Source: Candidatus Latescibacterota bacterium
GTDB lineage: Bacteria > Latescibacterota > UBA2968
Length of the DNA: 64,000 nt
Direction of reading: 5' to 3'
Assembly: GCA_965116885.1 (NCBI GenBank)
Contig: OZ220741.1
Location: 3,904,001 to 3,968,000 of the forward strand
Program-made: the position numbers and the translations under genes
The notes under the pieces: model-generated
Databases searched by the model: none
What the model saw: only the letters and a program-made list of their open reading frames with translations
Told to the model about the DNA's origin: nothing
In this document: positions 1-64,000 of the stretch, piece by piece
Layout: the number at the start of each line of letters is the position of its first letter
How positions within the stretch are numbered: the first letter of the stretch is position 1

Positions 1-682
1 TCGAGCCGTGAAGATGCGGATTGGCGTGAACCGGGAACACGACCTGGAACGGGTAGCCGCATGCCGGGAGGTGCTGGGGTCTGAGGTGAAGCTAATGGCG
101 GACGCGGTGATGGGACACAATCCGGATCCATGGACAGCGGCGGATGCGGTGCGGGTAGCGAAGGCTTTAGAGCCGTACGATTTATTCTGGCTGGAGGAGC
201 CTTGTTTTGCGGCGGACTACGAGGGCTATGCCCACGTCCGCCGAAATACCTGTATTCCCATTTCGGGCGGTGAGAGTTCGTGCATGCGGTATGAGTTCAA
301 ACATTTTTTTGAGCGGCAGGCACTGGACGTGGCCCAGCCGGATGCATGCCAGGCAGGGGGCATCTTAGAGTGTATAAAGATAGCTGCAATGGCCGATGCG
401 TGTGGTGTAAAAGTGGCACCCCATGCCTGGGGGACTTCGATTACGGTCGCTGCCAACCTGGCCTGGGCATTTGTCACGCCCAATACCGTGCTTGCCGAGT
501 ATCCAACCTGGCATTTCCCGCTCACAGACGCGCTATTTGTGGAAAAACCGCGGATTGAAGATGGGATGGTTTATCCTCCAACAACGCCTGGACTGGGAGT
601 GGAACTTCCAAAAGAACTGGAAGAAGAGTACCGGTACCGACCAGAATCATCCAGACTGGATATGCGGAGAGAAAGAGAATGA
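1..682 (+). CDS. Mandelate racemase/muconate lactonizing enzyme family protein (5'-partial)
   Basis: KMRIG, LMADA, WLEEP, GGE, QPD and PH motifs of the enolase superfamily; frame open to the window edge. Confidence 0.9.
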   Translation, partial: RAVKMRIGVNREHDLERVAACREVLGSEVKLMADAVMGHNPDPWTAADAVRVAKALEPYDLFWLEEPCFAADYEGYAHVRRNTCIPISGGESSCMRYEFKHFFERQALDVAQPDACQAGGILECIKIAAMADACGVKVAPHAWGTSITVAANLAWAFVTPNTVLAEYPTWHFPLTDALFVEKPRIEDGMVYPPTTPGLGVELPKELEEEYRYRPESSRLDMRRERE

Positions 683-1233
683 AATTCGGTACGGATGAAG
701 GACGTGTGATCGAGCAATGGAGCGTTGATGGCGGGGAATACGTGATGCGCACAGCACGCTGGAGCGATCTGGCATCCTACGGAGCGATGCACCGCGAGTT
801 GTATCAGGAGCGGGTGATGGCGAGTCCGAAAAACGCCGATACCCGGGTCGCAGGAGAAGAACTCGGCAGGAGACTTACGGACATGGCCTGTGGTGTGGGT
901 GTGCTACTGGTCGTGGATACAGATGGGCGGATCGTGGGAGAGGGAACGCTTCAGCGCTCTAACGGGGACGGTTCGATTACCCTGGGGCTGCTGATTCTCA
1001 AAGATTTTCGAGATAAGGGGATCGGCAGGCGGCTGATGGGTGCGTTAGAGAGCGAGGCGCGCCGACTCGGCAAACGGCGGATTGATCTGACGGTCTGGAG
1101 TGCCAACGAACGCGGTTACCACCTCTATACCAGCATGGGCTATCGGGAAATCGGGCGGTTTCCGGATTGGATCCGCTCGGATATTGCGCCGGATGGGACA
1201 TCCGACCTGGTGTGGATGTTGAAGGATCTGTAG
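679..1233 (+). CDS. GNAT family N-acetyltransferase
   Basis: FRDKGIGRRL acetyl-CoA motif, N-x-x-G-x-x-LY..MGY motif; ATGA overlap with upstream gene. Confidence 0.9.
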   Translation: MKFGTDEGRVIEQWSVDGGEYVMRTARWSDLASYGAMHRELYQERVMASPKNADTRVAGEELGRRLTDMACGVGVLLVVDTDGRIVGEGTLQRSNGDGSITLGLLILKDFRDKGIGRRLMGALESEARRLGKRRIDLTVWSANERGYHLYTSMGYREIGRFPDWIRSDIAPDGTSDLVWMLKDL

Positions 1234-1277
1234 ATTTGCAGGATTAGAAAATCGTAGATAAACAAAAAGGGGAGGCA

Positions 1278-2147
1278 ATGTCTAAGAAAGGCTATCGGGT
1301 AGATTGTCACACACACCTCTGGCGCTATCCGGGTGAGTTGACCGATGAATTGGCACGCGAGACTTTTATTATGCGCAATCAAGAGGTGGATCTGGATATT
1401 ACACCCGATATGCACACGGCAGCCGTGGCAGAGGTGGATTGCGCTATCGTGTTCGGGTTGCGGGCACCGCTGACTGGTTTTTTTACTGTTAATGATACGG
1501 TTGCTGATTACGTGAGAGATCATCCGGAAAAGCTGATCGGTTTTGCTGCGATCTGCCCGACTGAGGACAACGCGCTTGAGGAGGTTGAGCGCGCGGTCAA
1601 AGAGCTGGGATTGCGGGGCCTGAAGATGAGTCCGATCTACGGTGGGTGGGACCCATTGGATGCGAATGCGCTGGCTATTTTTGCCAGGGCGGAGGAGTAC
1701 GGATTGCCCATTATGTTCCACCAGGGAGCGACTTTTCCGCGCAGGGCACCGCTGAAGTACGCGAATCCCGTTCTGCTGGAGGATATCGCGCTCCGGTTTC
1801 CAGATCTGAAGATGATAATCGCCCATCTGGGACATCCCTGGGAGGCGGAGACCATTGTCCTGATCCGGAAGCAGCCAAACGTGTTTTCGGATATTTCGGG
1901 GCTGTTCTACCGGCCCTGGCAGTTTTATAACTCGCTGCGGCTGGCGGTTGAGTACGGGGTTGTGGATAAACTGCTCTTTGGAACAGATTATCCTGTGGCT
2001 ACTTTTGAGGAAACAGTGGAAGGGTTGCACCATGTGGTCCGGCTTTCCCAGGAGATGCGGTTGCCTCCGCTTCCAGAAGACCTGCCGGATCAGATTCTGT
2101 ACCGCGATACTCTGGGATTGTTGGGGCTTTCTGATACTGTGACCTGA
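1278..2147 (+). CDS. Amidohydrolase_2 family metal-dependent hydrolase
   Basis: DCHTH, FHQG, IAHLGHPW, LFGTDYP; RBS GGAGG. Confidence 0.9.
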   Translation: MSKKGYRVDCHTHLWRYPGELTDELARETFIMRNQEVDLDITPDMHTAAVAEVDCAIVFGLRAPLTGFFTVNDTVADYVRDHPEKLIGFAAICPTEDNALEEVERAVKELGLRGLKMSPIYGGWDPLDANALAIFARAEEYGLPIMFHQGATFPRRAPLKYANPVLLEDIALRFPDLKMIIAHLGHPWEAETIVLIRKQPNVFSDISGLFYRPWQFYNSLRLAVEYGVVDKLLFGTDYPVATFEETVEGLHHVVRLSQEMRLPPLPEDLPDQILYRDTLGLLGLSDTVT

Positions 2148-2181
2148 CGCTCGCGTTTCAGCGTATTGAAAGGAGATGTTG

Positions 2182-3489
2182 ATGGGAAAGCTGGCATTGA
2201 CGGGGGGACCTGAGGCGGTAAGGCTCGACAGAAGGAAATTCGCGGTTCCCCCTGTGAGTGAGGAGGCGATTGCAGCGGTGGTGGGACTGATGCGTAAGGG
2301 CGAGACTTCCATTTCACCATCGGTTGCAGAGTTCGAACGCGAGTTCGCCGATTACGTCGGCTGTGAATACGGGCTGGCACTTACCAGCGGTACGGCGGCA
2401 CTTCAAACGGCCCTGTTTGCGGTGGGGGTGGAGCCAGGCGATGAGGTTATTGTTCCTTCCTTTACATTTCTTACCACAGCGACGACTGTGCCAGCTATGG
2501 GGGGCGTCACTATTTTTGCCGATGTAGATCGCGATACGATGACTCTGGATCCCGCCGACATAGAGCGGAAGATTACAGAGCGGACCCGTGCGATTGTCGT
2601 TTGCCACGTCTGGGGTAATCCTGCGGATATGGAATCGATTTTGAAACTGGCACGCCCGCGGAGGATCGCCGTGATTGAGGACTGTTCGCACGCCCACGGG
2701 GCGACCTGGCAGGGAAAGAAAGTCGGTTCTGTAGGCGATGTCGGATGTTTCAGTTGCCAGGGGTCCAAGCTAATTGCAGCGGGGGAGGGCGGTGTACTCA
2801 CGACAAACGACCGCGACCTGTACGAGCGGGCTATTGTGCTGGGTCGTCCGGAAAAGCGTGCCGAAATTCGAGAGGATTCATGGATAAAACGCTTTGCCTT
2901 CACGGGGTTGGGTTTCAAATACCGTCCCCACCCGCTGGGCATTGCAATCGCCCGCGAGCAACTTCATCACCTGGATGAGATGAACAAAATCCGAGACCGC
3001 AATGGTGCTGTCCTGGACACCGGGCTGGCAGATGTGGCAGATGTGGTGCCTCAGCGAGTGCTTCCGGGTTGCCGGCGCGTTTACAATAGCCACTGTATGC
3101 GGTATGATCCGGATAGGCTCGGAGGTGTTTCAATCGAGACCTTCCTGCGGGCGCTCTCAGCAGAAGGGGTGAGTATCGGCAGAATGAGATACGGACATTT
3201 GCACGGGAATCCGATTTTTACAGAGGGATTTCCCTATGGTACGAGGGGTGTGACGTTGAGCGCACGGGGACATGATGCATCGGATTTTTCAAATGGTCCG
3301 CTTCCGGTGACAGAACATCTCAGAAAGTATGCTTTTCGTGCGGCTCCCCGGCTCGAAACGGAGTGTCGGGAACTGATCAACCAGTATCTGGATGCCTACC
3401 ACAAGGTGGCATCGGCCGTCGATGAACTCCTAACTTACGAGAGGGAGCACAAATCAGAGGCTCAGGAGAGACACGGAGGTGTGTTATGA
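2182..3489 (+). CDS. DegT/DnrJ/EryC1/StrS PLP-dependent aminotransferase
   Basis: SGTAAL, EDCSHAHGA, SCQGSKLIAAGEGG (PLP Lys); AGGAG at 2171-2175 favours ATG 2182 over 2176. Confidence 0.9.
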   Translation: MGKLALTGGPEAVRLDRRKFAVPPVSEEAIAAVVGLMRKGETSISPSVAEFEREFADYVGCEYGLALTSGTAALQTALFAVGVEPGDEVIVPSFTFLTTATTVPAMGGVTIFADVDRDTMTLDPADIERKITERTRAIVVCHVWGNPADMESILKLARPRRIAVIEDCSHAHGATWQGKKVGSVGDVGCFSCQGSKLIAAGEGGVLTTNDRDLYERAIVLGRPEKRAEIREDSWIKRFAFTGLGFKYRPHPLGIAIAREQLHHLDEMNKIRDRNGAVLDTGLADVADVVPQRVLPGCRRVYNSHCMRYDPDRLGGVSIETFLRALSAEGVSIGRMRYGHLHGNPIFTEGFPYGTRGVTLSARGHDASDFSNGPLPVTEHLRKYAFRAAPRLETECRELINQYLDAYHKVASAVDELLTYEREHKSEAQERHGGVL

Positions 3490-4766
3490 TACCCAAAGAG
3501 ATAACAAATTCCGTTCCGGCGTTGACAGACGAGACATTTGAGGCGTTGTTCGAAGCCTGTCGTCCTCAAAAGGAACGGTGGACAGATATCCCCTGGATCG
3601 GAGGACTGTGGGAGGGGCGACAGAAGGCGGCGCGCGAGGAGAAGCCACTGTTCATCTGGGCGATGAACGGTCATCCTCTGGGGTGTACGTGAAATAACGG
3701 GGTTACGGGCCGTGCGCTCGTTTTTTCAGATCCGCGTGTGATCGAGTTTTTGAATGAATGGTTTATCCCGGTGGCTGTGAACAATACCCGGTTGCAGCGA
3801 CAAGTCGATGATGAAGGCCGGTTTTTGCGCCTGATCTCCTGGCAGGGAAGGTACGGGTATTCTTTTGAGGAAGCACAGGCCAGGTTGGAGGATATCGATC
3901 ACGGGCTGAACCATCAGGGTTTGTATGCTGTGACGACGGAGGGAGAGGTGTTGGGTAGCCGCAACAGGCTGTTTCCGGGAGGCAAGGACTCGGTCCATGG
4001 TGTGGGTAGCGATCCAGACCGGTTTTTGTGGATGTTGAGACGGGCGCTGGAGAACTGGGATAACCGCAAGACCCAGCGCGAGACATTGGAAATCGAAGAT
4101 CTGGCGTATCGAGATCCTACATTTAGCTGGACGGGGTATCCTGAAGATGGATTGGTTTTACACCTGAGCGTTCGGGATCTGCCCCGGGAGGTGGATACGC
4201 GACCTGCGGGAATGAAGCGAGAGGCGCACAATCAGGATTACGTCTGGTTCCGACGGGAAGAAGTGCTGTCTATGGTTCCACTGGATGCGGCTGTAGGCAA
4301 TGTCGTTCCCATGTCCGATGGGCTGGTCAGACGGCTGGTGCGTTATCATCTGGCGGATTATGTTCGAGGGGAAACGTCTTCCTGGCCGTCCGAGGCGATC
4401 CGGGATGCGGCTATAAAGTTGACGGTGATGGAGGATACGCCGGAATGGGTTGATTTAAGGCTTTCCGGATCCGCACAGCTGTTCTCGGAGGGGAGTTGGT
4501 ACGAGGGCGTGTGTCGGGAACGGGGGCTGGATGCATCGCTGTTGGGTTATCTCCGTTTTGATCGGCGGACGGAACAGTTCGTGAGATTCGATGTTGTGGC
4601 GGTGGGATCGCGGTGGGGCGGCACGGACTACAACGTACGACAGGACGATTTGGAGCCTGCACCTATCGGGGTTGCGATGACGATTGCCGGGCGGGAAGCG
4701 AGGGATCGTACTGCGCCGCATGCGTGCCAGAGGCGGGGTGGCCTGGGGTGGTATTTTAATGCGTGA
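3486..4766 (+). CDS. Probable selenoprotein, 426 aa, thioredoxin-like N-terminal domain (SelN-like), Sec at codon 69 (TGA 3690-3692)
   Basis: ORFs 3486-3692 and 3738-4766 share a frame; read-through gives GHPLGCT-U-NNGVTGRALVFSDPRVIEFLNEWFIPVAV, a continuous thioredoxin-fold pattern; no RBS before GTG 3738. Confidence 0.8.
3696..3722 (+). promoter_or_regulatory. Candidate bacterial SECIS hairpin
   Basis: AACGGG(3696-3701) pairs with CTCGTT(3717-3722); upper stem TACG/CGTG, bulged U3703, G-containing loop GGC; starts 3 nt after the UGA; folded by eye. Confidence 0.5.
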
Positions 4767-4808
4767 TTTGATAGTTGGGATGTGTTTTGTCGCATTTTGG
4801 GAGAACCG

Positions 4809-5735
4809 ATGATACGGTGTGAACGGAGAGCGGAACTCGAGATAGAAACACCGCATCTTTGTGCAACTGTGCGGACTGAGGGATACGTGAGCGGGATCAA
4901 AAGCAGGTCGTTTGTAGATAAACGGACGGGCGCGACCGATCTGGGTTCGGGTCTGCACATTATGGACTTCTTGCTCGTACCGGGGTGGGGAGATGCAGAA
5001 CCAAATCGGATCTACGACGGGAATCTACCCAAGCGCGTCGTGGAAGGTCCCCAGATCTGTACGCGGGCACGGCAGTTGGACTATGAGGTCATCCAGAGCG
5101 AAACGTTTCTGGCTGTGCGGCAGTGGTTTACGTTTACGGATGTGGTTGAAGGTTTTCAGGCCGGGTCGCGGTGGGAACAGACACTGCTATTTCTACCGGA
5201 CACGCGGTACGTACTTTCGTGCGAACGGATTTATTGTGTCAACAGCGCGGATTGTCTGTTCTACCGGATCGACATGCCCGGCCACTTGCACCACAAGGGC
5301 GGAGACTCCTTTACACGGATTTACTTGAGCTATCACGGGTATATTGAATCTTCAGAGTTCCTGGCGGATTTCCCTCCTGACGAGGGTTTTCTCTACCAGC
5401 GAAAAGAGGGCGATATTCCCGATCGGATTATCCGGGCATACGAACAACGACAAGAGGATGGCACATCCGTGTGGCTGGCTGGGATGACGCTGGATCCGGC
5501 GGATGTGTACGAGGCATGGTGTCATCAACGGGGTTATGTCTGCTTCATCCAGGAACTGCACGGTCGAAAGGTGGCGGCTGGGGACACGATTGGAGCCGCA
5601 TACGTGGTGGGGTATTTCGATTCGGTGGATGAGATGAATGCGGTTTACGACCAGTATCGGGGGGTGCGCTCAATTGCGATAGATGAGAAGGGATATACAC
5701 TGCTGGACGAAGTTGAGAAAGCCGATGAAACTTAG
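4809..5735 (+). CDS. Hypothetical protein (beta-rich)
   Basis: Long ORF, GGAGA RBS before ATG 4809; no recognised catalytic motif. Confidence 0.75.
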   Translation: MIRCERRAELEIETPHLCATVRTEGYVSGIKSRSFVDKRTGATDLGSGLHIMDFLLVPGWGDAEPNRIYDGNLPKRVVEGPQICTRARQLDYEVIQSETFLAVRQWFTFTDVVEGFQAGSRWEQTLLFLPDTRYVLSCERIYCVNSADCLFYRIDMPGHLHHKGGDSFTRIYLSYHGYIESSEFLADFPPDEGFLYQRKEGDIPDRIIRAYEQRQEDGTSVWLAGMTLDPADVYEAWCHQRGYVCFIQELHGRKVAAGDTIGAAYVVGYFDSVDEMNAVYDQYRGVRSIAIDEKGYTLLDEVEKADET

Positions 5736-5746
5736 AACCCATCGGC

Positions 5747-5842
5747 TCAGCCACTCTCAATAAACTCACCACCTATATCCGTAGCAATCTGCGTCCAGAT
5801 TTCGTCCTTGGAAGGTCCGAAAACAGATCTGAGCATACCCAT
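5747..5842 (-). pseudogene. 31-codon fragment MGMLRSVFGPSKDEIWTQIATDIGGEFIESG, possibly a truncated DUF3137-like N-terminus
   Basis: GGAG RBS plus ATG; FGPSKxEIW resembles N-termini of longer proteins (recalled, unverified). Confidence 0.4.
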
Positions 5843-6107
5843 TTTTTACTCCATGGTTTTGACGCTTGATAATCCTCATAAATCGCGTTCTACTTCAATT
5901 CTTCCTCTATCCAATCCATCCACTTCATAAGCCGCGAAAGGTATCTTGATACCCTCTCGTTTGAAGAGCGTGTCAGGTGGATATACAATTCTCGGGTCTC
6001 ATCGAGAAAGTCAGTCCACTGTGGATATGACGCCTTTAGCACCGGTATTGTGTCAATGCTTTTTTAGATTACAAATATATGCAAATCAAGTTTTCAATAG
6101 GGATGAG

Positions 6108-6136
6108 GGAACGCCCCACCAGAGATACAGGTCTAA
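6108..6136 (+). promoter_or_regulatory. ECF (sigmaE-like) promoter GGAAC-N18-GTCTAA
   Basis: 46 nt upstream of ATG 6183; same-spaced counterpart at 48665-48693 on the minus strand. Confidence 0.6.
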
Positions 6137-6182
6137 TGATTCAGAACCGAGGAGAGTAACCAATCCACCGAATAGATGAAAA

Positions 6183-7751
6183 ATGACCAGAGACTCACAT
6201 AAATCGCCTGTGTCTATTGATCGAAGGGATTTTATTCACCTGGCCGGTCTTGGCGCAATGGGCGCGCTTGTTCTGGGGCTGGATGTTCCTGTTGGCGCAC
6301 AAAAACAACCCAATTTTATCTTTATGGTTTCTGACGATCAGGGGTGGGATGGCCTTTCGGTGCAGATGCACGATGCGATTTTCGGTTCAAAGAGCGATTT
6401 TTACCAGACGCCCAATCTCGAGAAGCTCGCACAGCAGGGCATGCGTTTTTCGGCAGCTTATTCGCCTTCGCCTGTCTGTTCACCCACGCGATGTAGCCTT
6501 CAAACGGGTAAAAGTCCGGCACAGAACCACTGGACAAAGGCGTCCCCTATTCTGACCGCCAGAGATGGCCGTAAACTCATCCCACCAATGCATGGCAGAG
6601 ATCTCTCCAGTGGTGAGATAACCATTGCTGAGATGTTGAAACAGGCCGGTTATACCACAGCACATTATGGCAAATGGCATCTCGGTGGCGGTGGACCAGG
6701 ACGTCACGGGTATGACGTACACGATGGGAATACGGGTAACAGGGATGCGGCTCGTCATGTCGATCCCAATCCTGTAGATATATTCGGTATGTCCCGGCGT
6801 GCCAATGCGTTTATGGAGGAGAATACAGAAGCGGGCAAGCCGTTCTTTATCCAGTTGTCTTACTATGCTCTGCACTATCCCCGGAATGCGCTGGAGAGTA
6901 CGCGGCAGGCATACGAAAATCGACCGAGGGGGCGCGTCCATCGAAATGTCAATCGCGCGGCGATTACTGAAGACCTGGATACGGGGGTGGGTATGATCAT
7001 GGACCAAGTTGAGAAACTCGGTATTGGCGGTCACACGTATCTGATTTACATGTCGGATAATGGGGCTGTTGGAGGCGGTCTGGGTGTGTTGCGCGGGTCG
7101 AAGGGATCACTGTGGGAGGGAGGTATTCGCGTGCCGTTGATTATCCAGGGACCTGGTATAGAGCCAAATACGTTTTGTGATGAACGCGTGGTCGGTGTTG
7201 ATCTGTTTCCCACGCTTTGCGAACTGGGCGGTGTAAGTCAGCCGTTGCCATCGGGTATTGAGGGAGGGAGTATCGCGTCGTTATTATCTGGTGGGTCGGG
7301 TGCGGTTGTGAGACCTCGGGAGGAGCTTGTGTTTCATTTTCCGCATTATCAAAGTGAAGATGATGGACCGCATTCGGCAATTATATTGGGCGATTACAAG
7401 TTGCTCAAGTTTTACGAGACCGATGAGGTGCGGTTGTATGATTTAGCCAATGATATTGGTGAGCAGAATGATTTGTCCAAAGATATGGGAGAAGAGGCGA
7501 TGCGTCTGCGCGAACGTCTCGAACAGTATCTCGATTCCGTTGACGCTCAGATGCCAGTGCCCAATCCCAATTATGGGCCAAGCAAATCAAGTGATTTTAA
7601 TGGCGATGGACAAATCAATTTCCAAGATTTTCTGGAATTTGCCAGAGCTTATGGGTCGGAGGAGACTCGGTTTGATCTGGATAATAGCGGGCGTGTGGAT
7701 TTTGCCGATTTTTTGAGGTTTGTACAAGATTTTGGAAGCGCCGGGAATTAA
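6183..7751 (+). CDS. Tat-exported sulfatase with C-terminal dockerin-like double EF-hand tag
   Basis: DRRDFI twin-Arg signal; SDDQG, CSPTR, GKWHL, SDNG; C-terminal DFNGDGQINFQDF...DLDNSGRVDFADF. Confidence 0.92.
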   Translation: MTRDSHKSPVSIDRRDFIHLAGLGAMGALVLGLDVPVGAQKQPNFIFMVSDDQGWDGLSVQMHDAIFGSKSDFYQTPNLEKLAQQGMRFSAAYSPSPVCSPTRCSLQTGKSPAQNHWTKASPILTARDGRKLIPPMHGRDLSSGEITIAEMLKQAGYTTAHYGKWHLGGGGPGRHGYDVHDGNTGNRDAARHVDPNPVDIFGMSRRANAFMEENTEAGKPFFIQLSYYALHYPRNALESTRQAYENRPRGRVHRNVNRAAITEDLDTGVGMIMDQVEKLGIGGHTYLIYMSDNGAVGGGLGVLRGSKGSLWEGGIRVPLIIQGPGIEPNTFCDERVVGVDLFPTLCELGGVSQPLPSGIEGGSIASLLSGGSGAVVRPREELVFHFPHYQSEDDGPHSAIILGDYKLLKFYETDEVRLYDLANDIGEQNDLSKDMGEEAMRLRERLEQYLDSVDAQMPVPNPNYGPSKSSDFNGDGQINFQDFLEFARAYGSEETRFDLDNSGRVDFADFLRFVQDFGSAGN

Positions 7752-7783
7752 CAAATTCAATTGTTTATACAGGAGTTTATCCC

Positions 7784-9097
7784 ATGAAGATTGTCGGATT
7801 TGCGATTGTCGCATGTTTGTTAGGCGCTTTGGAAGCGAATGCGTGTAGTGCGGATTTGGATAAGGATGGCGAGGTAGGGTTTTCTGACTTTCTAGTTTTG
7901 GCTGCTCAATTCGGTCAAACGTGTCCACCTGAAATGCCGGATACTCTGAGCGCGATATCCGTAGAGGCTGGCTACGGTCGGATTGTGCTTCCGGGTACAC
8001 AGGTGGATCTCAATGCCACACTTACCAATGGTCCGGGTGCCCGTGTTGTGTGGCGGCAAGTGCAAGGGGCGTCGGCGGCGATCAGTTCGCCCAATGCGCT
8101 CCAGACGACGGTTAGCGTTCCTGTCAATGTCAGCGGTGCGGAGACCTTGCTATTTGAAGTGCGTGCCGAGATGGAATCGGGACAACAAGCATCGGATACG
8201 GTTTGGATCGAGGTGTACGTACCCGAACAGAATCCAGCCGACCTGACGCTTGTGGCAGATTTTTCGCCGAAAGTTGGTTGGGAGTGTAACCAGGACCCCG
8301 TAGAGGTTCCAGAGGTTCAGACCCGCGTTCTGGAAAATACCATCGAATATACGTCCAACGGCATTCCCGCCCATGCGACAGGGTTGTTTCCCAATCGGGG
8401 AAATCCGAACATGATTTGGTCAGTGCCGCAAACCTGGCGCATTCCCCGCTATCCCGAAAAGACGGACACGCCTACTGAAATGGCTGTATTTGGCATCACG
8501 CTCGAGGGCATCAAACTCGAACGCGATACTGCGGAGAGTTATCGCAACCAGCGGCAGTGGAATTACGAGGCGCTGACCCCGGGTATGGCGCGTCGATTGA
8601 GCGGCAATGCGCGGTTTGAATGGCTGGGTACAGATTGCAATAACGCACACGTTCAGCCGACGGGTATTTACCACTACCACGGCGTGCCGCATAGCTTGAT
8701 AAATGAACTCGCCGGTGGGATGGAGAGCGAGGAAATGGTATTGGTCGGATATGCTGCCGACGGTTTTCCGATCTATGTCGCCAGCGGGCCCAATGCTCCT
8801 GAGGGAAGTTGGGAATTGCGCTCGGGGACGCGAGAAAGTGGACCCGGGGGAGAATACGATGGCACGTTTCGGGAAGATTGGCAATTTGTCGAGGGATCGG
8901 GTGACCTCGACCAGTGCAATGGGCGATTTGGGATGACGCCCGAGTTCCCGGAAGGAATCTACCATTACTATCTTACCGAAGACTACCCGTACATGCCCCG
9001 CTGTGTATGGGGGACGCCAGATCCTTCGTTCAGGCAACGTCGGGCTGGTGGTCCTGGCGGCCCAGGTTTTAGAAGGCGTCCACCGAGCCGTTATTGA
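7784..9097 (+). CDS. Secreted YHYH protein with one dockerin-like repeat and a PKD/Ig-like domain
   Basis: Signal peptide; DLDKDGEVGFSDF; WRQVQG Ig-like segment; AHVQPTGIYHYHG, GYAADGFPIY, GDLDQCNG, YHYY. Confidence 0.88.
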   Translation: MKIVGFAIVACLLGALEANACSADLDKDGEVGFSDFLVLAAQFGQTCPPEMPDTLSAISVEAGYGRIVLPGTQVDLNATLTNGPGARVVWRQVQGASAAISSPNALQTTVSVPVNVSGAETLLFEVRAEMESGQQASDTVWIEVYVPEQNPADLTLVADFSPKVGWECNQDPVEVPEVQTRVLENTIEYTSNGIPAHATGLFPNRGNPNMIWSVPQTWRIPRYPEKTDTPTEMAVFGITLEGIKLERDTAESYRNQRQWNYEALTPGMARRLSGNARFEWLGTDCNNAHVQPTGIYHYHGVPHSLINELAGGMESEEMVLVGYAADGFPIYVASGPNAPEGSWELRSGTRESGPGGEYDGTFREDWQFVEGSGDLDQCNGRFGMTPEFPEGIYHYYLTEDYPYMPRCVWGTPDPSFRQRRAGGPGGPGFRRRPPSRY

Positions 9098-9145
9098 TCT
9101 GGTATTCATAGATTGAAAATATCCGTGCGGAGGACGACAGACATC

Positions 9146-10303
9146 ATGTTCTTAAAATTATTAAAACCAAAATGGGTGCTGGGTGTGATCTTCGCTTTAT
9201 TTTGTATTTTTAGCCCAATCACTTTGAAAGCGTCACTGACCGATTTTGATGGCAATGGCAAAGTCGATTTTGCCGATTTTCTACTTTTTGTAGCTGTATT
9301 TGGGCAATCGGCTGCTGGGCAAAATGCGATTTTCGATCTGGACACAAGTGGCAAAGTCGATTTTGGAGATTTTTTAATTTTTGCCAGTGCTTTTGGGCAA
9401 CCCGCCTCTGATCCTGTTCGCGGTGTTAGCACTCAGGGTTTTGCAACGCAAACAATTTCCAATCTGCTCGATTGTCCCGGGGGGCGTATAAGTCGTGTGG
9501 GGACCATTACATCTGACGATGGCAATGTGTGGATTATGCCCGCCGAGACGCTATACACAACCGCAAGACATGCATCGGATATGTATAACCAATGCACAGG
9601 TGTTTTCACTTCCAGTAGCAGTGCTCTCAATTTGTCGGCTGTGCCAGTTGTAGAGATCGATAGAGATGGTGAGACGATTACGGGATATATCTTTGCTGAC
9701 AATTACTTTGAGTTGTATGTGAACGGTATCTTGATCGCAGTTGATTCAGTTCCGTTCACACCGTTTAATTCGAGCATGGTTCGGTTTAAGGTTAAGCGAC
9801 CATTTACGATTGCAATGAAGTTGGTCGATTGGGAAGAGAATCTGGGGCTTGGCACAGAAGCTAATCGCAATTTTTTACACCATCCTGGAGATGGTGGTTT
9901 GGTAGCGAGTTTTCACGATGCCAATGGAAATACGGTTGCAATTACAAATGGTCAATGGAAAGCGCAGACTTTCTATATTGCACCCATTAGAGATTTGAGC
10001 TGTATTGTTGAGAAGGAGACCGAGCATTTGTCCGGCGACTGTGACACGCGGGGTACAAATGATGGGAGTCAATTTTACGCAATGCACTATCCCGTCCCAT
10101 CTAACTGGTCTGAAAGCGACTTTGATGATTCGGCCTGGCCACGGGCATATACTTATACAAATGCGACAGTTGGTGTGAACAACAAACCCGCATATACTAA
10201 TTTTACGGATCTATTTGATGATCCTGAGCACGATGCACAATTTATATGGTCATCGAATCTCATTTTGGACAATGAAGTGATTGTGCGATATACCGTAAAG
10301 TAG
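9146..10303 (+). CDS. Secreted hypothetical protein with N-terminal dockerin-like tag
   Basis: Signal peptide; DFDGNGKVDFADF...DLDTSGKVDFGDF; ADNYFELYVNG and FDDSAWP segments suggest a beta-sandwich. Confidence 0.8.
   Translation: MFLKLLKPKWVLGVIFALFCIFSPITLKASLTDFDGNGKVDFADFLLFVAVFGQSAAGQNAIFDLDTSGKVDFGDFLIFASAFGQPASDPVRGVSTQGFATQTISNLLDCPGGRISRVGTITSDDGNVWIMPAETLYTTARHASDMYNQCTGVFTSSSSALNLSAVPVVEIDRDGETITGYIFADNYFELYVNGILIAVDSVPFTPFNSSMVRFKVKRPFTIAMKLVDWEENLGLGTEANRNFLHHPGDGGLVASFHDANGNTVAITNGQWKAQTFYIAPIRDLSCIVEKETEHLSGDCDTRGTNDGSQFYAMHYPVPSNWSESDFDDSAWPRAYTYTNATVGVNNKPAYTNFTDLFDDPEHDAQFIWSSNLILDNEVIVRYTVK
9171..9282 (+). repeat. 112-bp signal-peptide plus tag module, repeated at 14568-14679
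   Basis: Ungapped manual alignment, 12 mismatches in 112 nt (~89% identity). Confidence 0.9.
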
Positions 10304-10338
10304 TGTTATGCTAAGTCGATATTTGATTGGGAATTGTG

Positions 10339-10938
10339 ATGGCAGAACGAAATCTCTATAAAGAAAATCAAGACGAAGACTTTGATTTTAAGATACTTGT
10401 GGATCAATACCAGGAGCGTGTATTGAATTTGTGCTATCGGTTTGTCAACCATCGGGAAGATGCTGAAGATGTGGCGCAGGATGTATTTGTGGAAATCTAT
10501 CGCTCAATTGGAAATTTTCGGAACGATGCGAAGTTAAGTACCTGGATTCACCGTATTGCCGTTAATAAGTCGCTGGATTTTGTGCGAAAGAAAAATCGCA
10601 AAAAGCGCTTTGGACAGGTCAAATATTTCCTTGGGCTTGAGGAAGTGGAGAATCAGTTGCGCGCTTCTCCAGACTCTCAACCCGAGGTTGTGCTGGAGAC
10701 AAAGGAATGTGCTGCGATTTTGAGACAGGCTGTGGCGTCTTTGTCAAAAAAACAACGGACTGCTATAATTTTAAATAAGTTTGAGGGATTCAGCTATGCA
10801 GAAGTAGCCGATGTTATGGAGACAACTGTTTCGGCTGTTGATTCCCTCATTCAACGAGGCCTGAAGAATTTGCGAAAGAAACTATACAGATATTATGAGG
10901 AAGATTTTAAAAATAAAAAAATGCGAAGGGATCTATAA
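10339..10938 (+). CDS. ECF-type RNA polymerase sigma-70 factor
   Basis: DAEDVAQDVF, STWIHRIAVNKSLD (region 2); EGFSYAEVADVM (region 4). Confidence 0.93.
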   Translation: MAERNLYKENQDEDFDFKILVDQYQERVLNLCYRFVNHREDAEDVAQDVFVEIYRSIGNFRNDAKLSTWIHRIAVNKSLDFVRKKNRKKRFGQVKYFLGLEEVENQLRASPDSQPEVVLETKECAAILRQAVASLSKKQRTAIILNKFEGFSYAEVADVMETTVSAVDSLIQRGLKNLRKKLYRYYEEDFKNKKMRRDL

Positions 10939-10952
10939 AAAATCACGTCTAA
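10924..10952 (+). promoter_or_regulatory. ECF-type promoter CGAAGG-N16-CGTCTAA
   Basis: Overlaps the end of the sigma gene; same spacing as the motif at 11889-11917. Confidence 0.6.
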
Positions 10953-10975
10953 CTATAGATGAGGAAAGAAAGTCT

Positions 10976-11287
10976 ATGAGCCGGGAACGAAAAATAGAAG
11001 AAGCAGTTGAGCAAACGCTTCAGAGCTTTGAGTCTGCCGACAGACTGCAACCCTCGCCCTTTTTTTATACAAGGCTTCGGGCAAGGATTGAGGGGCTGCA
11101 TCGAGGTGCGACTCAACGGTATCGATTCGCATTTGGTGTGTTGAGATTCGTTTCTCTCTCGCTACTACTTATTTGGAATATTGTGACGGTGACCTACCTT
11201 ATTGGAAGCGATCAAACAGAAGCCTATGATCGAAGTGAGATGATTAGTGTATTTGCTGAACTTTATGTGCTTGAGGGAGACGAATAA
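10976..11287 (+). CDS. Putative anti-sigma factor (single transmembrane helix)
   Basis: Directly follows the ECF gene; PSPFFYTRLRARI motif then a hydrophobic helix. Confidence 0.75.
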   Translation: MSRERKIEEAVEQTLQSFESADRLQPSPFFYTRLRARIEGLHRGATQRYRFAFGVLRFVSLSLLLIWNIVTVTYLIGSDQTEAYDRSEMISVFAELYVLEGDE

Positions 11288-11299
11288 AAGGGTGCTTAT

Positions 11300-11833
11300 A
11301 TGAGCAACTTCTGGCAAAAGGGATTTGGTGCGTGGGCTATCGCATTGCTTCTTATTTTTAATATCTCTACACTGTCTCTATTGTGGTACAAAGAAATCAA
11401 CAAACCAACGCGACCGGTGAGAGGCCCTGCTAATGCGTTAGATAATAGGGAGAGAATGCTGCGATTTATTGAACGCGAACTCGATTTGAGTAAGGAACAA
11501 GCTCGAGAATTTAGAAAGCTACACAGTGTATATCTTCAGCAGAGCAAGGTGTTACGGGATGAAATTCGGGATTTGAAGCGAAATCAATTGCAAGTAGAGA
11601 TGTTTACAAGCAAGGCAGATACGCTCAAGATAAATCAGGCGGCCAGACGGATTGCCGATAAACAATTTGAATTTGAGAAACAGACCTTCTTACATTTTCA
11701 AAAATTGAAAGCCTTGATTGGCGAAGATCAGGAAGAGAGTTTGAAAGCCTTATTAGATGAAGTATTTATGAAGCAGGGCAATAGTCGTCCCCCAAGTCGT
11801 GGGCGATCTCGTCCTCCCAATAACGGCTCATAA
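11300..11833 (+). CDS. Spy/CpxP/ZraP-like periplasmic (heavy-metal sensor-type) protein
   Basis: N-terminal TM ending LLIFNISTL, ELDLSKEQ and LIGEDQ LTxxQ-like motifs, helical. Confidence 0.75.
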   Translation: MSNFWQKGFGAWAIALLLIFNISTLSLLWYKEINKPTRPVRGPANALDNRERMLRFIERELDLSKEQAREFRKLHSVYLQQSKVLRDEIRDLKRNQLQVEMFTSKADTLKINQAARRIADKQFEFEKQTFLHFQKLKALIGEDQEESLKALLDEVFMKQGNSRPPSRGRSRPPNNGS

Positions 11834-11849
11834 AATACAGTCCTTTTTG

Positions 11850-11885
11850 CAAAAAACTTGGCACTTGCCGAGTTTTTTGTTTTTT
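11850..11885 (+). terminator. Intrinsic terminator (possibly bidirectional)
   Basis: CAAAAAACTTGGC-ACTT-GCCGAGTTTTTTG hairpin followed by a T-run. Confidence 0.75.
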
Positions 11886-11888
11886 GCC

Positions 11889-11917
11889 CGCAGGTTTTCT
11901 TCCTATCTGCCGTCTAA
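11889..11917 (+). promoter_or_regulatory. ECF-type promoter CGCAGG-N16-CGTCTAA
   Basis: Lies just after the terminator and 43 nt before ATG 11961; matches 10924-10952. Confidence 0.6.
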
Positions 11918-11960
11918 GCCTATAAGCCAGGGATAAATTGGAGACTACAGGAGGTGGCAA

Positions 11961-14555
11961 ATGATGAGGCAACAATTGAGGATGTTCGGATTGGTTTTTT
12001 GCATGATGAGTGTGTTGTGTACCAGTTATGCAGAAGGGCATATGCTCTACAGTGATGAAAGTGATGTGACAGATTTCAATGACGACGGAAAAACGGACTT
12101 CATTGATTTTGTCATGTTCGCGGCTGCATTTGGTTCGCAACAGATACAATTCGATTTAAATCAGAATGGTCTGGTGGATTTTCCCGACTTTCTTGTGTTT
12201 ATATCTGCATTTGGACAGCCCGGGTCTGGATCTTCTGGTGGCACGGATGGCGATGCCCCTGTGAGCGCACAAGCATTCCAGCATTTTGCGGATCGGCTAA
12301 ATATTCGGTGGGATGATGATTTTTTATATATCGAGTCCGACGCTTTTCCCGATCACCGCATGATGGTGGGGATTACAGCTTGGAATCAGCAGGTGCCTTT
12401 GCCGCAGCCTTATCAGGGCGATAATGCATGGCAGATTCCACTGAAACCCGCGGTTGCCGATGTGCCAGTTTATGCAAGCCAGACGCTGTTTCGGGGGGCT
12501 ATTGGTCTGGCTATTAACGGCGTGCCCATTTTTAATCCCATCAAACAGAATGGCCGCACCGACACGTATTTGGCTGGGGAGTTAGATGAATTTGGGGGGC
12601 ATGCCGGTCGTGCGGACGACTATCACTACCATATCGCGCCGTTGTTTCTTACAGAAAAAGTGGGCGATGCCGTACCTATTGCGTATGCCCTGGATGGGTA
12701 CCCGATGTATGGACTCAATGAACCCGATGGTACTCCGGCGAAAGATCTGGACGATTTGAACGGACATTTTGATGCAAATGGAAATTATCACTATCACAGC
12801 ACGCTGGATTATCCCTATGTCAATGGCGGATTTAAGGGTGTTATTGAACTTTTCAGAGGAGAAGAAGTCGCAAATCAACCCCGTACAAGGCCCGTTCGCC
12901 CTTCTGGGACGGGTATGAGGGCGAATATCACAGATTTTGTGAAAGGAACAGATGGCTGGTATCGGCTTACGTATGAGGCAAACGGTGGAATACACGCGAT
13001 TGCCTATTTTCTCAGACCAGATGGGGATTATGATTTTCAATTTATAGATGCCAGTGGCAATATCACGCGACAGACTTACCGCTCCAATGGGAGTGTTGAG
13101 GTAGAAGGCGATGCGGGAACGTCAGGCCAGAGCGGTGGGTCTGATGATTCAGGCCCCCAAACAGTAACCGATCCACCCGATACGGATTCCGATTCTTTGT
13201 TTGTTGCGTCCGAGTTGTTGGGACGACCAACCGATAGGTCCATAACTGTCAATGTGGTTCCATCAGCAGACCTGGAAATTTATCTGGAATACGGAACAGA
13301 ATCAGGTGTTTACACAAAGCAGACATCCGTGGTGGTGGGGACACGAAATACACCGATTGAAATTGCGATGGATGGGTTGCTTTCTAACACGCGGTATTAT
13401 TATCGAACGCGCTACCGGCGCGCAGGAGAAACAGAGTTCAAAAGGCGGGGCGAATATACGTTTCACACATATCGTTCACCGGGTACAACATTCACTTTTT
13501 CAATTCAGGCCTGCGCACATTTAGATGGTCGATCCAGTCTGGAACTCTATCATCGCTCGCTGGAAAATGTCGCAGCATATCAGTCCGATTTTCTCATTGA
13601 TCTCGGTGATACATTTATGTGCAACAAACACTCAGAACCACTTACGGCGACTGTAAGACCCGCACCCGATTACGCAACCGTTGAGCGTCGGTATTTGTAC
13701 GAGCGTGGAAATTTTGGAAAGATTACGCATTCTATTCCGCTGTTTCTCGTCAATGGCAACCACGATGGGGAAGAGGGGTGGTCCTTGAATGGTACGCCGA
13801 ACAATGTGGCTGTTTGGGCTACATTGGCGCGTAAAAAATATTATACGAATCCCGTACCAGATGTGTTCTACTCCGGAGGTTCCGATGAAGAGCCGTTTGT
13901 TGGCGTGAGAGAGAGTTATTATTCGTGGTCGTGGGGAGATGCGCTATTTGTTGTGATTGACCCTTATTGGTACACGACGACAAAGCCCAAACGCGGCGGC
14001 GTATCGGATAACTGGCGCTGGACCCTTGGCGAAAAGCAATATCAGTGGCTTCGACAAGTGCTGGAGGCGAGTGATGCGACCTTTAAATTTATCTTTTCAC
14101 ATCACCTGGTGGGGGGTATTCATACAGGAGAAGGACGCGGCGGTATTGAGATGGCTCCGTATTACGAATGGGGTGGTAAGAACAGAGACGACAGTTGGGG
14201 GTTTGACACAAAACGCGCGGGATGGGGCAAGCCTATTCATCAACTGATGGTGGAGAACAATGTGTCGGCTTTTTTTCACGGTCATGACCATGTGTTTGTG
14301 AAGCAGGAGTTAGATGGGGTGGTGTATCAAGTGTTGCCACAACCGAGTAACACCAATTATCGGAATGGTGACAAAATAGCTGCTGAAGGGGGATATTTTA
14401 GTGGTACTGTCCTGGGAAATTCTGGGCATTTGCGTGTAACTGTTTCTCCTGATGATGTTGTGGTAGAATACATCAGAGCTTATCTGCCAGGAGATGAAGG
14501 TGCTGGACGGGCAAATGGCGAGGTGAGCTATTCTTATCGGATAGAGAAAAAATGA
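11961..14555 (+). CDS. Secreted dockerin-like + YHYH + purple-acid-phosphatase-like metallophosphoesterase fusion
   Basis: Signal peptide; double DF tag; GHAGRADDYHYH, YALDGYP, NYHYH; FN3-like segment ending NTRYYYR; DLGDTF, GNHD, FSHH, GHDH. Confidence 0.88.
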   Translation: MMRQQLRMFGLVFCMMSVLCTSYAEGHMLYSDESDVTDFNDDGKTDFIDFVMFAAAFGSQQIQFDLNQNGLVDFPDFLVFISAFGQPGSGSSGGTDGDAPVSAQAFQHFADRLNIRWDDDFLYIESDAFPDHRMMVGITAWNQQVPLPQPYQGDNAWQIPLKPAVADVPVYASQTLFRGAIGLAINGVPIFNPIKQNGRTDTYLAGELDEFGGHAGRADDYHYHIAPLFLTEKVGDAVPIAYALDGYPMYGLNEPDGTPAKDLDDLNGHFDANGNYHYHSTLDYPYVNGGFKGVIELFRGEEVANQPRTRPVRPSGTGMRANITDFVKGTDGWYRLTYEANGGIHAIAYFLRPDGDYDFQFIDASGNITRQTYRSNGSVEVEGDAGTSGQSGGSDDSGPQTVTDPPDTDSDSLFVASELLGRPTDRSITVNVVPSADLEIYLEYGTESGVYTKQTSVVVGTRNTPIEIAMDGLLSNTRYYYRTRYRRAGETEFKRRGEYTFHTYRSPGTTFTFSIQACAHLDGRSSLELYHRSLENVAAYQSDFLIDLGDTFMCNKHSEPLTATVRPAPDYATVERRYLYERGNFGKITHSIPLFLVNGNHDGEEGWSLNGTPNNVAVWATLARKKYYTNPVPDVFYSGGSDEEPFVGVRESYYSWSWGDALFVVIDPYWYTTTKPKRGGVSDNWRWTLGEKQYQWLRQVLEASDATFKFIFSHHLVGGIHTGEGRGGIEMAPYYEWGGKNRDDSWGFDTKRAGWGKPIHQLMVENNVSAFFHGHDHVFVKQELDGVVYQVLPQPSNTNYRNGDKIAAEGGYFSGTVLGNSGHLRVTVSPDDVVVEYIRAYLPGDEGAGRANGEVSYSYRIEKK

Positions 14556-15913
14556 CCAGATACACACAATGGGCTTTGGGTGCGGTCTTCGCTTTATTTT
14601 GCATTTTTAGCCCAATTACTTTGAAAGCGTCACAGCCTGATTTTGATGGAAATGGCAAGGTCGATTTTGCCGATTTTCTCGCCTTTGCTGGTGCTTTTGG
14701 CACCGATCAAGTCAAATTTGATCTCAATCAAAATGGGCAGGTAGATTTTCCTGACTTTCTAATATTTGTTAGAGCATATGGTGCGAATGGTGACACATCC
14801 TTACCCGAGCCGTCTGCATTTTACAAGCTACCAGATGATTGGCAGGTTGTACCTATAGAACAACAAAATTGTGCAAAAGAGGATCTTGTTGGTGTTGATC
14901 ATGTTTATGTTGAAACGGCATCAAAATTGTTGGTGTGGCTTACCGGCACGGTTGAAGATGCACATTATGAACCCATTGGTGAGGTGGCAAATTATTTTGG
15001 TTTTGCAGCACTCAGGAACGAGATTCGGGAACGCGATGGGAACAATGCAGATACCTCTTTTCGAGGTGCAGTCTATAAGGAAGTCCTGGAGCTTTTGGAT
15101 GATACTCAACGGTCGTTGTTATATGAATTATTGGCCGAACATCGAACGGCAATCAACGGATTTTTGGAAGACCGTGTTTTGTTGGTCGATGAATTGTGGC
15201 GTTTAAAAAATAACGTTACAATGGACTATGTTCGTGTGATGAACTTGATACAATCAATTGGGGAATACGAAGGTACCATTACGGTCATAACGGCCCAATA
15301 CTATGCAAAATTACTACCTCTTTTGAGCGCTGAACAGGTGCAATACTTAGAAAATATTCGTCGTGGCGTTGTCACCGTAGATCAGATGCAAAATACCTCA
15401 TTGCCATATGCTGCAGAAGCAAAAACTCAATTTAACGCACTTAGCCGTGATGATGCTACATTGATGCAGGAAGTGTCGAGCAAGTTCGTTGCCTGGGCAA
15501 CGGGTGATTTATATGACGCGCTCTTTTTGCCAAGAGGTAAAATTGGCAACTATTTTGGGTTTTCAAGCTTTCGGTATGTGGATCGAACATCAGTGAGTCG
15601 TGGGGGGGCTGCGGATTTGATCGACCAGGTATTAACCCCAGATCAACAAGCCATTCTTTGTGGTCTCTCGACTAATGTTGTGGGTTATACCCAGGATTAT
15701 GTTAATGGCCGAGCGACTTTGATCACGAAATTGGATGCTCTCAAAAAAGATCCTACGCTGCCAGTAGATCATCTTGTAACGGACTATGCTGACCTGGCTG
15801 GCCAGGGTGAGGGCCGCAGGGTAGTGGTAGAAGCATTAACATATCATCTCATAGAGTCTATGATGAGTGCAGAACAAATCCAAAGTCTTAAAGCACTTAG
15901 AGTCACAAATTAA
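14552..15913 (+). CDS. Secreted dockerin-like protein with internally duplicated helical domain (LTxxQ-like motifs)
   Basis: Signal plus tag; SKLLVWLTG...NYFGF repeated as SKFVAWATG...NYFGF; LDDTQ, LSAEQ, LTPDQ, MSAEQ. Confidence 0.8.
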   Translation: MTRYTQWALGAVFALFCIFSPITLKASQPDFDGNGKVDFADFLAFAGAFGTDQVKFDLNQNGQVDFPDFLIFVRAYGANGDTSLPEPSAFYKLPDDWQVVPIEQQNCAKEDLVGVDHVYVETASKLLVWLTGTVEDAHYEPIGEVANYFGFAALRNEIRERDGNNADTSFRGAVYKEVLELLDDTQRSLLYELLAEHRTAINGFLEDRVLLVDELWRLKNNVTMDYVRVMNLIQSIGEYEGTITVITAQYYAKLLPLLSAEQVQYLENIRRGVVTVDQMQNTSLPYAAEAKTQFNALSRDDATLMQEVSSKFVAWATGDLYDALFLPRGKIGNYFGFSSFRYVDRTSVSRGGAADLIDQVLTPDQQAILCGLSTNVVGYTQDYVNGRATLITKLDALKKDPTLPVDHLVTDYADLAGQGEGRRVVVEALTYHLIESMMSAEQIQSLKALRVTN

Positions 15914-15952
15914 ACGATTCAGCTCAAATTTTTCTTTTATAGATTGGCAAAA

Positions 15953-16325
15953 GAACAACAAATCCGCATATACGAATTTTACAGATCTATTTGGTGCTCC
16001 AGAACGCGATGCACTCGTTTTTCATTTTCCACATTACGATATGGATCTCGCAGGGCCTGCATCGGCAATCATGTTGGGTGATTACAAGCTGATCAAGTTT
16101 TATGAGACCAATAAATTGCATCTGTTTGATCTGAGTAAGGATATAGGTGAGGAGAATGATCTGGCAGGTCGTAAACCCGAGGTTGTTGCGAAATTACATG
16201 GCCGACTGAATGAATATTTAGCATCCGTTGATGCCCAAATGCCCCGGCCCAATCCAAATTACGATCCGAGTAGTCCGGTCGGTGGGCGAAGGGAGAGAAA
16301 TAATCGGAGGCGAAGAACGCAGTAA
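15953..16325 (+). pseudogene. Chimeric relic: 62-bp copy of 10177-10238 fused in frame to a sulfatase C-terminus
   Basis: 54/62 nt identity to the 9146-10303 gene, then LVFHFPHY...DAQMPRPNPNY paralogous to the 6183 sulfatase; no credible start. Confidence 0.8.
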
Positions 16326-16608
16326 TCTTTGTCCCTGCGGCGGACAGATGGGCAAGTGGTACATATTTTTCACATAACCGCCCATTCATCGCTCAAAATG
16401 TACAGAGATTGTTCTGCGCCAAATAGACAATCCTTAAATTCAAGTTGAAAAAAAGGACGCAATACGGCATATTGAAGGCAAAATAAGGATATTTGATGCT
16501 GTCCATACCATTTGTCGTGCGATTCTGTGACATTGGCCCGATATTTGCTGGGGTTCTGACTGTTGCGTTTGTCCAAAATACGACCAACCCTCAGACCAAG
16601 CATTTCAC

Positions 16609-16990
16609 ATGGCAGAATTCGATACGATATCCAAACACCTGATTCAGAAATATCCCGACGACTTCTGATATCATATTGAAGGAGGGCATCATGGATCTGA
16701 TCCGCGAATCATCACTTTTTCAATCCCTTACTCAGCAAAGCAGAGACGAAAGTTTTGAACAGGGCAGAGAGGAAGGCAGAGAGGAGGGCATTGAGCAAGG
16801 GGGTAGAGAACGCGCTATTGAGGATATTCTCGACGTGCTGGAGATTCGATTTGATCTCCGTCAGACAGATCCCTTATCTGCTCGCATTTCAGCTATTGAA
16901 GATTTACAACGCCTCAAGCAGTTGCACCGTGTGGCCATACAGGTTTCCAATCTTGATGAATTTGAACGCATGTTAGATTCAACGGTGTGA
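16609..16990 (+). pseudogene. Internally deleted Rpn/YhgA-like gene; C-terminal ORF 16691-16990 intact with own RBS
   Basis: MAEFDTISKHLIQKYPDDF* joined out of frame to ...MDLIRESSLFQ...EQGREEGREEGIEQG...LEIRF; AAGGAGG precedes ATG 16691. Confidence 0.65.
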
Positions 16991-16991
16991 T

Positions 16992-17240
16992 ATGAAAAAA
17001 ATATCATCATCCATCCCAATTTATACCATCGGTTACGGTAGCCGTTCCATTGAGCAATTCATCGAAGTACTACAACAACATGAAATTGCCTACCTTATCG
17101 ATGTGCGTTCAGCTCCTTATTCTCGCTATAAACCCGAATTTTCCAAAGAGGCACTGGAGGCGAAGCTGCAACAACACCGGATTCGGTATGTGTTCATGGG
17201 CGATACGTTGGGCGGGCACCCCGATGACGAAACTTGTTAT
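16992..17240 (+). pseudogene. DUF488 family gene truncated by IS insertion
   Basis: IYTIGYG, LIDVRSAPYSRY, LGGHP; family-like sequence stops at the IS left end. Confidence 0.85.
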
Positions 17241-18698
17241 CTTACAGCCCGTAAGACCCACTCGCAGAGAGCTTTAGCGTTGGGAAGCAGACGCGAGTTA
17301 GCGAGCGTTATTTTGCAAGGGCTTCCGAATTTATGGTGCGGTGCTTTAGCATGGTGGCACATTGCTCAAGGCAATGTGGGCGGTGGAGCGGTGTACAAGT
17401 GCGCCAGCACTTCATCAACCAAAATCATCCGTTCACTGACTACATAAAAATTGCATAAATTACTGTTTTTATGTATATTTATACTATGGAATACTTAACA
17501 TACAAATACAAAATGTATAGTCTCTGTGACCGCAATAAGTATCTGCACTATGAGATAGACGCTTTTGCTGAGGTGTATAATCATTTCATTGCCTTGCACA
17601 AGCGATACTATCGGCGTTTTGGCAAATATCCGAGTAAGTTCACAATGATTAACCATTTGGCAAAGCTGAAAAGAACAACACGCTTTGCACATTGGCGTTT
17701 GTTGCCGAGCCAGGCATTGCAAAATGTGGTTGAGCGTATAGACCTTGGCTATCAGAAATTCTTTGCCAGAGACAACAAGCGTCCGCCCACATTCAGGTCT
17801 CGCTTTCGGTATCAGTCCTATACGCTGAAGCAAGCAGGATACAAATTCCTCGAGCGTAACAAGGTGCGTATTGGCAAGCGTATATTCAGATACCATAAGA
17901 GCAGAAAGTTCGATGTAGAGCGTATCAAGACGGTCACAATCAAACGTGACCGTGTAGGCGATTTGTGGCTATGTGTTGTTGCAAAGGCTGAGGGTATCAA
18001 GTCATTCATGATCAAGAACGGTAAAACCGCAGGTTTTGATTTTGGCTTGCAAACATATCTAACAGCCTCAGACAGCACAAGGACACAATCGCCATTGTTC
18101 TTTAATCGTAATTCAAGGAAAGTCAAAAAGGCTAATCGCAATCTTTCTCGTAAAAAGAAAGGTAGCAACAATCGTCACAGGGCAAGCGTAAATCATGCCA
18201 GAGTGCATAGGCGCGTTGCTAATCAGCGCAGAGACTATCACTGGCGACTTGCCCATCAACTGTGTAAAGACTATGACGTTATGTTCTTTGAGACTTTGAA
18301 CATTGACGCCATGAAAGCGTTGTGGGGCAGAAAGATTAGCGATTTGGGCTTTTCAAACTTCTTGTCCATCCTCAAGTATGTGGCAAAAAAGACTGGCAAA
18401 GTTGTCAAACAAATCGACAAATGGCTACCCACGTCAAAGACCTGCTCTGCTTGTGGCACAGTCAAAGAGGACCTCGAATTGCGAGAAAGAACATTCCATT
18501 GTTGCGAATGTGGTCTTGAGATAGACAGAGACCTCAACGCGGCGATAAACATTCACAGGTGGGGGCGTCCACCTATGGCGGAGGTAGCGTAAGACTTGCC
18601 GAACTTCGGGGAAGCAAGCAACTACTGTTGATCCCACAATCCCTGCTGAAGCAACAAGGTTTTAGAATCCCAATGCTTTAGATTTGAGAGTACGTCAA
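17241..18698 (+). mobile_element. IS200/IS605-family element, tnpB-only (IS1341-like), 1458 bp
   Basis: Left-end hairpin AAGA-CCCA...GCTTTAGCGTTGGG; right end GAAT-CCCAATGCTTTAG...GAGTACGTCAA; TTAT directly 5'; no target duplication. Confidence 0.85.
17486..18592 (+). CDS. tnpB: RNA-guided endonuclease TnpB
   Basis: RuvC I GFDFG, RuvC II FFETL, Zn finger CSAC/CCEC, RuvC III DRDLNAAINI; alternative start 17471. Confidence 0.95.
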   Translation: MEYLTYKYKMYSLCDRNKYLHYEIDAFAEVYNHFIALHKRYYRRFGKYPSKFTMINHLAKLKRTTRFAHWRLLPSQALQNVVERIDLGYQKFFARDNKRPPTFRSRFRYQSYTLKQAGYKFLERNKVRIGKRIFRYHKSRKFDVERIKTVTIKRDRVGDLWLCVVAKAEGIKSFMIKNGKTAGFDFGLQTYLTASDSTRTQSPLFFNRNSRKVKKANRNLSRKKKGSNNRHRASVNHARVHRRVANQRRDYHWRLAHQLCKDYDVMFFETLNIDAMKALWGRKISDLGFSNFLSILKYVAKKTGKVVKQIDKWLPTSKTCSACGTVKEDLELRERTFHCCECGLEIDRDLNAAINIHRWGRPPMAEVA

Positions 18699-18715
18699 CA
18701 ATGTCTTACTCGGTT
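18540..18715 (+). ncRNA. Predicted omega/reRNA scaffold plus flank-derived guide (CAATGTCTTACTCGGTT...)
   Basis: Established TnpB architecture; hairpin AGGTGG-GGGCGT-CCACCT overlaps the tnpB 3' end; scaffold ends at TCAA 18698; boundaries approximate. Confidence 0.6.
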
Positions 18716-19233
18716 CAAAAGCAAAGAAGGTTCTTAAGAACCGGCACCACCAACTCTCCTCCTATGGCACTGGCAGGGAATATGACAAAACACAGTGGAA
18801 ACACCTGGTACTGCAATTCCTCCAACATGGGCTTCTCAATCGAGATCTACAACACGGCAGTCTCAAGCTGAGGCCTGATGGGCGTGAGGTGGTTAGAGGC
18901 AAAATGCAGTTTTGGGGATTTCCAGTGGAATCGGCAGATCATATAACTGAAGAACCTGTTCATGATACGACATCCGAAGAATCAAACGAATATAGTCATG
19001 AACTTTTCGAGCAACTTCGCACCAAACGCAGAGAACTATCGGAGGCTGAACATGTACCAGCGTTCGTTGTTTTTCACGACAGGACGTTGCGAGCAATGGC
19101 TGCCCAATTACCACAATCGGTGGAAGCATTCGGGCAGGTTTCCGGTGTCGGTCCTGTGAAACTTGAGAAATATGCCGATGTCTTTTTGCCTATCATTTGT
19201 GATTATTGCGAAAAACACGGGCGAAATTTTTAG
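18699..19233 (+). pseudogene. recQ: RecQ helicase C-terminal remnant (RQC + HRDC domains)
   Basis: From 18700: NVLLGSKAKKV...HHQLSSYGTG...W..L..Q; then LFEQLRTKRREL...VPAFVVFHDRTL...GVGPVKLEKY. Confidence 0.88.
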
Positions 19234-19299
19234 GCCCAAAGGCAGGGATAATTGGATTCTGGTTCACCTGCCCGGGACTGCTTCCGAAGTTATTTGGTT

Positions 19300-20916
19300 T
19301 CATGAATCGCTCCCCGCAGACCATGTATTGCCTCCTGCCCGGACGGTACCTTCTGCTTTTAGAAACTCCGCGCAGTGAATCCCGCCGCCAAGACTGTTGA
19401 CCCGTGTGATTTCGTGGCCCATTTCGATCAATCCATTCACAATATCATCGGGCAAGGCACGGGTCACACTGACCGGCTCGTGGGTTTGTACATGCATCCT
19501 CGGTCCACTGACAGCCTCGAAGGATGTTGCGCCGTAATCGACAATTTTTTGGGCGGCACGCGCGTTCACAGAGATGATGCGCCTGCCGCCTGGCATTCCG
19601 ATCGCTACATCCCGACCTGGAAGCTGAATGATGAGTGGAACTGTATTGTTCAGCGGTCGCTTGCGCGAAGCCACGGAATTTTTGCGCCCGGGTCTGGGAT
19701 CTAATCTGCACATCCCATGTCCCAGAATGATGCCTGTTTCGGGTACTGTAACAAGGGAGCCGAAAGCGCCGCCTTGAGAAATTGTTACGGCCGCCACATT
19801 CCCTTCGACATCTGCGGAAGAGACGTGGAGTGTACCATCATTTGAATCACCCATTGGCGGTGGCACAAGCTGATCTACCGCATTGGGAAACTGGCGCAGT
19901 GTTTCCACGCGACCGGCTGCATAATCTTTGCTCAGCAGTCGCTCGATCGGTACATCCACATGGTTTGGATCTGCGAGATGGAGAAGGCGATCCCGCCAGA
20001 CCAGCTTGAGAAGCTCGGCGAATCGGTGCCAGTACTCGACCGTGTCTTCTGGCAGGGGACCGAAGCATTCCCACATGTTGAGCAGTTGCAAGCTGGACAA
20101 TCCGCCGTTGGGCAAAATCGCACCATGCACGGATGCCTCGCGGTAGGTCGTGGTATATGGTTCGGTCACGCCTGGTTTGAAGGCCGCCATGTCTTCCATT
20201 GTCAAAATACCGCCAGTGGCTTGAACGTGATCCACTATTTTGCGGCCGATTTCTCCCGTGTAGAAATCTTGCCATCCGGCTTCTGAAACTCTTGCAAGGG
20301 TTTTTTCCATATCGCGGCGGTGCCAAATATCATCTGGTGTCGGGACACGTCCTTCGGGCATCAGGTGTTTTTCTGTTGCTTCAAATCTGCGGATCACCTT
20401 CTGCTGATTTTTGATCGCCCCTGCAGTAGAACCAAAGGGAAAGCCATCTTCGAGTAGCTTCAGCGATGGTGCTACCACATCGGACCATTTGAGTTTTCCC
20501 CACTTTTCCCAAATGGTGCCCATGCCTGCCATCATACCCGGGGGACCAATGGCGAGAGGGCCATGGACGTTGGCATTGTCCTTTACGCTGCAGTTGTATT
20601 CCTTTTCATTGATGCCACCAGAGGTACGCGCGGGCAGGATGGTGTACATGTGTTCGTGAGCCGCTTTGGGCGAAATTGAATTGGCGTCTATCGACCAGAC
20701 TTTGCCCGTGGCGCCTTCCAGGATCACGGCACACAGGACATAACCACCCACACCCGTGGATTGGGGCTGTAACATGCAGCATGCCATACTGGTCGCCACT
20801 GCTGCATCAAAGGCATTGCCGCCCTGTTCGAGTATTCTCGCACCGACTCTTGCCGCCTCTGGAGGCCCGGCTGCTACTGCTCCTGTTGTGCTGGTAACTT
20901 CTTGTCCCTCAGTCAT
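19300..20916 (-). CDS. ggt: Gamma-glutamyltransferase family protein
   Basis: GGNAFDAAVA, TGVGG, GTLHVS (Thr nucleophile), KRPL, GMPGG, PRMH. Confidence 0.88.
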   Translation of the reverse strand: MTEGQEVTSTTGAVAAGPPEAARVGARILEQGGNAFDAAVATSMACCMLQPQSTGVGGYVLCAVILEGATGKVWSIDANSISPKAAHEHMYTILPARTSGGINEKEYNCSVKDNANVHGPLAIGPPGMMAGMGTIWEKWGKLKWSDVVAPSLKLLEDGFPFGSTAGAIKNQQKVIRRFEATEKHLMPEGRVPTPDDIWHRRDMEKTLARVSEAGWQDFYTGEIGRKIVDHVQATGGILTMEDMAAFKPGVTEPYTTTYREASVHGAILPNGGLSSLQLLNMWECFGPLPEDTVEYWHRFAELLKLVWRDRLLHLADPNHVDVPIERLLSKDYAAGRVETLRQFPNAVDQLVPPPMGDSNDGTLHVSSADVEGNVAAVTISQGGAFGSLVTVPETGIILGHGMCRLDPRPGRKNSVASRKRPLNNTVPLIIQLPGRDVAIGMPGGRRIISVNARAAQKIVDYGATSFEAVSGPRMHVQTHEPVSVTRALPDDIVNGLIEMGHEITRVNSLGGGIHCAEFLKAEGTVRAGGNTWSAGSDS

Positions 20917-20932
20917 ATTCAATTTTCCTGTG

Positions 20933-21694
20933 TTATTTTGCTGCATATTGATTTGCGCCAACATTACTCGGCGTTCGTTGATTGGCGCACATAAGGTGGC
21001 GTACTAAGTCAGAAGGGTTTTCTAACTCTGCCAGTTGGCCGCGCATGTCTTCTTGCGGGATGAACCAGGGGCGCATATACATGCCGAGGAGTACAGACCG
21101 AATTTCAGCGGTTTGGTTTGGCCGCGCTGTATGCCAGCAGGCACCGTGCATGACAATGGCGCTTCCGCGTTTGCCGGTGAGGATTTTACCGCCTTTGATC
21201 CATTGGCTTTTGAGTTCTGGCGGTGGTGGTTCGCCTTTGAGGTGGCTTTGGGGCAGCATGGCGGTTGCGCCGTTTTCTTTGGTGAGATCGTTCAAAAGCC
21301 AGATGGTTTGTCCTGCGAGACGGCCGGGTGGCCAGGGCGGTTGCACAGACCAATAAGGGTAGTCTGAATGCCAGCCAAAACTGTCTGCGCCCGGATAGAC
21401 CGTATTGCCAGACCAGGTGGAGCAGACCATGTCGTCACCGAGGTATTTGCGCCACAGGGTTACGATGGTCGGGTGGGACATGAGTTCGAGAAAGATGGGG
21501 TGTTTGACGGCGATGCGCCCTACGCGCTGCGTTTTGGCTGCAAGCGATTGCTCGGTGGCTTCTTCTTTGAGGAGTTGCTCAAGAATACCGCGTGCTTCAT
21601 CGGCTTTTTTTTCTGGGATGACCGAAGGAATGATGTGGAAACCCACTTCATCGAGATCGGTCATGATTTTTTTATAATCGAGATTTGTTGGCAT
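20933..21694 (-). CDS. Phytanoyl-CoA dioxygenase (PhyH) family protein
   Basis: WHSD, ENGAT..PQSH, WH...N...R facial-triad pattern. Confidence 0.88.
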   Translation of the reverse strand: MPTNLDYKKIMTDLDEVGFHIIPSVIPEKKADEARGILEQLLKEEATEQSLAAKTQRVGRIAVKHPIFLELMSHPTIVTLWRKYLGDDMVCSTWSGNTVYPGADSFGWHSDYPYWSVQPPWPPGRLAGQTIWLLNDLTKENGATAMLPQSHLKGEPPPPELKSQWIKGGKILTGKRGSAIVMHGACWHTARPNQTAEIRSVLLGMYMRPWFIPQEDMRGQLAELENPSDLVRHLMCANQRTPSNVGANQYAAK

Positions 21695-21707
21695 TTTTGC
21701 TCCTGTT

Positions 21708-22874
21708 TTATTTCACTGCGTACTGCATTAATTTTTTTTCATCGATTTCAATGCCCAGTCCCGGACGGTTGGGCAGTTCGAGATAGCTGCCATTTCGGGT
21801 GAGGGAGTGTTTCAGGATCTGGTCGCTTTTTAGCTGGAAGCTCTGGTCGAAGTGTTCCATGATGACAAAGTTGAGAATGCCTGCCGAGAGCTGGAGTTGC
21901 GCGGCGGTGGAGAGGACGTTGCCTGCGCCAACTGCTGGGGCGAGTGGGATGTCGAAGGTTTCGGCGAGGTGGGCGATGCGCTGGCTACCCGTGATGCCTG
22001 TTCGCGCGAGGTCGGGCAGAAGAATGTCGGCGGCATGTGCTTCCAGAACAGCGCGGAATTGATAGGCGTTGTAATATTCCTGGCCGATGCAGATGGGTAG
22101 GGTGAGGTCGCGCGGTACTTCGGCATGGCGGCGGAGGTCTTCGCTGGGCACGGGCGATTCGAGCCAGAAGACGTCGAATTTTTCGAGTTCTTTACCCAGG
22201 GCAATTGCACCGGGTACGTCGTAATGCCAGGTGAGATCGACGAGGATATCGACGCTGGGACCAACGGCTTCGCGTGTGGCCTCTACGACGGCAACGGCAT
22301 TTTTTAAGGGCCGATTGAGGTGATATTTGACCGCGTCGTAACCCATTTCAACGGCTTTGAGGGCTTGCTCAACGCCGATTTCGGGCGTGGGACCCTGAAT
22401 GTTGTTGTAGATGCGCACTTTGTCGCGGTAGGGGCCACCGAGGAGGACGTAGCAGGGTACGTCGAGGTATTTGCCCGATAGATCCCAGAGGGCATTGTTG
22501 ATGCCCGCAAGGGCTGCCGCGAGATAACCCGAGCGGTAACCGCGACCGCGCATGGTGCCGTAGGTCATGTCGTAGAGTTTTTCGCGAGCGAGCGGATTTT
22601 CGCCGATGAGAATGGGGGCAAACAGGCGATCTACGACTGCTTTGGTGGCTTCGGGAACGAGCAGGGATTGGCCTTCGCCCCATCCGACAAGGCCATTGTC
22701 GGCGGTGATTTTGACAAAGAGGGCTTCGGCATAGCGCGCGGCTGCCATGTCGTCGATGGGAGGCGTTGTGTCATAGGAGAGAGATTTGCGAGGGCGCACA
22801 TAATCGGGAATATTTTCAGCGATATTGGGACGGGGTAATTTGACGACATAGGCGTCGATTTGTTCTATTCGCAT
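21708..22874 (-). CDS. Mandelate racemase/muconate lactonizing enzyme family protein
   Basis: GWGE, ALWDL, LLGG, KYH, VD, WLESP, GQE, LPD. Confidence 0.9.
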   Translation of the reverse strand: MRIEQIDAYVVKLPRPNIAENIPDYVRPRKSLSYDTTPPIDDMAAARYAEALFVKITADNGLVGWGEGQSLLVPEATKAVVDRLFAPILIGENPLAREKLYDMTYGTMRGRGYRSGYLAAALAGINNALWDLSGKYLDVPCYVLLGGPYRDKVRIYNNIQGPTPEIGVEQALKAVEMGYDAVKYHLNRPLKNAVAVVEATREAVGPSVDILVDLTWHYDVPGAIALGKELEKFDVFWLESPVPSEDLRRHAEVPRDLTLPICIGQEYYNAYQFRAVLEAHAADILLPDLARTGITGSQRIAHLAETFDIPLAPAVGAGNVLSTAAQLQLSAGILNFVIMEHFDQSFQLKSDQILKHSLTRNGSYLELPNRPGLGIEIDEKKLMQYAVK

Positions 22875-22901
22875 TTGTGATTCCTTTCTACCATTTGTCA
22901 A

Positions 22902-24332
22902 TTATGCAACGCCCCAGCCAGGATACTTATCCGGATCCGCAAACTCCTGTCCCAATTCCAAAAAGCCACGGGGGCCACGCCTGCCGTATTCAAATGGATC
23001 TTTTGTACCTTCCATCCAACGGTGCAATCTTTCTTCCATTTCTTGAAGTGCTGGCCGCGCTTCAGCAGAATTCGCCAGGTTAACCATTTCGAGCGGATCT
23101 TCCTGCCGGTCAAACAGATAGGGACCTCGCTCATTGGCAAACCAACGCGCATACGTATAGCGTTCGGTACGCACACCTCGCCAGCGCCCAACCCAACCGT
23201 CGCGATTGGGCCAACCGTGTGCCATATTCTGCAAATAGACAGACTCCGATCCACCAGGCGTTAACTCCGTATCTGCAGGTGCTTCACCACCACGCCACAC
23301 GCTCGAAATATCTCGCCCTTGCAGACCGTCTGGCAACGGCACGCCACAAGCACCCAGCAATGTAGGTACAATATCAATCGCACCAAAGAAAGCATCCGTT
23401 CGCGTACCAGCTTCAGTAGCATCGGGCCAACGCACCACAAACGGCACATGGCAAGATTCTTCATAAGGTGTTGCTTTTGAAGCCCGCATCGACTCGTCCA
23501 ACCAGCGACTACTGGGTTTGCCATATCCATGGCTTGAAAGGTGATCTCCATGATCTGATGTATAACAGACAATTGTATTGTCTTTGATCCCCAGGCGATC
23601 CAGGGCTTCCAACAATCGCCCCATCTCTGCATCAAGTCCTGTACAACACCCGTAATAGTCTGCAAGTTCCTCATGTGCCCATGCTTTCATCTCGTCTGGT
23701 ACATTGCCCGGCACATCCATGTCCGCAGGATTATAAATATTATATTCGTCGGGATACTGCTTATATGGCCAGTGAGGAGGTCGCCAGGACACAAAGACGG
23801 CAAATGGATCGTCTGTTCGAGCATTCAGGTGTTTTTCAATAAATTGAATAGCCAAATCCGTTTCGTTCGTGGGCGTCCAGCCTCTGTAAAAGTTCGGGCC
23901 CTCATCATTTTCGTAATAGGTTCTGTCGTAGTAGGCGCCCCGCCCTCTCCCGCCTGCAAGCGCTGCAAGATAATCCAGCCCGTACCGATTGTCGTCGCCA
24001 TACGGCCCTTTACCCAGGTGCCATGTACCCACGTGCGCAGTGCCATACCCATGCTCGCGCAAAGTGCCTGGCAGGGTTGGGATATCTCGTCGCGGACTGT
24101 ACTCATTATCAATTACCAAATTTTGCCAACCATACCGACCGGTTAGCAAAATTGCTCGATAAGGCGAACACAGCGGGTGGTTGGAAAACATATTGTCACA
24201 CACCATTCCTTCGGCTGCCATCGCATCCAAAACAGGCGTTTGGATTATGTCATTGCCATTCGCTCCCAGCGCGCTATAACGCTGCTGGTCAGAAAACACG
24301 AACAGAATATTTGGGCGTTTCTCATTACTCAT
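22902..24332 (-). CDS. Sulfatase
   Basis: SDQQR, CSPYRAILLTG, PPH, SDHG; GTWHL replaces the usual GKWHL. Confidence 0.9.
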   Translation of the reverse strand: MSNEKRPNILFVFSDQQRYSALGANGNDIIQTPVLDAMAAEGMVCDNMFSNHPLCSPYRAILLTGRYGWQNLVIDNEYSPRRDIPTLPGTLREHGYGTAHVGTWHLGKGPYGDDNRYGLDYLAALAGGRGRGAYYDRTYYENDEGPNFYRGWTPTNETDLAIQFIEKHLNARTDDPFAVFVSWRPPHWPYKQYPDEYNIYNPADMDVPGNVPDEMKAWAHEELADYYGCCTGLDAEMGRLLEALDRLGIKDNTIVCYTSDHGDHLSSHGYGKPSSRWLDESMRASKATPYEESCHVPFVVRWPDATEAGTRTDAFFGAIDIVPTLLGACGVPLPDGLQGRDISSVWRGGEAPADTELTPGGSESVYLQNMAHGWPNRDGWVGRWRGVRTERYTYARWFANERGPYLFDRQEDPLEMVNLANSAEARPALQEMEERLHRWMEGTKDPFEYGRRGPRGFLELGQEFADPDKYPGWGVA

Positions 24333-24352
24333 GGGGATTCCTTTCATAATGG

Positions 24353-27187
24353 TTACAGGAGGGTTTTGAGCAGGTTGCTCAGTAAACGATCCGCTACCGG
24401 GTCTGTGCCCAGGTTTTCGACAATGCGATGTGTGCATAGAATGTATTTGCCATTGCCGTAAGCGATTTGTGTGAGGTCAGCGCCGTGGAAGGCTTCGGTG
24501 ACGCCGATGTAGTTTTGTTTGTGTTTGAGGCCCGCATACCAGTCGTAGGTGATGTTGCCACATATCCAATCGGTTTTTGGTTCTAAAATGGACCACTGGG
24601 AGGAGATGTTTTGATATTCCTGTCCCATCAGGCAATTTGAGGGCAAGCCATCGTAGAAGGGGTGGTCTTTGACGACATGACTACAGGGCGTCCATAATCC
24701 TTTGCCGGAGTACAGAGATAGTGAGAATGGGAAGAAAATGTCTTTTTCAATGTAGCGAGACATACGGCTTTTTCCTGGTGCCATTTTGAGAAGGTGCATG
24801 GCTGGCAGGTTGAGGAAGAGTGCTGTGCCGCCGTTTTCAACCCATGTAGCGAGATCGGCGAAGCGGGTATCGGATTTGCCGTTCCAGCCCTGGAGGTTGA
24901 TGAGTGCGAGTTGGTCTGTGGGGGAGTGAGTGGAGAAGGCGGTTGTGTTGGAAAGGTATCTACCGAGTGCGCCGTTGAGGTCGATTGTCGCTATGGGTAC
25001 ATCTGGAATGGCGGATTTGTTTTTGTCCAGGACGTAGATGCTGGACTGGTTTTTGATGGGGTCTGCATCAGATGTGAATGTCAATTCGATCTGGCATAGC
25101 CCTTCAATACCACGGGTGTTAACTTCATAAGTCGCCAGGTCTGTGATGTCGGTGGGTATTGTTATTTGTTCGTTTATGTCGAGAAGATTTTGTCCATCGT
25201 TTGTGGTGACGCGGAGGGAGAGTGTGCCCGATAGATCGTTTTTGTCATTGACGGTGGTGAGCAGGATTTGGACGGATTCGCCTGCATAGACATTTTGTTT
25301 GTCGGGGCGAATGGCGACATAACGGTCGGCGAATACTTCTTTGATGGCGTAATAGGGCTTTTTGGGATTTCGGAAGTTGTCGATTAAGCCAGCCCCGATG
25401 ACCCAGTCGCCGTCGTTGAGCGCGTGGATGCCGATACCCGCGATGTCGGGATTGATGCGGCAGGCTTCGGTCATGAGTTTGTTGCCAGTGGCGTGGATTT
25501 CCTGGCAGGCCTGTACAAAGGCGTGGAAGCTGGGAAAGATCTGGTCTGTTCCGGTTTCGTGGAACACAGAGAGATAAGAATTGAGGAGGCGTTCGTGCAT
25601 GCGGTAATCCGGTGTGATGGGATTGCCTTCTGTTTTGTATTGTTCAAAATTTGCTTCGAGATCGGGGATACTGCCATACCCGAGTTCTGAGATATTGGTA
25701 AGCAAGTCGGGTTTGATTTTGCTGTTGGTGAACTGGGCGATTTCCAATCCCATTTCTTTTAGTTGCGCCTCGGTTTTGCCGAGTGCGAGCAAATTGTCGT
25801 AACTGCTTTGGGCAAAGGGTGTGCCGGGATAGTTGTGTACATCGTTGATGACAATGGGTTCGTAGGATCCGGGAAGGTAAATACTGCATCCATCAGCAAA
25901 TCCGCCTGCTTCGTCGATGATCATGCGGGTGTGGTCGCATTCACGCGCTTTTAAGGATACGCTGTGTTTGAGGCGTTTGAGACCGTTGCGCATGATTTCA
26001 TTAAACATTTCCCAGATGACGATGGAGGGGTGGTTGCGGTCTCGTTTGACCATTTCCGTGGCTTCATTTTCGATGCGTTGTTGGGTATATGGGGTGATCT
26101 GGGGCCAGTTGTCCATGCATTCGACGGGGAGTGCGCCCACAAATAGGACACCCATTTCGTCTGCGAGATCATAGACGATTGGCGGTTGGGGTTTGCGCCA
26201 CGGGCGGATCATGTTGATGTTGCCGTCTTTGATGAGTTCGAATTCTTTTTTTAGAAGATTGAGGTCGCGCGGGTATGCGAGGGCGTGTGGATAGAAGGCT
26301 TCGTTGAAGGTGGTTTTGAGGATGATTTTTTCGCCGTTTAAGTAGAAGTTTTTGCCTCTGGCTGTAAATTCTCGGAAGCCGAAGCGCGTTTTTTCAATAT
26401 CTGAGGTTTCGTTCCCAAGGGCGACTGTGGTGGTGGCGACATAGAGATTGGGTTCGTCGAGTTGCCAGAGTTTGTGGTTTGCGATGGCGAGTATTTCTTC
26501 GCGGTGACTTGTGCCGGGGTTCAGGTCGAGTGTTTCTTGCCCAGAGGCGACCTGTGTCTCGCTTTTGTATTCTGTGATCGACCAGGTGATGGTCGCGGAT
26601 TGTATTTTCAAATCCCGATTTTGAAATGTGCTGGCGATGTTGACTTCGCCCGTGTGGATGTCGGATATAACGAATGTGTCCTCAACGTACACAGGACCCG
26701 TAGCGATGAGGGAAACCGATTGCCATATACCACCGGCGATTGCACCGCGCCAATGGGGCATGTCATCGCGGCCTATGCCATCGATGACCACGTCTTGGAG
26801 AATGAGGGGCGTGATGACGCGAACGGCGATGAAGTTTTCGCCTTCGGTTAAGAGGTCGTCGATCAAGAGTTCAAAGCCGATGTATCCGCCTTCGTGCGCG
26901 CCAGCGGCTTCGCCATTGACCCAGATTTCTGCGCGGTAGTTGACGGCTCCAAAATGCAGGCGGATGATTTTGTTTTCCCAGTCGGAGGGAAGGGTAAACG
27001 TTTTGCCGTACCAGGCGACGCCTTCGTAATCTTGTTTGAATTCTTCGAGACATGCGGGGACGGTTATTTGCTCTAAGTCTGCGCAGGCATAGAAATTTTC
27101 GCGATGCTGTAAGTTGAGCGTGCGGCCCTTGTTGTCGTGATCGTAAATAACTTGCCAGGTTCCGTCGAGTGAGTGGGTTTGTTTCAT
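24353..27187 (-). CDS. Glycoside hydrolase family 2
   Basis: YEGVAWY, FGAVNY, HEGGY, FGFREF, RDRNHPSIVIWEMFNE, ISELG. Confidence 0.88.
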   Translation of the reverse strand: MKQTHSLDGTWQVIYDHDNKGRTLNLQHRENFYACADLEQITVPACLEEFKQDYEGVAWYGKTFTLPSDWENKIIRLHFGAVNYRAEIWVNGEAAGAHEGGYIGFELLIDDLLTEGENFIAVRVITPLILQDVVIDGIGRDDMPHWRGAIAGGIWQSVSLIATGPVYVEDTFVISDIHTGEVNIASTFQNRDLKIQSATITWSITEYKSETQVASGQETLDLNPGTSHREEILAIANHKLWQLDEPNLYVATTTVALGNETSDIEKTRFGFREFTARGKNFYLNGEKIILKTTFNEAFYPHALAYPRDLNLLKKEFELIKDGNINMIRPWRKPQPPIVYDLADEMGVLFVGALPVECMDNWPQITPYTQQRIENEATEMVKRDRNHPSIVIWEMFNEIMRNGLKRLKHSVSLKARECDHTRMIIDEAGGFADGCSIYLPGSYEPIVINDVHNYPGTPFAQSSYDNLLALGKTEAQLKEMGLEIAQFTNSKIKPDLLTNISELGYGSIPDLEANFEQYKTEGNPITPDYRMHERLLNSYLSVFHETGTDQIFPSFHAFVQACQEIHATGNKLMTEACRINPDIAGIGIHALNDGDWVIGAGLIDNFRNPKKPYYAIKEVFADRYVAIRPDKQNVYAGESVQILLTTVNDKNDLSGTLSLRVTTNDGQNLLDINEQITIPTDITDLATYEVNTRGIEGLCQIELTFTSDADPIKNQSSIYVLDKNKSAIPDVPIATIDLNGALGRYLSNTTAFSTHSPTDQLALINLQGWNGKSDTRFADLATWVENGGTALFLNLPAMHLLKMAPGKSRMSRYIEKDIFFPFSLSLYSGKGLWTPCSHVVKDHPFYDGLPSNCLMGQEYQNISSQWSILEPKTDWICGNITYDWYAGLKHKQNYIGVTEAFHGADLTQIAYGNGKYILCTHRIVENLGTDPVADRLLSNLLKTLL

Positions 27188-27216
27188 ATGTTGAAAAGTT
27201 CCTTTTCCATAAGAGT

Positions 27217-28224
27217 TCACGAACTACGCGGCCGAAACCGGTTTATTGCATCGTCTGCCCGCGCGTGATTTGCATCAATCGTGCGCCCGGCATTGTGCGG
27301 TGTGTGAACCACATTGTGGCGGCCAAGCAGTGGAGAATCCAAACGCACCGGTTCAATGTCCCAGACGTCTGCGGCCAGGGCGAGTTCGTCATTGAGGACC
27401 CGTTGATACAATGTTTCGGTGTCGCAGATCGCTGCGCGTGTCACCAGAACGACGAGCGATTGATGCGGCAATGTGCGAATGGCCTCCGGGCCAACCAGCC
27501 CACGCGTATCGTCCTTCAGGGGGACTATCGGCGCAAAGATATCGGCGTCTTTCACGAGTTCTGAGAGATCGAAGCATCGCCTGACACCGGCGAGCGTAAA
27601 CGATGCCTCCGGTGCAAATGGATCCCAGACGGCTACATCTGCTCCCATGTTCGAACACCATGAAGCGTACCGTCCTCCAATATTACCAATGCCAACGACG
27701 CGTACTCGCTTCCCCGCAATGGTGCCGCTCACAAAGCGTGGGTCGTCGCCAAATTGGACACCCCTTTGTCCGGGTTTGCCAACGTCTGGTTTGTATTGCC
27801 AGGTCTCGTGGCTCTCCATCATTTCCACGTAGGTCTGCGGTATCCGTCGCAATGCACTTATTGTGAGCCCGAGTGCAAACTCGGCAACCGTTTGTCCCCA
27901 TTGAATGGTACCACGAGGGCGAATTATGTTCACCCCACGGGCGTGTGCGGCATCGAGGCCAGCGTTTGATTGGCCTGCTGCATCGTGGTAGAGTTCCTCA
28001 AGACCGGAAAATGGCTCGAGATCCTCAGTGTCAGCCGGAAGGCCAAGGAGGACGAGCCGATGTACCGATGAAGGATTCTCCACCATCTGTGGTGCTCGAG
28101 CCTCAGATGCCTCGGTGCGATAGAGTTCGCAGTCTCCTGATTCCTGCCAGCGGCGTTTCCAGTGGTCGGCCACAAAGGGCCAACTGGCGTCAAAGCGTTC
28201 GTGAACACAGATTACTGATCTCAT
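27217..28224 (-). CDS. D-isomer-specific 2-hydroxyacid dehydrogenase family protein
   Basis: TVAEF, VVGIGNIG, DP, TRA, DVWDIEP, TPHNAG. Confidence 0.88.
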   Translation of the reverse strand: MRSVICVHERFDASWPFVADHWKRRWQESGDCELYRTEASEARAPQMVENPSSVHRLVLLGLPADTEDLEPFSGLEELYHDAAGQSNAGLDAAHARGVNIIRPRGTIQWGQTVAEFALGLTISALRRIPQTYVEMMESHETWQYKPDVGKPGQRGVQFGDDPRFVSGTIAGKRVRVVGIGNIGGRYASWCSNMGADVAVWDPFAPEASFTLAGVRRCFDLSELVKDADIFAPIVPLKDDTRGLVGPEAIRTLPHQSLVVLVTRAAICDTETLYQRVLNDELALAADVWDIEPVRLDSPLLGRHNVVHTPHNAGRTIDANHARADDAINRFRPRSS

Positions 28225-28421
28225 TATCTTCTCCTTAAAAATTATCTGTCAGTGCGATATAGTGATAAGATGCAATTTAGTGCAGAAATATATGTAAATC
28301 AAGTTTGCAGAGACATTGCCGATTATTTGTTCTGAGCATTCTCCTTGACACGCCCTCTCGAAGATCGTAGATAAGACCGATAGATCGAATGTCGGCAAAA
28401 GCCCATACGACAGGAGGAATT

Positions 28422-29807
28422 ATGGCACCTAATATTGTTTTGTTTCTTACGGATCAGTTGAGACGCGATGCGTTGGGGTGTTATGGCAATGAGATTTGTC
28501 AGACGCCCAATCTGGATCGACTCGCAGAGGAGGGTGTGCGATTTGATCAGGCATATACCACAAGTCCCGTTTGTTCACCTGCACGCGCTTCTTTGATGAG
28601 CGGTCTTTATCCTCACAATCACGGGGTGATGCTCAATACGCATATTGCGCCTGCGTGGAATAGGGGATTGTCAACAGATGTGCCGACGTTTAGCCGTTTG
28701 CTCAAAGAGGCGGGGTATGTGCTGGACTATGCGGGTAAGTGGCATGTCCATCAGGATATGGGACCTGAGGAATATGGCTTTGATCGGCATGAGATGGGGA
28801 GGGGAGGGCGTGGGCAAATAGTCCCTGGTACAGAATTGACGGTTGAGTTTCCCGGAAGTTCTTTTCCCGTGGCGGGTACAGGTGAGATGTCGCCAGAAGA
28901 GTACAAAACGTGGCAGGTAACGGATTGTGGAATCGAGATGTTGCGCGAACGGGCAGGAGGAGACAAGCCGTTTTTTTTGCGAATTGATGCAACAGCACCT
29001 CATTTTGCCAATATTGTGCCGGAGCCTTATGCATCGATGTACGACCCTGTATCCATTCCGCCCTGGCCAAATTTTGACGAGTCCTTTGAGGGCAAACCCG
29101 CGGCTCATTTGCGCAAACATCGAGAATGGAATCTTCAAGATAAAGATTGGGCGTGGTGGCGACAGGTGGTTGCCAAATATTACGGCGATGTGTCTCTGAT
29201 TGATACATGCGTGGGGCGCATGCTGGATGCGATACGGGAATGTGGGATTGAGGATAATACGATATTTCTTTTCAGTACAGATCACGGTGATGCCACGGGC
29301 AGTCACAAGCATTTTGAAAAATCCGGTACAATGTACGATGAAGTGTTTCGGATTCCATTGCTGATGAAAGTGCCAGGGGGCGTGAGTCGCAATGTGTCGC
29401 AATTTGTTCGGCTGATGGATTTGATGCCTACATTTGTCGAATGGGGGGGTGGAAAATTGCCCGAGGGATTGGATGCGAGGAGTTTGGTACCGCTTGTAAA
29501 TGGCGATGATCCCGACGATTGGGCAGATAGTGTGTATTGCGAAAGCCACGGTGAAGTGTGGGGCTATAGCTCGCAGCGAATGGTGCGGACAGAGAAATGG
29601 AAATACGTATATACACCTCACGACCTGGATGAATTATACGATCTCGAATCCGATCCCGCGGAGATGAAGAATCGGATTGATGACCCGATGTGCGCCGATG
29701 TGTTAGAGAATATGAAAGGTCGTTTGTTGGGATGGAATGACGCGACCAATGATATGTTTCAGTGGCATTGGGTGAGATTCAATTTTCCCGAGCCGATCGC
29801 GCCGTAA
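28422..29807 (+). CDS. Sulfatase
   Basis: TDQLR, CSPARASLMSG, GKWH, TDHG; RBS AGGAGG. Confidence 0.92.
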   Translation: MAPNIVLFLTDQLRRDALGCYGNEICQTPNLDRLAEEGVRFDQAYTTSPVCSPARASLMSGLYPHNHGVMLNTHIAPAWNRGLSTDVPTFSRLLKEAGYVLDYAGKWHVHQDMGPEEYGFDRHEMGRGGRGQIVPGTELTVEFPGSSFPVAGTGEMSPEEYKTWQVTDCGIEMLRERAGGDKPFFLRIDATAPHFANIVPEPYASMYDPVSIPPWPNFDESFEGKPAAHLRKHREWNLQDKDWAWWRQVVAKYYGDVSLIDTCVGRMLDAIRECGIEDNTIFLFSTDHGDATGSHKHFEKSGTMYDEVFRIPLLMKVPGGVSRNVSQFVRLMDLMPTFVEWGGGKLPEGLDARSLVPLVNGDDPDDWADSVYCESHGEVWGYSSQRMVRTEKWKYVYTPHDLDELYDLESDPAEMKNRIDDPMCADVLENMKGRLLGWNDATNDMFQWHWVRFNFPEPIAP

Positions 29808-29830
29808 ATAATGGAAAACAAGGGTAAGAC

Positions 29831-30760
29831 ATGGAATATCGAGAGTTGGGAAAAACGGGTTTAAAAGTCTCTGTGCTGAGTTATGGGGCATCTGGTTTGG
29901 GTAGTATTTATGGAACGCCCGATGAAGCTCGGGGAATCAAAGCTGTACACACAGCAATTGACTGTGGGATCAATTTGATTGATACCTCGCCGCTTTACGG
30001 TGGGACAAAATCGGAGCGCGCGCTGGGGAAGGCTTTGAAGGAGATCCCTCGAGACAAATATTACCTGGCAACCAAAGTTGGGCGTTATGCCGGTGGGGTG
30101 TCCGATTTTTCAGCCGGACGAATTGTGGAAAGTATGGATGAAAGTCTTATGCGGCTGGGGTTGGATTATGTGGATATTTTCCAGTGTCACGATATCGATT
30201 TTGTCTCGCTGGATCAGATCATAGAAGAGGCACTTCCCACTTTGAGGCGGTTGCAAGAGCAGGGTAAGACCAGGTTTGTGGGCATCACTGGATTTCCGTT
30301 AAAAGTCTATCGACATGTGCTCGATCGGACGGATGTGGATACGGTGCTGTCGTTTTGCCACTATATGCTACATGACACGTCCTTTGAAATGTTGGTGCCT
30401 TATTTAAGGAAAAAGGGCGTGGGCATGATCAATGCTTCACCTTTGGGGATGGGGCTGTTCACTGAACGCGGACCAGCGCCAGGGCATCCTGCCACCGAAA
30501 AGATCAAGCGGGTTTGTGCAAAAGCTGTGGCGTTTTGCAAGCAGAAAGGCGAGAACATTTCTAAGCTGGCTATGCAATTTGGATTGGCCAGCCCAGATTT
30601 TGCAACGACGCTGGTCGGTACAACACGGCCTGAACATTTGAAAGAGAATATCGAGTGGTTAGAATCGCCGATTGATGAAGCATTACTTGCTGAGGTACTT
30701 GAGATCCTGAAGCCGATACGAAATACAACATGGACGCGTGGACTACCCGAGAACAATTGA
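29831..30760 (+). CDS. Aldo/keto reductase (L-galactose dehydrogenase-like)
   Basis: YRELGKTGL, DTSPLYG, ATKVGRY, CHD. Confidence 0.88.
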   Translation: MEYRELGKTGLKVSVLSYGASGLGSIYGTPDEARGIKAVHTAIDCGINLIDTSPLYGGTKSERALGKALKEIPRDKYYLATKVGRYAGGVSDFSAGRIVESMDESLMRLGLDYVDIFQCHDIDFVSLDQIIEEALPTLRRLQEQGKTRFVGITGFPLKVYRHVLDRTDVDTVLSFCHYMLHDTSFEMLVPYLRKKGVGMINASPLGMGLFTERGPAPGHPATEKIKRVCAKAVAFCKQKGENISKLAMQFGLASPDFATTLVGTTRPEHLKENIEWLESPIDEALLAEVLEILKPIRNTTWTRGLPENN

Positions 30761-30800
30761 AATATAAGCGCTGAGCGGGCGCAATATGAATTTCTGGGCA

Positions 30801-30838
30801 TTGACATTCAGTGCCATTTTTATAATAATATTGTTATA
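30801..30838 (+). promoter_or_regulatory. Sigma70-like promoter with palindromic operator
   Basis: TTGACA 30801; AATAAT at 17-nt spacing; near-palindrome TATAATAATATTGTTATA at 30821-30838. Confidence 0.5.
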
Positions 30839-30898
30839 TTGACCTGAACCGTTAAGAGGCAAATCCTGATCAGCATTTGTTTGAAGGAGACGTGACCA

Positions 30899-31219
30899 AT
30901 GGCTAAGACTCGAGATGCAAATCGAATCCTGGATGAGGTGACAGGGGATGATGAAGAATTGCGGCAAATGATTGCTGAGGAGACTGTCAATGCAGAAGTT
31001 GCTCGCTTGATCTATAAAGTTAGAAAGACGGCAGGCTTGACACAGGCTGAATTGGCGGAATTAATTGGATCAAAACAGCCAGTTATTGCACGTCTTGAAG
31101 ATGCGGATTACGAAGGGCATTCACTTACGATGCTTCAGCGAATCGCGATCGCGTTGAACCAAAGACTTGAGATTAATTTTGTGCCAGCGAAAGGCCAGCA
31201 GGAGAATGTTTTAATATAA
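30899..31219 (+). CDS. XRE-family HTH protein, HigA-like antitoxin
   Basis: GLTQAELAELIGSKQPVIARLEDADYEGHSLTML; AAGGAG RBS. Confidence 0.85.
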   Translation: MAKTRDANRILDEVTGDDEELRQMIAEETVNAEVARLIYKVRKTAGLTQAELAELIGSKQPVIARLEDADYEGHSLTMLQRIAIALNQRLEINFVPAKGQQENVLI

Positions 31220-31249
31220 AAGACGTTCCAGCAAGTGATTCTTGTTGAT

Positions 31250-32347
31250 CTATACTGCGTATTGCTTCACGGCCTCGGGGTCCAGTTCCAGGCCCAGACC
31301 GGGTTTGTCGGGGTTGGGCGACCAGACGCCATTGACCGGCTCGGAAAATTCTGTGTAGGTTATCCGGTCGGATTCTTCTATCGTGCCGAGGTATTCCACA
31401 ATTCGTAGATTCGGAGTCGCGCAAGATAGATGCAGGTGGATGAGCTGGTAGGCGTGGGGCGCAACGGGCAGGTTGAAGGCGTGGGCCAAATGCGCTACTT
31501 TCATCCATTCGGTGATGCCGCCGACCCGGCCCACATCGGGTTGGACGATATCCGCGCCGCCCCGGGCGATGAGGTCTTTAAAGCCGTATTTGGTGTACTC
31601 GTGTTCGCCCGTTGCGATGGGAATTGTGGTGGCACGGGCAATGGCGGCCAGGCCTTCGATGTCATCAGCCAGCACGGGTTCTTCAAACCAGCCGATGTTG
31701 TATTCCTCAAACGCCTGAGCCATGCGAATGGCTTGTTTGGCGTAGTATCCATTATTTGCGTCAATGAGAATCTCCACGTCATCGCCCAGTGCTTTCCGCA
31801 CCGCAGATAGTCGCGCCACATCTTCAGCTTCACTTTGGCCAAAATCTTTGCCGACCTTCATTTTGACGGACTTCATGCCGCGTTCTACATAGCTGGCCTG
31901 TTCGGCAATTAATTCATCTACGCTGAAGTGGGTCCAACCGCCACTACCGTAAACCGGGACGGTGTCCGTATAAGGACCGAGCAGTTTGTAGAGGGGGGTT
32001 TGATAATATTTGGCTTTCAGGTCCCACAGGGCAATATCGACTGCTGAAAGGGCACAAAAGGCCAGGCCCTTGCGCCCCACACCGCGTATGCGCCAGAACA
32101 TGTCGTCCCACAATTGTTCGATGTTGAGTGGGTCCTGACCCATCAAAATGGGTTTGAGCGACCCTTCGATAATCTCACGGGCGGCTCGCGCGCCTCCTCC
32201 TGTGCCCAACCCTTCCAAGCCTTCATCGGTGACGATGTGGACAAAGCACTGTGTTTTGCCCTGTTCAAGGTGGCGAATGGTGGCGTCCTGGATGCCTGTC
32301 AGATGAGGCATCGACAGGACGGTTGTTTTTACATCTGTAATTTGCAC
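31250..32347 (-). CDS. Mandelate racemase/muconate lactonizing enzyme family protein
   Basis: DIALWDL, KMKVG, IDAN, WFEEP, TGE, QPD, PH. Confidence 0.92.
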   Translation of the reverse strand: MQITDVKTTVLSMPHLTGIQDATIRHLEQGKTQCFVHIVTDEGLEGLGTGGGARAAREIIEGSLKPILMGQDPLNIEQLWDDMFWRIRGVGRKGLAFCALSAVDIALWDLKAKYYQTPLYKLLGPYTDTVPVYGSGGWTHFSVDELIAEQASYVERGMKSVKMKVGKDFGQSEAEDVARLSAVRKALGDDVEILIDANNGYYAKQAIRMAQAFEEYNIGWFEEPVLADDIEGLAAIARATTIPIATGEHEYTKYGFKDLIARGGADIVQPDVGRVGGITEWMKVAHLAHAFNLPVAPHAYQLIHLHLSCATPNLRIVEYLGTIEESDRITYTEFSEPVNGVWSPNPDKPGLGLELDPEAVKQYAV

Positions 32348-32504
32348 GGTGATGTTCTCCTGGGGGTGTTATAATATTGGGCGCATGTTTTTTTTGATGC
32401 TTTGAAAAGGCTACGTAGCGATATAAATTACGACTACATCATTTAAAAGTCTATCGAGATATGTCGGGCATATACACGCCCCTTAATACATTGGAAGGTA
32501 TGAC

Positions 32505-34550
32505 ATGAAGAAAATTGGTTTATGGATCATGAGTTTATTGACAGTGTCTGTGCTGTATTCAAATGTAGAAGCACAGGGCACATACCCATCTCAGCCTATG
32601 CTCGATGCGCGGGTTGTAGATATTTTGCATTTAGATGGTTTGCTGTTTAAAGACTTGAATAAAAATGGCAGAGTTGATGTGTACGAAGATTGGCGTCAGC
32701 CCGTTGACCAGCGTGTGGCGAATCTGCTTTCGCACATGACCCTAAAAGAAAAGGCTGGCATGTTGCTTATCAATACGTTAAACGCCGAGGCTGGTGGTCG
32801 GCTTTCTGATCGCGCTGTGCAATTTGTTGAGACGGAAAGGATGACCCGCTTTATCTTTCGCAATACCGTGACGGCAACTCCTTCTCAACCGACGGAGAGC
32901 CGTTGGCGTGGGACCCAAATTACCCCTTATGAAGCAGCGCAGTTTATGAATGCGATGCAGGAACTTGCAGAGTCGGCCCGTCTGGGTATTCCCGCTCTGT
33001 TCAAATCCAATGCCAGAAATCACTACGAACACGATGCAAGAGCTGGTATCAGTGTGTCGGCGGGGTCTTTTTCTGAGTGGCCAAAAGAAGCAGGGCTGGC
33101 AGCAACGCGAGATATGGATCTGATTGCGGAGTTTGCCCAGATCATGGCAAGGGAGTGGACGTCAATTGGTCTGCGGGCAATGTATGGGTATATGGCGGAT
33201 CTCGCTACGGAACCCCGCTGGTATCGTATTCACGAGACGTTTACAGAAGATGCTGATCTGGCCGCTGAGATTATGACTGTGCTGGTGAAGAACCTGCAGG
33301 GTGAGAGCTTAAATTCAAAAAGTGTTGCGCTGACAATGAAGCACTTTCCCGGTGGTGGTCCCCAGGAAGGCGGTGGAGATCCGCACTACGATTTTGGTAA
33401 GAATCAAGTGTACCCTGCAAAAAAATTCGATTATCACTGGAAACCGTTTAAGGCCGCTATAGATGCAGGGGTGTCGTCAATTATGCCTTATTATGGCGTT
33501 CCAATCGGTCAGCAGTATTTGCCCAATGATGTGGGAATGGCTTTCTCGAAGGGAATTTTGACCGAGTTGCTGCGAAATAACCTTGGGTTTAAGGGGTATG
33601 TCAATTCTGATACAGGCATTATTGGTGATCGCGCATGGGGGTTGGAAGACAAGAGTGTTGATGAGCAGATTGTCATAGCCATAGAGGCGGGAACCGATGT
33701 TCTGTCTGGGTTTAATAACAATAAACAGATTTTGAATCTGGTGACTGGCGGAAAGCTTTCAGAAGAGCGCGTTGATCTATCTGTTCGAAGACTTTTAAAA
33801 GAGCAGTTTGAACTGGGACTTTTTGAGAACCCCTACGTGAATCCAGATCGTGCAGCCTATCTGGTCGGCAATCGGTCATTTCAGAAGAAGGCGGAGATTG
33901 CACAGCGCAAATCCATTGTTTTATTGCAACAGAAAGCGGGTGTGTTGCCCCTGGTGGCTCAGAGTGAGGCCGATTCGATTCAAATTTATACGATGGGTAT
34001 GAACCCGGAAGTGGTGGAGGACACTCAGTGGTCGGGTTATACTGTAGTGGCGGGAGATTATGATCCCGACAAGAATGAGATGCGTCCTGCTGTGCCAAAA
34101 GGTACAGACTATGCGATTTTGCGAGTTGTTGTCTCTAATCCGCGTTCACGGGATAGACGTTTTGGCGGGGCCAGTCCAGATGAACTGGATTTGCTGGCGT
34201 TTTCTGATATGGCAAAGGCCAAATCCTGGTCTATTTCACCTTCTCTCACGGATATTCAGGGTGTTATGAAGGAAGTGGGAGCCGACAAGACTATTCTCGC
34301 CATTCGATTTCGGCAACCCTATGTACTGGATCAGCAAAGCGGATTGAGAAAGGCTGGCGCGATTCTGGCGACTTTTGGCGTGAGCGATGCAGCCATTTTA
34401 GATATTCTGACTGGAAAATTCAAGCCTTCGGGGAAACTTCCTTTTGCTCTGGCTAAAAATGCAAAGGCGGTTGCGAAACAGGATCCAGACGCACCGGGAT
34501 ACGACAAAGCAGACACGCTGTTTCCGTTTGGTCATGGTTTGAGCTATTAG
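32505..34550 (+). CDS. Secreted glycoside hydrolase family 3 (beta-glucosidase-like)
   Basis: Signal peptide; EPRWYR, KHFPG, MPYY, NSDTG, GKLPF, FPFGHGLSY. Confidence 0.9.
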   Translation: MKKIGLWIMSLLTVSVLYSNVEAQGTYPSQPMLDARVVDILHLDGLLFKDLNKNGRVDVYEDWRQPVDQRVANLLSHMTLKEKAGMLLINTLNAEAGGRLSDRAVQFVETERMTRFIFRNTVTATPSQPTESRWRGTQITPYEAAQFMNAMQELAESARLGIPALFKSNARNHYEHDARAGISVSAGSFSEWPKEAGLAATRDMDLIAEFAQIMAREWTSIGLRAMYGYMADLATEPRWYRIHETFTEDADLAAEIMTVLVKNLQGESLNSKSVALTMKHFPGGGPQEGGGDPHYDFGKNQVYPAKKFDYHWKPFKAAIDAGVSSIMPYYGVPIGQQYLPNDVGMAFSKGILTELLRNNLGFKGYVNSDTGIIGDRAWGLEDKSVDEQIVIAIEAGTDVLSGFNNNKQILNLVTGGKLSEERVDLSVRRLLKEQFELGLFENPYVNPDRAAYLVGNRSFQKKAEIAQRKSIVLLQQKAGVLPLVAQSEADSIQIYTMGMNPEVVEDTQWSGYTVVAGDYDPDKNEMRPAVPKGTDYAILRVVVSNPRSRDRRFGGASPDELDLLAFSDMAKAKSWSISPSLTDIQGVMKEVGADKTILAIRFRQPYVLDQQSGLRKAGAILATFGVSDAAILDILTGKFKPSGKLPFALAKNAKAVAKQDPDAPGYDKADTLFPFGHGLSY

Positions 34551-34591
34551 ATTAACATATCGAATTCTTATTAGCTGGAGGATAAAATAGT

Positions 34592-35392
34592 ATGAATGAA
34601 AAAACGAATCTACATTGGTCTTTCAATCACGATAGAGTAGAGCAGGGGCAGTCTCCAGATTTCGCGCAGCAGTTTCATTCCCTGGTAAAGGGGACGTTGG
34701 AAGCGATAGCCTCCGGAGATCACGGAGGCGAAGTCACCCGCTATACGATTCTCCCCAATTTCAGGCGCGGCTATAAAGGCCCGGCAGACGGCGATGACCT
34801 GTCCGTGGGCGAGGTGGTGATCCGCCAGACGGTCGAGGATGAGAATCGTCTGAACTATTCTGTTGTGTACAGAAACGCCGCGAGCGGAGAACTGATGGAT
34901 ATGCAATTTACATCCGATAGGGATGCATTTCGCACGTTGACCGGTACATGGTCTGTGCACGTAGAGAACTGCGCTGGAGACGGTTACAAGGAATTTTCCT
35001 GTGATGGGCGTCTGGAAGAGAACGGCTCTGTTTTCCTTACGACTAATGGACTGGATTTGCAGGCGGGTTCAGCTGATCTATCCGTACCGCTAACCTGCAA
35101 CTGGACGCTGTTCGACGTGATTCCCGCGCTTGCAGACGGCTTGCGAGAATCTGGTGAGGCACAGAGGCTGACGATCCTGGAGGATCTTGAAAAAGTCCGA
35201 AACAATGGGCAAGTTCGTTTTCTCGAGTCGTATGATTTGCAGTTGGACAGCGATTCGGTTGCACTTGATGGATACGCCCTCATTGCAGAAGGGATGACGC
35301 CTTCTTATTGGTGGCTGGATGCGCGTGGTAGGGTGCTTATCGCAACCACTTTGTATCAAACCCTGATTCTTACAGGAGGCGAAAATGCCTGA
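34592..35392 (+). CDS. Hypothetical protein
   Basis: GGAGG RBS; overlaps the next sulfatase gene; no motif recognised. Confidence 0.7.
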   Translation: MNEKTNLHWSFNHDRVEQGQSPDFAQQFHSLVKGTLEAIASGDHGGEVTRYTILPNFRRGYKGPADGDDLSVGEVVIRQTVEDENRLNYSVVYRNAASGELMDMQFTSDRDAFRTLTGTWSVHVENCAGDGYKEFSCDGRLEENGSVFLTTNGLDLQAGSADLSVPLTCNWTLFDVIPALADGLRESGEAQRLTILEDLEKVRNNGQVRFLESYDLQLDSDSVALDGYALIAEGMTPSYWWLDARGRVLIATTLYQTLILTGGENA

Positions 35393-36839
35393 TCGGCCGA
35401 ATATTCTGTTTATCAACACGGATCAGCACACATGGGATGTGGTGTCGGCTTATGGCTACCCTTATGTGAAGACGCCAAATATTGATCGGATCGTGCGCAA
35501 CGGTGTTTCTTTTATGAGATCGTACTCTACTGATCCCGTCTGCGGACCGACAAGAGCCAGTTGGATGACCGGGCGGTACACTTCAGAATTGGGAACGCCG
35601 TTTAACGGGGGTCATTTGCACGAGGATATCCCGGATCTGGGTCAGGTTCTCAACAGCAATGGCTACCAGGCGTTTCATTCGGGCAAATGGCATGTCGATG
35701 GACGCGATGTCCGGAATTCGTTTCAACTTCTTTATATTGGGAACCGTCCAATTGGGGCTGGCGGGGGCGAGTACTACGACGGGGCAATTACGCATGCCGC
35801 GATCGATTTCTTGAGTCGATACGATGGTTCGGACCCCTTCTTCCTGCAGGTGCCTTATGTAAATCCGCACGACATTTGTCAATGCGAGCACGATCACGAA
35901 GAGAAGACCATCCCGGACCCCATTGAGCAGGGAATATTGAGTGAAGAGGACCTGCCGCCACTGCCGTTGAATTTCCATTACGACGAACGCGAGACAGTGG
36001 TCCACAAGGTGGCACGCAGGATGGACGAGTGCCTGATTCACTGGCCGATTCTGCGAAAAGTGCGCCATTGGTCCGAGATCCAGTGGCGATACCTGATGTG
36101 GCAGCACCACCGCCTGGTCGAGAAAGTAGATAGCGAAATCGGGTTGCTTCTCGAGGCACTGGACAAAAGTCGATTCCGCGATAACACGTTGATCATGTTT
36201 ACCATGGATCACGGGGAGGCGTATGGGCAGCACCAGATGTTTCAGAAGTTTTCGCTCTATGAAGCGAGTGTGCGCGTCCCGTTCATTGTCGCTTCTCTGG
36301 GCGACGATCTGGATGTGCCCAAGGATCTTAGGGACGAGACCCATTTTGTTTCGGGTGTGGATCTGTTTCCCACTGTGTGTGATTATGCAGGCATTGATAT
36401 AGTAGATGGCGTGCAGGGCCTGAGCCTGAAGCCGCTGGTGGAAGGTCAGAACCCCGCGTGGCGGGAGTTTGCGTACATCGAGAGCAACGGCTGGGCGCGA
36501 TCGCTTGTGTTTGATCGCTATAAGTATGTCGGCGAGTATATCCCCTTTGGGACGGAGCAAGACCTGGATCCTATCGGACCAGATCCGGACCGCATTGGGC
36601 TGGAACAGATATTTGATCTGGTCGAAGATCCCGACGAGACACACAATTTGGCATATCAGCCGGAAATGCGGGACATGCTCAAAAGATTCCGGCAATTGAT
36701 GATAAATTTTGAGGGGCAACTGAATCGGCGAAGGATGACGGCCAAACGGCCTGCTGCGCAATTGCTCAATTGGGGAAAGCAAATTCGGGGATATTGGGAT
36801 GCACATCCCGAGTTGGAGGAAATGCGGATACGGCTGTGA
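35385..36839 (+). CDS. Sulfatase
   Basis: TDQH, CGPTRASWMTG, GKWH, NPHD, DHGE. Confidence 0.92.
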   Translation: MPDRPNILFINTDQHTWDVVSAYGYPYVKTPNIDRIVRNGVSFMRSYSTDPVCGPTRASWMTGRYTSELGTPFNGGHLHEDIPDLGQVLNSNGYQAFHSGKWHVDGRDVRNSFQLLYIGNRPIGAGGGEYYDGAITHAAIDFLSRYDGSDPFFLQVPYVNPHDICQCEHDHEEKTIPDPIEQGILSEEDLPPLPLNFHYDERETVVHKVARRMDECLIHWPILRKVRHWSEIQWRYLMWQHHRLVEKVDSEIGLLLEALDKSRFRDNTLIMFTMDHGEAYGQHQMFQKFSLYEASVRVPFIVASLGDDLDVPKDLRDETHFVSGVDLFPTVCDYAGIDIVDGVQGLSLKPLVEGQNPAWREFAYIESNGWARSLVFDRYKYVGEYIPFGTEQDLDPIGPDPDRIGLEQIFDLVEDPDETHNLAYQPEMRDMLKRFRQLMINFEGQLNRRRMTAKRPAAQLLNWGKQIRGYWDAHPELEEMRIRL

Positions 36840-36840
36840 T

Positions 36841-36870
36841 CCGCAGATAGACGCAGATAGACGCAGATGG
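36841..36870 (+). repeat. 10-bp tandem repeat, 3 copies (ACGCAGATAG)
   Basis: CCGCAGATAG ACGCAGATAG ACGCAGATGG. Confidence 0.85.
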
Positions 36871-36976
36871 GGAGGCGTGTCCGTATCCGGGATCGATTCA
36901 CAAATAAAGTGCGATTCCAAAAGGAGCAATCCCCATATTTTGCACAACCACAGATGCAAAAAGAAAGGTTTAGCAG

Positions 36977-38269
36977 ATGAGTAAGTGGATAGATGACAAT
37001 ATCAAAGAACGGCCGAATATTCTGATTATTTTTACCGATGATCAGGGATATTCGGATCTTGGGTGTTTTGGAAACAAAAAGAACAAGACACCGCGACTGG
37101 ATCAACTGGCGAAGGAGGGAACGCGCTTCACCAGCTTTTACGCCCAGCCGGTATGCGGTCCGTCTCGGTCGGCATTGCTCACCGGTCGCTATCCGGTCCG
37201 CAGCAAGGGCTGGGGGATGCCTGCCAGTGAGATCACTTTTGCCGAGTTGATGAAACCCGCAGGATACCAGACGGTTTGTATCGGCAAGTGGGATGTCTCG
37301 AACAGGAAGGAAATTATCGAGCGCATGCCGAATGCACAGGGGTTTGATTATTATTACGGTACTCTGGGAGCAAACGACAATGGGTTTATAAAGTTTCACG
37401 AGAATAACACGGCGGTTGGTGAAACAGAAGACATGAGCTGTACGATTCGCATGTACACCGATAAAGCGATTGATTTTCTGGAGAATCGCCGAGATCCGAA
37501 CAAGCCGTTTGTGCTCTATCTGGCGCATACGATGTTGCACACGATCATCGATGCATCTCCTGAGTTTAAGGGAAAATCGGCGGGCGGGCTATATGGGGAC
37601 GTGGTTGAAGAGTTAGACCATGAGACCGGACGTTTGCTCGACAAGCTGGACGCGCTGGGGCTGGGCGATAACACACTGGTGATCTATACGACAGATAATG
37701 GACCGTGGTGCCAGTCCAAATACTATGAAAACAAGAAAGGCCATCCAGAGGGTTCCATCTTTTGGGGCGATCCCGGGCCGCTGCGCGCCGGTAAAGGATC
37801 AGCTTATGAAGCCGGATCTCGTGTGCCCTGTATTGTCCGCTGGCCGGGTAAAGTCCCGGCTGGGCGCACCTCGGATGCGCTCTGGGCCACGATTGATTTA
37901 CTGCCGACTTTTACCGCACTATCAGGTGTCAAACCGCCAACAGATCGCGTGATTGATGGCATTGATCAGACCGCATTGCTCCTGGGACAGGCCGAAGAGG
38001 GCCGAGAAACCTTTATCTATGATCAGGTGGGAGATGGCGATGCCAATATGGGCGTCGGTATTAGAAAGAAAAATTGGAAGTTGCTGCTTCCTGGGCGCAA
38101 ACCGGAACAAGACCATCGATTTCTGATGGATTTTGGAACAAATGGTCTGGAGTTATACGATCTGGATAGCGATATTGGTGAAAAAAACAACATCGCAGAC
38201 GATCATCCTGAAGTCGTGAAAGAACTCCGTGAAACCTTAGACAGTTTTAAAAAAGGTGTAGTGGAATGA
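36977..38269 (+). CDS. Sulfatase (arylsulfatase A-like)
   Basis: TDDQGY, CGPSRSALLTG, GKWD, TDNG. Confidence 0.92.
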   Translation: MSKWIDDNIKERPNILIIFTDDQGYSDLGCFGNKKNKTPRLDQLAKEGTRFTSFYAQPVCGPSRSALLTGRYPVRSKGWGMPASEITFAELMKPAGYQTVCIGKWDVSNRKEIIERMPNAQGFDYYYGTLGANDNGFIKFHENNTAVGETEDMSCTIRMYTDKAIDFLENRRDPNKPFVLYLAHTMLHTIIDASPEFKGKSAGGLYGDVVEELDHETGRLLDKLDALGLGDNTLVIYTTDNGPWCQSKYYENKKGHPEGSIFWGDPGPLRAGKGSAYEAGSRVPCIVRWPGKVPAGRTSDALWATIDLLPTFTALSGVKPPTDRVIDGIDQTALLLGQAEEGRETFIYDQVGDGDANMGVGIRKKNWKLLLPGRKPEQDHRFLMDFGTNGLELYDLDSDIGEKNNIADDHPEVVKELRETLDSFKKGVVE

Positions 38270-38285
38270 TGGAAAGGAGTAGAGA

Positions 38286-39077
38286 ATGGGTGCGTTTTAT
38301 ATACCCGAAGATGCAGAGGCGCAGTTTGAAGAGCGTGGTTATTTTGTGGTGCGAAATTTGATTTCAGCCCGAGCCGTTGAGGCGGTGCGAAGTGAGCTTG
38401 AGCGGGTCATCGCAGAAAAGCCGGAAGGATTCAGATTGACCACTGATCGCGCAGATGATAAAGGTGTTGACGGTGATGCGGCGGTATGGGCTGTTGGGGA
38501 TCGCGATCTGCACAGCCCAGTTCTTTGGGAGGAGTGGCTGACCGCAGAAAACGTGATTGCAATGAACAGACGCTTTCTGGGTGAAAATGTTCGCGTTCAG
38601 GGTACGCGTTTTTTTACCAAACAGGCCCGAATAGGTGAATCTGTGCCCTGGCATCAGGACATTTGGTTGTGGGAGCGCGATGCGTCACATGGTATCAGAC
38701 CGCACAAGCGAGAACATTTCAACTGCTGGGTAGCTTTGGAGGCTGTCGATCTGGAGAATGGGTGTTTGCATGTGATGCCCGGTAGCCACAAAGGAGGAGT
38801 GATCGAACACGTTCAGTATGATGGGTTGCACCCAGAGATTCCGCGTGAGTTGGTGGCTGATAATACACCTGAGCCTGTGCCGCTTGGACCGGGCGATGCT
38901 GTGATCTGGCATGCGCATATGTGGCATATGAGTCCCCCGAATCCGAGCGATCGCACGCGATGGGGCGGTGTTATGATCACGTTTCGCGAAGAGATGGCTG
39001 AAAAGGCGAATCAGGCCGATCGGGGAATGCTCATCCGCAATGGGAAGGCGTGTTCTTATCCAGGACCGATTCGTTGA
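38286..39077 (+). CDS. PhyH family dioxygenase
   Basis: PWHQD, ENGCL..PGSH, WHMSPPN..R. Confidence 0.9.
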   Translation: MGAFYIPEDAEAQFEERGYFVVRNLISARAVEAVRSELERVIAEKPEGFRLTTDRADDKGVDGDAAVWAVGDRDLHSPVLWEEWLTAENVIAMNRRFLGENVRVQGTRFFTKQARIGESVPWHQDIWLWERDASHGIRPHKREHFNCWVALEAVDLENGCLHVMPGSHKGGVIEHVQYDGLHPEIPRELVADNTPEPVPLGPGDAVIWHAHMWHMSPPNPSDRTRWGGVMITFREEMAEKANQADRGMLIRNGKACSYPGPIR

Positions 39078-39135
39078 GCCACATCTCCAATAGTTATACC
39101 TGCTTTTTGTCACACCGACATGAAGGGATCGAAGA

Positions 39136-40530
39136 ATGCCAAAAGATTCACCGAATATCATCCTGATAAATTGCGATGATTTAGGATACGCCGATATCGG
39201 CTGTTATGGATCAACGCTCAACAAAACACCAGCACTCGACCGGTTGGCCGAACAAGGCATGCGGTTCACCGATTTCTACGCTGCCGCGCCGGTATGCACC
39301 CCCTCCAGAGCTGCTATGCTGGCTGGCTCATACCCTCGAAGGCTCAACATGCATGCTTTTGACATTCGAAAAACCGATGGCTCAGGAGAGATTCTCGAAC
39401 ATCGGGGGGTGTTGTTTCCTGGACAGGCCGAGGGGCTGAACCCCCAGGAGAAGACGATTGCGTCGGTGTTGAAGGGGGGTGGGTACACGACAAAAATGAT
39501 CGGAAAGTGGCATGTGGGAGACCAGCCTGAGTTTTTACCTGCGCATTATGGTTTTGATTCCTGGTTTGGGATCCCGTATAGCAACGACATGGGGCTTCAA
39601 ACTCGGAGCCCTGAAAAAGTCTGGGCGCAACATATCAAGGCTCCCCTGCCTCTCGTGCGGGATAGCGTGGTGGTACAAGAACAGCCCGATCAGACCTCTG
39701 TTACGGAAAGATACACCGAGGAGGCTGTGACGTTTATCAGAGAGAACGCTGATCGTCCGTTTTTCCTTTATTTCGCGCATACCTATGTACACAACCCATT
39801 GTTCGTACCGGAAGTCTTCGAAAGACAGTCAGAGAATGGTATCCTCGGTGCAGCAGTCGCGCATATCGACTGGAGTTTGGCGATGCTCGAATACGAGCTC
39901 GAACGATGCGGCTTGACGGACGATACACTCATTATTTTTACATCCGACAATGGTGGCGCGAGGAAGAGTGTTAATACACCCTTACGGGGATTCAAGGGAT
40001 CGACCTGGGAAGGAGGCCAGCGGGTGAACTGCATTATGAAATGGCCTGCACGCATTCCTGCAGGAACAACCTGTGGCGAGATCAGCACCATGATGGATTT
40101 CCTGCCAACGTTCGCTGACATAACAGGAGCCGATATTGAAGACGGCGTCATTCGAGATGGTCATACGATGCTGGGGCTCATGACGCAGGAAGCTGGCGCG
40201 TCATCTGGATACAAAGAATTTCTGTACTTCAAGGAGGGCAATCTCAATGCGATACGGAGTGGCGACTATAAACTGCATCTCCATCTCAAAGAGCTGTACA
40301 ATCTGGATGCCGACGTTGGGGAGACAGACAATAAGTACGACGAATGCCCTGATGTGGTTCAGAAGCTCTTATATATGGCTGAATTAGCCCGCGAGGATTT
40401 GGGAGACGACATCGCGGGCGTTACCGGTGCAAACCAGCGTCCCTGTGGGTGGGTTGAAAACCCCAAGCCACTTACGACCTACGATCCCAACCATCCGTAT
40501 ATCGTCGCGTTGTACGATATACCGGGATAA
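39136..40530 (+). CDS. Sulfatase (arylsulfatase A-like)
   Basis: DDLGY, CTPSRAAML, GKWH, PYSNDM, SDNG. Confidence 0.92.
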   Translation: MPKDSPNIILINCDDLGYADIGCYGSTLNKTPALDRLAEQGMRFTDFYAAAPVCTPSRAAMLAGSYPRRLNMHAFDIRKTDGSGEILEHRGVLFPGQAEGLNPQEKTIASVLKGGGYTTKMIGKWHVGDQPEFLPAHYGFDSWFGIPYSNDMGLQTRSPEKVWAQHIKAPLPLVRDSVVVQEQPDQTSVTERYTEEAVTFIRENADRPFFLYFAHTYVHNPLFVPEVFERQSENGILGAAVAHIDWSLAMLEYELERCGLTDDTLIIFTSDNGGARKSVNTPLRGFKGSTWEGGQRVNCIMKWPARIPAGTTCGEISTMMDFLPTFADITGADIEDGVIRDGHTMLGLMTQEAGASSGYKEFLYFKEGNLNAIRSGDYKLHLHLKELYNLDADVGETDNKYDECPDVVQKLLYMAELAREDLGDDIAGVTGANQRPCGWVENPKPLTTYDPNHPYIVALYDIPG

Positions 40531-40586
40531 GAAAGAATATTGCCCCAGCCATAGCTTTTTTAACCCTTAAACCAGGTGAGTTGATT

Positions 40587-41774
40587 ATGTCAAAACACTT
40601 AAATTTAGATGAGCGGCTGCGCGTCCCCTACTCCATCGGCACGGGCATTCCCAAAGGTGGCGATGCAGAGATTGAGGGGTATGTGCAATCGCTGCGAACC
40701 CAGGGGTTCTGCGTCATCGAGCGGGTGATTCCCAAAGATCAGATTGACGCGGTACGCGAGAGTGTACACCGGGGTCGCGAGTTGTTGCAACAGGACCGCG
40801 AGGTGGAGCGCCGCAAGCGCATAGAGCTACAGCGTCAGAGAGACCCCGATGCCGAGATTGACGACAGCGCTGAACGCTTCGAAAGATGGCGCCAGGACCC
40901 GGTGCGGCCACCGATGGCACCGCACGCCGAGTTGTGCGATATCGCGCGATGCGAGACCTTCGCCGAGTATCTCGCGGAGCCTCGCGTACTGCGGGTTGCC
41001 AGAGCCATGCTCGATACACACATCCGTATTTTGCAGACGGAGGTCAACAAGTCGTCGCGACCGGCGAAGAAACCGCTATCCGAGCAGCAACTTAAGCACC
41101 GTGGTTGGCATTCTGACTGGCCACACGATCTGAGCGCGTATGGGCCAAACAGCGAACATCCCTGGAAGCACTGCGGCGCAGTCGCCCAGCCCTTCCCCGA
41201 CGTCTGCATGGCACTATCCACGGTCTGGTACCTCGGTCCGGAAGACGTGACCCCGTTCAACGGCGGCACGTGGATTGTGCCGGGGTCGCACAAAGACCCG
41301 CGTAACCCGCGAGGTCCCGACGATGGCATCGACGCGCGCGCGCCAATTCCAGGAGAATTCCAGGTCTCTGCTCCGGCGGGCTCGGTTTTTATGCAGGACA
41401 CGAGGATCTGGCACTCGAGCGGGCTTAACCAGAGCGAACACGAGCGCACGGCGGTGGTGTGCCGATATGGGCCGTGGTGGCTGTCTGGGAATGAGTTTGG
41501 CAACTTGCACTCGGGCGGCCACACACTAAGGACCTACGTGCCGCGGGAGGTTTTCGCCAGGTTCTCTCCGGAGCTGAAGCTGCTGTATCGGCACATCGCT
41601 GAGGGCGAGCAGGATGTGCTACAGCCGGAGAACCAGCACAAGGCGTTGCGCGCCAGGTTTGTGGATCAACCGGAACTGCGCCATCCGGACCGCATCGGCG
41701 ACAACAGCCACATCGTCGCCGGGGGCATGAGTGTTGAGGAATGGGAACGCAGCCGGGGCGAGTCTGCCAGATGA
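40587..41774 (+). CDS. PhyH family dioxygenase with charged insertion
   Basis: GWHSDWPHD, NGGT..PGSH, WHS..N..R. Confidence 0.85.
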   Translation: MSKHLNLDERLRVPYSIGTGIPKGGDAEIEGYVQSLRTQGFCVIERVIPKDQIDAVRESVHRGRELLQQDREVERRKRIELQRQRDPDAEIDDSAERFERWRQDPVRPPMAPHAELCDIARCETFAEYLAEPRVLRVARAMLDTHIRILQTEVNKSSRPAKKPLSEQQLKHRGWHSDWPHDLSAYGPNSEHPWKHCGAVAQPFPDVCMALSTVWYLGPEDVTPFNGGTWIVPGSHKDPRNPRGPDDGIDARAPIPGEFQVSAPAGSVFMQDTRIWHSSGLNQSEHERTAVVCRYGPWWLSGNEFGNLHSGGHTLRTYVPREVFARFSPELKLLYRHIAEGEQDVLQPENQHKALRARFVDQPELRHPDRIGDNSHIVAGGMSVEEWERSRGESAR

Positions 41775-41798
41775 CAGAACCATTGCAGGAGGAGTGAT

Positions 41799-42920
41799 AT
41801 GAGCCATACATACCGGGTCGGGGTGATCGGCTTTGCACATATGCATGTCAACAATGTTGCCGCGTTGTTTGCACAACACTCGCAGGTTGATATGGTAGCC
41901 TGTGCGGATACCGTGCCGACGGTTCCCGAGTTGCGCGCCGCGCCGTACACTCGTGGGTGGAACATGAAAAACGCGCTGAACGCGATAGGGATTCCGAAAG
42001 CGTACGAAGATTATCGAGAGATGCTGGCGAAGGAAGCGCTCGACATCGCAATCTGCACGACCGAAAATGCGCGCCACCCGGAAGTGGTGGCCGCCTGCGC
42101 GCAGGCGAATGCTCATGTATGCGTAGAGAAACCGATGGCAATGTCGATGTCTGATGCGTTGCAGATGGCCCGCGCTTGCGAAGCCGCAGGGGTGACAATG
42201 GCGGTGAATTGGCCGATTACGTGGCGTCCTGCTGCGAGAAAGGCCAAAGAGCTGATTGATCAAGGCGTGATCGGTCGCGTACTCGAAGTCCGTTGGCGGG
42301 GTGGTCACCGCGGACCGCTCGGGGCGGGTGTTAGTCATGCAGGCGTAAGCGGAGGTGCGGAAGCGATGAACGAGCGGGAGCTGGGTGCTACCTGGTGGCA
42401 TCGCGCGTCGGATGGCGGGGGTGCGATGCTGGACTTCTGTTCCTATGGAGCCCTTGTCGCGCGATGGTATATCGGTGAACCTGGCGTGTCGGCAATCGGA
42501 ATGCGAGCGAACTTGAATAGCCCGTGGGGTGACGCAGACGACAACGGCGTGATGATCGTCCGGTTTTCGCGTGCAATGGGCGTGTTTGAGGGAACCTGGA
42601 CTACCAGGCATCAGGGAGTACCGAATGGTCCGATTGTATATGGGACGAAAGGCACGTTGGTGGCAGGGGGAGGTAGGGGCAAGCCAACTGTCCAGGTAGA
42701 GGCCGGTGAGAGTGCTACCTATTCGTGCGAGAGGTTGCCCCAGGGACGTCGTCAGATATCCGAGGAATTAATTCACCATCTGGACACGGGTGAGCCCTTA
42801 CATGAAACGTTGCAGGTAGGCATAAATCTCGATGCAACGGCTATTGTAGATGCTGGAATCCGGTCTGCTGATAGCGGGAAATTGGAGCCTGTGAACGGCC
42901 CGGATTGGGCAATCGGATAG
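41799..42920 (+). CDS. Gfo/Idh/MocA family oxidoreductase
   Basis: GVIGFAH, VEKPMA, GGGAMLDF; AGGAGG RBS. Confidence 0.9.
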   Translation: MSHTYRVGVIGFAHMHVNNVAALFAQHSQVDMVACADTVPTVPELRAAPYTRGWNMKNALNAIGIPKAYEDYREMLAKEALDIAICTTENARHPEVVAACAQANAHVCVEKPMAMSMSDALQMARACEAAGVTMAVNWPITWRPAARKAKELIDQGVIGRVLEVRWRGGHRGPLGAGVSHAGVSGGAEAMNERELGATWWHRASDGGGAMLDFCSYGALVARWYIGEPGVSAIGMRANLNSPWGDADDNGVMIVRFSRAMGVFEGTWTTRHQGVPNGPIVYGTKGTLVAGGGRGKPTVQVEAGESATYSCERLPQGRRQISEELIHHLDTGEPLHETLQVGINLDATAIVDAGIRSADSGKLEPVNGPDWAIG

Positions 42921-43038
42921 CAGGGTGAAAGGAGATTGTGTGCAAAATTCGGATGGGACCATCGTTGTGAGCGATGTCGCGAAGTGGGAGATGGATGCGA
43001 CGAATCCCTTGTGATAAAGGAGTGAAGGGAGTAGTGCA

Positions 43039-44400
43039 ATGGGAAAACAAAATATTGAGAAGCCGAATATCGTCTATATCATGCTGGATGAGTGGGGATA
43101 CTTTGAGTGGTCCGCCATGGACCATCCCATTCTTCAGACGCCCAATATCGACAAGATGGCGTCTGAGGGCATCCAGTTTACTCAGATGCTTGCGGGAGGC
43201 AATGTCTGTGCTCCGACGCGTTGTGCACTGATGACAGGTCAGCATACGGGACATACAACGATCCGCGCAAATGGCGGCGGTCTGGCACTGCGTACAGATG
43301 ATGTGACCATCGCTGAAATGCTCAAAGCCGAGGGCTACGCTACTGGTGGCTTCGGCAAGTGGGGCCTGGGCGATGCCGGGACAACGGGTGTGCCAGAGAA
43401 ACACGGCTTTGATACCTTCTTCGGTTATTATCATCAGGTGCATGCACACACTTACTATCCGAGATACCTTCTCCACAATAGCGAGAAGATGTATCTGGAG
43501 GGGAATACAGGTGATTTCCACACTGGCGAGGTGTTCTCCCATGGCCTCATCTATGAAGAGGGGCTGAAGTTCATACGAGAGAACAAAGATCGCCCGTTCT
43601 TTGCCTATCTTCCGTGGACGCCTCCGCACGGCCAGTGGATGATGCCCGAATCGGATCCAGCATGGCAGAAGTACAGGGACGTGAAATGGGATGCCACGAA
43701 CCAGAGAGGATCTTACGATGCACAGATGTACGCCGCGATGATGGAAATGGCTGATCGCCAGATCGGTGAGATCATGGATCTGCTGAAGGCGCTGAAGATC
43801 GACGAGAAGACCATCATTTTTGCTTGCGGCGACAATGGTGGCGCGCCTTATTTTGCAAATGATAATCATCCGCATGGCTTTTTTGCCCCCAATCTGAATC
43901 CCGGGACGGGCGAACGTTTCCGTGGGGGCAAGGGCAATTTCTATGAAGGCGGGCTACGGGTTCCCTTCATTGTCCGGTGGCCGGGTCAGATCGAGCCGGG
44001 AACGGTTTCTGATCATCTGGGATACTTTCCGGATGTAATGCCCACTCTGGCGGAATTAACGGGGGCGAAGTCCGGGTCTGAGATTGATGGTATTTCGATC
44101 GCGCCCACATTGCGCGGTGAGACCGGGCGCACGCAGGCGCAGCACGAGTACCTGTACTGGGAGGATCGGAAAAGTTGCGCTGTTCGTATGGGGAGTTGGA
44201 AAGCCGTGAGACCAGACAATGACGGGCCGTTTGAGTTGTATGACTTGAGCACAGATGTAGAAGAACTGAACGATGTTGCTGCTCAGTATTCTGACATTCT
44301 CGAGAAGATGACGCAGTATGCCGGGGATGCTCACACACCGGTTCGCGAAGGCGAGATTCTCGATCCATCTATGGGATTCAAAGGACACGATGAGGATTAG
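43039..44400 (+). CDS. Arylsulfatase
   Basis: DEWGY, CAPTRCALMTG, GKWGL, DNG. Confidence 0.92.
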   Translation: MGKQNIEKPNIVYIMLDEWGYFEWSAMDHPILQTPNIDKMASEGIQFTQMLAGGNVCAPTRCALMTGQHTGHTTIRANGGGLALRTDDVTIAEMLKAEGYATGGFGKWGLGDAGTTGVPEKHGFDTFFGYYHQVHAHTYYPRYLLHNSEKMYLEGNTGDFHTGEVFSHGLIYEEGLKFIRENKDRPFFAYLPWTPPHGQWMMPESDPAWQKYRDVKWDATNQRGSYDAQMYAAMMEMADRQIGEIMDLLKALKIDEKTIIFACGDNGGAPYFANDNHPHGFFAPNLNPGTGERFRGGKGNFYEGGLRVPFIVRWPGQIEPGTVSDHLGYFPDVMPTLAELTGAKSGSEIDGISIAPTLRGETGRTQAQHEYLYWEDRKSCAVRMGSWKAVRPDNDGPFELYDLSTDVEELNDVAAQYSDILEKMTQYAGDAHTPVREGEILDPSMGFKGHDED

Positions 44401-44407
44401 GTCGTTC

Positions 44408-45772
44408 ATGGCAGACACTAAAGCAAACAAAAGCAATCAACCCAATGTGCTCTTTATCGCCATTGACGATCTATGCGGTTGTCCCGATGCGATGAATGGA
44501 GAAACCTCTGTTCACACTCCCAATATGAATGCGCTTGCCCAAAAGGGCGTGTATTTTACCAATGCACATTGTGCAGCGCCTGCGTGCAATCCTTCACGTG
44601 TAAGTGTGATGACCGGATTGGCACCATCGACATCGGGCGTGTATCTCAACAGGCAGGACTGGCGAGATTGTAAGAACCTGAGAGATAGGGTTACACTGCC
44701 TCAATATTTTAAGGACAAGGGGTACAAAACCCTTGGCGGCGGAAAGGTGTACCACGGGGCGACCCTGAGCGAAAAGATGTATGAGGGATATCTCGATCCC
44801 CGCCCCTGGGACGAATACTTTCCATCGAAGAACCGTCAAATGCCTCGGGAAGTCGCGCCAGATGTTTGGCCTGTAAATGGGAGCAAAAAGTTTTATCGCG
44901 GATATTTTGATTGGGCGGCATTGGATATTGAAACTGGAGAAATGGCCGATGCCAAAGTCGTGTCGTGGGCAGAGCAACAACTGTCTCGAGACCATGGTCA
45001 GCCTTTGTTTCTGGCCGTGGGGATCTATCGACCGCATATTCCATGGTATGTGCCAGAAGAATATTTCGAGAGACATCCCTATGACGAAGTTGCAGTACCT
45101 GAGGTTCTTGAAAGCGATCTGGATGATGTGCCAGAAGCAGGTCAGGCGATGGCCAGGCGTACATGGCACAAATGGATGGTTGAAAATGACAAATGGAAAG
45201 AGGCTGTTCAGGCATATCATGCGGCTGTCAGTTTTACCGATGACATGATTGGGCGTCTATTGGCTGCACTTCAAAACGGGCCTCACGCCGAAAAAACTAT
45301 TATTGTATTGTGGTCAGACAATGGGTATCATCTGGGGCAAAAGGAGCATTGGGAGAAATTTGCATTGTGGGAGCAGACCACGCGGGTACCGATGATCATC
45401 GTTGCGCCTGGAGAAATTGTCTCGGGCAAGGTCTGCAAGCAGGCTGTCAGCCTGCTCGATATTTATCCCACGCTGATCGAATTGTCTGGCGGCAAAATAT
45501 CAGGAGATTTCGATGGCGTGAGTCTGGTCCCTTTGCTGCATAACCCAGAGGAAGAGACCCATCGCGCAGTGGTCTGTACACAGGGATTCAATAACCATGC
45601 CGTAAGATCGGATAGGTGGCGTTATATCCGATATGAAGACGGCTCGGAAGAATTATACGACCATCAAAACGATGGGAAAGAGTTCCACAATCTGGCAGAT
45701 CGGGAAGCGTATGTTTCCGTCAAACGAGAACTGGTAGCCTGGTTGCCAAAACACAATGCGGAACCACAATAG
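44408..45772 (+). CDS. Sulfatase (iduronate-2-sulfatase/choline-sulfatase-like)
   Basis: IDDL, CNPSRVSVMTG, GKVYH, YRPHIPW, SDNGYHLGQK. Confidence 0.92.
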   Translation: MADTKANKSNQPNVLFIAIDDLCGCPDAMNGETSVHTPNMNALAQKGVYFTNAHCAAPACNPSRVSVMTGLAPSTSGVYLNRQDWRDCKNLRDRVTLPQYFKDKGYKTLGGGKVYHGATLSEKMYEGYLDPRPWDEYFPSKNRQMPREVAPDVWPVNGSKKFYRGYFDWAALDIETGEMADAKVVSWAEQQLSRDHGQPLFLAVGIYRPHIPWYVPEEYFERHPYDEVAVPEVLESDLDDVPEAGQAMARRTWHKWMVENDKWKEAVQAYHAAVSFTDDMIGRLLAALQNGPHAEKTIIVLWSDNGYHLGQKEHWEKFALWEQTTRVPMIIVAPGEIVSGKVCKQAVSLLDIYPTLIELSGGKISGDFDGVSLVPLLHNPEEETHRAVVCTQGFNNHAVRSDRWRYIRYEDGSEELYDHQNDGKEFHNLADREAYVSVKRELVAWLPKHNAEPQ

Positions 45773-45796
45773 ATGGTAACAAACAGGGAGAAGGCT

Positions 45797-46573
45797 ATGA
45801 AACTCACCACTGAACAAATCAGTGAATTTTACCACCGAGGGTATGTCAAAATCCCCGGTGTGATCTCAAAATCAATGGTTGATACGGCTCGTCAAGCGAT
45901 CAACTATTCTATCGGTACACTCAGCCCGAAGGGTCTGAATTTGGCAAAGCACCACGGTGGTGGTGAGGTCGTCAGCAACCTCAATAGCAGCCCAATGATC
46001 AAGGATCTGTACCACAAAAGCCCTGTCATTTCTCTGACCGAATCTCTACTGGGCAAAGGAAATCTTAAAGTCCCCATTGGCAGGACAACTCCCGCCTCGC
46101 GTTTTCCCAATGTCCTGGGCAAAGCACCGCCCGAACCGACCGGTCACATCGATAATATGGGCAATGGGAGAAACGGCAAACCAAAAGGTTCCTATCACCG
46201 GGGCTTTACCTGCTTTGGCATCATCTATCTCGCCGATGTACCCGAGCCTTATAGTGGGAATTTCACAGTCTGGCCCGGGTCTCATCACGTCTATGAAGAC
46301 TATCTCAATAAGGAGGGCATTGAAATTCTCTCCAATGGACAGCCACGTATCGACCAGCCCGAGCCACCGGATATGATCACCGGTCAGGCAGGGGATCTCA
46401 TTCTCGCTCATTTTTTAGTGTATCACTGCGCCAGTCCCAATGCTTCTCCCAATATTCGCTATGCCACAATTGCCCGCATGAGCCATGTTGATTGCGCGAA
46501 AAACGGCAACGACTGCTTCACCGACATCTGGCGAGAATTTTCCTGTGTCCGCGAAGTGATGGGCCTTGACTGA
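45797..46573 (+). CDS. PhyH family dioxygenase
   Basis: GHID, GNFTVWPGSH, YH...N...R; alternative start 45773. Confidence 0.82.
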   Translation: MKLTTEQISEFYHRGYVKIPGVISKSMVDTARQAINYSIGTLSPKGLNLAKHHGGGEVVSNLNSSPMIKDLYHKSPVISLTESLLGKGNLKVPIGRTTPASRFPNVLGKAPPEPTGHIDNMGNGRNGKPKGSYHRGFTCFGIIYLADVPEPYSGNFTVWPGSHHVYEDYLNKEGIEILSNGQPRIDQPEPPDMITGQAGDLILAHFLVYHCASPNASPNIRYATIARMSHVDCAKNGNDCFTDIWREFSCVREVMGLD

Positions 46574-46635
46574 GAATTTTAAGCCACTGATGTGAAGGAG
46601 ATTGTGGCGGCCGAAAAGGCAACGGGCTACAGCTA

Positions 46636-48603
46636 TCATTGCTTACCCGGCAGATTTTTTGCACGGTTCACGAGATCATGGACATCCATGTATGGTTCGG
46701 GGGCTGTGGACCTCCAGACGACCTCGCCGGTCTCATCCAGCAGGACTGTGCCGTGCGCTGGGCCGGTGTGGGCCATTCCAAACCAGCCTGCCCATTTGCC
46801 AGCAGTGTCTGAGATAAGGCTCGACGACAGCGCAGCAACTCTCTCCTGGTCTGGATCGGATTCTGGCGTGATGATCACCAGATTGATGTCATTTTCCCGA
46901 AGCACCTCATCGAACAAACGCGCGTGCTCGTAACAATGCCCGCATTGAACGCCAGTGATGAATGTGACGACGGTCGTCTTGCCAGTGATCAAGCTGAGTT
47001 GCTCGGGATCTTCCACAACCAGGAACTGTCCCATCATCCCGTTGTCTTCGTGTTCCAGGATGTGGCAGTGGTACATGTATGGTACCTGAGGATCAGCATA
47101 TCGATCGAAGGCCATGATGATCCGAACGCGCTCACCTGGAGGCACCAGGACTGTGTCCTTCCAACCGAGGTCGGCACCTGTGGGCGGTTGGCCGTTGCGG
47201 TCGAGAATTTGAAACTGGACCGGATGGAGGTGGAAAGGGTGCGGCTGACCGCCGCGATTGTGTACTTCCCAAATCTCAATGTCTCCCAATCGCACGACCT
47301 CATCAATTCTCGCCATATCCATTGTCTTGCCGTTGATCGGTGGTCCCCCTCGACCTCCTCGACCTCCCCGTCCCCCTCGTCCTCCTTGTCCTCGTTCGCC
47401 TTGTAGAGCCTCCAGATTCCGGGTGATGCGTTGTTGTATGTTTTGTAGTCGTCCCCCTCGTCCCCCTCGTCGGGGTCCAGCCAAAACCATCGGACGGGTT
47501 TTGGCGGCGAGTGAGGGATCGATGCGGGAGATGGTGTTGAGGCGCTCTGGCAATGCGTGAGATGCACGATTTGTCGGCTGGGGAACGATCTTTAACAATT
47601 GCCGATTCCCCGTGCCGATTCCCCATAAAAACGATATAATCGTTCTCCGCAATCCTGCTTCTGGGTAGCTTTTCAACACCACCTCAGCACCGTCGCTGAA
47701 GTCAACCAGGATCTCGGCTCGCTCGCCGGGTGCGAGGATCACGCGGTTGGTTTGGAGGGGCGTCTCGAGGAATCCGCCATCTGTGGCGATCTGATGAAAC
47801 TCGCGGTTGTCGTCAAAGCCGATATAGTAGATACGCGCATTCGAGCCGTTTAACAGCCTGAATCGAATGCGACGCGACTCAACCTGGAGAAATGGATTAT
47901 AGGTCCCATTGATCAGCATGGTGTTTCCATAGACGGCTCCCTGATTTCGGGCAAAGCGAAACACACCATCGTTGTCAAACAGTCGATCCTGGAGCACGAT
48001 TGGAATGTCGTCAACGCCGTAGGTCTTTGGCAGGTCCAGCGCATCACTGTTATCGTCATCGATCCACAGGAGGCCAGCGACTCCCCGATAGACCTGCCGC
48101 CCCGTACTGCCATGCGAATGCGGGTGGTACCACAGCGGAGCGGCCTGTTGATCGACCGGAAAGCTGGCAGTCCATGATTCTCCAGGCTCGATTTTCTGAT
48201 GTGGTGTGCCGTCCATGCGAGCGGGAACGTGCATTCCGTGCCAGTGCATTGTCGTTATTTCATTCAGGTTGTTCTGGACGATGAGATCGACATCTTCGCC
48301 TCGACGCAGTCGTAGTGTCGGTCCCAGATACGGGCCGTTAACGCCAGCTGTCGGTGTTTGTTTACCGGGAAAGAACTCTCGGCTTCCTTCGGCAACGGTC
48401 AGGTGAAATTGCCGCCGCCCATCCACAACGGTTCCAAATAACTGTTCGGGAATCAGCAGTTTATTCTCAAAGGTCAACCCGCTATTTGTGGCTCGGATGA
48501 ACAACAGCCAGTAGCAGGTCGCGCCCAATAACAGTACGATAATCAACAGTTCTATTGTGGTTGGCTTCAGCCGTCGGGACCTGGTCACCGTATTTGCAGG
48601 CAT
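46636..48603 (-). CDS. Membrane-anchored multicopper oxidase (CueO-like) with C-terminal thioredoxin/peroxiredoxin-like domain
   Basis: HWHG, WYHPH, HPFHLH, HCHILEHEDNGM copper ligands; RGG insertion; C-terminal CGHC and LISD...WFG...GTVLLDETGEVVW. Confidence 0.92.
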   Translation of the reverse strand: MPANTVTRSRRLKPTTIELLIIVLLLGATCYWLLFIRATNSGLTFENKLLIPEQLFGTVVDGRRQFHLTVAEGSREFFPGKQTPTAGVNGPYLGPTLRLRRGEDVDLIVQNNLNEITTMHWHGMHVPARMDGTPHQKIEPGESWTASFPVDQQAAPLWYHPHSHGSTGRQVYRGVAGLLWIDDDNSDALDLPKTYGVDDIPIVLQDRLFDNDGVFRFARNQGAVYGNTMLINGTYNPFLQVESRRIRFRLLNGSNARIYYIGFDDNREFHQIATDGGFLETPLQTNRVILAPGERAEILVDFSDGAEVVLKSYPEAGLRRTIISFLWGIGTGNRQLLKIVPQPTNRASHALPERLNTISRIDPSLAAKTRPMVLAGPRRGGRGGRLQNIQQRITRNLEALQGERGQGGRGGRGGRGGRGGPPINGKTMDMARIDEVVRLGDIEIWEVHNRGGQPHPFHLHPVQFQILDRNGQPPTGADLGWKDTVLVPPGERVRIIMAFDRYADPQVPYMYHCHILEHEDNGMMGQFLVVEDPEQLSLITGKTTVVTFITGVQCGHCYEHARLFDEVLRENDINLVIITPESDPDQERVAALSSSLISDTAGKWAGWFGMAHTGPAHGTVLLDETGEVVWRSTAPEPYMDVHDLVNRAKNLPGKQ

Positions 48604-48664
48604 GCTTTCTCTTTATATGGGTGATCCGTATTGCGCGCTTGTGCGCGAGTGGTGTGACATCTTA

Positions 48665-48693
48665 TTTGACAGTAGAAATTCGTGGCGCGTTCC
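48665..48693 (-). promoter_or_regulatory. ECF (sigmaE-like) promoter GGAAC-N18-GTCAAA
   Basis: Minus strand reads GGAACGCGCCACGAATTTCTACTGTCAAA, 61 nt upstream of the oxidase ATG; matches 6108-6136. Confidence 0.6.
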
Positions 48694-48712
48694 ATTCATT
48701 GCACATCCTAAT

Positions 48713-48748
48713 AAAAAAAGGTCGTGAGATTAGTTCTCATGACCTTTT
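48713..48748 (-). terminator. Intrinsic terminator after the FAH gene
   Basis: AAAAGGTCGTGAGA-TTAGT-TCTCATGACCTTTT inverted repeat with T7 on the minus strand. Confidence 0.8.
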
Positions 48749-48801
48749 GACTTTGATTATTAAAAAACTAAGTTACAAGAGCTGAATTCGTCCAAGCTAT
48801 T

Positions 48802-49641
48802 TTACCAACGCCTCTTTAGCGAATCGTGGACACTGACCTCCAGGTGAGGACCGAATTCCTCGATCTCCAACCGGACCTTGAACCCATCCTGAATCGGTGA
48901 CAGGGCTTCGTGATGGGTGCCGGTTGCAACGACATCTCCTGGCTCCAGAGTGATGACGCTGGTAATTTCCTCCAGCAACTCGGGAATGTGGCGGGCCATA
49001 TCGCCTGTAGAAAAATTGTGTTTGAGGGTGTTGTTGACCCATAGCTTCACGGAAAGATCATTTGGATTTGATACCTCATCGGCAGTCACCAGAGCCGGTC
49101 CGAGGGGGGCAAATGTGTGCCAGCTTTTTCCCAGGAAGAAACCACCGGGCAATCCGCGAGCCGAAACATCTATGAACTGTGTGTAACCAAAGACGTGGTC
49201 CAGCGCGTCGGCTTGCGAGAGGTGGCTGGCCCTCTTGCCGATTACCAGAGCCAATTCTGGCTCAAAATGGAAAACACTCGCTTCGGCGTCCGGGAGTTCA
49301 ACCGTGCTGCCGGTAGGCATCACGCTGGTGTTGGCCTTGAGAAATCCATTGAACAGACCGCGCTCCGGATGCCCCGGCTCGATATAATTACCAGCGGCGC
49401 ACATGAGTTGGCCGGGGCGGGGTAGGGGCGATTGCAAAGTCACCGTATCGAGAGCGACACCATTCCCACCATCTATGGCACTTTCGATTCTGGACTGCAT
49501 GGCATCCCAATCAGTAATGATCATCTGCATCATTTCTTGGGCGTTGTGATGTCCCAGGTCTGCGACCGAATTACCAACTGGAATAACCGTATCGCCTTGC
49601 AAAACGCCCAGTTGAAAGTCATTGTAGAGTACGAGTTTCAT
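48802..49641 (-). CDS. Fumarylacetoacetate hydrolase family protein
   Basis: GNY, HFEPELA, DVSAR, GKSWHTFAPLGP, LEPGDVVATGT. Confidence 0.92.
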   Translation of the reverse strand: MKLVLYNDFQLGVLQGDTVIPVGNSVADLGHHNAQEMMQMIITDWDAMQSRIESAIDGGNGVALDTVTLQSPLPRPGQLMCAAGNYIEPGHPERGLFNGFLKANTSVMPTGSTVELPDAEASVFHFEPELALVIGKRASHLSQADALDHVFGYTQFIDVSARGLPGGFFLGKSWHTFAPLGPALVTADEVSNPNDLSVKLWVNNTLKHNFSTGDMARHIPELLEEITSVITLEPGDVVATGTHHEALSPIQDGFKVRLEIEEFGPHLEVSVHDSLKRRW

Positions 49642-49693
49642 GAGAGTTTCCTCCTGAAAAAAGATGTTAATATGGATTTAAAGGTTGGATGGG

Positions 49694-51691
49694 TTAAGCC
49701 TGATTGATCATCAACGCATTTACAGAGTGCGGAGAGAGCGATATCTTAAAGTTGGAGCCTCCAATTGGGATTTCGCGTGTGTTAATCGCAACTTTATTGG
49801 GTGAATCCCAGTCGTTTCGAGACATGTAACTCTCACCGGCAATGGTTTGGAGTTCTGCGGTATTAGCTGGGGCGAAGTTGCTGAGTTCGCAAGTGATCTC
49901 GATTTCTTCGGTGGGATGGCGATTTTGCGCCAGTATAATCAAGCCATTATCCCAGATCGCTGCAAGGGCGTCAATGTAAGGCAGGTTGGACCCCATCATG
50001 ATGGATTTAATGTTCGCTGTGAAGGTTGGTGATGAGGTGACGGAATGCACAAGGGTCGCCTCGGGAAGATTGCCGTAGAGGTGTGATACCCAGTGAACCG
50101 GAGCCGGGTAAACGATCTCCCGCTCCTTCTTCAGGCCACCTCCGTGATTTACCAACGCACTGTGGGTAAACATCTCGACGAGATCACCTTGCCGCATTGC
50201 GCTGTGTAACGCGCCTGCCAGATAGAGCGACTCCGCTTGTGTGGCATTCGTCGGTAAGTGGGGAACGCCACACATAATCTGATGCTCCGTGACGGCGATT
50301 TTCACATCCGGGTTGTACGGCGTAGCCTGAGCTTTTAATTCTTTGAGTTTATCATCGTACGAGGCGATATAGCCCATGAGGGACAGGTAAACCGCTTCGG
50401 CATCCTTTTCCCGACGCGCCCCGCCACCGGTAAGGGTGTGCAAAGATAGTGACCGGACGAGTTTTCCTTTCCGCTTGACCAGAGGCTTGTTCCATTCGAG
50501 TGACTGGCCATTGGCGATGATCAGCAATTCGGGATCGACCTGGAGCATCGCCGTGCGGAAGGCTTCGTACCTTTCGGCGTATTCTTCTGGCGTACAGTGA
50601 CCCATTTGCCAACGGCCGTATAGCTCATTTCCGATTTCCCAGTATCGAATGTTGTAGGGTTCTGGATGGCCGTATTCGGCTCTGAGTGCGCCGTTTGGTG
50701 TGTCGGTTCCGCCATTGCAGTATTCCACCCAATCCGCCGCTTCCTGTGGTGTTCCATTTCCCGCGTTCACGCAAATCAGTGGCTCACAGCCCACCGCCCT
50801 GCAGAAGTCTATGAACTCGTCTGTTCCAACGTGATTGGGTTCGATAATGGGCCACGCGGGATTTGGCAAAACGGGACGCTTGTCCGCGGGGCCAACACCA
50901 TCTCGCCAATGGTACCCCGATACAAAATTTCCTCCAGGATATCGCAGCAAGGGAAGGCGTGATTCTTTTAGTATTTGGATAACGTCCGGGTCAAAGCCAG
51001 AGATGTGATCGTCTGGAAAGAGAAATACCTGATCAATCCACACCTGGCCACGATTGGGAAGGCTGATCCGAAATTCAACTGCCTCACCTTTTTTGAGTGA
51101 ATCGGCTGGAAGTTGGAGATCGGCTGTGTAGGCGGACCAGTCGTCTGTAAGACCGGTTACTTCGGCTTGTGCAAGTACCTCGCCGGATGATGCTTTTGCG
51201 AGTGCGATTCGGATGGATTTGGCTTGCCCTCTTGCGTAGAAGGAGGCCGTGTAGCTCAATATCCTGTGGGCTGGCAAGTAGGTCGATTGGCGGATTCCCG
51301 CTTCAGACCCAGGGACTGTGATTCTCTGACTCGTGCGGGAGTTGTACGGGTTAAGCCAGTCAATGAGATAGGTCGCATCTTCTGAGCCGTAGGGCAGCCA
51401 TCGGTAGGCGATACCCCTTTCGTAGGCGGATCTGTGTCGCTCGATATCGAGGTCCCTTAGACGGTCGGCCTCTGGCGTCCAGATCCGGCTAAAGAAAGAC
51501 CAGTCTGCGAAGGAAGTGTTCTCTAAGATCTGCGCCCACATCCCATTGTAGATGTTGCGACCGAGATGCTCTGTGAATTTTCCGAAAAGATTTCGATTGA
51601 TGGGTTTATCCGCTTTCCGATTGCAATCAATGAATACACGAGCCTCACCATCGGTAGGCACGATTTGGATTAGAGGGTCAGAGTCGAGCAT
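49694..51691 (-). CDS. GH51 alpha-L-arabinofuranosidase family protein
   Basis: FGKFTEHLG, RYPGGNFVSGYHWRDGVGP, GTDEF, WEIGNE, VTE; GGAG RBS before 51691. Confidence 0.9.
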   Translation of the reverse strand: MLDSDPLIQIVPTDGEARVFIDCNRKADKPINRNLFGKFTEHLGRNIYNGMWAQILENTSFADWSFFSRIWTPEADRLRDLDIERHRSAYERGIAYRWLPYGSEDATYLIDWLNPYNSRTSQRITVPGSEAGIRQSTYLPAHRILSYTASFYARGQAKSIRIALAKASSGEVLAQAEVTGLTDDWSAYTADLQLPADSLKKGEAVEFRISLPNRGQVWIDQVFLFPDDHISGFDPDVIQILKESRLPLLRYPGGNFVSGYHWRDGVGPADKRPVLPNPAWPIIEPNHVGTDEFIDFCRAVGCEPLICVNAGNGTPQEAADWVEYCNGGTDTPNGALRAEYGHPEPYNIRYWEIGNELYGRWQMGHCTPEEYAERYEAFRTAMLQVDPELLIIANGQSLEWNKPLVKRKGKLVRSLSLHTLTGGGARREKDAEAVYLSLMGYIASYDDKLKELKAQATPYNPDVKIAVTEHQIMCGVPHLPTNATQAESLYLAGALHSAMRQGDLVEMFTHSALVNHGGGLKKEREIVYPAPVHWVSHLYGNLPEATLVHSVTSSPTFTANIKSIMMGSNLPYIDALAAIWDNGLIILAQNRHPTEEIEITCELSNFAPANTAELQTIAGESYMSRNDWDSPNKVAINTREIPIGGSNFKISLSPHSVNALMINQA

Positions 51692-51907
51692 AGATTGATC
51701 TCCAGGATTTGGATGATGGCGGTTGCATCCGAGTCCAGTAAACAGGGCCAATATAAGACATTTTCCCGGGGATTGAAAATCTGAATGATGGCTTGCGATT
51801 TCTTTTACAGGTACTATATTGAGAGGCCACACCGACTTTCAAACTCACGACGAAGGACATGCCTACTTTCAAGAACTGATTGAAAAGGCCATTGTTGAGG
51901 ATTAATT

Positions 51908-53581
51908 GTGATGCAAAAACTACCTGCCAATTTCATTTTTATTTTAAGCGATACACATCGTTACGACGCGATGTCATTTACAAACCCCTTGAAGGATCAT
52001 TTTGAAATTTATACGCCCAATATGGAGCGCATGGCGCAAGAAGGGGTTAGCTTTAAAAATTGTTATACGAATTTGCCCATCTGTTCGCCTGCAAGGGCGA
52101 TCTATCAAACGGGTCGATGGCCCTTTCAATGGGGCGGAATTGCAAATCACATGGATTTGAATGATCGAGTAGATGAAGAGAGTAATGAAAATAAGACGTT
52201 GGGATTTTTGTTTAAGAACGCGGGGTATTCAACTTTTCATGTTGGGAAATGGCATCAGGGTTTAGAGAACAATGCTCAAAATGCGGGATATGATGAATCG
52301 TATATATGGTCAAATGAGAGACATGACAGCATGATATATTGCCATAACGGCGGTGATTTTCAGGACCTGGATCCAGGGGATATTTTAGGAGATGGGAGCG
52401 ATATCCCATATACAGGCGTTTCGAAATGCGATACATTTTCTTTTCCAGCTTTCCCAAACCATCCGTATAAGATAATTGGTCAAACCGATCAAGCCCTCGC
52501 TTTACTGGACAGGCATGACATTGATGCGTCTCCTTTTTTTCTCACGCTTTGCATGCAAGATCCACACGGTCCATTTACGGGAACAGATAGCGCGCCGGAG
52601 TGGGGAGATTTTTCACATCGTTCTGACTATCCGGAATTGTATCGGCATGATGAAAATCATCCTGCAAAAGCCTTGAAACTCTATCAGAGCTACATAGACA
52701 ACCCCGTTTATATGCCATACGACCGCATCCGTAATGCGGTCAATAACTATGACTATTATGGCAGTATTACTGCGGTGGATGAGCAATTGGGGCGGGTTCT
52801 GGATTGGCTCGATAACCAGCCTGAAAGTGTTCGGGATAATACCATTGTCATCTATACGTCCGACCATGGTGCTATGGGTGGTGCCCAGAATGTTGCAGGA
52901 GGCCAAAAGAGATGGCCGCATGACCCTTCATCGAGAATACCGTTTCTCGTGCGCTGGCCTAAGGGTATTAAAAACCCCGGGCGGGAAGCGGATGAGCTAC
53001 TCTCATTCATTGATTTCTTTCCGACCTTTTGTCATTTGGCGGGATTAGACGAAATGTTGGCGGAAAAAAGTGATAAAGCGAGCCTGGAGTCTTTAGACTA
53101 TTTAAAAGCCTGTCCTGGTGTGAATCACAGTAGAAATATTATAGCAGAATCAGGCGGACCTGACCCCGATTCTGTATTTTTATTTCACTTTAGCAATATG
53201 AATTCAATATCGAGTCCTTGTCCTGTACATCGAACCGTTGTGACAAAGGACTGGGTCTATAGTGTCAAGGGAAAAACGCGCCTGGGGGGAAAACCGAATT
53301 GGACAGTGTGGGACGAACCCGGCGGTTGGCTGTACGACCGAGACAAAGATCCGTTTCAGATGGACAATTTGTTTTTTGATGAAAATTTTGAAGCCACTCG
53401 TACAGAGCTTCATTCTGTATTAAAAAACTGGATGAAAGAAGCAGAACTCCCATTTAGAAAAAGGTGGTTTGAGAAAACGACCCGCAAAAATATCGAAGCG
53501 TGGTCATCTGAATGTGGTATTCTCTCTGGAGACGAAAAAGCGATGAGAGCACAGGGCCAATCGTATGTCATGAATTTATGA
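51908..53581 (+). CDS. Sulfatase
   Basis: SDTHR, CSPARAIYQTG, GKWH, DPH, SDHG. Confidence 0.9.
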   Translation: MMQKLPANFIFILSDTHRYDAMSFTNPLKDHFEIYTPNMERMAQEGVSFKNCYTNLPICSPARAIYQTGRWPFQWGGIANHMDLNDRVDEESNENKTLGFLFKNAGYSTFHVGKWHQGLENNAQNAGYDESYIWSNERHDSMIYCHNGGDFQDLDPGDILGDGSDIPYTGVSKCDTFSFPAFPNHPYKIIGQTDQALALLDRHDIDASPFFLTLCMQDPHGPFTGTDSAPEWGDFSHRSDYPELYRHDENHPAKALKLYQSYIDNPVYMPYDRIRNAVNNYDYYGSITAVDEQLGRVLDWLDNQPESVRDNTIVIYTSDHGAMGGAQNVAGGQKRWPHDPSSRIPFLVRWPKGIKNPGREADELLSFIDFFPTFCHLAGLDEMLAEKSDKASLESLDYLKACPGVNHSRNIIAESGGPDPDSVFLFHFSNMNSISSPCPVHRTVVTKDWVYSVKGKTRLGGKPNWTVWDEPGGWLYDRDKDPFQMDNLFFDENFEATRTELHSVLKNWMKEAELPFRKRWFEKTTRKNIEAWSSECGILSGDEKAMRAQGQSYVMNL

Positions 53582-53618
53582 AAGCGATGTTCCTGTAATT
53601 TTTTTAAGCTGATTTCCC

Positions 53619-53678
53619 TTGATAAAGAAACGATCGCTTCATAGAAATCTTGACAAAGAAACGACCGTTTCTTTAATT
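53619..53678 (+). promoter_or_regulatory. Promoter with tandem palindromic operators upstream of fic
   Basis: TTGACA 53650; palindrome AAAGAAACG-AC-CGTTTCTTT 53655-53674; degenerate copy 31 nt upstream. Confidence 0.65.
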
Positions 53679-53707
53679 CTGGATCAGGAAAGGAGTGTTT
53701 CTCAGAC

Positions 53708-54865
53708 ATGATTCGCCAGACAGGTCAATACCGCATTACCAGCACTCTCGGAGAGAAGGTTCGCGCGTTTGTTCCTTATCCGCTACCTCCTGCCGATCCA
53801 CCGCTGGTGATAGATGACCTGACAGCCGAACTCCTTACAAACGCGCAGACAGAATTGGCACGTCTTGCAGTGGCGGGTTCTATGGTGCCGAGCACTGGTT
53901 GGTTCCTGTATGGCTTCGTTTGGAAGGAAGCGGTCATTACCTCGCAGATAGAAGGGACGCAAGCCACTCTCCGCGATGTTCTCACTTTCGAAGCCACGGA
54001 TCAGACAGATCGTCTGGACGATGTTCGAGAGGTCTGCAACTATGTGGATGCCCTCGTACACGCCCGAGGACAACTTTCAGACCCTCAGGGGCTGCCGCTG
54101 AGTATCCGTCTGCTATGCGATACCCATCGCATTCTGATGCGCGGCGTTCGTGGCGAGAACAAACAGCCCGGTGAAGTCCGCCGATCGCAAAACTGGATTG
54201 GCGGTAGCAGACCTGGCAACGCTCGCTTCGTTCCGCCACCGCCCGAGGAGGTTTCCACCGCGCTTGGAGCACTGGAGCAGTGGTTGCATGAAGATAGTGA
54301 ACTCCCCCCGCTGATTCGGATTGGGTTTGCACATGTGCAGTTCGAGACAATCCATCCATTCCTTGATGGCAATGGCCGCATCGGACGGTTGCTGATTGCA
54401 CTGCTGGTGGAACACTGGGATCTGCTCGAACAGCCGCTACTCTATCTCAGCCTGGCGTTCAAGCGTGCGCAGCAGGAATACTACGCGCGGCTTGCGGCCG
54501 TGCGTAGCAACGGTGATTGGGAAGGCTGGACCAGGTTTTTCCTTGGGTGCGTGCGCGAGGCCGCTGCCGACGGTGTTCGTGTCGCGCAGTCGCTCCATGC
54601 CCTTGTTGGGCGTGACCGCAGTCGCATCATCGCCCACGACCGATCGACTGTTGCCGCTATTCAGTTGCTCGAGCGCCTGCCGTTCAATCCAATCGTCACC
54701 GTTCCCAAAGCGTCGGGACTGCTCGGCTTGACCGCACCACCGACGCGCAAGGCAATTGAACTGCTGGAAAGCCTCGGTGTGCTACGCGAGATCACTGGCA
54801 AGCGGCGTGATCGTGTGTACGCCTATCACGAATACCTACAAATTCTGACGGGTGGCGAGGCGTGA
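53708..54865 (+). CDS. Fic family protein (class II) with C-terminal HTH
   Basis: HPFLDGNGRIGR; N-terminal inhibitory TSQIEG; C-terminal EITGKRRDRVY. Confidence 0.93.
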   Translation: MIRQTGQYRITSTLGEKVRAFVPYPLPPADPPLVIDDLTAELLTNAQTELARLAVAGSMVPSTGWFLYGFVWKEAVITSQIEGTQATLRDVLTFEATDQTDRLDDVREVCNYVDALVHARGQLSDPQGLPLSIRLLCDTHRILMRGVRGENKQPGEVRRSQNWIGGSRPGNARFVPPPPEEVSTALGALEQWLHEDSELPPLIRIGFAHVQFETIHPFLDGNGRIGRLLIALLVEHWDLLEQPLLYLSLAFKRAQQEYYARLAAVRSNGDWEGWTRFFLGCVREAAADGVRVAQSLHALVGRDRSRIIAHDRSTVAAIQLLERLPFNPIVTVPKASGLLGLTAPPTRKAIELLESLGVLREITGKRRDRVYAYHEYLQILTGGEA

Positions 54866-54897
54866 TCCAGGATACTCCGGAAAGGCTGTGTAGCGAT

Positions 54898-56466
54898 ATG
54901 AATTACGACTACATCATTGTTGGTGCGGGATCGGCAGGATGTGCTGTTGCTGGTCGTTTGAGTGAAAGTGGGCAGTATCGCGTTTTATTGTTGGAAGCCG
55001 GTGGACCGGATGATCGGGACGCGATTCACATTCCAGCGCGATTTCCAGACCTGTTTCATACAGATAAAGATTGGGATTATGAAACCACGCCGCAAGTCGG
55101 GTTTAATGGGCGACGGGATTACGTGCCGCGCGGCAAAATGTACGGCGGTTCGAGTTCTATCAATGCGATGGTCTATCAGCGAGGTCATCCGAGCGATTAC
55201 GATCAGTGGGCTGCGATGGGGAATGACGGCTGGGCGTATGTCGATGTGTTGCCCTATTTCAAGAAGATGCAGCACCAGACGCGGGGAGGCTCTGAATATC
55301 ATGGGACAGGAGGCCCGATTCATGTATCAGATCCTCGGGATCCAAATCCACTGAGTGTGGCATTTGTCAAAGCGGCTCAGCAGGTGGGATTCCGGCTGAA
55401 TCGAGACTTCAATGATGGGGATCAGGAAGGGTTTGGCCTGTACCAGGTTACACAGAAGGAAGGCCAGAGGTGCAGCGCGGCGGTGGGATATTTGTATCCG
55501 GCATTGGAGCGAGACAACTTCAGCGCGATTCCGTACGCTCACGTTACACACCTTGAATTTGATGGCAAAAGGTGTGTTGGCGTTCATTATATGCACGAAG
55601 GGCAAGTGCAGGAGGTTGAGGCTGGTAGAGAAGTGGTACTTTGTGGCGGGGCAATCAATTCTCCTCAGTTGCTGATGCTGTCGGGCATTGGTCCGTCAGA
55701 ACATCTCAATGAACTGGGTATTCCGGTTGTTAAGGCATTGCCGGGTGTGGGACAAAATTTGATGGAGCACGTTCAAGTCGGGATGGCGTATGCCTGTACT
55801 GAGGAGATTGCGCAGGCTGGCAAAGACAATCCTGAGCAAGCAATCAGATATCAGAACGAAAGAATGGGATTGCTCACTTCCAATTTGGGGGAAGCGGGAG
55901 GGTTCGTGAAATTGTCTGCCGATGCGTCTGCACCAGAATTGCAATTTCATTTTGGACCTGATTGGTTTGTTTTGCACGGGTCTCAAGAGATGGAAGGACA
56001 TGGATTCACAATTCTACCGGGGCTGGTGGGCACAAAAAGCGTGGGAGACCTTAAGCTGCGTTCGGCAGATCCGTTTGAAGCACCATTGATCGATCCCCAA
56101 TGCCTGGTTGAGGAGGCCGATATGCATGTGATGCTGGAAGGTGTTAAACTGGCGCGAGAAATTGTACGGGCACCGGCTTTTGACCGATATCGTGGACAAG
56201 AGTTCTTCCCGGGGAATGATGTGCAGGGTGATCGTGCACTGATTGACTTTATTCGCAATTATTCAACGACTATTTACCATCCAGTGGGTACATGTAAGAT
56301 GGGCAACGATGATATGGCTGTGGTGAACAATCGACTTCAGGTACACGGAATTGAGGGGTTGCGCGTAGCAGATGCTTCGATTATGCCATTCATTATCAAT
56401 GCAAATACCAATGCGCCGTGTATGATGATCGGGGAGAAAGCCGCAGATATGATTCTGGGTGGCTAA
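54898..56466 (+). CDS. GMC oxidoreductase (choline dehydrogenase-like)
   Basis: VGAGSAG, GGSSSINAMVYQRG, GAINSPQLLMLSGIG, HPVGTCKMG, NTNAP. Confidence 0.92.
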   Translation: MNYDYIIVGAGSAGCAVAGRLSESGQYRVLLLEAGGPDDRDAIHIPARFPDLFHTDKDWDYETTPQVGFNGRRDYVPRGKMYGGSSSINAMVYQRGHPSDYDQWAAMGNDGWAYVDVLPYFKKMQHQTRGGSEYHGTGGPIHVSDPRDPNPLSVAFVKAAQQVGFRLNRDFNDGDQEGFGLYQVTQKEGQRCSAAVGYLYPALERDNFSAIPYAHVTHLEFDGKRCVGVHYMHEGQVQEVEAGREVVLCGGAINSPQLLMLSGIGPSEHLNELGIPVVKALPGVGQNLMEHVQVGMAYACTEEIAQAGKDNPEQAIRYQNERMGLLTSNLGEAGGFVKLSADASAPELQFHFGPDWFVLHGSQEMEGHGFTILPGLVGTKSVGDLKLRSADPFEAPLIDPQCLVEEADMHVMLEGVKLAREIVRAPAFDRYRGQEFFPGNDVQGDRALIDFIRNYSTTIYHPVGTCKMGNDDMAVVNNRLQVHGIEGLRVADASIMPFIINANTNAPCMMIGEKAADMILGG

Positions 56467-56498
56467 AAATTGGCTACACACTTTGGAAAGGATCCTGT

Positions 56499-57989
56499 AT
56501 GGTAGAGAAACCCAATGTAATCGTAATTTTTACAGATGATCAGGGATATGGCGACGCGAGTTGTCTGAATCCAGATGCGAAGTTTCAGACGCCAAATCTG
56601 GATCGGTTGGCAGCAGAAGGAATCGCTTTTACCAATGGGCATTGCTCAGATACGGTTTGCACGCCTTCGCGTTATGGATTGCTGACTGGACGCTATTCCT
56701 GGCGGACGTTGAAGAAACAGGGCGTTTTTCCAGCTGAGGTGCCGTGTCTGATTACAGACGAACGCATGACGCTGGCTTCAATGTTTCGGGCAAATGGATA
56801 TGATACGGCGATGGTAGGCAAGTGGCACCTGGGTATGAATTTCCCTGGCGAGGTGGGCAATCGCGATTGGCGTCAGCCTGTTACCGATATGCCGCTGGAT
56901 AAGGGATTTGATTATTTCTATGGCATACCCGCTTCGCTCAATTACGGAATTCTCGCCTGGTTTGAAGGGCGATATGCCCAAGTACCGCCGACAGTTTATA
57001 CGGCTAAGAAACCCAATAACCGGCATGTGGATTATCGCATCATGCCGCCGTATGAGAACACGCCAGAAGAAACGCTTGAAGCATTGGGCACAATGGGGAT
57101 GGAGGTTGCGCCTGATTTTATTGACAATGAGTGTTTGACGCGGTTTACCGATAAGGCGATTGCGTGGATGCAGGGCAAAGAAGCAAGTGCCAAAAGTGGT
57201 ACGCCGTTTTTTTTATACCTGCCATTTACATCACCGCACTATCCCGTATGCCCGCGTGAGGAATTCTGGAATCAGGGCGATTGCGGTGGCTATGGTGAGT
57301 TCGTGATTGAGACAGATCACCATGTAGGGCGCGTGCTGGATTATCTGGAACAGTCGGGGTTGGATGACAATACGATTGTTGTATATACCAGTGATAATGG
57401 CCCTGAGAATTCGTGGCGTGGGCGGATTGACGAATTTGGTCATCATAGCAATGGTATTTATCGCGGAGGTAAAAGGGATATTTATGAGGGTGGACATCGC
57501 GTGCCATTTTTTCTGCGTTGGCCCAAAGGCATTCAGAATCCCGGGCGCAAATGCGATGATCTGGTAGGCCTGGTCGATTTGATGGCGACTTTTGCTGAGG
57601 TTGTGGGGGCGGAGTTGCCTGCTGATGCGGGCGAAGATAGCCAGAGTTTTGCGAAGATACTCAGTGATCCTGACACACCCCTTGAACGATTGCCTTTGAT
57701 TAACCACGGTGCTGGGGGACGGTTTGCGATTACAGAAGGCACGTGGAAGCTGATTATGGCGCACAAGAATGAGCCGCTGGAGCTTTACGATCTCGCGAAT
57801 GATCCCGGTGAGACAAAAAACGCGATTGGCGATCACCCTGAGATGGTAGCAGACCTGACCGATAAAATTACAAGCATTGTGTGCAACGGGCGTACGACCC
57901 CTGGTGAGAATCAGGCGAATGATACCGATTACTGGGATGATTTGACGTGGATTTCATCTGAGGATTATCAGGAAAGGCAACTAAGATGA
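56499..57989 (+). CDS. Arylsulfatase
   Basis: TDDQGY, CTPSRYGLLTG, GKWHLG, SDNG. Confidence 0.92.
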   Translation: MVEKPNVIVIFTDDQGYGDASCLNPDAKFQTPNLDRLAAEGIAFTNGHCSDTVCTPSRYGLLTGRYSWRTLKKQGVFPAEVPCLITDERMTLASMFRANGYDTAMVGKWHLGMNFPGEVGNRDWRQPVTDMPLDKGFDYFYGIPASLNYGILAWFEGRYAQVPPTVYTAKKPNNRHVDYRIMPPYENTPEETLEALGTMGMEVAPDFIDNECLTRFTDKAIAWMQGKEASAKSGTPFFLYLPFTSPHYPVCPREEFWNQGDCGGYGEFVIETDHHVGRVLDYLEQSGLDDNTIVVYTSDNGPENSWRGRIDEFGHHSNGIYRGGKRDIYEGGHRVPFFLRWPKGIQNPGRKCDDLVGLVDLMATFAEVVGAELPADAGEDSQSFAKILSDPDTPLERLPLINHGAGGRFAITEGTWKLIMAHKNEPLELYDLANDPGETKNAIGDHPEMVADLTDKITSIVCNGRTTPGENQANDTDYWDDLTWISSEDYQERQLR

Positions 57990-59527
57990 GGAATTCTCAA
58001 CAAATACCGGATCAGCGTTCTAATATTCTGATTATATGCAGCGATCAGCATCATCCGGCAATGGTGGGGTATCGGCAGTACCCATTTGTCGAGACGCCCA
58101 ATCTGGATCGCCTGGGACGCGAAGGCACACACTTTACGAGAGCGTATGCCAATTGTGCGGTGTGCGGTCCCAGTCGCATGAGTTTTATGACGGGGAAGTA
58201 CGTTCACCAGATTGATAGCTGGTCGAATGGCGTGCCTTTGTCCGAGGAAGAAAAACAAAAAACCTGGGCAGCGCGGCTGGATCAGAATGGTATCGAATCG
58301 ACTTGTATAGGCAAAATCGACTCCGCTGGTACTGTTGACGATCACAATCCGGGATTTACGCATTTTGACGAACCCCTTCACCGAACGGCGTGGGACCCCT
58401 ATCCGAGAGAATTGCCTTTTGTCACGCGCCTTCCGGGATATACACGGCCAGCCAGTCGGCGATTTTTGCTCGAAGCGGGTGGGGGAGATGTCGCAAAGAT
58501 TGATGACCGGCAGGAGTTGGGATTCTATGGTCACGACCGCGAGGTGACGGATAAGACGCTGGCGTATTTGCGGGAAAAGGGGCAGGCTAAATCGGATTCG
58601 CCCTGGGTGCTTTATGTCGGCTATCTGTATCCCCATTGGCCGTATCGCGTACCTCAGAAATATTTCGATATGTACTATCCCGATCGCGTTTTGATGCCTC
58701 ACGATGCACAGTTCCCAAATCGCGATATTCACCCCGCGATGCAGGAGTGGCAAGCTTCCAATGTTTTTGGGGAAGTGACAGAGGATATGCTGCGCCGGAC
58801 GATTGCCGCTTATTACGGTATGATCACCTGTATGGATGATATGATCGGCGAGATTCTCGATGAGTTGCAGGACCAGGGGCTGTATGAAAATACATACATC
58901 ATCTATACATCAGATCATGGAGAATCCATGGGTGAACACGGGCTTTTTTTTAAGCATTGTTCTTATGAGGGGGCTATTGGGGTTCCCCTTGTGATTAAGG
59001 GGCCGGATATTCCTGAGGGAGAGGTCGATATCGACACGCCCGTTTCTCTAATTGATCTCTATCCCACCATTTTGGACATGGCGGGTGTGGATCCCGAACC
59101 CGGTCTGCCCGGCACAAGCTGGTTGCCACTTGTGAGGGGAGAACCACATAAACGGTCTGAGCGCGTTTTTGCAGAATGGCATGGTCCGCAACTTCGAGGC
59201 GCGTATTACATGATTGTGCGGGGCGATTACAAATACACCTGGTATGAATTTCATCCGCCCTCGTTATTCAATGTGAAGGAAGACCCAAAGGAAGAACGCG
59301 ATCTCGCATCGGATATTGAACAGGCTGACAGGCTCAGGGCATTCGAAGATGAGCTGCGTTCCATAGTCGATCCAAAGGCGACGGCTCTGCGTGCCAAGCG
59401 AGATTTGGGACTGATCGCGCCAGATGGCACGGATATGACTGATAGCCTGATACCCTGGGCGGGATTTGAAGACGGGACACTTGAGAAAATTCAGCGTGCC
59501 GACAGTGCGCGGCATAGGCGGTTATAA
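57986..59527 (+). CDS. Choline-sulfatase-like sulfatase
   Basis: SDQH, CGPSRMSFMTG, YPHWP, SDHGESMGEHG. Confidence 0.88.
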   Translation: MRNSQQIPDQRSNILIICSDQHHPAMVGYRQYPFVETPNLDRLGREGTHFTRAYANCAVCGPSRMSFMTGKYVHQIDSWSNGVPLSEEEKQKTWAARLDQNGIESTCIGKIDSAGTVDDHNPGFTHFDEPLHRTAWDPYPRELPFVTRLPGYTRPASRRFLLEAGGGDVAKIDDRQELGFYGHDREVTDKTLAYLREKGQAKSDSPWVLYVGYLYPHWPYRVPQKYFDMYYPDRVLMPHDAQFPNRDIHPAMQEWQASNVFGEVTEDMLRRTIAAYYGMITCMDDMIGEILDELQDQGLYENTYIIYTSDHGESMGEHGLFFKHCSYEGAIGVPLVIKGPDIPEGEVDIDTPVSLIDLYPTILDMAGVDPEPGLPGTSWLPLVRGEPHKRSERVFAEWHGPQLRGAYYMIVRGDYKYTWYEFHPPSLFNVKEDPKEERDLASDIEQADRLRAFEDELRSIVDPKATALRAKRDLGLIAPDGTDMTDSLIPWAGFEDGTLEKIQRADSARHRRL

Positions 59528-59539
59528 TGGAGAAAAGAT

Positions 59540-62500
59540 ATGACACCTGTAAATAATTCATTGCCCTTTAGATTGAGTGTGGGATCTGAATTAAAAGCTG
59601 CGACTTTGACTTATTCGCAGACTGTTCGCGATGAGCCGGGACTTTTGGCTTATTGGCGAGTGGGAGAGACTCAGGACGCGGATGCCGGTAGAGAGAGTTC
59701 GTATGTGGCTTTGGGAATTGTGCCACATTTGGATGAAGATCCACTGGGCGATGCATCTGTTGAATTCTTTTTTCAGGTTGTTTCCGATGAACAGTTGGAC
59801 TACGAACCCTGTCTTATTTCGCATCAGATATCCCACGGTGAACAGACGCGATTCGCGTTTCATGTGACGCGTGATTTGACGGCGCTCCGATTTCTCAACG
59901 GTACAACAAATACGCTGATTTTCCCGCCCGATGGGCCGATAAAAGTGGGGCAGTGGTATCATTTTTTGGCTACGAGCAAGCCTCGGCAGGAATTTCGCGC
60001 TTATATCGATGGCGTCGAATGCTTTTTGGATATGGGTTCTCTGGCGTTTGGCGTGCGGCAGCAAGCTCGTCCGATACAGATTGGTGCGTCCAGCGAAAGC
60101 GGTGAGGACAGGGCTGTAAATTGCGCGATAGATGAGGTGGCCATATACAATGTGGCTCTGACCCCATTGGATATCGCGCGACACGTTGATGCGGCTGGTC
60201 GAGAATCGCTCCGAAAGCGAGTGGTGCATGATCGGGAACAACGGGAGGACGAAGATAGCGAGGTGGCATCAGAGACGCTTAGAGCGCGTCTAAACGATTC
60301 CGCTTTGTTCGATCCCGGCGAGACAAAAGTCTATGAAGGGCAATATCTGGATGCGATTTCTGTGCCGGTGGGGGGTATTGGTGCGGGTTTGATTCAGGTG
60401 AATGGCAAGGCAGAGCGGTCGGTATGGCAAATATTTAACAATTTTGAGCATGTTGAAGTGCCCAATAGCTTTTTTGCCGTGTGGGCGAGGCCCCGGGGAA
60501 AAGAACCTGTGGTCAGGGCGTTGCAGACTTCGGATGTTGGGGGATTTCCCGCGATGGATCGTTTGAGATTCAGAGGGGAATACCCGTTTGGATGGTTTGA
60601 GTTCGCAGATGCCGATTTTCCCCTTCGGGTCGAAATGGAGGTTTTTAATCCGCTGATTCCCCTCGATGTGAAATGTTCGAGCATTCCGTGTGGGATTTTC
60701 AATCTGACGGCGAGCAATGAGGGCGATTCTCCTGTGGAAGTCAGCTTTCTGGCTACGCAACAAAACGCGATTGGCATCGCGGGAGATAGCCCTAATGGGG
60801 GTTATGGCGGCAATGTCAACCGGGTGATTCGAGAGGATGATGCGACTTTGATTCACATGACGCACCTGTCGTCACCGGATGAAGATATGGTGCTGTCGGC
60901 ACAGGTGGAAAATGCCTGTGCGACAGCTTCGTGGACCGGCTTGCGCGATTTGCATGAAGCGTTTTCGCGAGATGGTGAGCTGAAATATGTCGAATCAGCG
61001 GGTCCGTCCCCTACAGGCGAAACGGTCGATTGCGCGCTGGCTACGCCATTTGTGCTTCGACCAGGGGAAAAACGTACTATTACCTTTGTTCTTACCTGGT
61101 ATTTCCCCAACACCGACCATGGTACGCGTATATGGGTGAAACACGGCAATATGTATTCAAACTGGTGGACTGACGCGCTGGATGTTTATGCGGATCTCAA
61201 AGCCAATCTCGATGATTTGACACAACAGACGCGGTGCTTTCACGACACGCTCTATGCGTCTAATCTCCCACACTGGTTGCTCGACCGAATAAGTTCACAG
61301 GTTGCCGTGTTGAGAACCAGGACGTGTTTTTGGGCAAAAGATGGGTATTTTGGAGCCAATGAAGGTTGTGCACCAACTTCGGGCTGTTGCCTGGGGAATT
61401 GCAGCCATGTGTGGCACTATGCACAGGCGCATGCGCGTCTTTTTCCCGATATCGCGCGGAGAATGCGCGAGCAGACGTTTGCACTTCAGCAGGAAGATGG
61501 GGGATTGCCTTTTCGCCATAGTGATCGCCATTTTGAAACACAAGGTCCGGCAATTGATGGGATGCTCGGCGATATTTTGAGTACGTATCGCGAGTATCTG
61601 TGTAGCTCAGATCAACAGTGGTTGCACGCGCATTGGCCCAGCGCGCAAAAGGCGATGGATTTTGTGATTGCGCGGTGGGATTCAGATGAAGATGGCTTGC
61701 TATCGGGTTCGCAACACAATACGCTCGATGGTGAACTGTCGGGGTCAACATCGTGGATGGGGACGCTTTATCTGTCGGCTCTTGCGGCGTGTGAAAAGAT
61801 GGCGGTATTGGAAAATGATGCACAGTCCGCTGACCGATATCGCAGGTTGCGCGAAAAGGGAACGCGAAACCAGAATCAGACGCTCTGGAATGGCGAGTAT
61901 TACGTGCAGAGTCCCGACGAGGATGCCCATGAAGACTACGGAGATGGTTGCCATATCGATCAGGTGCTGGGTGAGTGGTGGGCACCGCTGGTGAATTTGC
62001 CGGGGCACTATCCCGAGGAAAATGTCCGTTCGGCACTGCGGTCTCTTTTGCAGTACAATTTCAAGCATCATTTTCGGACGACGACACAGAGGCCGAGAAA
62101 ATTTGTCGATAATGACGATGCAGCTATGAAGATGATTTCCTGGCCAAAAGGTCCTCAGCCATTCCGCAGTATGAAATACGGCGACGAGGCGATGACGGGT
62201 TTTGAATATGGCGCTGCTGCAACGATGGTTCAGTTTGGCATGCTCAGAGAGGGGTTGATGGTTGCTCGGGCTGTTTACGATCGCTACGATGGCAAGCTGC
62301 GCGATCAGTTGACGGAGATGAATACGGCGTCATGGGGGTATAGCGGAAATCCGTTTGGCGATGATGAGTGCGGCAAATTTTATGCACGGGCGATGAGTGT
62401 GTGGTCAGTGTTGCTCGCTTGCCAGGGTTTTGTCTATGAAGGTCCCAAAGCGCGAATTGGCTTTGCACCTGTTTGGAAACCCGATGATCACGTATCCTTT

Positions 62501-62779
62501 TTTACCGCAGCCGAAGGCTGGGGTCTGTTCAGGCAGAGACGCGATGTGGAAATACAGGTTATGGAATTAAGCGTTGAATGGGGGCGTCTGCCCATTCGGA
62601 TATTTGAATTTGAATTGCCCAAAGGTCGGCGTGTACAATCGGTTGTTGCTTCAGTCGGTGGGGAGGTGGTCAGTATGACTGCTTCATTTAGCGACGGTAA
62701 AGTGAGTCTGACTCTGGAAGAAGAAGTGGTCTTAGCTGCTGGAGATAAGATGGCCGTTGAGGTGTCGGTCAATTTGTAA
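59540..62779 (+). CDS. GH116 family glycoside hydrolase with N-terminal LamG-like domain
   Basis: WYH..IDG..IDEVAIYNVAL (LamG); VPVGGIGAG, EG...HVWHYAQA, QHNTLD, WNGEYY, ECGKFYARAMS. Confidence 0.85.
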   Translation: MTPVNNSLPFRLSVGSELKAATLTYSQTVRDEPGLLAYWRVGETQDADAGRESSYVALGIVPHLDEDPLGDASVEFFFQVVSDEQLDYEPCLISHQISHGEQTRFAFHVTRDLTALRFLNGTTNTLIFPPDGPIKVGQWYHFLATSKPRQEFRAYIDGVECFLDMGSLAFGVRQQARPIQIGASSESGEDRAVNCAIDEVAIYNVALTPLDIARHVDAAGRESLRKRVVHDREQREDEDSEVASETLRARLNDSALFDPGETKVYEGQYLDAISVPVGGIGAGLIQVNGKAERSVWQIFNNFEHVEVPNSFFAVWARPRGKEPVVRALQTSDVGGFPAMDRLRFRGEYPFGWFEFADADFPLRVEMEVFNPLIPLDVKCSSIPCGIFNLTASNEGDSPVEVSFLATQQNAIGIAGDSPNGGYGGNVNRVIREDDATLIHMTHLSSPDEDMVLSAQVENACATASWTGLRDLHEAFSRDGELKYVESAGPSPTGETVDCALATPFVLRPGEKRTITFVLTWYFPNTDHGTRIWVKHGNMYSNWWTDALDVYADLKANLDDLTQQTRCFHDTLYASNLPHWLLDRISSQVAVLRTRTCFWAKDGYFGANEGCAPTSGCCLGNCSHVWHYAQAHARLFPDIARRMREQTFALQQEDGGLPFRHSDRHFETQGPAIDGMLGDILSTYREYLCSSDQQWLHAHWPSAQKAMDFVIARWDSDEDGLLSGSQHNTLDGELSGSTSWMGTLYLSALAACEKMAVLENDAQSADRYRRLREKGTRNQNQTLWNGEYYVQSPDEDAHEDYGDGCHIDQVLGEWWAPLVNLPGHYPEENVRSALRSLLQYNFKHHFRTTTQRPRKFVDNDDAAMKMISWPKGPQPFRSMKYGDEAMTGFEYGAAATMVQFGMLREGLMVARAVYDRYDGKLRDQLTEMNTASWGYSGNPFGDDECGKFYARAMSVWSVLLACQGFVYEGPKARIGFAPVWKPDDHVSFFTAAEGWGLFRQRRDVEIQVMELSVEWGRLPIRIFEFELPKGRRVQSVVASVGGEVVSMTASFSDGKVSLTLEEEVVLAAGDKMAVEVSVNL

Positions 62780-62808
62780 ATCCCGACAAAAAAAGAAAGG
62801 ATTAAGGC

Positions 62809-63618
62809 ATGAATCAGCCCCTGCAGTTGAAGAGATATTTTTGGGACGCAGTTGTTGCAACCATGTTCTGCTCGTTGGTTACCACATCAGAAACAGATGC
62901 ACAACCCGATGGAAATGAATGGGTTGAACTTTACGAACCGCATGTTTTCAACGAGATGCCATATCGGCTGTTGGAGCCTATAGATTTTGATTCGGACAAG
63001 CGCTACCCCGTTATCGTTTCATTGCATGGCGGAGGTGGCCGGGGGACAGATAATCGAAAACAATTGCGTGGCTGGAATAGACTTCTTGCAGACGAGCAGA
63101 GGCGAACAGATTATCCCTCTTATGTACTCGCTCCTCAAGTCAGTCGTTTGTGGAATGCAGAAGACCTTCAAAAGGTCAAGGATCTCATTGCAACATTACC
63201 GTCCGTTGATATGGACAGAATATACATTCTGGGGCACTCCATGGGGGGCCATGGTACCCATGTATTTTTACAAATTGATCCCCATTATTTCGCAGCGGCA
63301 GGACCTTCAGCCGGAACGGGTTTGCCTCAGACAGAAGAATTTATCGATGCGTCAGTGATTAAAGATGTTCCGATATGGGCTTTCCACGGGGATCAGGATA
63401 AGGTCTGTCCATTCGACCGTGCTCAAAAACTTTTTGGAGAGATGAAGAAATTAGGTGGGAACATGAAGTTCACTACCTGGGCGGGTGATGGACATGGTGT
63501 TGCTATGAAAATGATTACCGGTGCCGACAATGGCAGCACTCAACTCAGCAGCGATCGCTGCGATCCCGAGCCGGTGTTTATGAAATGGCTTTTTGCACAG
63601 AAACGCACTGCCGATTGA
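62809..63618 (+). CDS. Secreted alpha/beta hydrolase (esterase or predicted peptidase)
   Basis: SLHGGGG, GHSMGG, FHGDQD, GH. Confidence 0.85.
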   Translation: MNQPLQLKRYFWDAVVATMFCSLVTTSETDAQPDGNEWVELYEPHVFNEMPYRLLEPIDFDSDKRYPVIVSLHGGGGRGTDNRKQLRGWNRLLADEQRRTDYPSYVLAPQVSRLWNAEDLQKVKDLIATLPSVDMDRIYILGHSMGGHGTHVFLQIDPHYFAAAGPSAGTGLPQTEEFIDASVIKDVPIWAFHGDQDKVCPFDRAQKLFGEMKKLGGNMKFTTWAGDGHGVAMKMITGADNGSTQLSSDRCDPEPVFMKWLFAQKRTAD

Positions 63619-63814
63619 GTAGATTTTTTCGCATTTGATGAAGAACAGAATGTTCATATCTCGGAATTTAAATTGAACATTCTGTAACAAATATCGTATT
63701 GGTTTTTCTGTCGTTCAATCAGTAAATATCTGTAAATAAAGTGTTTGTGAAATACCCTGATCAACGGCACCGATTTTGCCTGATGTTGTGGAAACAATAT
63801 CAGGGAGATAGTAT

Positions 63815-64000
63815 ATGAATGGCTTTGTAAAAAGTAGAGGTGGTATCGCGGGTGTGGCGGATGTGGATATGCCGCGGGAAAAACTCGAGCGTTTGGGACC
63901 GGAGGCTTTGCGCGATGAGGAATTGCTGGCAATTTTGCTGCGGACGGGCTACGAAGGCCGAAATGTGCTGGAAATTTCGCGCGGGATAATCAAGAAGTAT
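63815..64000 (+). CDS. radC: RadC family protein (3'-partial)
   Basis: [34 protein letters not shown]; runs off the window. Confidence 0.88.

Follow-up and report, generated by a model that had tools for sequence, protein, structure and literature searches.

A conserved in-frame UGA points to a thioredoxin-fold selenoprotein gene split by annotation in Candidatus Latescibacterota and other bacterial phyla

A probable selenoprotein gene split in two

Positions 3486..4766 on the forward strand of the window (the whole 64-kb stretch of Candidatus Latescibacterota DNA analysed here) very probably form one gene, encoding a 426-residue selenoprotein in which an in-frame UGA is decoded as selenocysteine (Sec, U). 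A first-pass annotation had proposed that a single selenoprotein gene was split here by annotation, and the proposal is upheld by conservation of the TGA, homologs with Cys in its place, conservation of both flanks, a hairpin with covariation at the position of a SECIS element, and database homologs truncated at the N-terminus. TGA conservation, Cys homologs and SECIS elements are among the criteria for calling new bacterial selenoproteins given in the available text of a published study (PMC12013277).

Two open reading frames (ORFs) were listed in the same frame: one of 68 aa (3486..3692), ending in GHPLGCT followed by TGA, and one of 342 aa (3738..4766) with a GTG start. As the first-pass annotation had read it, the first continues in frame into the second: with TGA taken as U, translation of 3486..4766 gives 426 residues, and the only stop codons in the frame are TGA 3690..3692 and TGA 4764..4766, with zero TAA or TAG. 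The start codon overlaps the stop of the upstream gene (TGA 3487..3489) as ATGA. The features of the gene are:

2176..3489, forward strand: upstream gene, a DegT-type aminotransferase (Pfam DegT_DnrJ_EryC1, E 2.3e-83)
3475..3479, forward strand: Shine-Dalgarno-like GGAGG, 6 nt before ATG 3486 (read from the sequence)
3486..3689, forward strand: codons 1-68 of the putative selenoprotein gene, called alone as the 68-aa ORF (ORF list, translation)
3684..3686, forward strand: TGT codon of Cys67, two residues before U, giving C-x-U (sequence)
3690..3692, forward strand: in-frame UGA, read as selenocysteine U69 (sequence; aligned codon TGA in 54 of 56 copies)
3693..4763, forward strand: codons 70-426, the 342-aa ORF from GTG 3738 making up the C-terminal 80% (ORF list, translation, homologs)
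4764..4766, forward strand: terminal stop, TGA again (translation)

Other in-frame TGA junctions were also sought across the window, which yielded only consecutive same-frame genes or unconvincing cases.

Conservation of the UGA codon across homologs

The first-pass annotation had suggested tabulating the codon aligned to position 69 in homologs. We did so for 59 loci, of which 55 were alignable at the N-terminal part (L012, L045, L053 and L057 are without it), giving 56 gene copies. The aligned codon is TGA in 54 copies, TGC (Cys) in one (L059) and GAC in one (gene 1 of L036), with conservation on both flanks. Judged by record titles, the phyla number at least five (Latescibacterota, Gemmatimonadota, Chloroflexota, Armatimonadota and Planctomycetota). 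Loss of the downstream frame, or a mixture of TAA and TAG at the junction, had been named as evidence against a selenoprotein; 324-357 open codons follow the TGA in 50 of the 54 TGA copies, the frames of the other four (L038, L044, L054 and L056) being broken, and the junction stop is TGA in every one of the 54 copies that have a stop there, whereas TGA, TAA and TAG all occur as terminal stops in the homologs.

Upstream of U, residues W37, G62 and P64 are invariant in an alignment of 39 sequences, and many columns downstream are invariant too. When the window is compared with 11 close relatives, the first, second and third codon positions account for 14, 14 and 31 variable columns upstream of the TGA, and for 87, 54 and 183 downstream. 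Because variation is concentrated at third codon positions, both flanks look coding in one frame; together with the TGA in 54 of 56 copies and the invariant upstream residues, this coding-type variation on both sides makes the pattern more than chance. Cys67 is likewise nearly invariant, its column being at least 90% Cys in a 31-sequence alignment of the thioredoxin domain, with exceptions in L015 (S), L052 (R), L059 (T) and gene 2 of L036 (A).

Among 14 N-terminally complete homologs without the TGA, examined by eye, Cys is the commonest residue at the site (six proteins: P0129, P0143, P0198, P0209, P0250 and P0245), and homologs with Cys, Ala, Gly, Ser, Asn or Asp there run contiguously through the junction. 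The earlier note had also held that Trp or Arg at this position would speak for a nonsense mutation or sequencing error. These residues do occur in four predicted homologs, as Trp in P0048 and P0050 (both database homologs from metagenomes) and as Arg in P0130 and P0264.

A predicted thioredoxin-type domain with the putative Sec at the attacking position

Two domains were delimited in the protein:

3537..4070, forward strand: predicted thioredoxin-fold domain, residues about 18-195 (AlphaFold2 model, Foldseek, HMM alignments)
4152..4763, forward strand: predicted C-terminal beta-rich domain, residues about 223-426 (model of the domain alone, pLDDT 93.8; conservation)

The full-length AlphaFold2 model (pLDDT 90.6, pTM 0.89) places a strand at residues 55-60, then the loop NGHPLGCTU ending in U69, then a helix at 70-77, so that the strand before the TGA and the helix after it belong to one predicted thioredoxin fold. 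Foldseek matched the model to 3f9u_A (probability 1.00, TMt 0.61, E 6.4e-3), 3ira (0.97), AGR2 (9i3u_B, 0.96), 7tkv_A (0.91) and the UAS domain of UBXD7 (2dlx, 0.85), and U coincides with the first CxxC cysteine in the HMM alignments to both 3ira and 3f9u, all with E-values >0.001. Model and fold comparison thus show the N-terminal domain as a predicted thioredoxin fold of the Thioredoxin_7/DsbD-gamma/DUF255/AGR/UAS type, with U69 at the N-terminus of the first helix, in the modelled place of the attacking Cys of CxxC. The first-pass annotation had put U at this position in a Thioredoxin_7/YyaL-type fold, 11 residues before a conserved F, and both details agree with what was found (U69 and F80).

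The family shares with Thioredoxin_7, DsbD-gamma-like, DUF255 (Thioredox_DsbH), AGR2 and UAS proteins this fold and the alignment of U with the first Cys of CxxC, and, with 3f9u, a V-[WF]-[ST]-D-P-x-V segment that follows the active site. It differs from them in having C-x-U...G where they have CxxC, with Gly at the resolving position (+3) and the nearly invariant Cys at -2, and in two family-specific elements: a long, conserved loop, WAMNGHPLGCTUNNG, and the attached C-terminal domain. Cys67 is the likely partner for a selenenylsulfide. The selenol would attack a substrate disulfide, sulfenate or peroxide, with recycling through a Cys67-Sec69 selenenylsulfide.

Pfam returned zero families for the window protein at E <= 1; Thioredoxin_7 (PF13899) matched three of 39 family members (best E 0.019) and did not reach its gathering threshold. 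Of the NCBIfam models, NF041383 (VPGUxxT family thioredoxin-like (seleno)protein, type 2) alone gave any signal; it matched residues 35-102, around the Sec site, and fell short of its curated cut-off (15.8 bits vs 275; E 0.0081). NF041383 is likewise a bacterial thioredoxin-like selenoprotein family; its motif is VPGUxxT, in contrast with GCTUNNG here. Searching PDB sequences with the single protein gave two unrelated weak matches, and searching PDB with the full-length or thioredoxin-domain profile gave sub-threshold matches to thioredoxin folds only.

The C-terminal domain

The first-pass annotation had described the rest of the protein as a large uncharacterised C-terminal domain, a description that survives with some detail added. 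The domain is modelled as long antiparallel strands with a few helices, includes the motifs YPEDGLVL, HLxDxVRGE and GTRWGGTxYNxRxDD, all invariant or nearly so, and is without a solved relative in the PDB by Foldseek (run alone: zero matches at E <= 0.001; best probability 0.35). Foldseek with the whole model likewise produced no credible match for this domain. An ESM Atlas look-up with this domain found only bacterial hypothetical proteins as nearest clusters. As an invariably attached beta-rich unit of 200 residues, it would supply substrate binding.

A SECIS-like hairpin downstream of the UGA

The region 3' of the UGA contains a short candidate SECIS element:

3705..3721, forward strand: SECIS-like hairpin of 17 nt, 12 nt after the UGA (alignment, covariation)
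3705..3710, forward strand: 5' arm, ACGGGC (alignment)
3711..3715, forward strand: loop, CGUGC (alignment)
3716..3721, forward strand: 3' arm, GCUCGU (alignment)

Of the alignment cells for the window's clade (27 sequences, of which 22 are distinct), 93.5% are paired, and both sides have changed at four of seven pairs (28 cells); the observed covariation score was reached by none of 500 shuffles, and 3' partners obtained by sliding were 21-67% paired. A second clade (26 sequences) has its hairpin 4 nt further 3', with 90.4% of cells paired, zero compensatory changes and one position mispaired in nine of the 26 sequences. An Arg codon in the stem of this second hairpin is the rare AGA in 13 of 26 sequences; elsewhere in these genes AGA accounts for 33 of 868 Arg codons. 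Folding of the 81 nt surrounding the UGA shows no advantage over shuffled sequences (z -0.08; equalled by 82 of 200 shuffles), and the folding energy of the corresponding 36-nt segment is -13.2 kcal/mol in the Cys locus L059 and averages -13.5 across the 53 TGA loci. Since folding energy does not discriminate, the case for the hairpin rests on its position and covariation. A search of the whole window with Rfam returned zero families at gathering score.

The minimal SECIS of Escherichia coli fdhF is 17 nt long and lies 11 nt after its UGA. The hairpin described here resembles the fdhF type as a short coding-region hairpin just 3' of the UGA with GU in the apical loop; it differs in its unrelated sequence, in the absence of a bulged U from the window's version and in the more 3' placement in the second clade.

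In the mechanism we propose, translation would start at ATG 3486, with GGAGG 6 nt upstream and coupling to the upstream gene through the ATGA overlap; the hairpin at 3705..3721 would recruit SelB with Sec-tRNA(Sec) at UGA 3690..3692, Sec would be inserted and translation would continue to TGA 4764.

Selenocysteine machinery and rival readings of the UGA

One of the 59 loci, L028, carries a tRNA-Sec (anticodon TCA) 3.6 kb upstream of the family gene, scoring 79.1 bits with Rfam RF01852 against a gathering score of 47. The 64-kb window itself contains zero tRNA genes and no sel gene among its 53 ORFs.

An alternative that keeps the gene whole is read-through of the UGA without Sec, with Trp, Cys or Arg supplied by a near-cognate tRNA and the hairpin stimulating read-through instead of binding SelB as a SECIS. 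Sequence alone cannot separate Sec insertion from other read-through, and the Trp and Arg residues at the site in four predicted homologs would suit this account. We nonetheless regard it as improbable: the UGA falls where a thioredoxin fold has its catalytic Cys, Cys as the commonest non-TGA residue (6 of 14) makes the usual Sec/Cys pair, a tRNA-Sec lies near the gene in L028, and a TGA kept across at least five phyla to give leaky Trp or Arg would have no evident advantage over a sense codon.

Sec insertion also has to be weighed against explanations that deny a single gene with a recoded UGA. If the ORFs were two real genes, a 68-residue peptide would end at the TGA and a separate protein of ~340 residues would start downstream. 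Gene callers give exactly such a split; 118 of 120 database homologs, among the matches listed, cover only 54-83% of the fused protein, the 22 of these that were aligned all start 3' of the TGA, and GTG 3738 is available as a start. The downstream starts differ in place among homologs, however, and, as the first-pass annotation had noticed, the second ORF lacks a ribosome-binding site: a purine-rich Shine-Dalgarno sequence is absent from the 18 nt upstream of GTG 3738, whereas the true start has GGAGG. Given as well the exclusive use of TGA at the junction amid mixed terminal stops, the contiguous homologs with sense codons and a predicted thioredoxin fold that requires the residues before the TGA as well as those after it, we consider two genes very improbable. 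Least credible of all is that the TGA is a nonsense mutation (a pseudogene) or sequencing error, or a sense codon throughout (code 4 or 25). The four related copies with broken frames could be taken that way, as could the two metagenome proteins with W at the site, which is what a table-4 reading would give. Against this, TGA occurs in 54 independent assemblies with purifying selection on both sides, and the code is not reassigned because TGA terminates 24 of the 53 long ORFs in the window, the selenoprotein gene itself included.

Possible relation to selenoprotein N

Human selenoprotein N (SelN) is about 556-590 residues long. The first-pass annotation had gone beyond the split selenoprotein gene and the U at the attacking-Cys position, both of which stand, to describe the protein as SelN-like. 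That likeness traces to one language-model nearest-cluster match: in the ESM Atlas, the nearest of 7.7 million clusters to the Cys homolog P0245 is 'Selenoprotein N' (score 0.91; 196 of 256 features shared). Family kinship with SelN is not established. The broader reading, that the family is the prokaryotic counterpart of human SelN, with a homologous Sec-bearing thioredoxin-type domain, and includes a selenocysteine-containing receptor kinase in L036, we hold to be evenly poised between true and false.

By the available text of two papers, SelN resembles the window protein in having one catalytic Sec, located within a predicted thioredoxin-type domain (PMC7474598, PMC12839072), and in both a Cys lies close before U. 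The differences are considerable. The SelN motif is given as SCUG, with Cys at -1 and Gly at +1 (PMC12839072, available text), compared with C-T-U-N-N-G here, where the Cys is at -2 and the Gly at +3. SelN is described in the same two sources as having an N-terminal membrane anchor and an EF-hand (PMC12839072, PMC7474598), and the window protein is without either. Its Sec is placed at residue 458/462, near the C-terminus (PMC12839072, available text), whereas in the window protein U is followed by 357 residues, a second domain among them.

Searches of the PDB by sequence, profile and Foldseek gave no SelN match; according to the accessible part of a 2020 paper, no three-dimensional structure of SEPN1 had been solved (PMC7474598). 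A thioredoxin-domain profile run against longer proteins gave 110 matches, all in the family except one Thioredoxin_7 protein (E 3), and the absence of SelN among them is weak evidence. A profile of the P0245-like subfamily, polluted by kinase columns, returned kinases and no SelN. Literature searches for a SelN-like bacterial protein, for Latescibacteria with selenocysteine and for the active-site motif as text found nothing relevant.

A widespread and apparently undescribed family

Bacterial thioredoxin-fold selenoproteins are already known, and new families are still being added. The present family comprises 1745 representatives at 50% identity (E <= 0.001), and the names given to its matches, among those listed, are all 'hypothetical protein', the entries being truncated. 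No Pfam or NCBIfam model fits it, and a table of 119 prokaryotic selenoprotein families in a May 2026 review has no such entry. This widespread thioredoxin-fold selenoprotein family therefore appears to be undescribed. With the family recognised, thousands of gene calls would be corrected, the thioredoxin repertoire would gain a C-x-U active site and an uncharacterised beta-rich domain would be linked to redox chemistry.

Were the SelN link true, the family would offer a simple system for a human disease protein with poorly understood chemistry. Because the family protein is soluble and confidently modelled, it could then give the catalytic domain encoded by a human myopathy gene its first tractable model for structural and biochemical work, a role for SelN like that of the recent bacterial SelO finding for SelO, as reported in the available text of PMC12013277.

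Localisation, gene context and kinase fusions

Gene neighbourhoods vary. At the 11 closest loci the neighbours differ, with DegT upstream in L003 and L012 only and an unknown 317-aa gene downstream in five, and 95 flanking ORFs from 25 diverse loci yielded neither a recurrent partner nor a sel gene. The window protein has no hydrophobic N-terminal segment (maximum 10-residue Kyte-Doolittle mean 0.43), and its clade, being without a signal peptide, is presumed cytoplasmic; in the Planctomycetota/Armatimonadota clade most members have a hydrophobic N-terminus, and export is presumed. In some lineages the two-domain module, mostly without Sec, forms the extracytoplasmic end of Ser/Thr kinases, which points to a use in redox sensing. 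Fusions of this kind, with the module at the outer end of a Ser/Thr kinase, occur in some Planctomycetota, and one such fusion carries the Sec codon (L036, 6408..11084), which, if the reading is true, would be a selenocysteine-containing receptor kinase.

Reading frame and conservation of the TGA codon

The gene at 3486..4766 is real, conserved and unannotated, and very likely encodes a thioredoxin-fold selenoprotein that pairs a C-x-U active site with a second domain that lacks a known fold match. The first-pass annotation had described a short ORF continuing in frame through a TGA into a longer one, and the sequence confirmed both parts of that description:

3486..3689, 68-codon ORF ending ...GHPLGCT; its ATG overlaps the stop of the aminotransferase gene upstream and lies 6 nt after a GGAGG
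3690..3692, in-frame TGA, after which the frame is open until 4763 and is closed by a second TGA
3738, GTG at which the gene-caller ORF of 342 aa begins, within the same frame; no GGAGG-like signal was found upstream

Translated with TGA as selenocysteine (U), the frame encodes a 426-residue protein whose U is residue 69. TGA terminates 24 of the 53 long ORFs in the window, so this organism does not use it as a sense codon. We consider it very likely that this UGA is translated as Sec.

A word-indexed search with the fused protein as query (8000 scored candidates) returned 219 matches at E ≤ 0.001. Among the 120 matches listed, 118 were 246–356 residues long and covered only 54–83% of the query; when aligned, these truncated homologs all start downstream of the TGA, with start codons at differing places. 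The only two listed that covered 90% and 93% of the query (P0048 and P0050) continue through the TGA site, with W there and conserved flanks. When 1.84 billion representatives were searched exhaustively, 1745 relatives came up at the same threshold. A genome scan gave 59 loci, or 55 once those missing the N-terminal part (L012, L045, L053 and L057) were set aside; the aligned codon was TGA in 54 and TGC in L059, and a second tandem copy at L036 carries GAC at the Sec site (total of 56 copies: 54 TGA, one Cys, one Asp). The frame after the TGA stays open for 324–357 codons in 50 TGA copies and is broken in L038, L044, L054 and L056. Terminal stops across family genes are a mixture of TGA, TAA and TAG, and record titles place the loci in Latescibacterota, Gemmatimonadota, Chloroflexota, Armatimonadota, Planctomycetota and one deltaproteobacterium.

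The U site of 14 fetched, N-terminally complete database homologs, read by eye, was Cys in six (P0129, P0143, P0198, P0209, P0250 and P0245), Ala in two (P0127, P0140), Arg in two (P0130, P0264), and Gly (P0131), Asp (P0124), Asn (P0158) and Ser (P0159) in one each. Before U, the residues W37, G62 and P64 never vary in the 39-sequence full-length alignment, and many columns after it are likewise invariant; when the window gene was compared with its 11 closest relatives, variable columns by codon position numbered 14/14/31 before the TGA and 87/54/183 after it. One close relative, L012 (5001..5684), matches residues 199–426 only and sits right behind a DegT gene; its thioredoxin domain seems to have been deleted.

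Hairpin 3' of the UGA and Sec machinery

A short hairpin can form directly 3' of the UGA at every TGA locus. Alignments omitting L054 and L056 (indels beside the TGA) and L059 gave one stem per clade:

Window's clade: alignment columns 21–27/33–39 (window 3705..3721), loop CGUGC or CGUGA; 27 sequences, 22 distinct
Planctomycetota/Armatimonadota clade: CCAGAC/GUCUGG, 4 nt further 3'; 26 sequences

In the window's clade 93.5% of cells are paired, with two-sided changes at four of seven pairs (28 cells); the covariation score was matched by 0 of 500 shuffles, and pairing falls to 21–67% when partners are slid. The Planctomycetota/Armatimonadota stem is 90.4% paired and devoid of compensatory changes because its 3' arm encodes an invariant Val-Trp. 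AGA is the Arg codon of its 5' arm in 13 of 26 sequences, compared with 33 of the 868 remaining Arg codons in the same genes, which argues for selection on the RNA. Against an RNA element, folding energy of the 81 nt around the UGA is unremarkable (z = −0.08). At the Cys locus L059 the equivalent stretch is equally stable (−13.2 versus a mean of −13.5 kcal/mol) and forms no hairpin at that register.

Neither a tRNA nor, among the 53 ORFs, a sel gene is present in the window, and in 64 kb neither would be expected. Across all 59 loci one tRNA-Sec was found, in Armatimonadota L028 (1250..1340, anticodon TCA), 3.6 kb upstream of its family gene (4950..6191) and confirmed by Rfam RF01852 (79.1 bits versus a gathering score of 47). 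Close by are a phosphoglycerate-mutase-like ORF and an EPSP synthase gene.

Predicted structure and relation to selenoprotein N

AlphaFold2, given the 39-sequence alignment, modelled two domains with confidence (pLDDT 90.6, pTM 0.89):

Residues about 18–195, thioredoxin fold
Residues about 223–426, beta-rich C-terminal domain (pLDDT 93.8 modelled alone)

In the model, strand 55–60 leads into the loop NGHPLGCTU, placing U69 immediately ahead of helix 70–77; Cys67, at position −2 to U, is at least 90% conserved. Foldseek matched the thioredoxin-fold part to no PDB entry at E ≤ 0.001, the best being 3f9u_A (E 6.4e-3, probability 1.00, TMt 0.61), followed by 3ira, AGR2, the DUF255 protein 7tkv and the UBXD7 UAS domain, all of one thioredoxin-fold type. 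In profile-to-PDB alignments, which were sub-threshold too (E 0.062 to 1.1), U falls on the first CxxC cysteine and Gly72 on the second; they also matched the V-W-S-D-P-x-V stretch. The C-terminal domain had no PDB match at E ≤ 0.001 (best probability 0.35), and thus no credible solved relative; its nearest clusters in the ESM Atlas, a protein-language-model look-up, were bacterial hypotheticals.

For the Cys homolog P0245 the nearest Atlas cluster was 'Selenoprotein N' (55 members, 98% Eukaryota; 196/256 features), with a score of 0.91 on a scale where four to ten of 100 shuffled proteins get to 0.9, narrowly ahead of two bacterial family clusters. Because the first-pass annotation had independently named selenoprotein N (SelN) from a motif, we treat this as a real lead, though not as a test, with the likelihood of homology between the bacterial family and SelN finely balanced. 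According to two papers, SelN combines a membrane anchor and an EF-hand with a predicted thioredoxin domain, and its Sec (458/462) lies in an SCUG motif within that domain (PMC12839072, PMC7474598); its three-dimensional structure was unsolved as of 2020 (PMC7474598). By comparison with SelN so described, the window protein has no SCUG motif, EF-hand or membrane anchor. Profile searches aimed at SelN sequences (P0245-like and thioredoxin-domain) retrieved none.

Localisation, kinase fusions and novelty

By a crude hydrophobicity measure on the aligned sequences, whose start codons were chosen by us and are uncertain, a hydrophobic N-terminal segment occurs in none of 13 sequences of the window's clade (window value 0.43) and in 14 of 17 TGA sequences of the Planctomycetota/Armatimonadota clade. 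A number of homologs, most of which lack Sec, form the C-terminal portion of Ser/Thr kinases. Kinases retrieved by the P0245-like profile need not contain the module, because that profile included kinase columns. At L036, two tandem giant genes of about 1540–1560 residues combine a Ser/Thr kinase (Pkinase), Kelch repeats and the two-domain module:

Gene 1, 3' end about 4860..6203 (5' part not delimited), Asp at the Sec site
Gene 2, 6408..11084, in-frame TGA (codon 1216) and the hairpin of its clade

Gene 2 would thus be a selenocysteine-containing receptor kinase. Many proteins matched by the P0245-like profile (P0314–P0388 and others) are of 280–300 residues and cover 74–80% of the 369-residue Cys form, which suggests that this divergent subfamily too has TGA-split members. 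Neighbouring genes differ even between the closest relatives, and 95 flanking ORFs at 25 diverse loci include no recurrent partner; context therefore offers no functional lead.

No Pfam or NCBIfam model fits the window protein: Pfam gave nothing at E ≤ 1, and the sole NCBIfam match, NF041383, scored 15.8 bits and so fell short of its cut-off of 275. A May 2026 review tabulates 119 families of prokaryotic selenoproteins, almost every one carrying an identifier from Pfam, NCBIfam, TIGRFAM, CDD or PANTHER, and its Table 1 describes no architecture like this one (PMC13188914). Literature searches found no SelN-like bacterial protein and no active-site motif as text; the family may have been described before.

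Other features of the window

The window is very rich in sulfatases (at least ten ORFs match Pfam Sulfatase) and looks like a polysaccharide-degradation region. By position, the features are:

6183..7751, 28389..29807, 35385..40530, 44318..45772, 51908..53581 and 56418..59527, sulfatase, glycoside hydrolase (families 2, 3, 116) and PhyH dioxygenase genes
14552..15913 (453 aa, EF-hand match), overlapping 15867..16325 (152 aa, matching the sulfatase C-terminal domain SGSH_C only); the pair resembles a single sulfatase-type gene split between two frames, perhaps by a frameshift or an assembly error
17471..18592, IS605 OrfB/TnpB-type gene (OrfB_IS605 and Cas12f1-like TNB domain), after a DUF488 gene
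46636..48603 (−), multicopper oxidase with a fused C-terminal Redoxin (thioredoxin-fold) domain

Follow-up and report, generated by a model that had tools for sequence, protein, structure and literature searches.

The gene cluster described here, part of a 64,000-nucleotide window (genome range 3904001–3968000) from an uncultured Latescibacterota bacterium, is a strain-variable cluster in which two independent layers overlap. In the reading that we consider probable, the first layer is general dockerin display and the second is a metal-responsive cassette driving a YHYH-phosphatase gene and the 453-aa gene that follows it. The dockerin layer can be read directly from the DNA, whereas the cassette layer is in part read and in part deduced. 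On this account the dockerin plug would be the organism's general means of hanging some 70 different proteins on its surface; of the five tagged genes in the cluster, just two seem to respond to the sigma cassette beside them.

A cluster of five tagged secreted proteins

As the sequence-only reading had proposed, five intact plus-strand genes between 6183 and 15913 in the window's ORF list code for secreted proteins bearing a D-x-D-G loop–helix tag; four have two copies of it and one has a single copy, at either terminus. The first (6183..7751, +) encodes a secreted sulfatase (Pfam Sulfatase, 141.6 bits) with a twin-arginine leader, identified by eye, and a C-terminal double dockerin (aa ~466–520) that scores 64 bits with our own dockerin HMM and 20.9 bits with Pfam Dockerin_1, under the cut-off of 22.9. 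Its paralogues at 82–89% identity have no tag; among the best 120 homologues listed, 7 carry EF-hand or dockerin Pfam marks and none a T9SS tail. The second (7784..9097, +) joins a YHYH domain (187.1 bits) and a PKD-like Ig domain (K319L-like_PKD, 27.9 bits) to a single N-terminal dockerin repeat (aa 22–47), which matches half of our HMM at 29 bits; this protein keeps all three histidines that are invariant across ten YHYH domains.

The third gene (9113..10303, +) encodes a 396-aa secreted protein with a signal peptide, a double dockerin (aa 43–98; 75 bits) and a beta-sandwich core. Its AlphaFold2 model (pLDDT 81.3) was closest by VIA-align to 6kbj_A (Z 8.3), 3w5n_A (8.3) and 2okx_B (8.0), followed by two more rhamnosidases, 6gsz_A (6.5) and 6i60_B (6.3), and then by a score of 4.5, pointing to a lectin/CBM67-like fold. 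Its family has 2,439 homologues, with a T9SS sorting domain in 39 of the best 120 listed. The fourth gene (11961..14555, +) specifies an 864-aa fusion of a signal peptide, a double dockerin (aa 37–88; 62 bits), a YHYH domain (51.9 bits) and a metallophosphoesterase (Metallophos, 28 bits); with matches to PhoD (26.5 bits, cut-off 27) and Pur_ac_phosph_N (17.5 bits, cut-off 30) lying below threshold, the enzyme part reads as PhoD/purple-acid-phosphatase-like. Overlapping the stop of this YHYH-phosphatase gene by 4 nt, the fifth gene (14552..15913, +) encodes a 453-aa secreted protein with a signal peptide, a double dockerin (aa 28–80; 72 bits) and an all-helical, internally duplicated core (AlphaFold2 pLDDT 92.7), for which a Pfam search returned no match. 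Its earlier description as Spy-like was borne out, as Spy/LTXXQ-like, by hhalign against the family of the putative sensor described below (95.3% probability, E 2e-8, 93 columns). The protein is probably displayed on the surface, and 8 of its 26 homologues have a T9SS sorting domain.

Inside the window range these five ORFs are the only dockerin-HMM matches; as had been noted, the ten other intact sulfatases are untagged (none among the matches; 28 window ORFs scanned). An ECF sigma gene, a small ORF and a PF13801 gene do separate the third tagged gene from the fourth, and the AT-rich stretch is real, with GC of 0.41–0.49 across 9–19 kb versus mostly 0.50–0.57 in the flanks (396-aa gene 0.44, cassette 0.42, 453-aa gene 0.43, genome 0.511). 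Across the genus, one slot in the cluster is either empty or occupied by the cassette or by a sulfatase; only 6 of 20 relatives have the 453-aa gene at full length, a seventh having it in split form; and the YHYH-Ig gene is duplicated in G017 and in G015, the latter also being rearranged. Behind the cluster lie the C-terminal remnant of a third sulfatase (15867..16325, +; Pfam SGSH_C, 26.7 bits), preceded by a short stretch that by eye resembles the C-terminal end of the 396-aa product, together with a TnpB gene of IS605 type (17471–18592). An intact counterpart of the remnant follows the cluster in G013, G011, G014 and G004.

Dockerin identity and putative cohesin partners

By profile comparison, the tag is a type-I-like dockerin with two calcium-binding loop–helix repeats. 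In the PDB, a profile of 65 genomic copies matched the cellulosomal dockerin 2y3n_B best (E 4.6e-14), aligning full length (positions 3–63 of 65), with the dockerins 4wi0_B, 4u3s_B and 5k39_B next, which confirms the identification first suggested. As a marker of the island, however, the tag fails: the same dockerin is borne by 71 ORFs of highly diverse secreted proteins according to our HMM (33 N-terminal, 31 C-terminal and 7 internal tags), and Pfam Dockerin_1 gave 54 matches at E ≤ 0.01 among 109 candidates scored. A domain survey of 65 tagged proteins recovered 12 LRR and 3 WD40 proteins, 8 polysaccharide-active proteins (GH10, GH113, PL8, two chondroitinase B and three DUF4955/pectate-lyase-like) and others including S8, M10 and M8 peptidases, two GSDH, SNase, redoxin and HmuY, with 16 carrying no family besides the tag. 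We agree that the docking system is non-cellulolytic, its cargo being mostly LRR/WD40 proteins, sulfated-glycan lyases, a sulfatase and metal-related proteins.

The earlier remark that no cohesin is visible is true of the window and incomplete, as the genome encodes three cohesins elsewhere. Two exceed the Pfam cut-off and lie in ORFs of 1,232 and 1,692 aa with TIGR04183 T9SS tails (35.3 and 38 bits; cut-off 23); the third, with E 1.9e-18 against these two, is in a 281-aa protein laid out as signal peptide, cohesin and T9SS tail. Each stands directly before the sorting domain, one per protein, and no protein with more than one cohesin was found in the genome. Full-length relatives of the 281-aa protein occur across genus, family and order; 61 of 61 related genomes have a match, the distant ones perhaps to the sorting tail alone, and most genomes of the class that keeps the cohesin-tail protein give at least 25–28 dockerin matches each, the number of candidates scored being limited to 27 per genome. 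A SprA homologue scores above its cut-off (634 bits), PorV-like and PorU-like matches fall under their NCBIfam cut-offs, and Por_Secre_tail matches number only 10, against 71 dockerin ORFs. Dockerin-tagged proteins would accordingly hang singly on outer-membrane cohesins through a predicted dockerin–cohesin pairing, and the five island proteins would share in this general display instead of building a separate complex. The sequence-only reading had coupled an indiscriminate tag with a genome lacking cohesins as the sign of a generic module; the tag is indeed indiscriminate on secreted proteins, but the cohesins exist.

The sigma cassette and its predicted targets

Comparison by blastn with cassette-free genomes delimited a facultative regulatory cassette of 1.63 kb (10308..11936, +) that comprises sigma, anti-sigma, sensor, terminator and promoter; its edges are precise, both flanks abutting directly in G014 and G004. 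The ECF sigma factor (10327..10938, +; Sigma70_r2 70.7, Sigma70_r4_2 58 and TIGR02937 104 bits) likely starts at ATG 10339, and its nearest relatives beyond the phylum are in Ignavibacteriaceae (55–56% identity) and Bacteroidota (40–49%). A small putative anti-sigma factor (10895..11287, +), assigned by position and size as the trio's second gene in related loci, has no Pfam or NCBIfam match and shows one hydrophobic helix near its C-terminus, taken by eye from the translation as transmembrane. The third gene (11300..11833, +) encodes a membrane-anchored periplasmic protein of the CnrX/ZraP/Spy family (Metal_resist, LTXXQ; PF13801, 39.2 bits, cut-off 29.2), the putative sensor. In its family alignment (n = 15) the two L..xQ motifs are retained and a single histidine is invariant; searching the PDB by sequence gave no match. 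The trio is not a fixed part of the island: judged by the anti-sigma gene, 4 of 21 genus genomes have the cassette, each time directly upstream of the YHYH-phosphatase gene, versus 12 of 21 for that gene itself. Since 8 of these 12 lack the cassette, ECF control is dispensable.

Directly 3′ of the sensor gene is an intrinsic-terminator-like hairpin (11849..11880, +; 14-bp stem, then a T run), followed by an ECF-type promoter motif, CAGGTTT-N13-CGTCTAA (11891..11917, +), 44 nt upstream of the YHYH-phosphatase start codon. This is the only match in the window with fewer than three mismatches and the only perfect one in the 5.56-Mb genome, where two further sites with one mismatch have no ORF downstream. 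The window scan found no copy before the sulfatase, YHYH-Ig or 396-aa gene, nor before the ECF gene, upstream of which the cassette has only ~20 nt. Three close kin of the window (L154–L156) have a perfect copy in the corresponding position, with differing spacers, and in L167 and L188 copies immediately precede the YHYH genes. Across 36 related loci it matched 35 times on the plus strand and 6 times on the minus strand (shuffles: mean 5.66, maximum 12); the motif itself had been drawn up by eye on the very Bacteroidota loci that entered this count. The proposal of ECF control over the island has a promoter motif behind it for the last two tagged genes and none for the first three.

A metal-type link between ECF factors and YHYH proteins, suggested earlier, is supported by cross-phylum synteny together with the promoter motif. 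Downstream of the related sigma in 32 loci beyond the phylum, we found T9SS-tailed YHYH (8 loci), MbnP plus a MauG-like di-haem peroxidase (6 loci), a multicopper oxidase (one locus) and additional Metal_resist genes; the YHYH proteins of the Bacteroidota neighbours all have a T9SS tail (8/8). The adjoining of YHYH-T9SS, MbnP/MbnH and multicopper oxidase genes to sigma relatives in Bacteroidota and Ignavibacteria points to a response to metal, probably copper. MbnP is a copper-binding protein matured by MbnH (PMC11951088); because it is absent from this genome, the argument for copper draws on other phyla. In the proposed mechanism a periplasmic signal, for which a transition metal (copper, for instance) is the likeliest candidate, would act via the sensor and free the sigma factor, which would then transcribe the YHYH-phosphatase gene and the overlapping LTXXQ/Spy-like 453-aa gene.

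These data bear on three competing accounts. A single dedicated complex of the five tagged proteins on a cohesin scaffold, co-expressed under the ECF factor in response to envelope or metal stress, would suit their density (5 of 71 tagged ORFs within 10 kb, equalled in 16 of 20,000 random placements), their single strand with gaps of 16–128 nt, the rarer 27-residue linker between loops in three of the four double tags, and the mutual nearness of the three N-terminal tags, which are among each other's nearest relatives (53–56% identity). However, the dedicated 'assembled stress complex' is unsupported because no protein has several cohesins to assemble it; short-linker tags recur elsewhere in the genome, on one protein each of the HmuY, redoxin, S8-peptidase and Ig-repeat kinds, the cluster's gene content varies in the genus, the terminator parts the trio from the genes downstream, and the promoter motif is present only once, making this account highly improbable. 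Scarcely more credible is a tag that is a mere calcium-binding EF-hand pair, stabilising its carrier or binding a calcium-rich matrix, with the cohesin-like domains serving otherwise. Single tags match calmodulin EF-hand loops first in the PDB (from E 4e-7), the island double tags taken singly reach only 16.6–20.9 bits with Dockerin_1 and score higher with Pfam EF-hand_1, and 71 tags face 3 cohesins. Yet the family profile runs end to end on solved dockerins, whereas calmodulin matches are partial; the loops have no helix ahead of them, the tag beginning right after the signal peptide; 35 of the 54 genomic Pfam matches exceed the Dockerin_1 cut-off (6 of these only with in-frame neighbours added); and the cohesin-tail protein is kept across the class alongside the many dockerins.

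Co-location by chance in a recombination hot spot, with the cassette controlling genes elsewhere or only itself and a non-functional site before the YHYH-phosphatase gene, is somewhat easier to entertain but still unlikely. The region is a mosaic (variable slot, YHYH-Ig duplication, G015 rearrangement, sulfatase remnant, TnpB gene) of low GC, and the promoter is a predicted one. Against this, all four genus genomes with the cassette, and contig L156, have it immediately before the YHYH-phosphatase gene, despite the rearrangement in G015; YHYH genes are rare (two in this genome, both inside the island, and none in 14 control genomes) yet follow related sigmas in the other phyla; and this genome has no second perfect copy of the motif.

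Relation to known systems

The display layer resembles cohesin–dockerin systems, the closest solved example being the Pseudobacteroides cellulosolvens Cel48 dockerin with its cohesin (PDB 2y3n), in its duplicated calcium-loop-plus-helix module of ~60 residues at a protein terminus, in the presence of cohesins in the genome and in one tag common to many different secreted proteins. PMC7081726, citing Farag et al. 2017, reports cellulosome-affiliated enzymes in Latescibacteria. Unlike cellulosomes, this Latescibacterota genome has no multi-cohesin scaffoldin, the cargo is not cellulases and about half of the tags are N-terminal, with the linker of the island tags 6–7 residues shorter than in most others. 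Gram-positive systems anchor by SLH domains or sortase, whereas the cohesins here are anchored by T9SS sorting domains in a two-membrane cell.

The cassette shares with CnrYXH, a nickel/cobalt-sensing ECF system of Cupriavidus metallidurans (PMC6851896), an ECF sigma, a small single-pass anti-sigma and a membrane-anchored periplasmic four-helix PF13801 sensor. It differs in gene order (sigma, anti-sigma, sensor rather than Y-X-H), in a sensor where the CnrX metal ligands are not recognisably kept (His42/His46/Glu63/His119 were not seen in any alignment made) and in putative targets, secreted proteins of the YHYH and LTXXQ-like kinds instead of an efflux pump. Likewise resembling Spy/CpxP/ZraP/CnrX proteins, the 453-aa protein aligns by its first repeat with the sensor family over 93 columns including both L..xQ motifs, with weak structural echoes of CnrXs (2y39_A, Z 4.3) and ZraP (3lay_A, Z 4.1); unlike those proteins, it has an internally duplicated core of ~370 residues, a dockerin tag and, in its family, two further strongly conserved motifs, YEPIGE.ANYFGFA and LP.GKI.NYFGF.

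For the ECF/Spy-like/MbnP/MbnH/YHYH-T9SS operon of Bacteroidota, our literature searches found no describing paper. The cassette shares with it a related sigma group (40–56% identity), the same trio layout, the same promoter motif and a YHYH gene as target. In the version of this genome, by contrast, YHYH is fused to a PhoD/purple-acid-phosphatase-like enzyme, MbnP is absent, an N-terminal dockerin stands in place of the T9SS tail, and the module is reduced to a portable 1.63-kb cassette carried by a minority of the genus.

A dockerin family spread over secreted proteins of many kinds

Eight genes run in one direction (+ strand) from 6183 to 15913 with small overlaps or gaps of 16-128 nt. Pfam identifies a sulfatase (6183-7751), a YHYH protein with a PKD-like Ig domain (7784-9097), an ECF sigma factor (10327-10938), a PF13801 Metal_resist protein (11300-11833) and an 864-aa protein joining YHYH to a PhoD/purple-acid-phosphatase-like domain (11961-14555), and assigns no family to a 396-aa protein (9113-10303) and a 453-aa protein (14552-15913). 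The small ORF behind the sigma gene (10895-11287) is a putative anti-sigma factor, read as such from its size, its position and a hydrophobic helix seen by eye. A ninth + strand ORF (15867-16325) retains just the C-terminal part of another sulfatase, which is intact in four genomes of the genus (G013, G011, G014 and G004). It looks chimeric, with about 20 residues like the C-terminus of the 396-aa protein (..YTNFTDLF..) followed by the C-terminal 100 residues of a sulfatase, and looks like what a deletion would leave behind at a recombination hot spot. The genome that contains the window is a single 5.56 Mb contig.

The sequence-only reading had described a loop-helix tag on five secreted proteins of this locus, doubled in four and single in the fifth, and its absence from the neighbouring sulfatases. 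The description is exact: on direct inspection four of the five proteins show two tandem repeats of ~22 residues and the remaining one a single repeat, and none of the ten further intact sulfatases in the window is among the matches of the tag HMM. In several of these ten untagged sulfatases (22905-59524) the Sulfatase domain starts 5-14 residues from the predicted start; the signal peptide may be absent or the start codons mis-set. A Fic/DOC family gene also lies among the sulfatase genes (53708-54862).

In Dockerin type I (PF00404), each repeat begins with its 12-residue calcium loop, D-x-[DN]-x-[DN]-G-x-[IV]-x-x-x-D, and a helix comes only after this loop. Across an alignment of 65 tag copies, D32 and D43 are invariant and D5, F6, D16, F17, L18 and G37 are conserved in at least 90%. 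Searched against the PDB, the profile of these copies matched the cellulosomal dockerin 2y3n_B best (E 4.6e-14, end to end), with more dockerins next and only partial matches to calmodulin; with a single island tag, calmodulin loops rank first. At a curated Dockerin_1 cut-off of 22.9 bits, the whole-protein Pfam scan left island tags below threshold (20.9, 16.6 and 17.0 bits) and gave no Dockerin_1 row for the YHYH-phosphatase; the six-frame genome search gave 24.6 bits for the sulfatase tag and, with neighbours added, 26.6 bits for the YHYH-phosphatase tag. Because island tags fall below the Pfam cut-off and a single tag matches calmodulin first, the dockerin assignment, borne out by the 65-copy profile, is one for the family and not for the individual copy.

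The same six-frame search returned 54 Dockerin_1 matches at E <= 0.01, 35 of them marked over the cut-off, and our own HMM, built from 44 double tags, placed the tag on 71 ORFs (33 N-terminal, 31 C-terminal and 7 internal). Domain scans of 65 carriers revealed 12 LRR and 3 WD40 proteins; polysaccharide-active enzymes (GH10, GH113, PL8, two chondroitinase B and three DUF4955/pectate-lyase-like proteins); S8, M10 and M8 peptidases; two GSDH proteins, an SNase nuclease, a redoxin, HmuY, DUF1501 and an esterase; many Ig/fn3/cadherin proteins; and 16 proteins with no family beyond the tag, a diversity indicating that the tag is found on secreted proteins of all kinds. LRR and WD40 proteins are typical of animal-associated bacteria. 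For Latescibacteria, the literature reports enzymes affiliated with cellulosomes (PMC7081726, citing Farag et al. 2017). Within the locus, the signal peptide and first dockerin repeat of the 396-aa (9113-9260) and 453-aa (14552-14700) proteins are nearly alike (..FALFCIFSPITLKAS..DFDGNGKVDFADFL..), with 66% identity over residues 6-79 (tblastn), which suggests that a leader-plus-tag module was copied between these neighbouring genes.

Cohesins, sorting tails and a tentative route to the surface

Pfam Cohesin (PF00963; cut-off 24.1 bits) scores over its cut-off in two adjacent giant ORFs of 1232 aa (48 bits) and 1692 aa (32.7 bits), both of which end in a dockerin-like module, a cohesin and a T9SS type A sorting domain (TIGR04183, 35.3 and 38 bits versus a cut-off of 23). 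The two form a tandem (G000:C1:1016715-1025565; loci L045, L046 and L098) whose last 340 residues are 62% identical, and directly downstream follows another T9SS-tailed ORF, of 722 aa. With plug and socket in one polypeptide, the giant proteins could link up in series or close on themselves. A third cohesin resides in a 281-aa protein made up of a signal peptide, the cohesin and a T9SS tail like that of the giant ORFs; its 23.4 bits fall below the Pfam cut-off, but it matches the other two cohesins at E 1.9e-18, and relatives occur in 61 of the 61 genomes of the class searched, at full length across genus, family and order; in more distant genomes the match may cover the sorting tail alone. 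A predicted complex of this cohesin with the sulfatase dockerin, made from alignment input, scored 0.17 and 0.12 against a mark of 0.32, which is uninformative either way.

An HMM built from the genome's own cohesins found one domain in each of these three proteins and none elsewhere in the genome. No protein thus carries more than one cohesin, as a scaffoldin would, and nothing found by this search could bring the island's five proteins together in a single particle. The sequence-only reading had named a tag borne indiscriminately, in a genome lacking cohesins, as the outcome that would reduce the tag to a generic module; the indiscriminate tag is what we find, but cohesins do exist. Its features are real and most were named correctly, but the idea by which it united them fails: we read the dockerin as the mark of a general surface-display system, and the ECF genes as a separate option. 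If true, such display would give a concrete, testable design by which a two-membrane bacterium presents ~70 unrelated secreted proteins on only three surface anchors, and how such cargo crosses the outer membrane would become a question.

The cohesin proteins can be classed as T9SS type A cargo (TIGR04183 / PF18962), given their sorting domains and a translocon gene in the same genome, a SprA homologue (TIGR04189, 634 bits versus a cut-off of 200). PorV-like (155 versus 250) and PorU-like (261+78 versus 420) matches stay below their cut-offs. The best PorV-like gene of the genome, the one at 155 bits, adjoins a dockerin-tagged GSDH gene (G000:C1:6831-8168) and a 1001-aa T9SS-tailed ORF (region 5787-11138).

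Homologues of the island's passengers carry other anchors. The core of the 396-aa protein (predicted structure, pLDDT 81.3) matched a Pleurotus lectin and the sugar-binding beta-sandwich of GH78 rhamnosidases in a VIA structural search (Z 8.3, 8.3 and 8.0), followed by two further rhamnosidases (6.5 and 6.3) and an unrelated match at 4.5; Foldseek, less clear than VIA, returned weak rows only (E >= 3.6e-3). The protein is probably carbohydrate-binding. Its core has 2439 homologues at 55-60% identity in Bacteroidota, Ignavibacteria and Kapaibacteria, and among the best 120 of these 39 bear a T9SS tail, one has an N-terminal dockerin, two (P0030 and P0031) have a dockerin-like double repeat at the C-terminus ahead of a PEP-CTERM-like end (VPEP, hydrophobic stretch, RRR), and others are lipoprotein-like. 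The layout of P0030 and P0031 is a third way to combine tag and anchor.

T9SS tails also occur on 8 of the 26 homologues of the 453-aa core and on 8 of 8 YHYH neighbours in Bacteroidota. The sequence-only reading had left to be checked whether homologues in other phyla lack the tag, and the answer is divided: for the 396-aa, 453-aa and YHYH proteins some or all of the homologues examined bear a T9SS tail, whereas the best 120 sulfatase homologues include none with a T9SS tail and seven with EF-hand/dockerin marks. Sulfatase paralogues 82-89% identical are untagged. What is specific to this locus, as far as these comparisons of sequence go, is a dockerin in place of a T9SS tail on the same passenger families. 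If true, such swapping of dockerin, T9SS tail and lipid anchor on the same passenger families would aid the annotation of secreted proteins in uncultured phyla.

One way to connect these observations, which we regard as unlikely, is that in this lineage the dockerin took over the role of the T9SS sorting tail, with the cohesin-tail proteins serving as T9SS carriers in trans. The 281-aa cohesin-tail protein and the two giant dockerin-cohesin-tail proteins would bind dockerin cargo in the periplasm, including the sulfatase exported already folded via the Tat pathway, bring it through the SprA translocon and then retain it at the cell surface. In its favour, the genome has 10 sorting-tail matches against its 71 dockerin ORFs, no GspD-type secretin was found in it (TIGR02517), and in Bacteroidota the same passenger families bear T9SS tails where here they have a dockerin. 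Against it, we know of no precedent for T9SS carriers acting in trans, and the dockerin cargo may leave by other routes.

An optional ECF cassette and its likely targets

As the sequence-only reading had it, the tagged genes surround an ECF sigma factor, an anti-sigma factor and a Spy/CpxP-like gene; the sigma domains and PF13801 score over their cut-offs. Synteny across twelve loci from eleven genomes of the genus reveals a conserved core order of YHYH-Ig gene, 396-aa gene, a slot and YHYH-phosphatase gene, often with the 453-aa gene next. This slot is occupied in this genome, G013 and G003 by the sigma, anti-sigma and sensor trio, in G009, G017 and G005 by a second sulfatase, and in G011, G008, G014 and G004 by nothing; in G015 the trio and the phosphatase gene have been moved together by a rearrangement. 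The anti-sigma gene is present in 4 of 21 genomes of the genus and the YHYH-phosphatase in 12 of 21. The cassette spans ~10308 to 11936 at a GC of 0.42, and its flanks are joined directly in G014 and G004. By its distribution, then, the ECF cassette is a separate, optional plug-in.

GC drops to 0.41-0.49 over 9-19 kb; the sequence-only reading had noticed an AT-richer stretch at 9-16 kb. An origin of the low-GC stretch as one recently acquired island is rejected, because only the 1.63 kb cassette acts as an insertion/deletion, and many genomes of the genus share the synteny of the 396-aa, YHYH-phosphatase and 453-aa genes. At the border of the stretch lies an IS605-type TnpB gene (OrfB_IS605 with a Cas12f1-like TNB domain, 17471-18592), found in the same place in G017.

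Only ~20 nt of the cassette precede the sigma ATG, leaving no room there for a promoter of its own, and a strong terminator-like hairpin lies 3' of the sensor gene (11849-11880). Right behind the hairpin and 44 nt ahead of the phosphatase ATG stands CAGGTTT-N13-CGTCTAA (11891-11917), the sole perfect match in the genome; two one-mismatch sites both lack a downstream ORF, and the window holds no other match with fewer than three mismatches. Both boxes are perfect in three other Latescibacterota loci, where 3-4 spacer bases differ. Across 36 loci with related sigma factors, the same loci in which the motif was first recognised by eye, it has (<= 2 mismatches) 35 occurrences on the strand of the sigma gene and 6 on the opposite one (shuffles: mean 5.66, maximum 12). 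Some sites precede the sigma gene, some lie between it and the anti-sigma gene, and in loci L167 and L188 they stand immediately ahead of the YHYH genes. A second element, CCAGGT.TT.CAACAATATTTTATGCT.AC (CAGGT..TTATGCT by k-mer enrichment), is seen ~185-230 nt upstream of the sigma gene in eight Chitinophagaceae-type loci (L166, L168, L169, L177, L181, L185, L186 and L187).

The motif is absent ahead of the sulfatase, YHYH-Ig and 396-aa genes. The start of the 453-aa gene overlaps the phosphatase stop by 4 nt and, with the motif before the phosphatase gene, leads us to take both genes as targets. ECF control of the whole island, as had been proposed, is thereby narrowed: the most likely targets of the cassette are just the YHYH-phosphatase gene and the LTXXQ-like 453-aa gene. 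Short pieces (150-440 nt, 92-100% alike) of four island genes, those for the sulfatase, the YHYH-Ig protein, the 396-aa protein and the YHYH-phosphatase, are present in four metatranscriptome assemblies (two studies; two assemblies carry the label sponge metagenome). Being contigs from RNA libraries, they do not prove transcription, and the uncovered stretches (10492-11643 and 14716-15867) are uninformative. One such contig leaves the island at 10313 and continues like the cassette-less junction of G008, indicating cassette-free strains in that sample.

The core of the 453-aa protein is predicted to be all-helical and internally duplicated (pLDDT 92.7). Searches yielded nothing at E <= 0.001 with Foldseek against the PDB and no Pfam match at E <= 0.01; a likeness to photosystem helices was rejected, its best VIA Z of 6.4 being within the noise range for helical models. 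The family profile aligns with the Metal_resist/LTXXQ family of the sensor over 93 columns, both L..xQ motifs among them (hhalign 95.3%, E 2e-8), placing the protein in the LTXXQ/Spy/CpxP superfamily, so that the label 'Spy-like' given to it from sequence holds.

YHYH proteins, metals and the likeness to the Cnr system

At a cut-off of 25 bits, the two YHYH (PF14240) domains score 187.1 and 51.9, and H120, H128 and H130 are invariant in 10 aligned domains. YHYH genes are rare, with two in this genome, both in the island, and none in 14 control genomes, and a PDB sequence search with the domain gave no meaningful match. The family is described as functionally uncharacterised, with a three-histidine site predicted in one member (bioRxiv 10.64898/2026.10.18.759936). 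About 30 kb from the YHYH genes lies a gene for a multicopper oxidase fused to a C-terminal redoxin domain (46639-48603, - strand), a further copper-related secreted protein of this neighbourhood.

Outside the phylum, relatives of the sigma factor occur in Ignavibacteriaceae (55-56% identity) and Bacteroidota (40-49%). Among 32 such loci examined with Pfam and tblastn, the trio layout recurs, with a Pfam-detectable Metal_resist/LTXXQ gene after the sigma gene in 17 and an unmatched ORF of ~150-200 aa there in most others. Downstream lie YHYH proteins with a T9SS tail (eight loci), MbnP with a MauG-like di-haem peroxidase (six), a multicopper oxidase (one) and a T9SS-tailed sulfatase (one). MbnP is described as copper-binding, with a kynurenine ligand made by MbnH (PMC11951088), and MbnPH-like genes as present in copper operons (PMC9426467). 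MbnP (PF20243) has no match in this 98.4% complete genome, and the CnrX metal ligands are not recognisable in the sensor; copper is therefore an inference from other phyla. Our literature searches on YHYH, Latescibacteria dockerins and MbnP with a sigma factor found no paper describing this arrangement, nor one on a Bacteroidota ECF-MbnPH-YHYH operon.

Also specific to this locus, on present comparisons, are the YHYH-phosphatase fusion and the compactness of a cassette uniting sigma factor, sensor, terminator and candidate promoter. If true, the defined motif and the 1.63 kb cassette are directly testable, and would make the function of YHYH, possibly copper-related, more approachable.

A known counterpart of the trio is the CnrH/CnrY/CnrX system (PMC6851896). 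The ligands that are not recognisable in the sensor family are His42, His46, Glu63, His119 and Met123 of CnrX, to which a sequence-level alignment was not obtained; in the family's own alignment one histidine is invariant, another is common and one aspartate is kept in at least 90%, and a PDB sequence search with the sensor gave no meaningful match. Shared with the Cnr system is the architecture: next to an ECF sigma factor stand a putative anti-sigma factor, small and single-pass, and a periplasmic PF13801 sensor anchored in the membrane. If true, the cassette would widen the link between a CnrX-type ECF switch and YHYH proteins from Bacteroidota to a second phylum.
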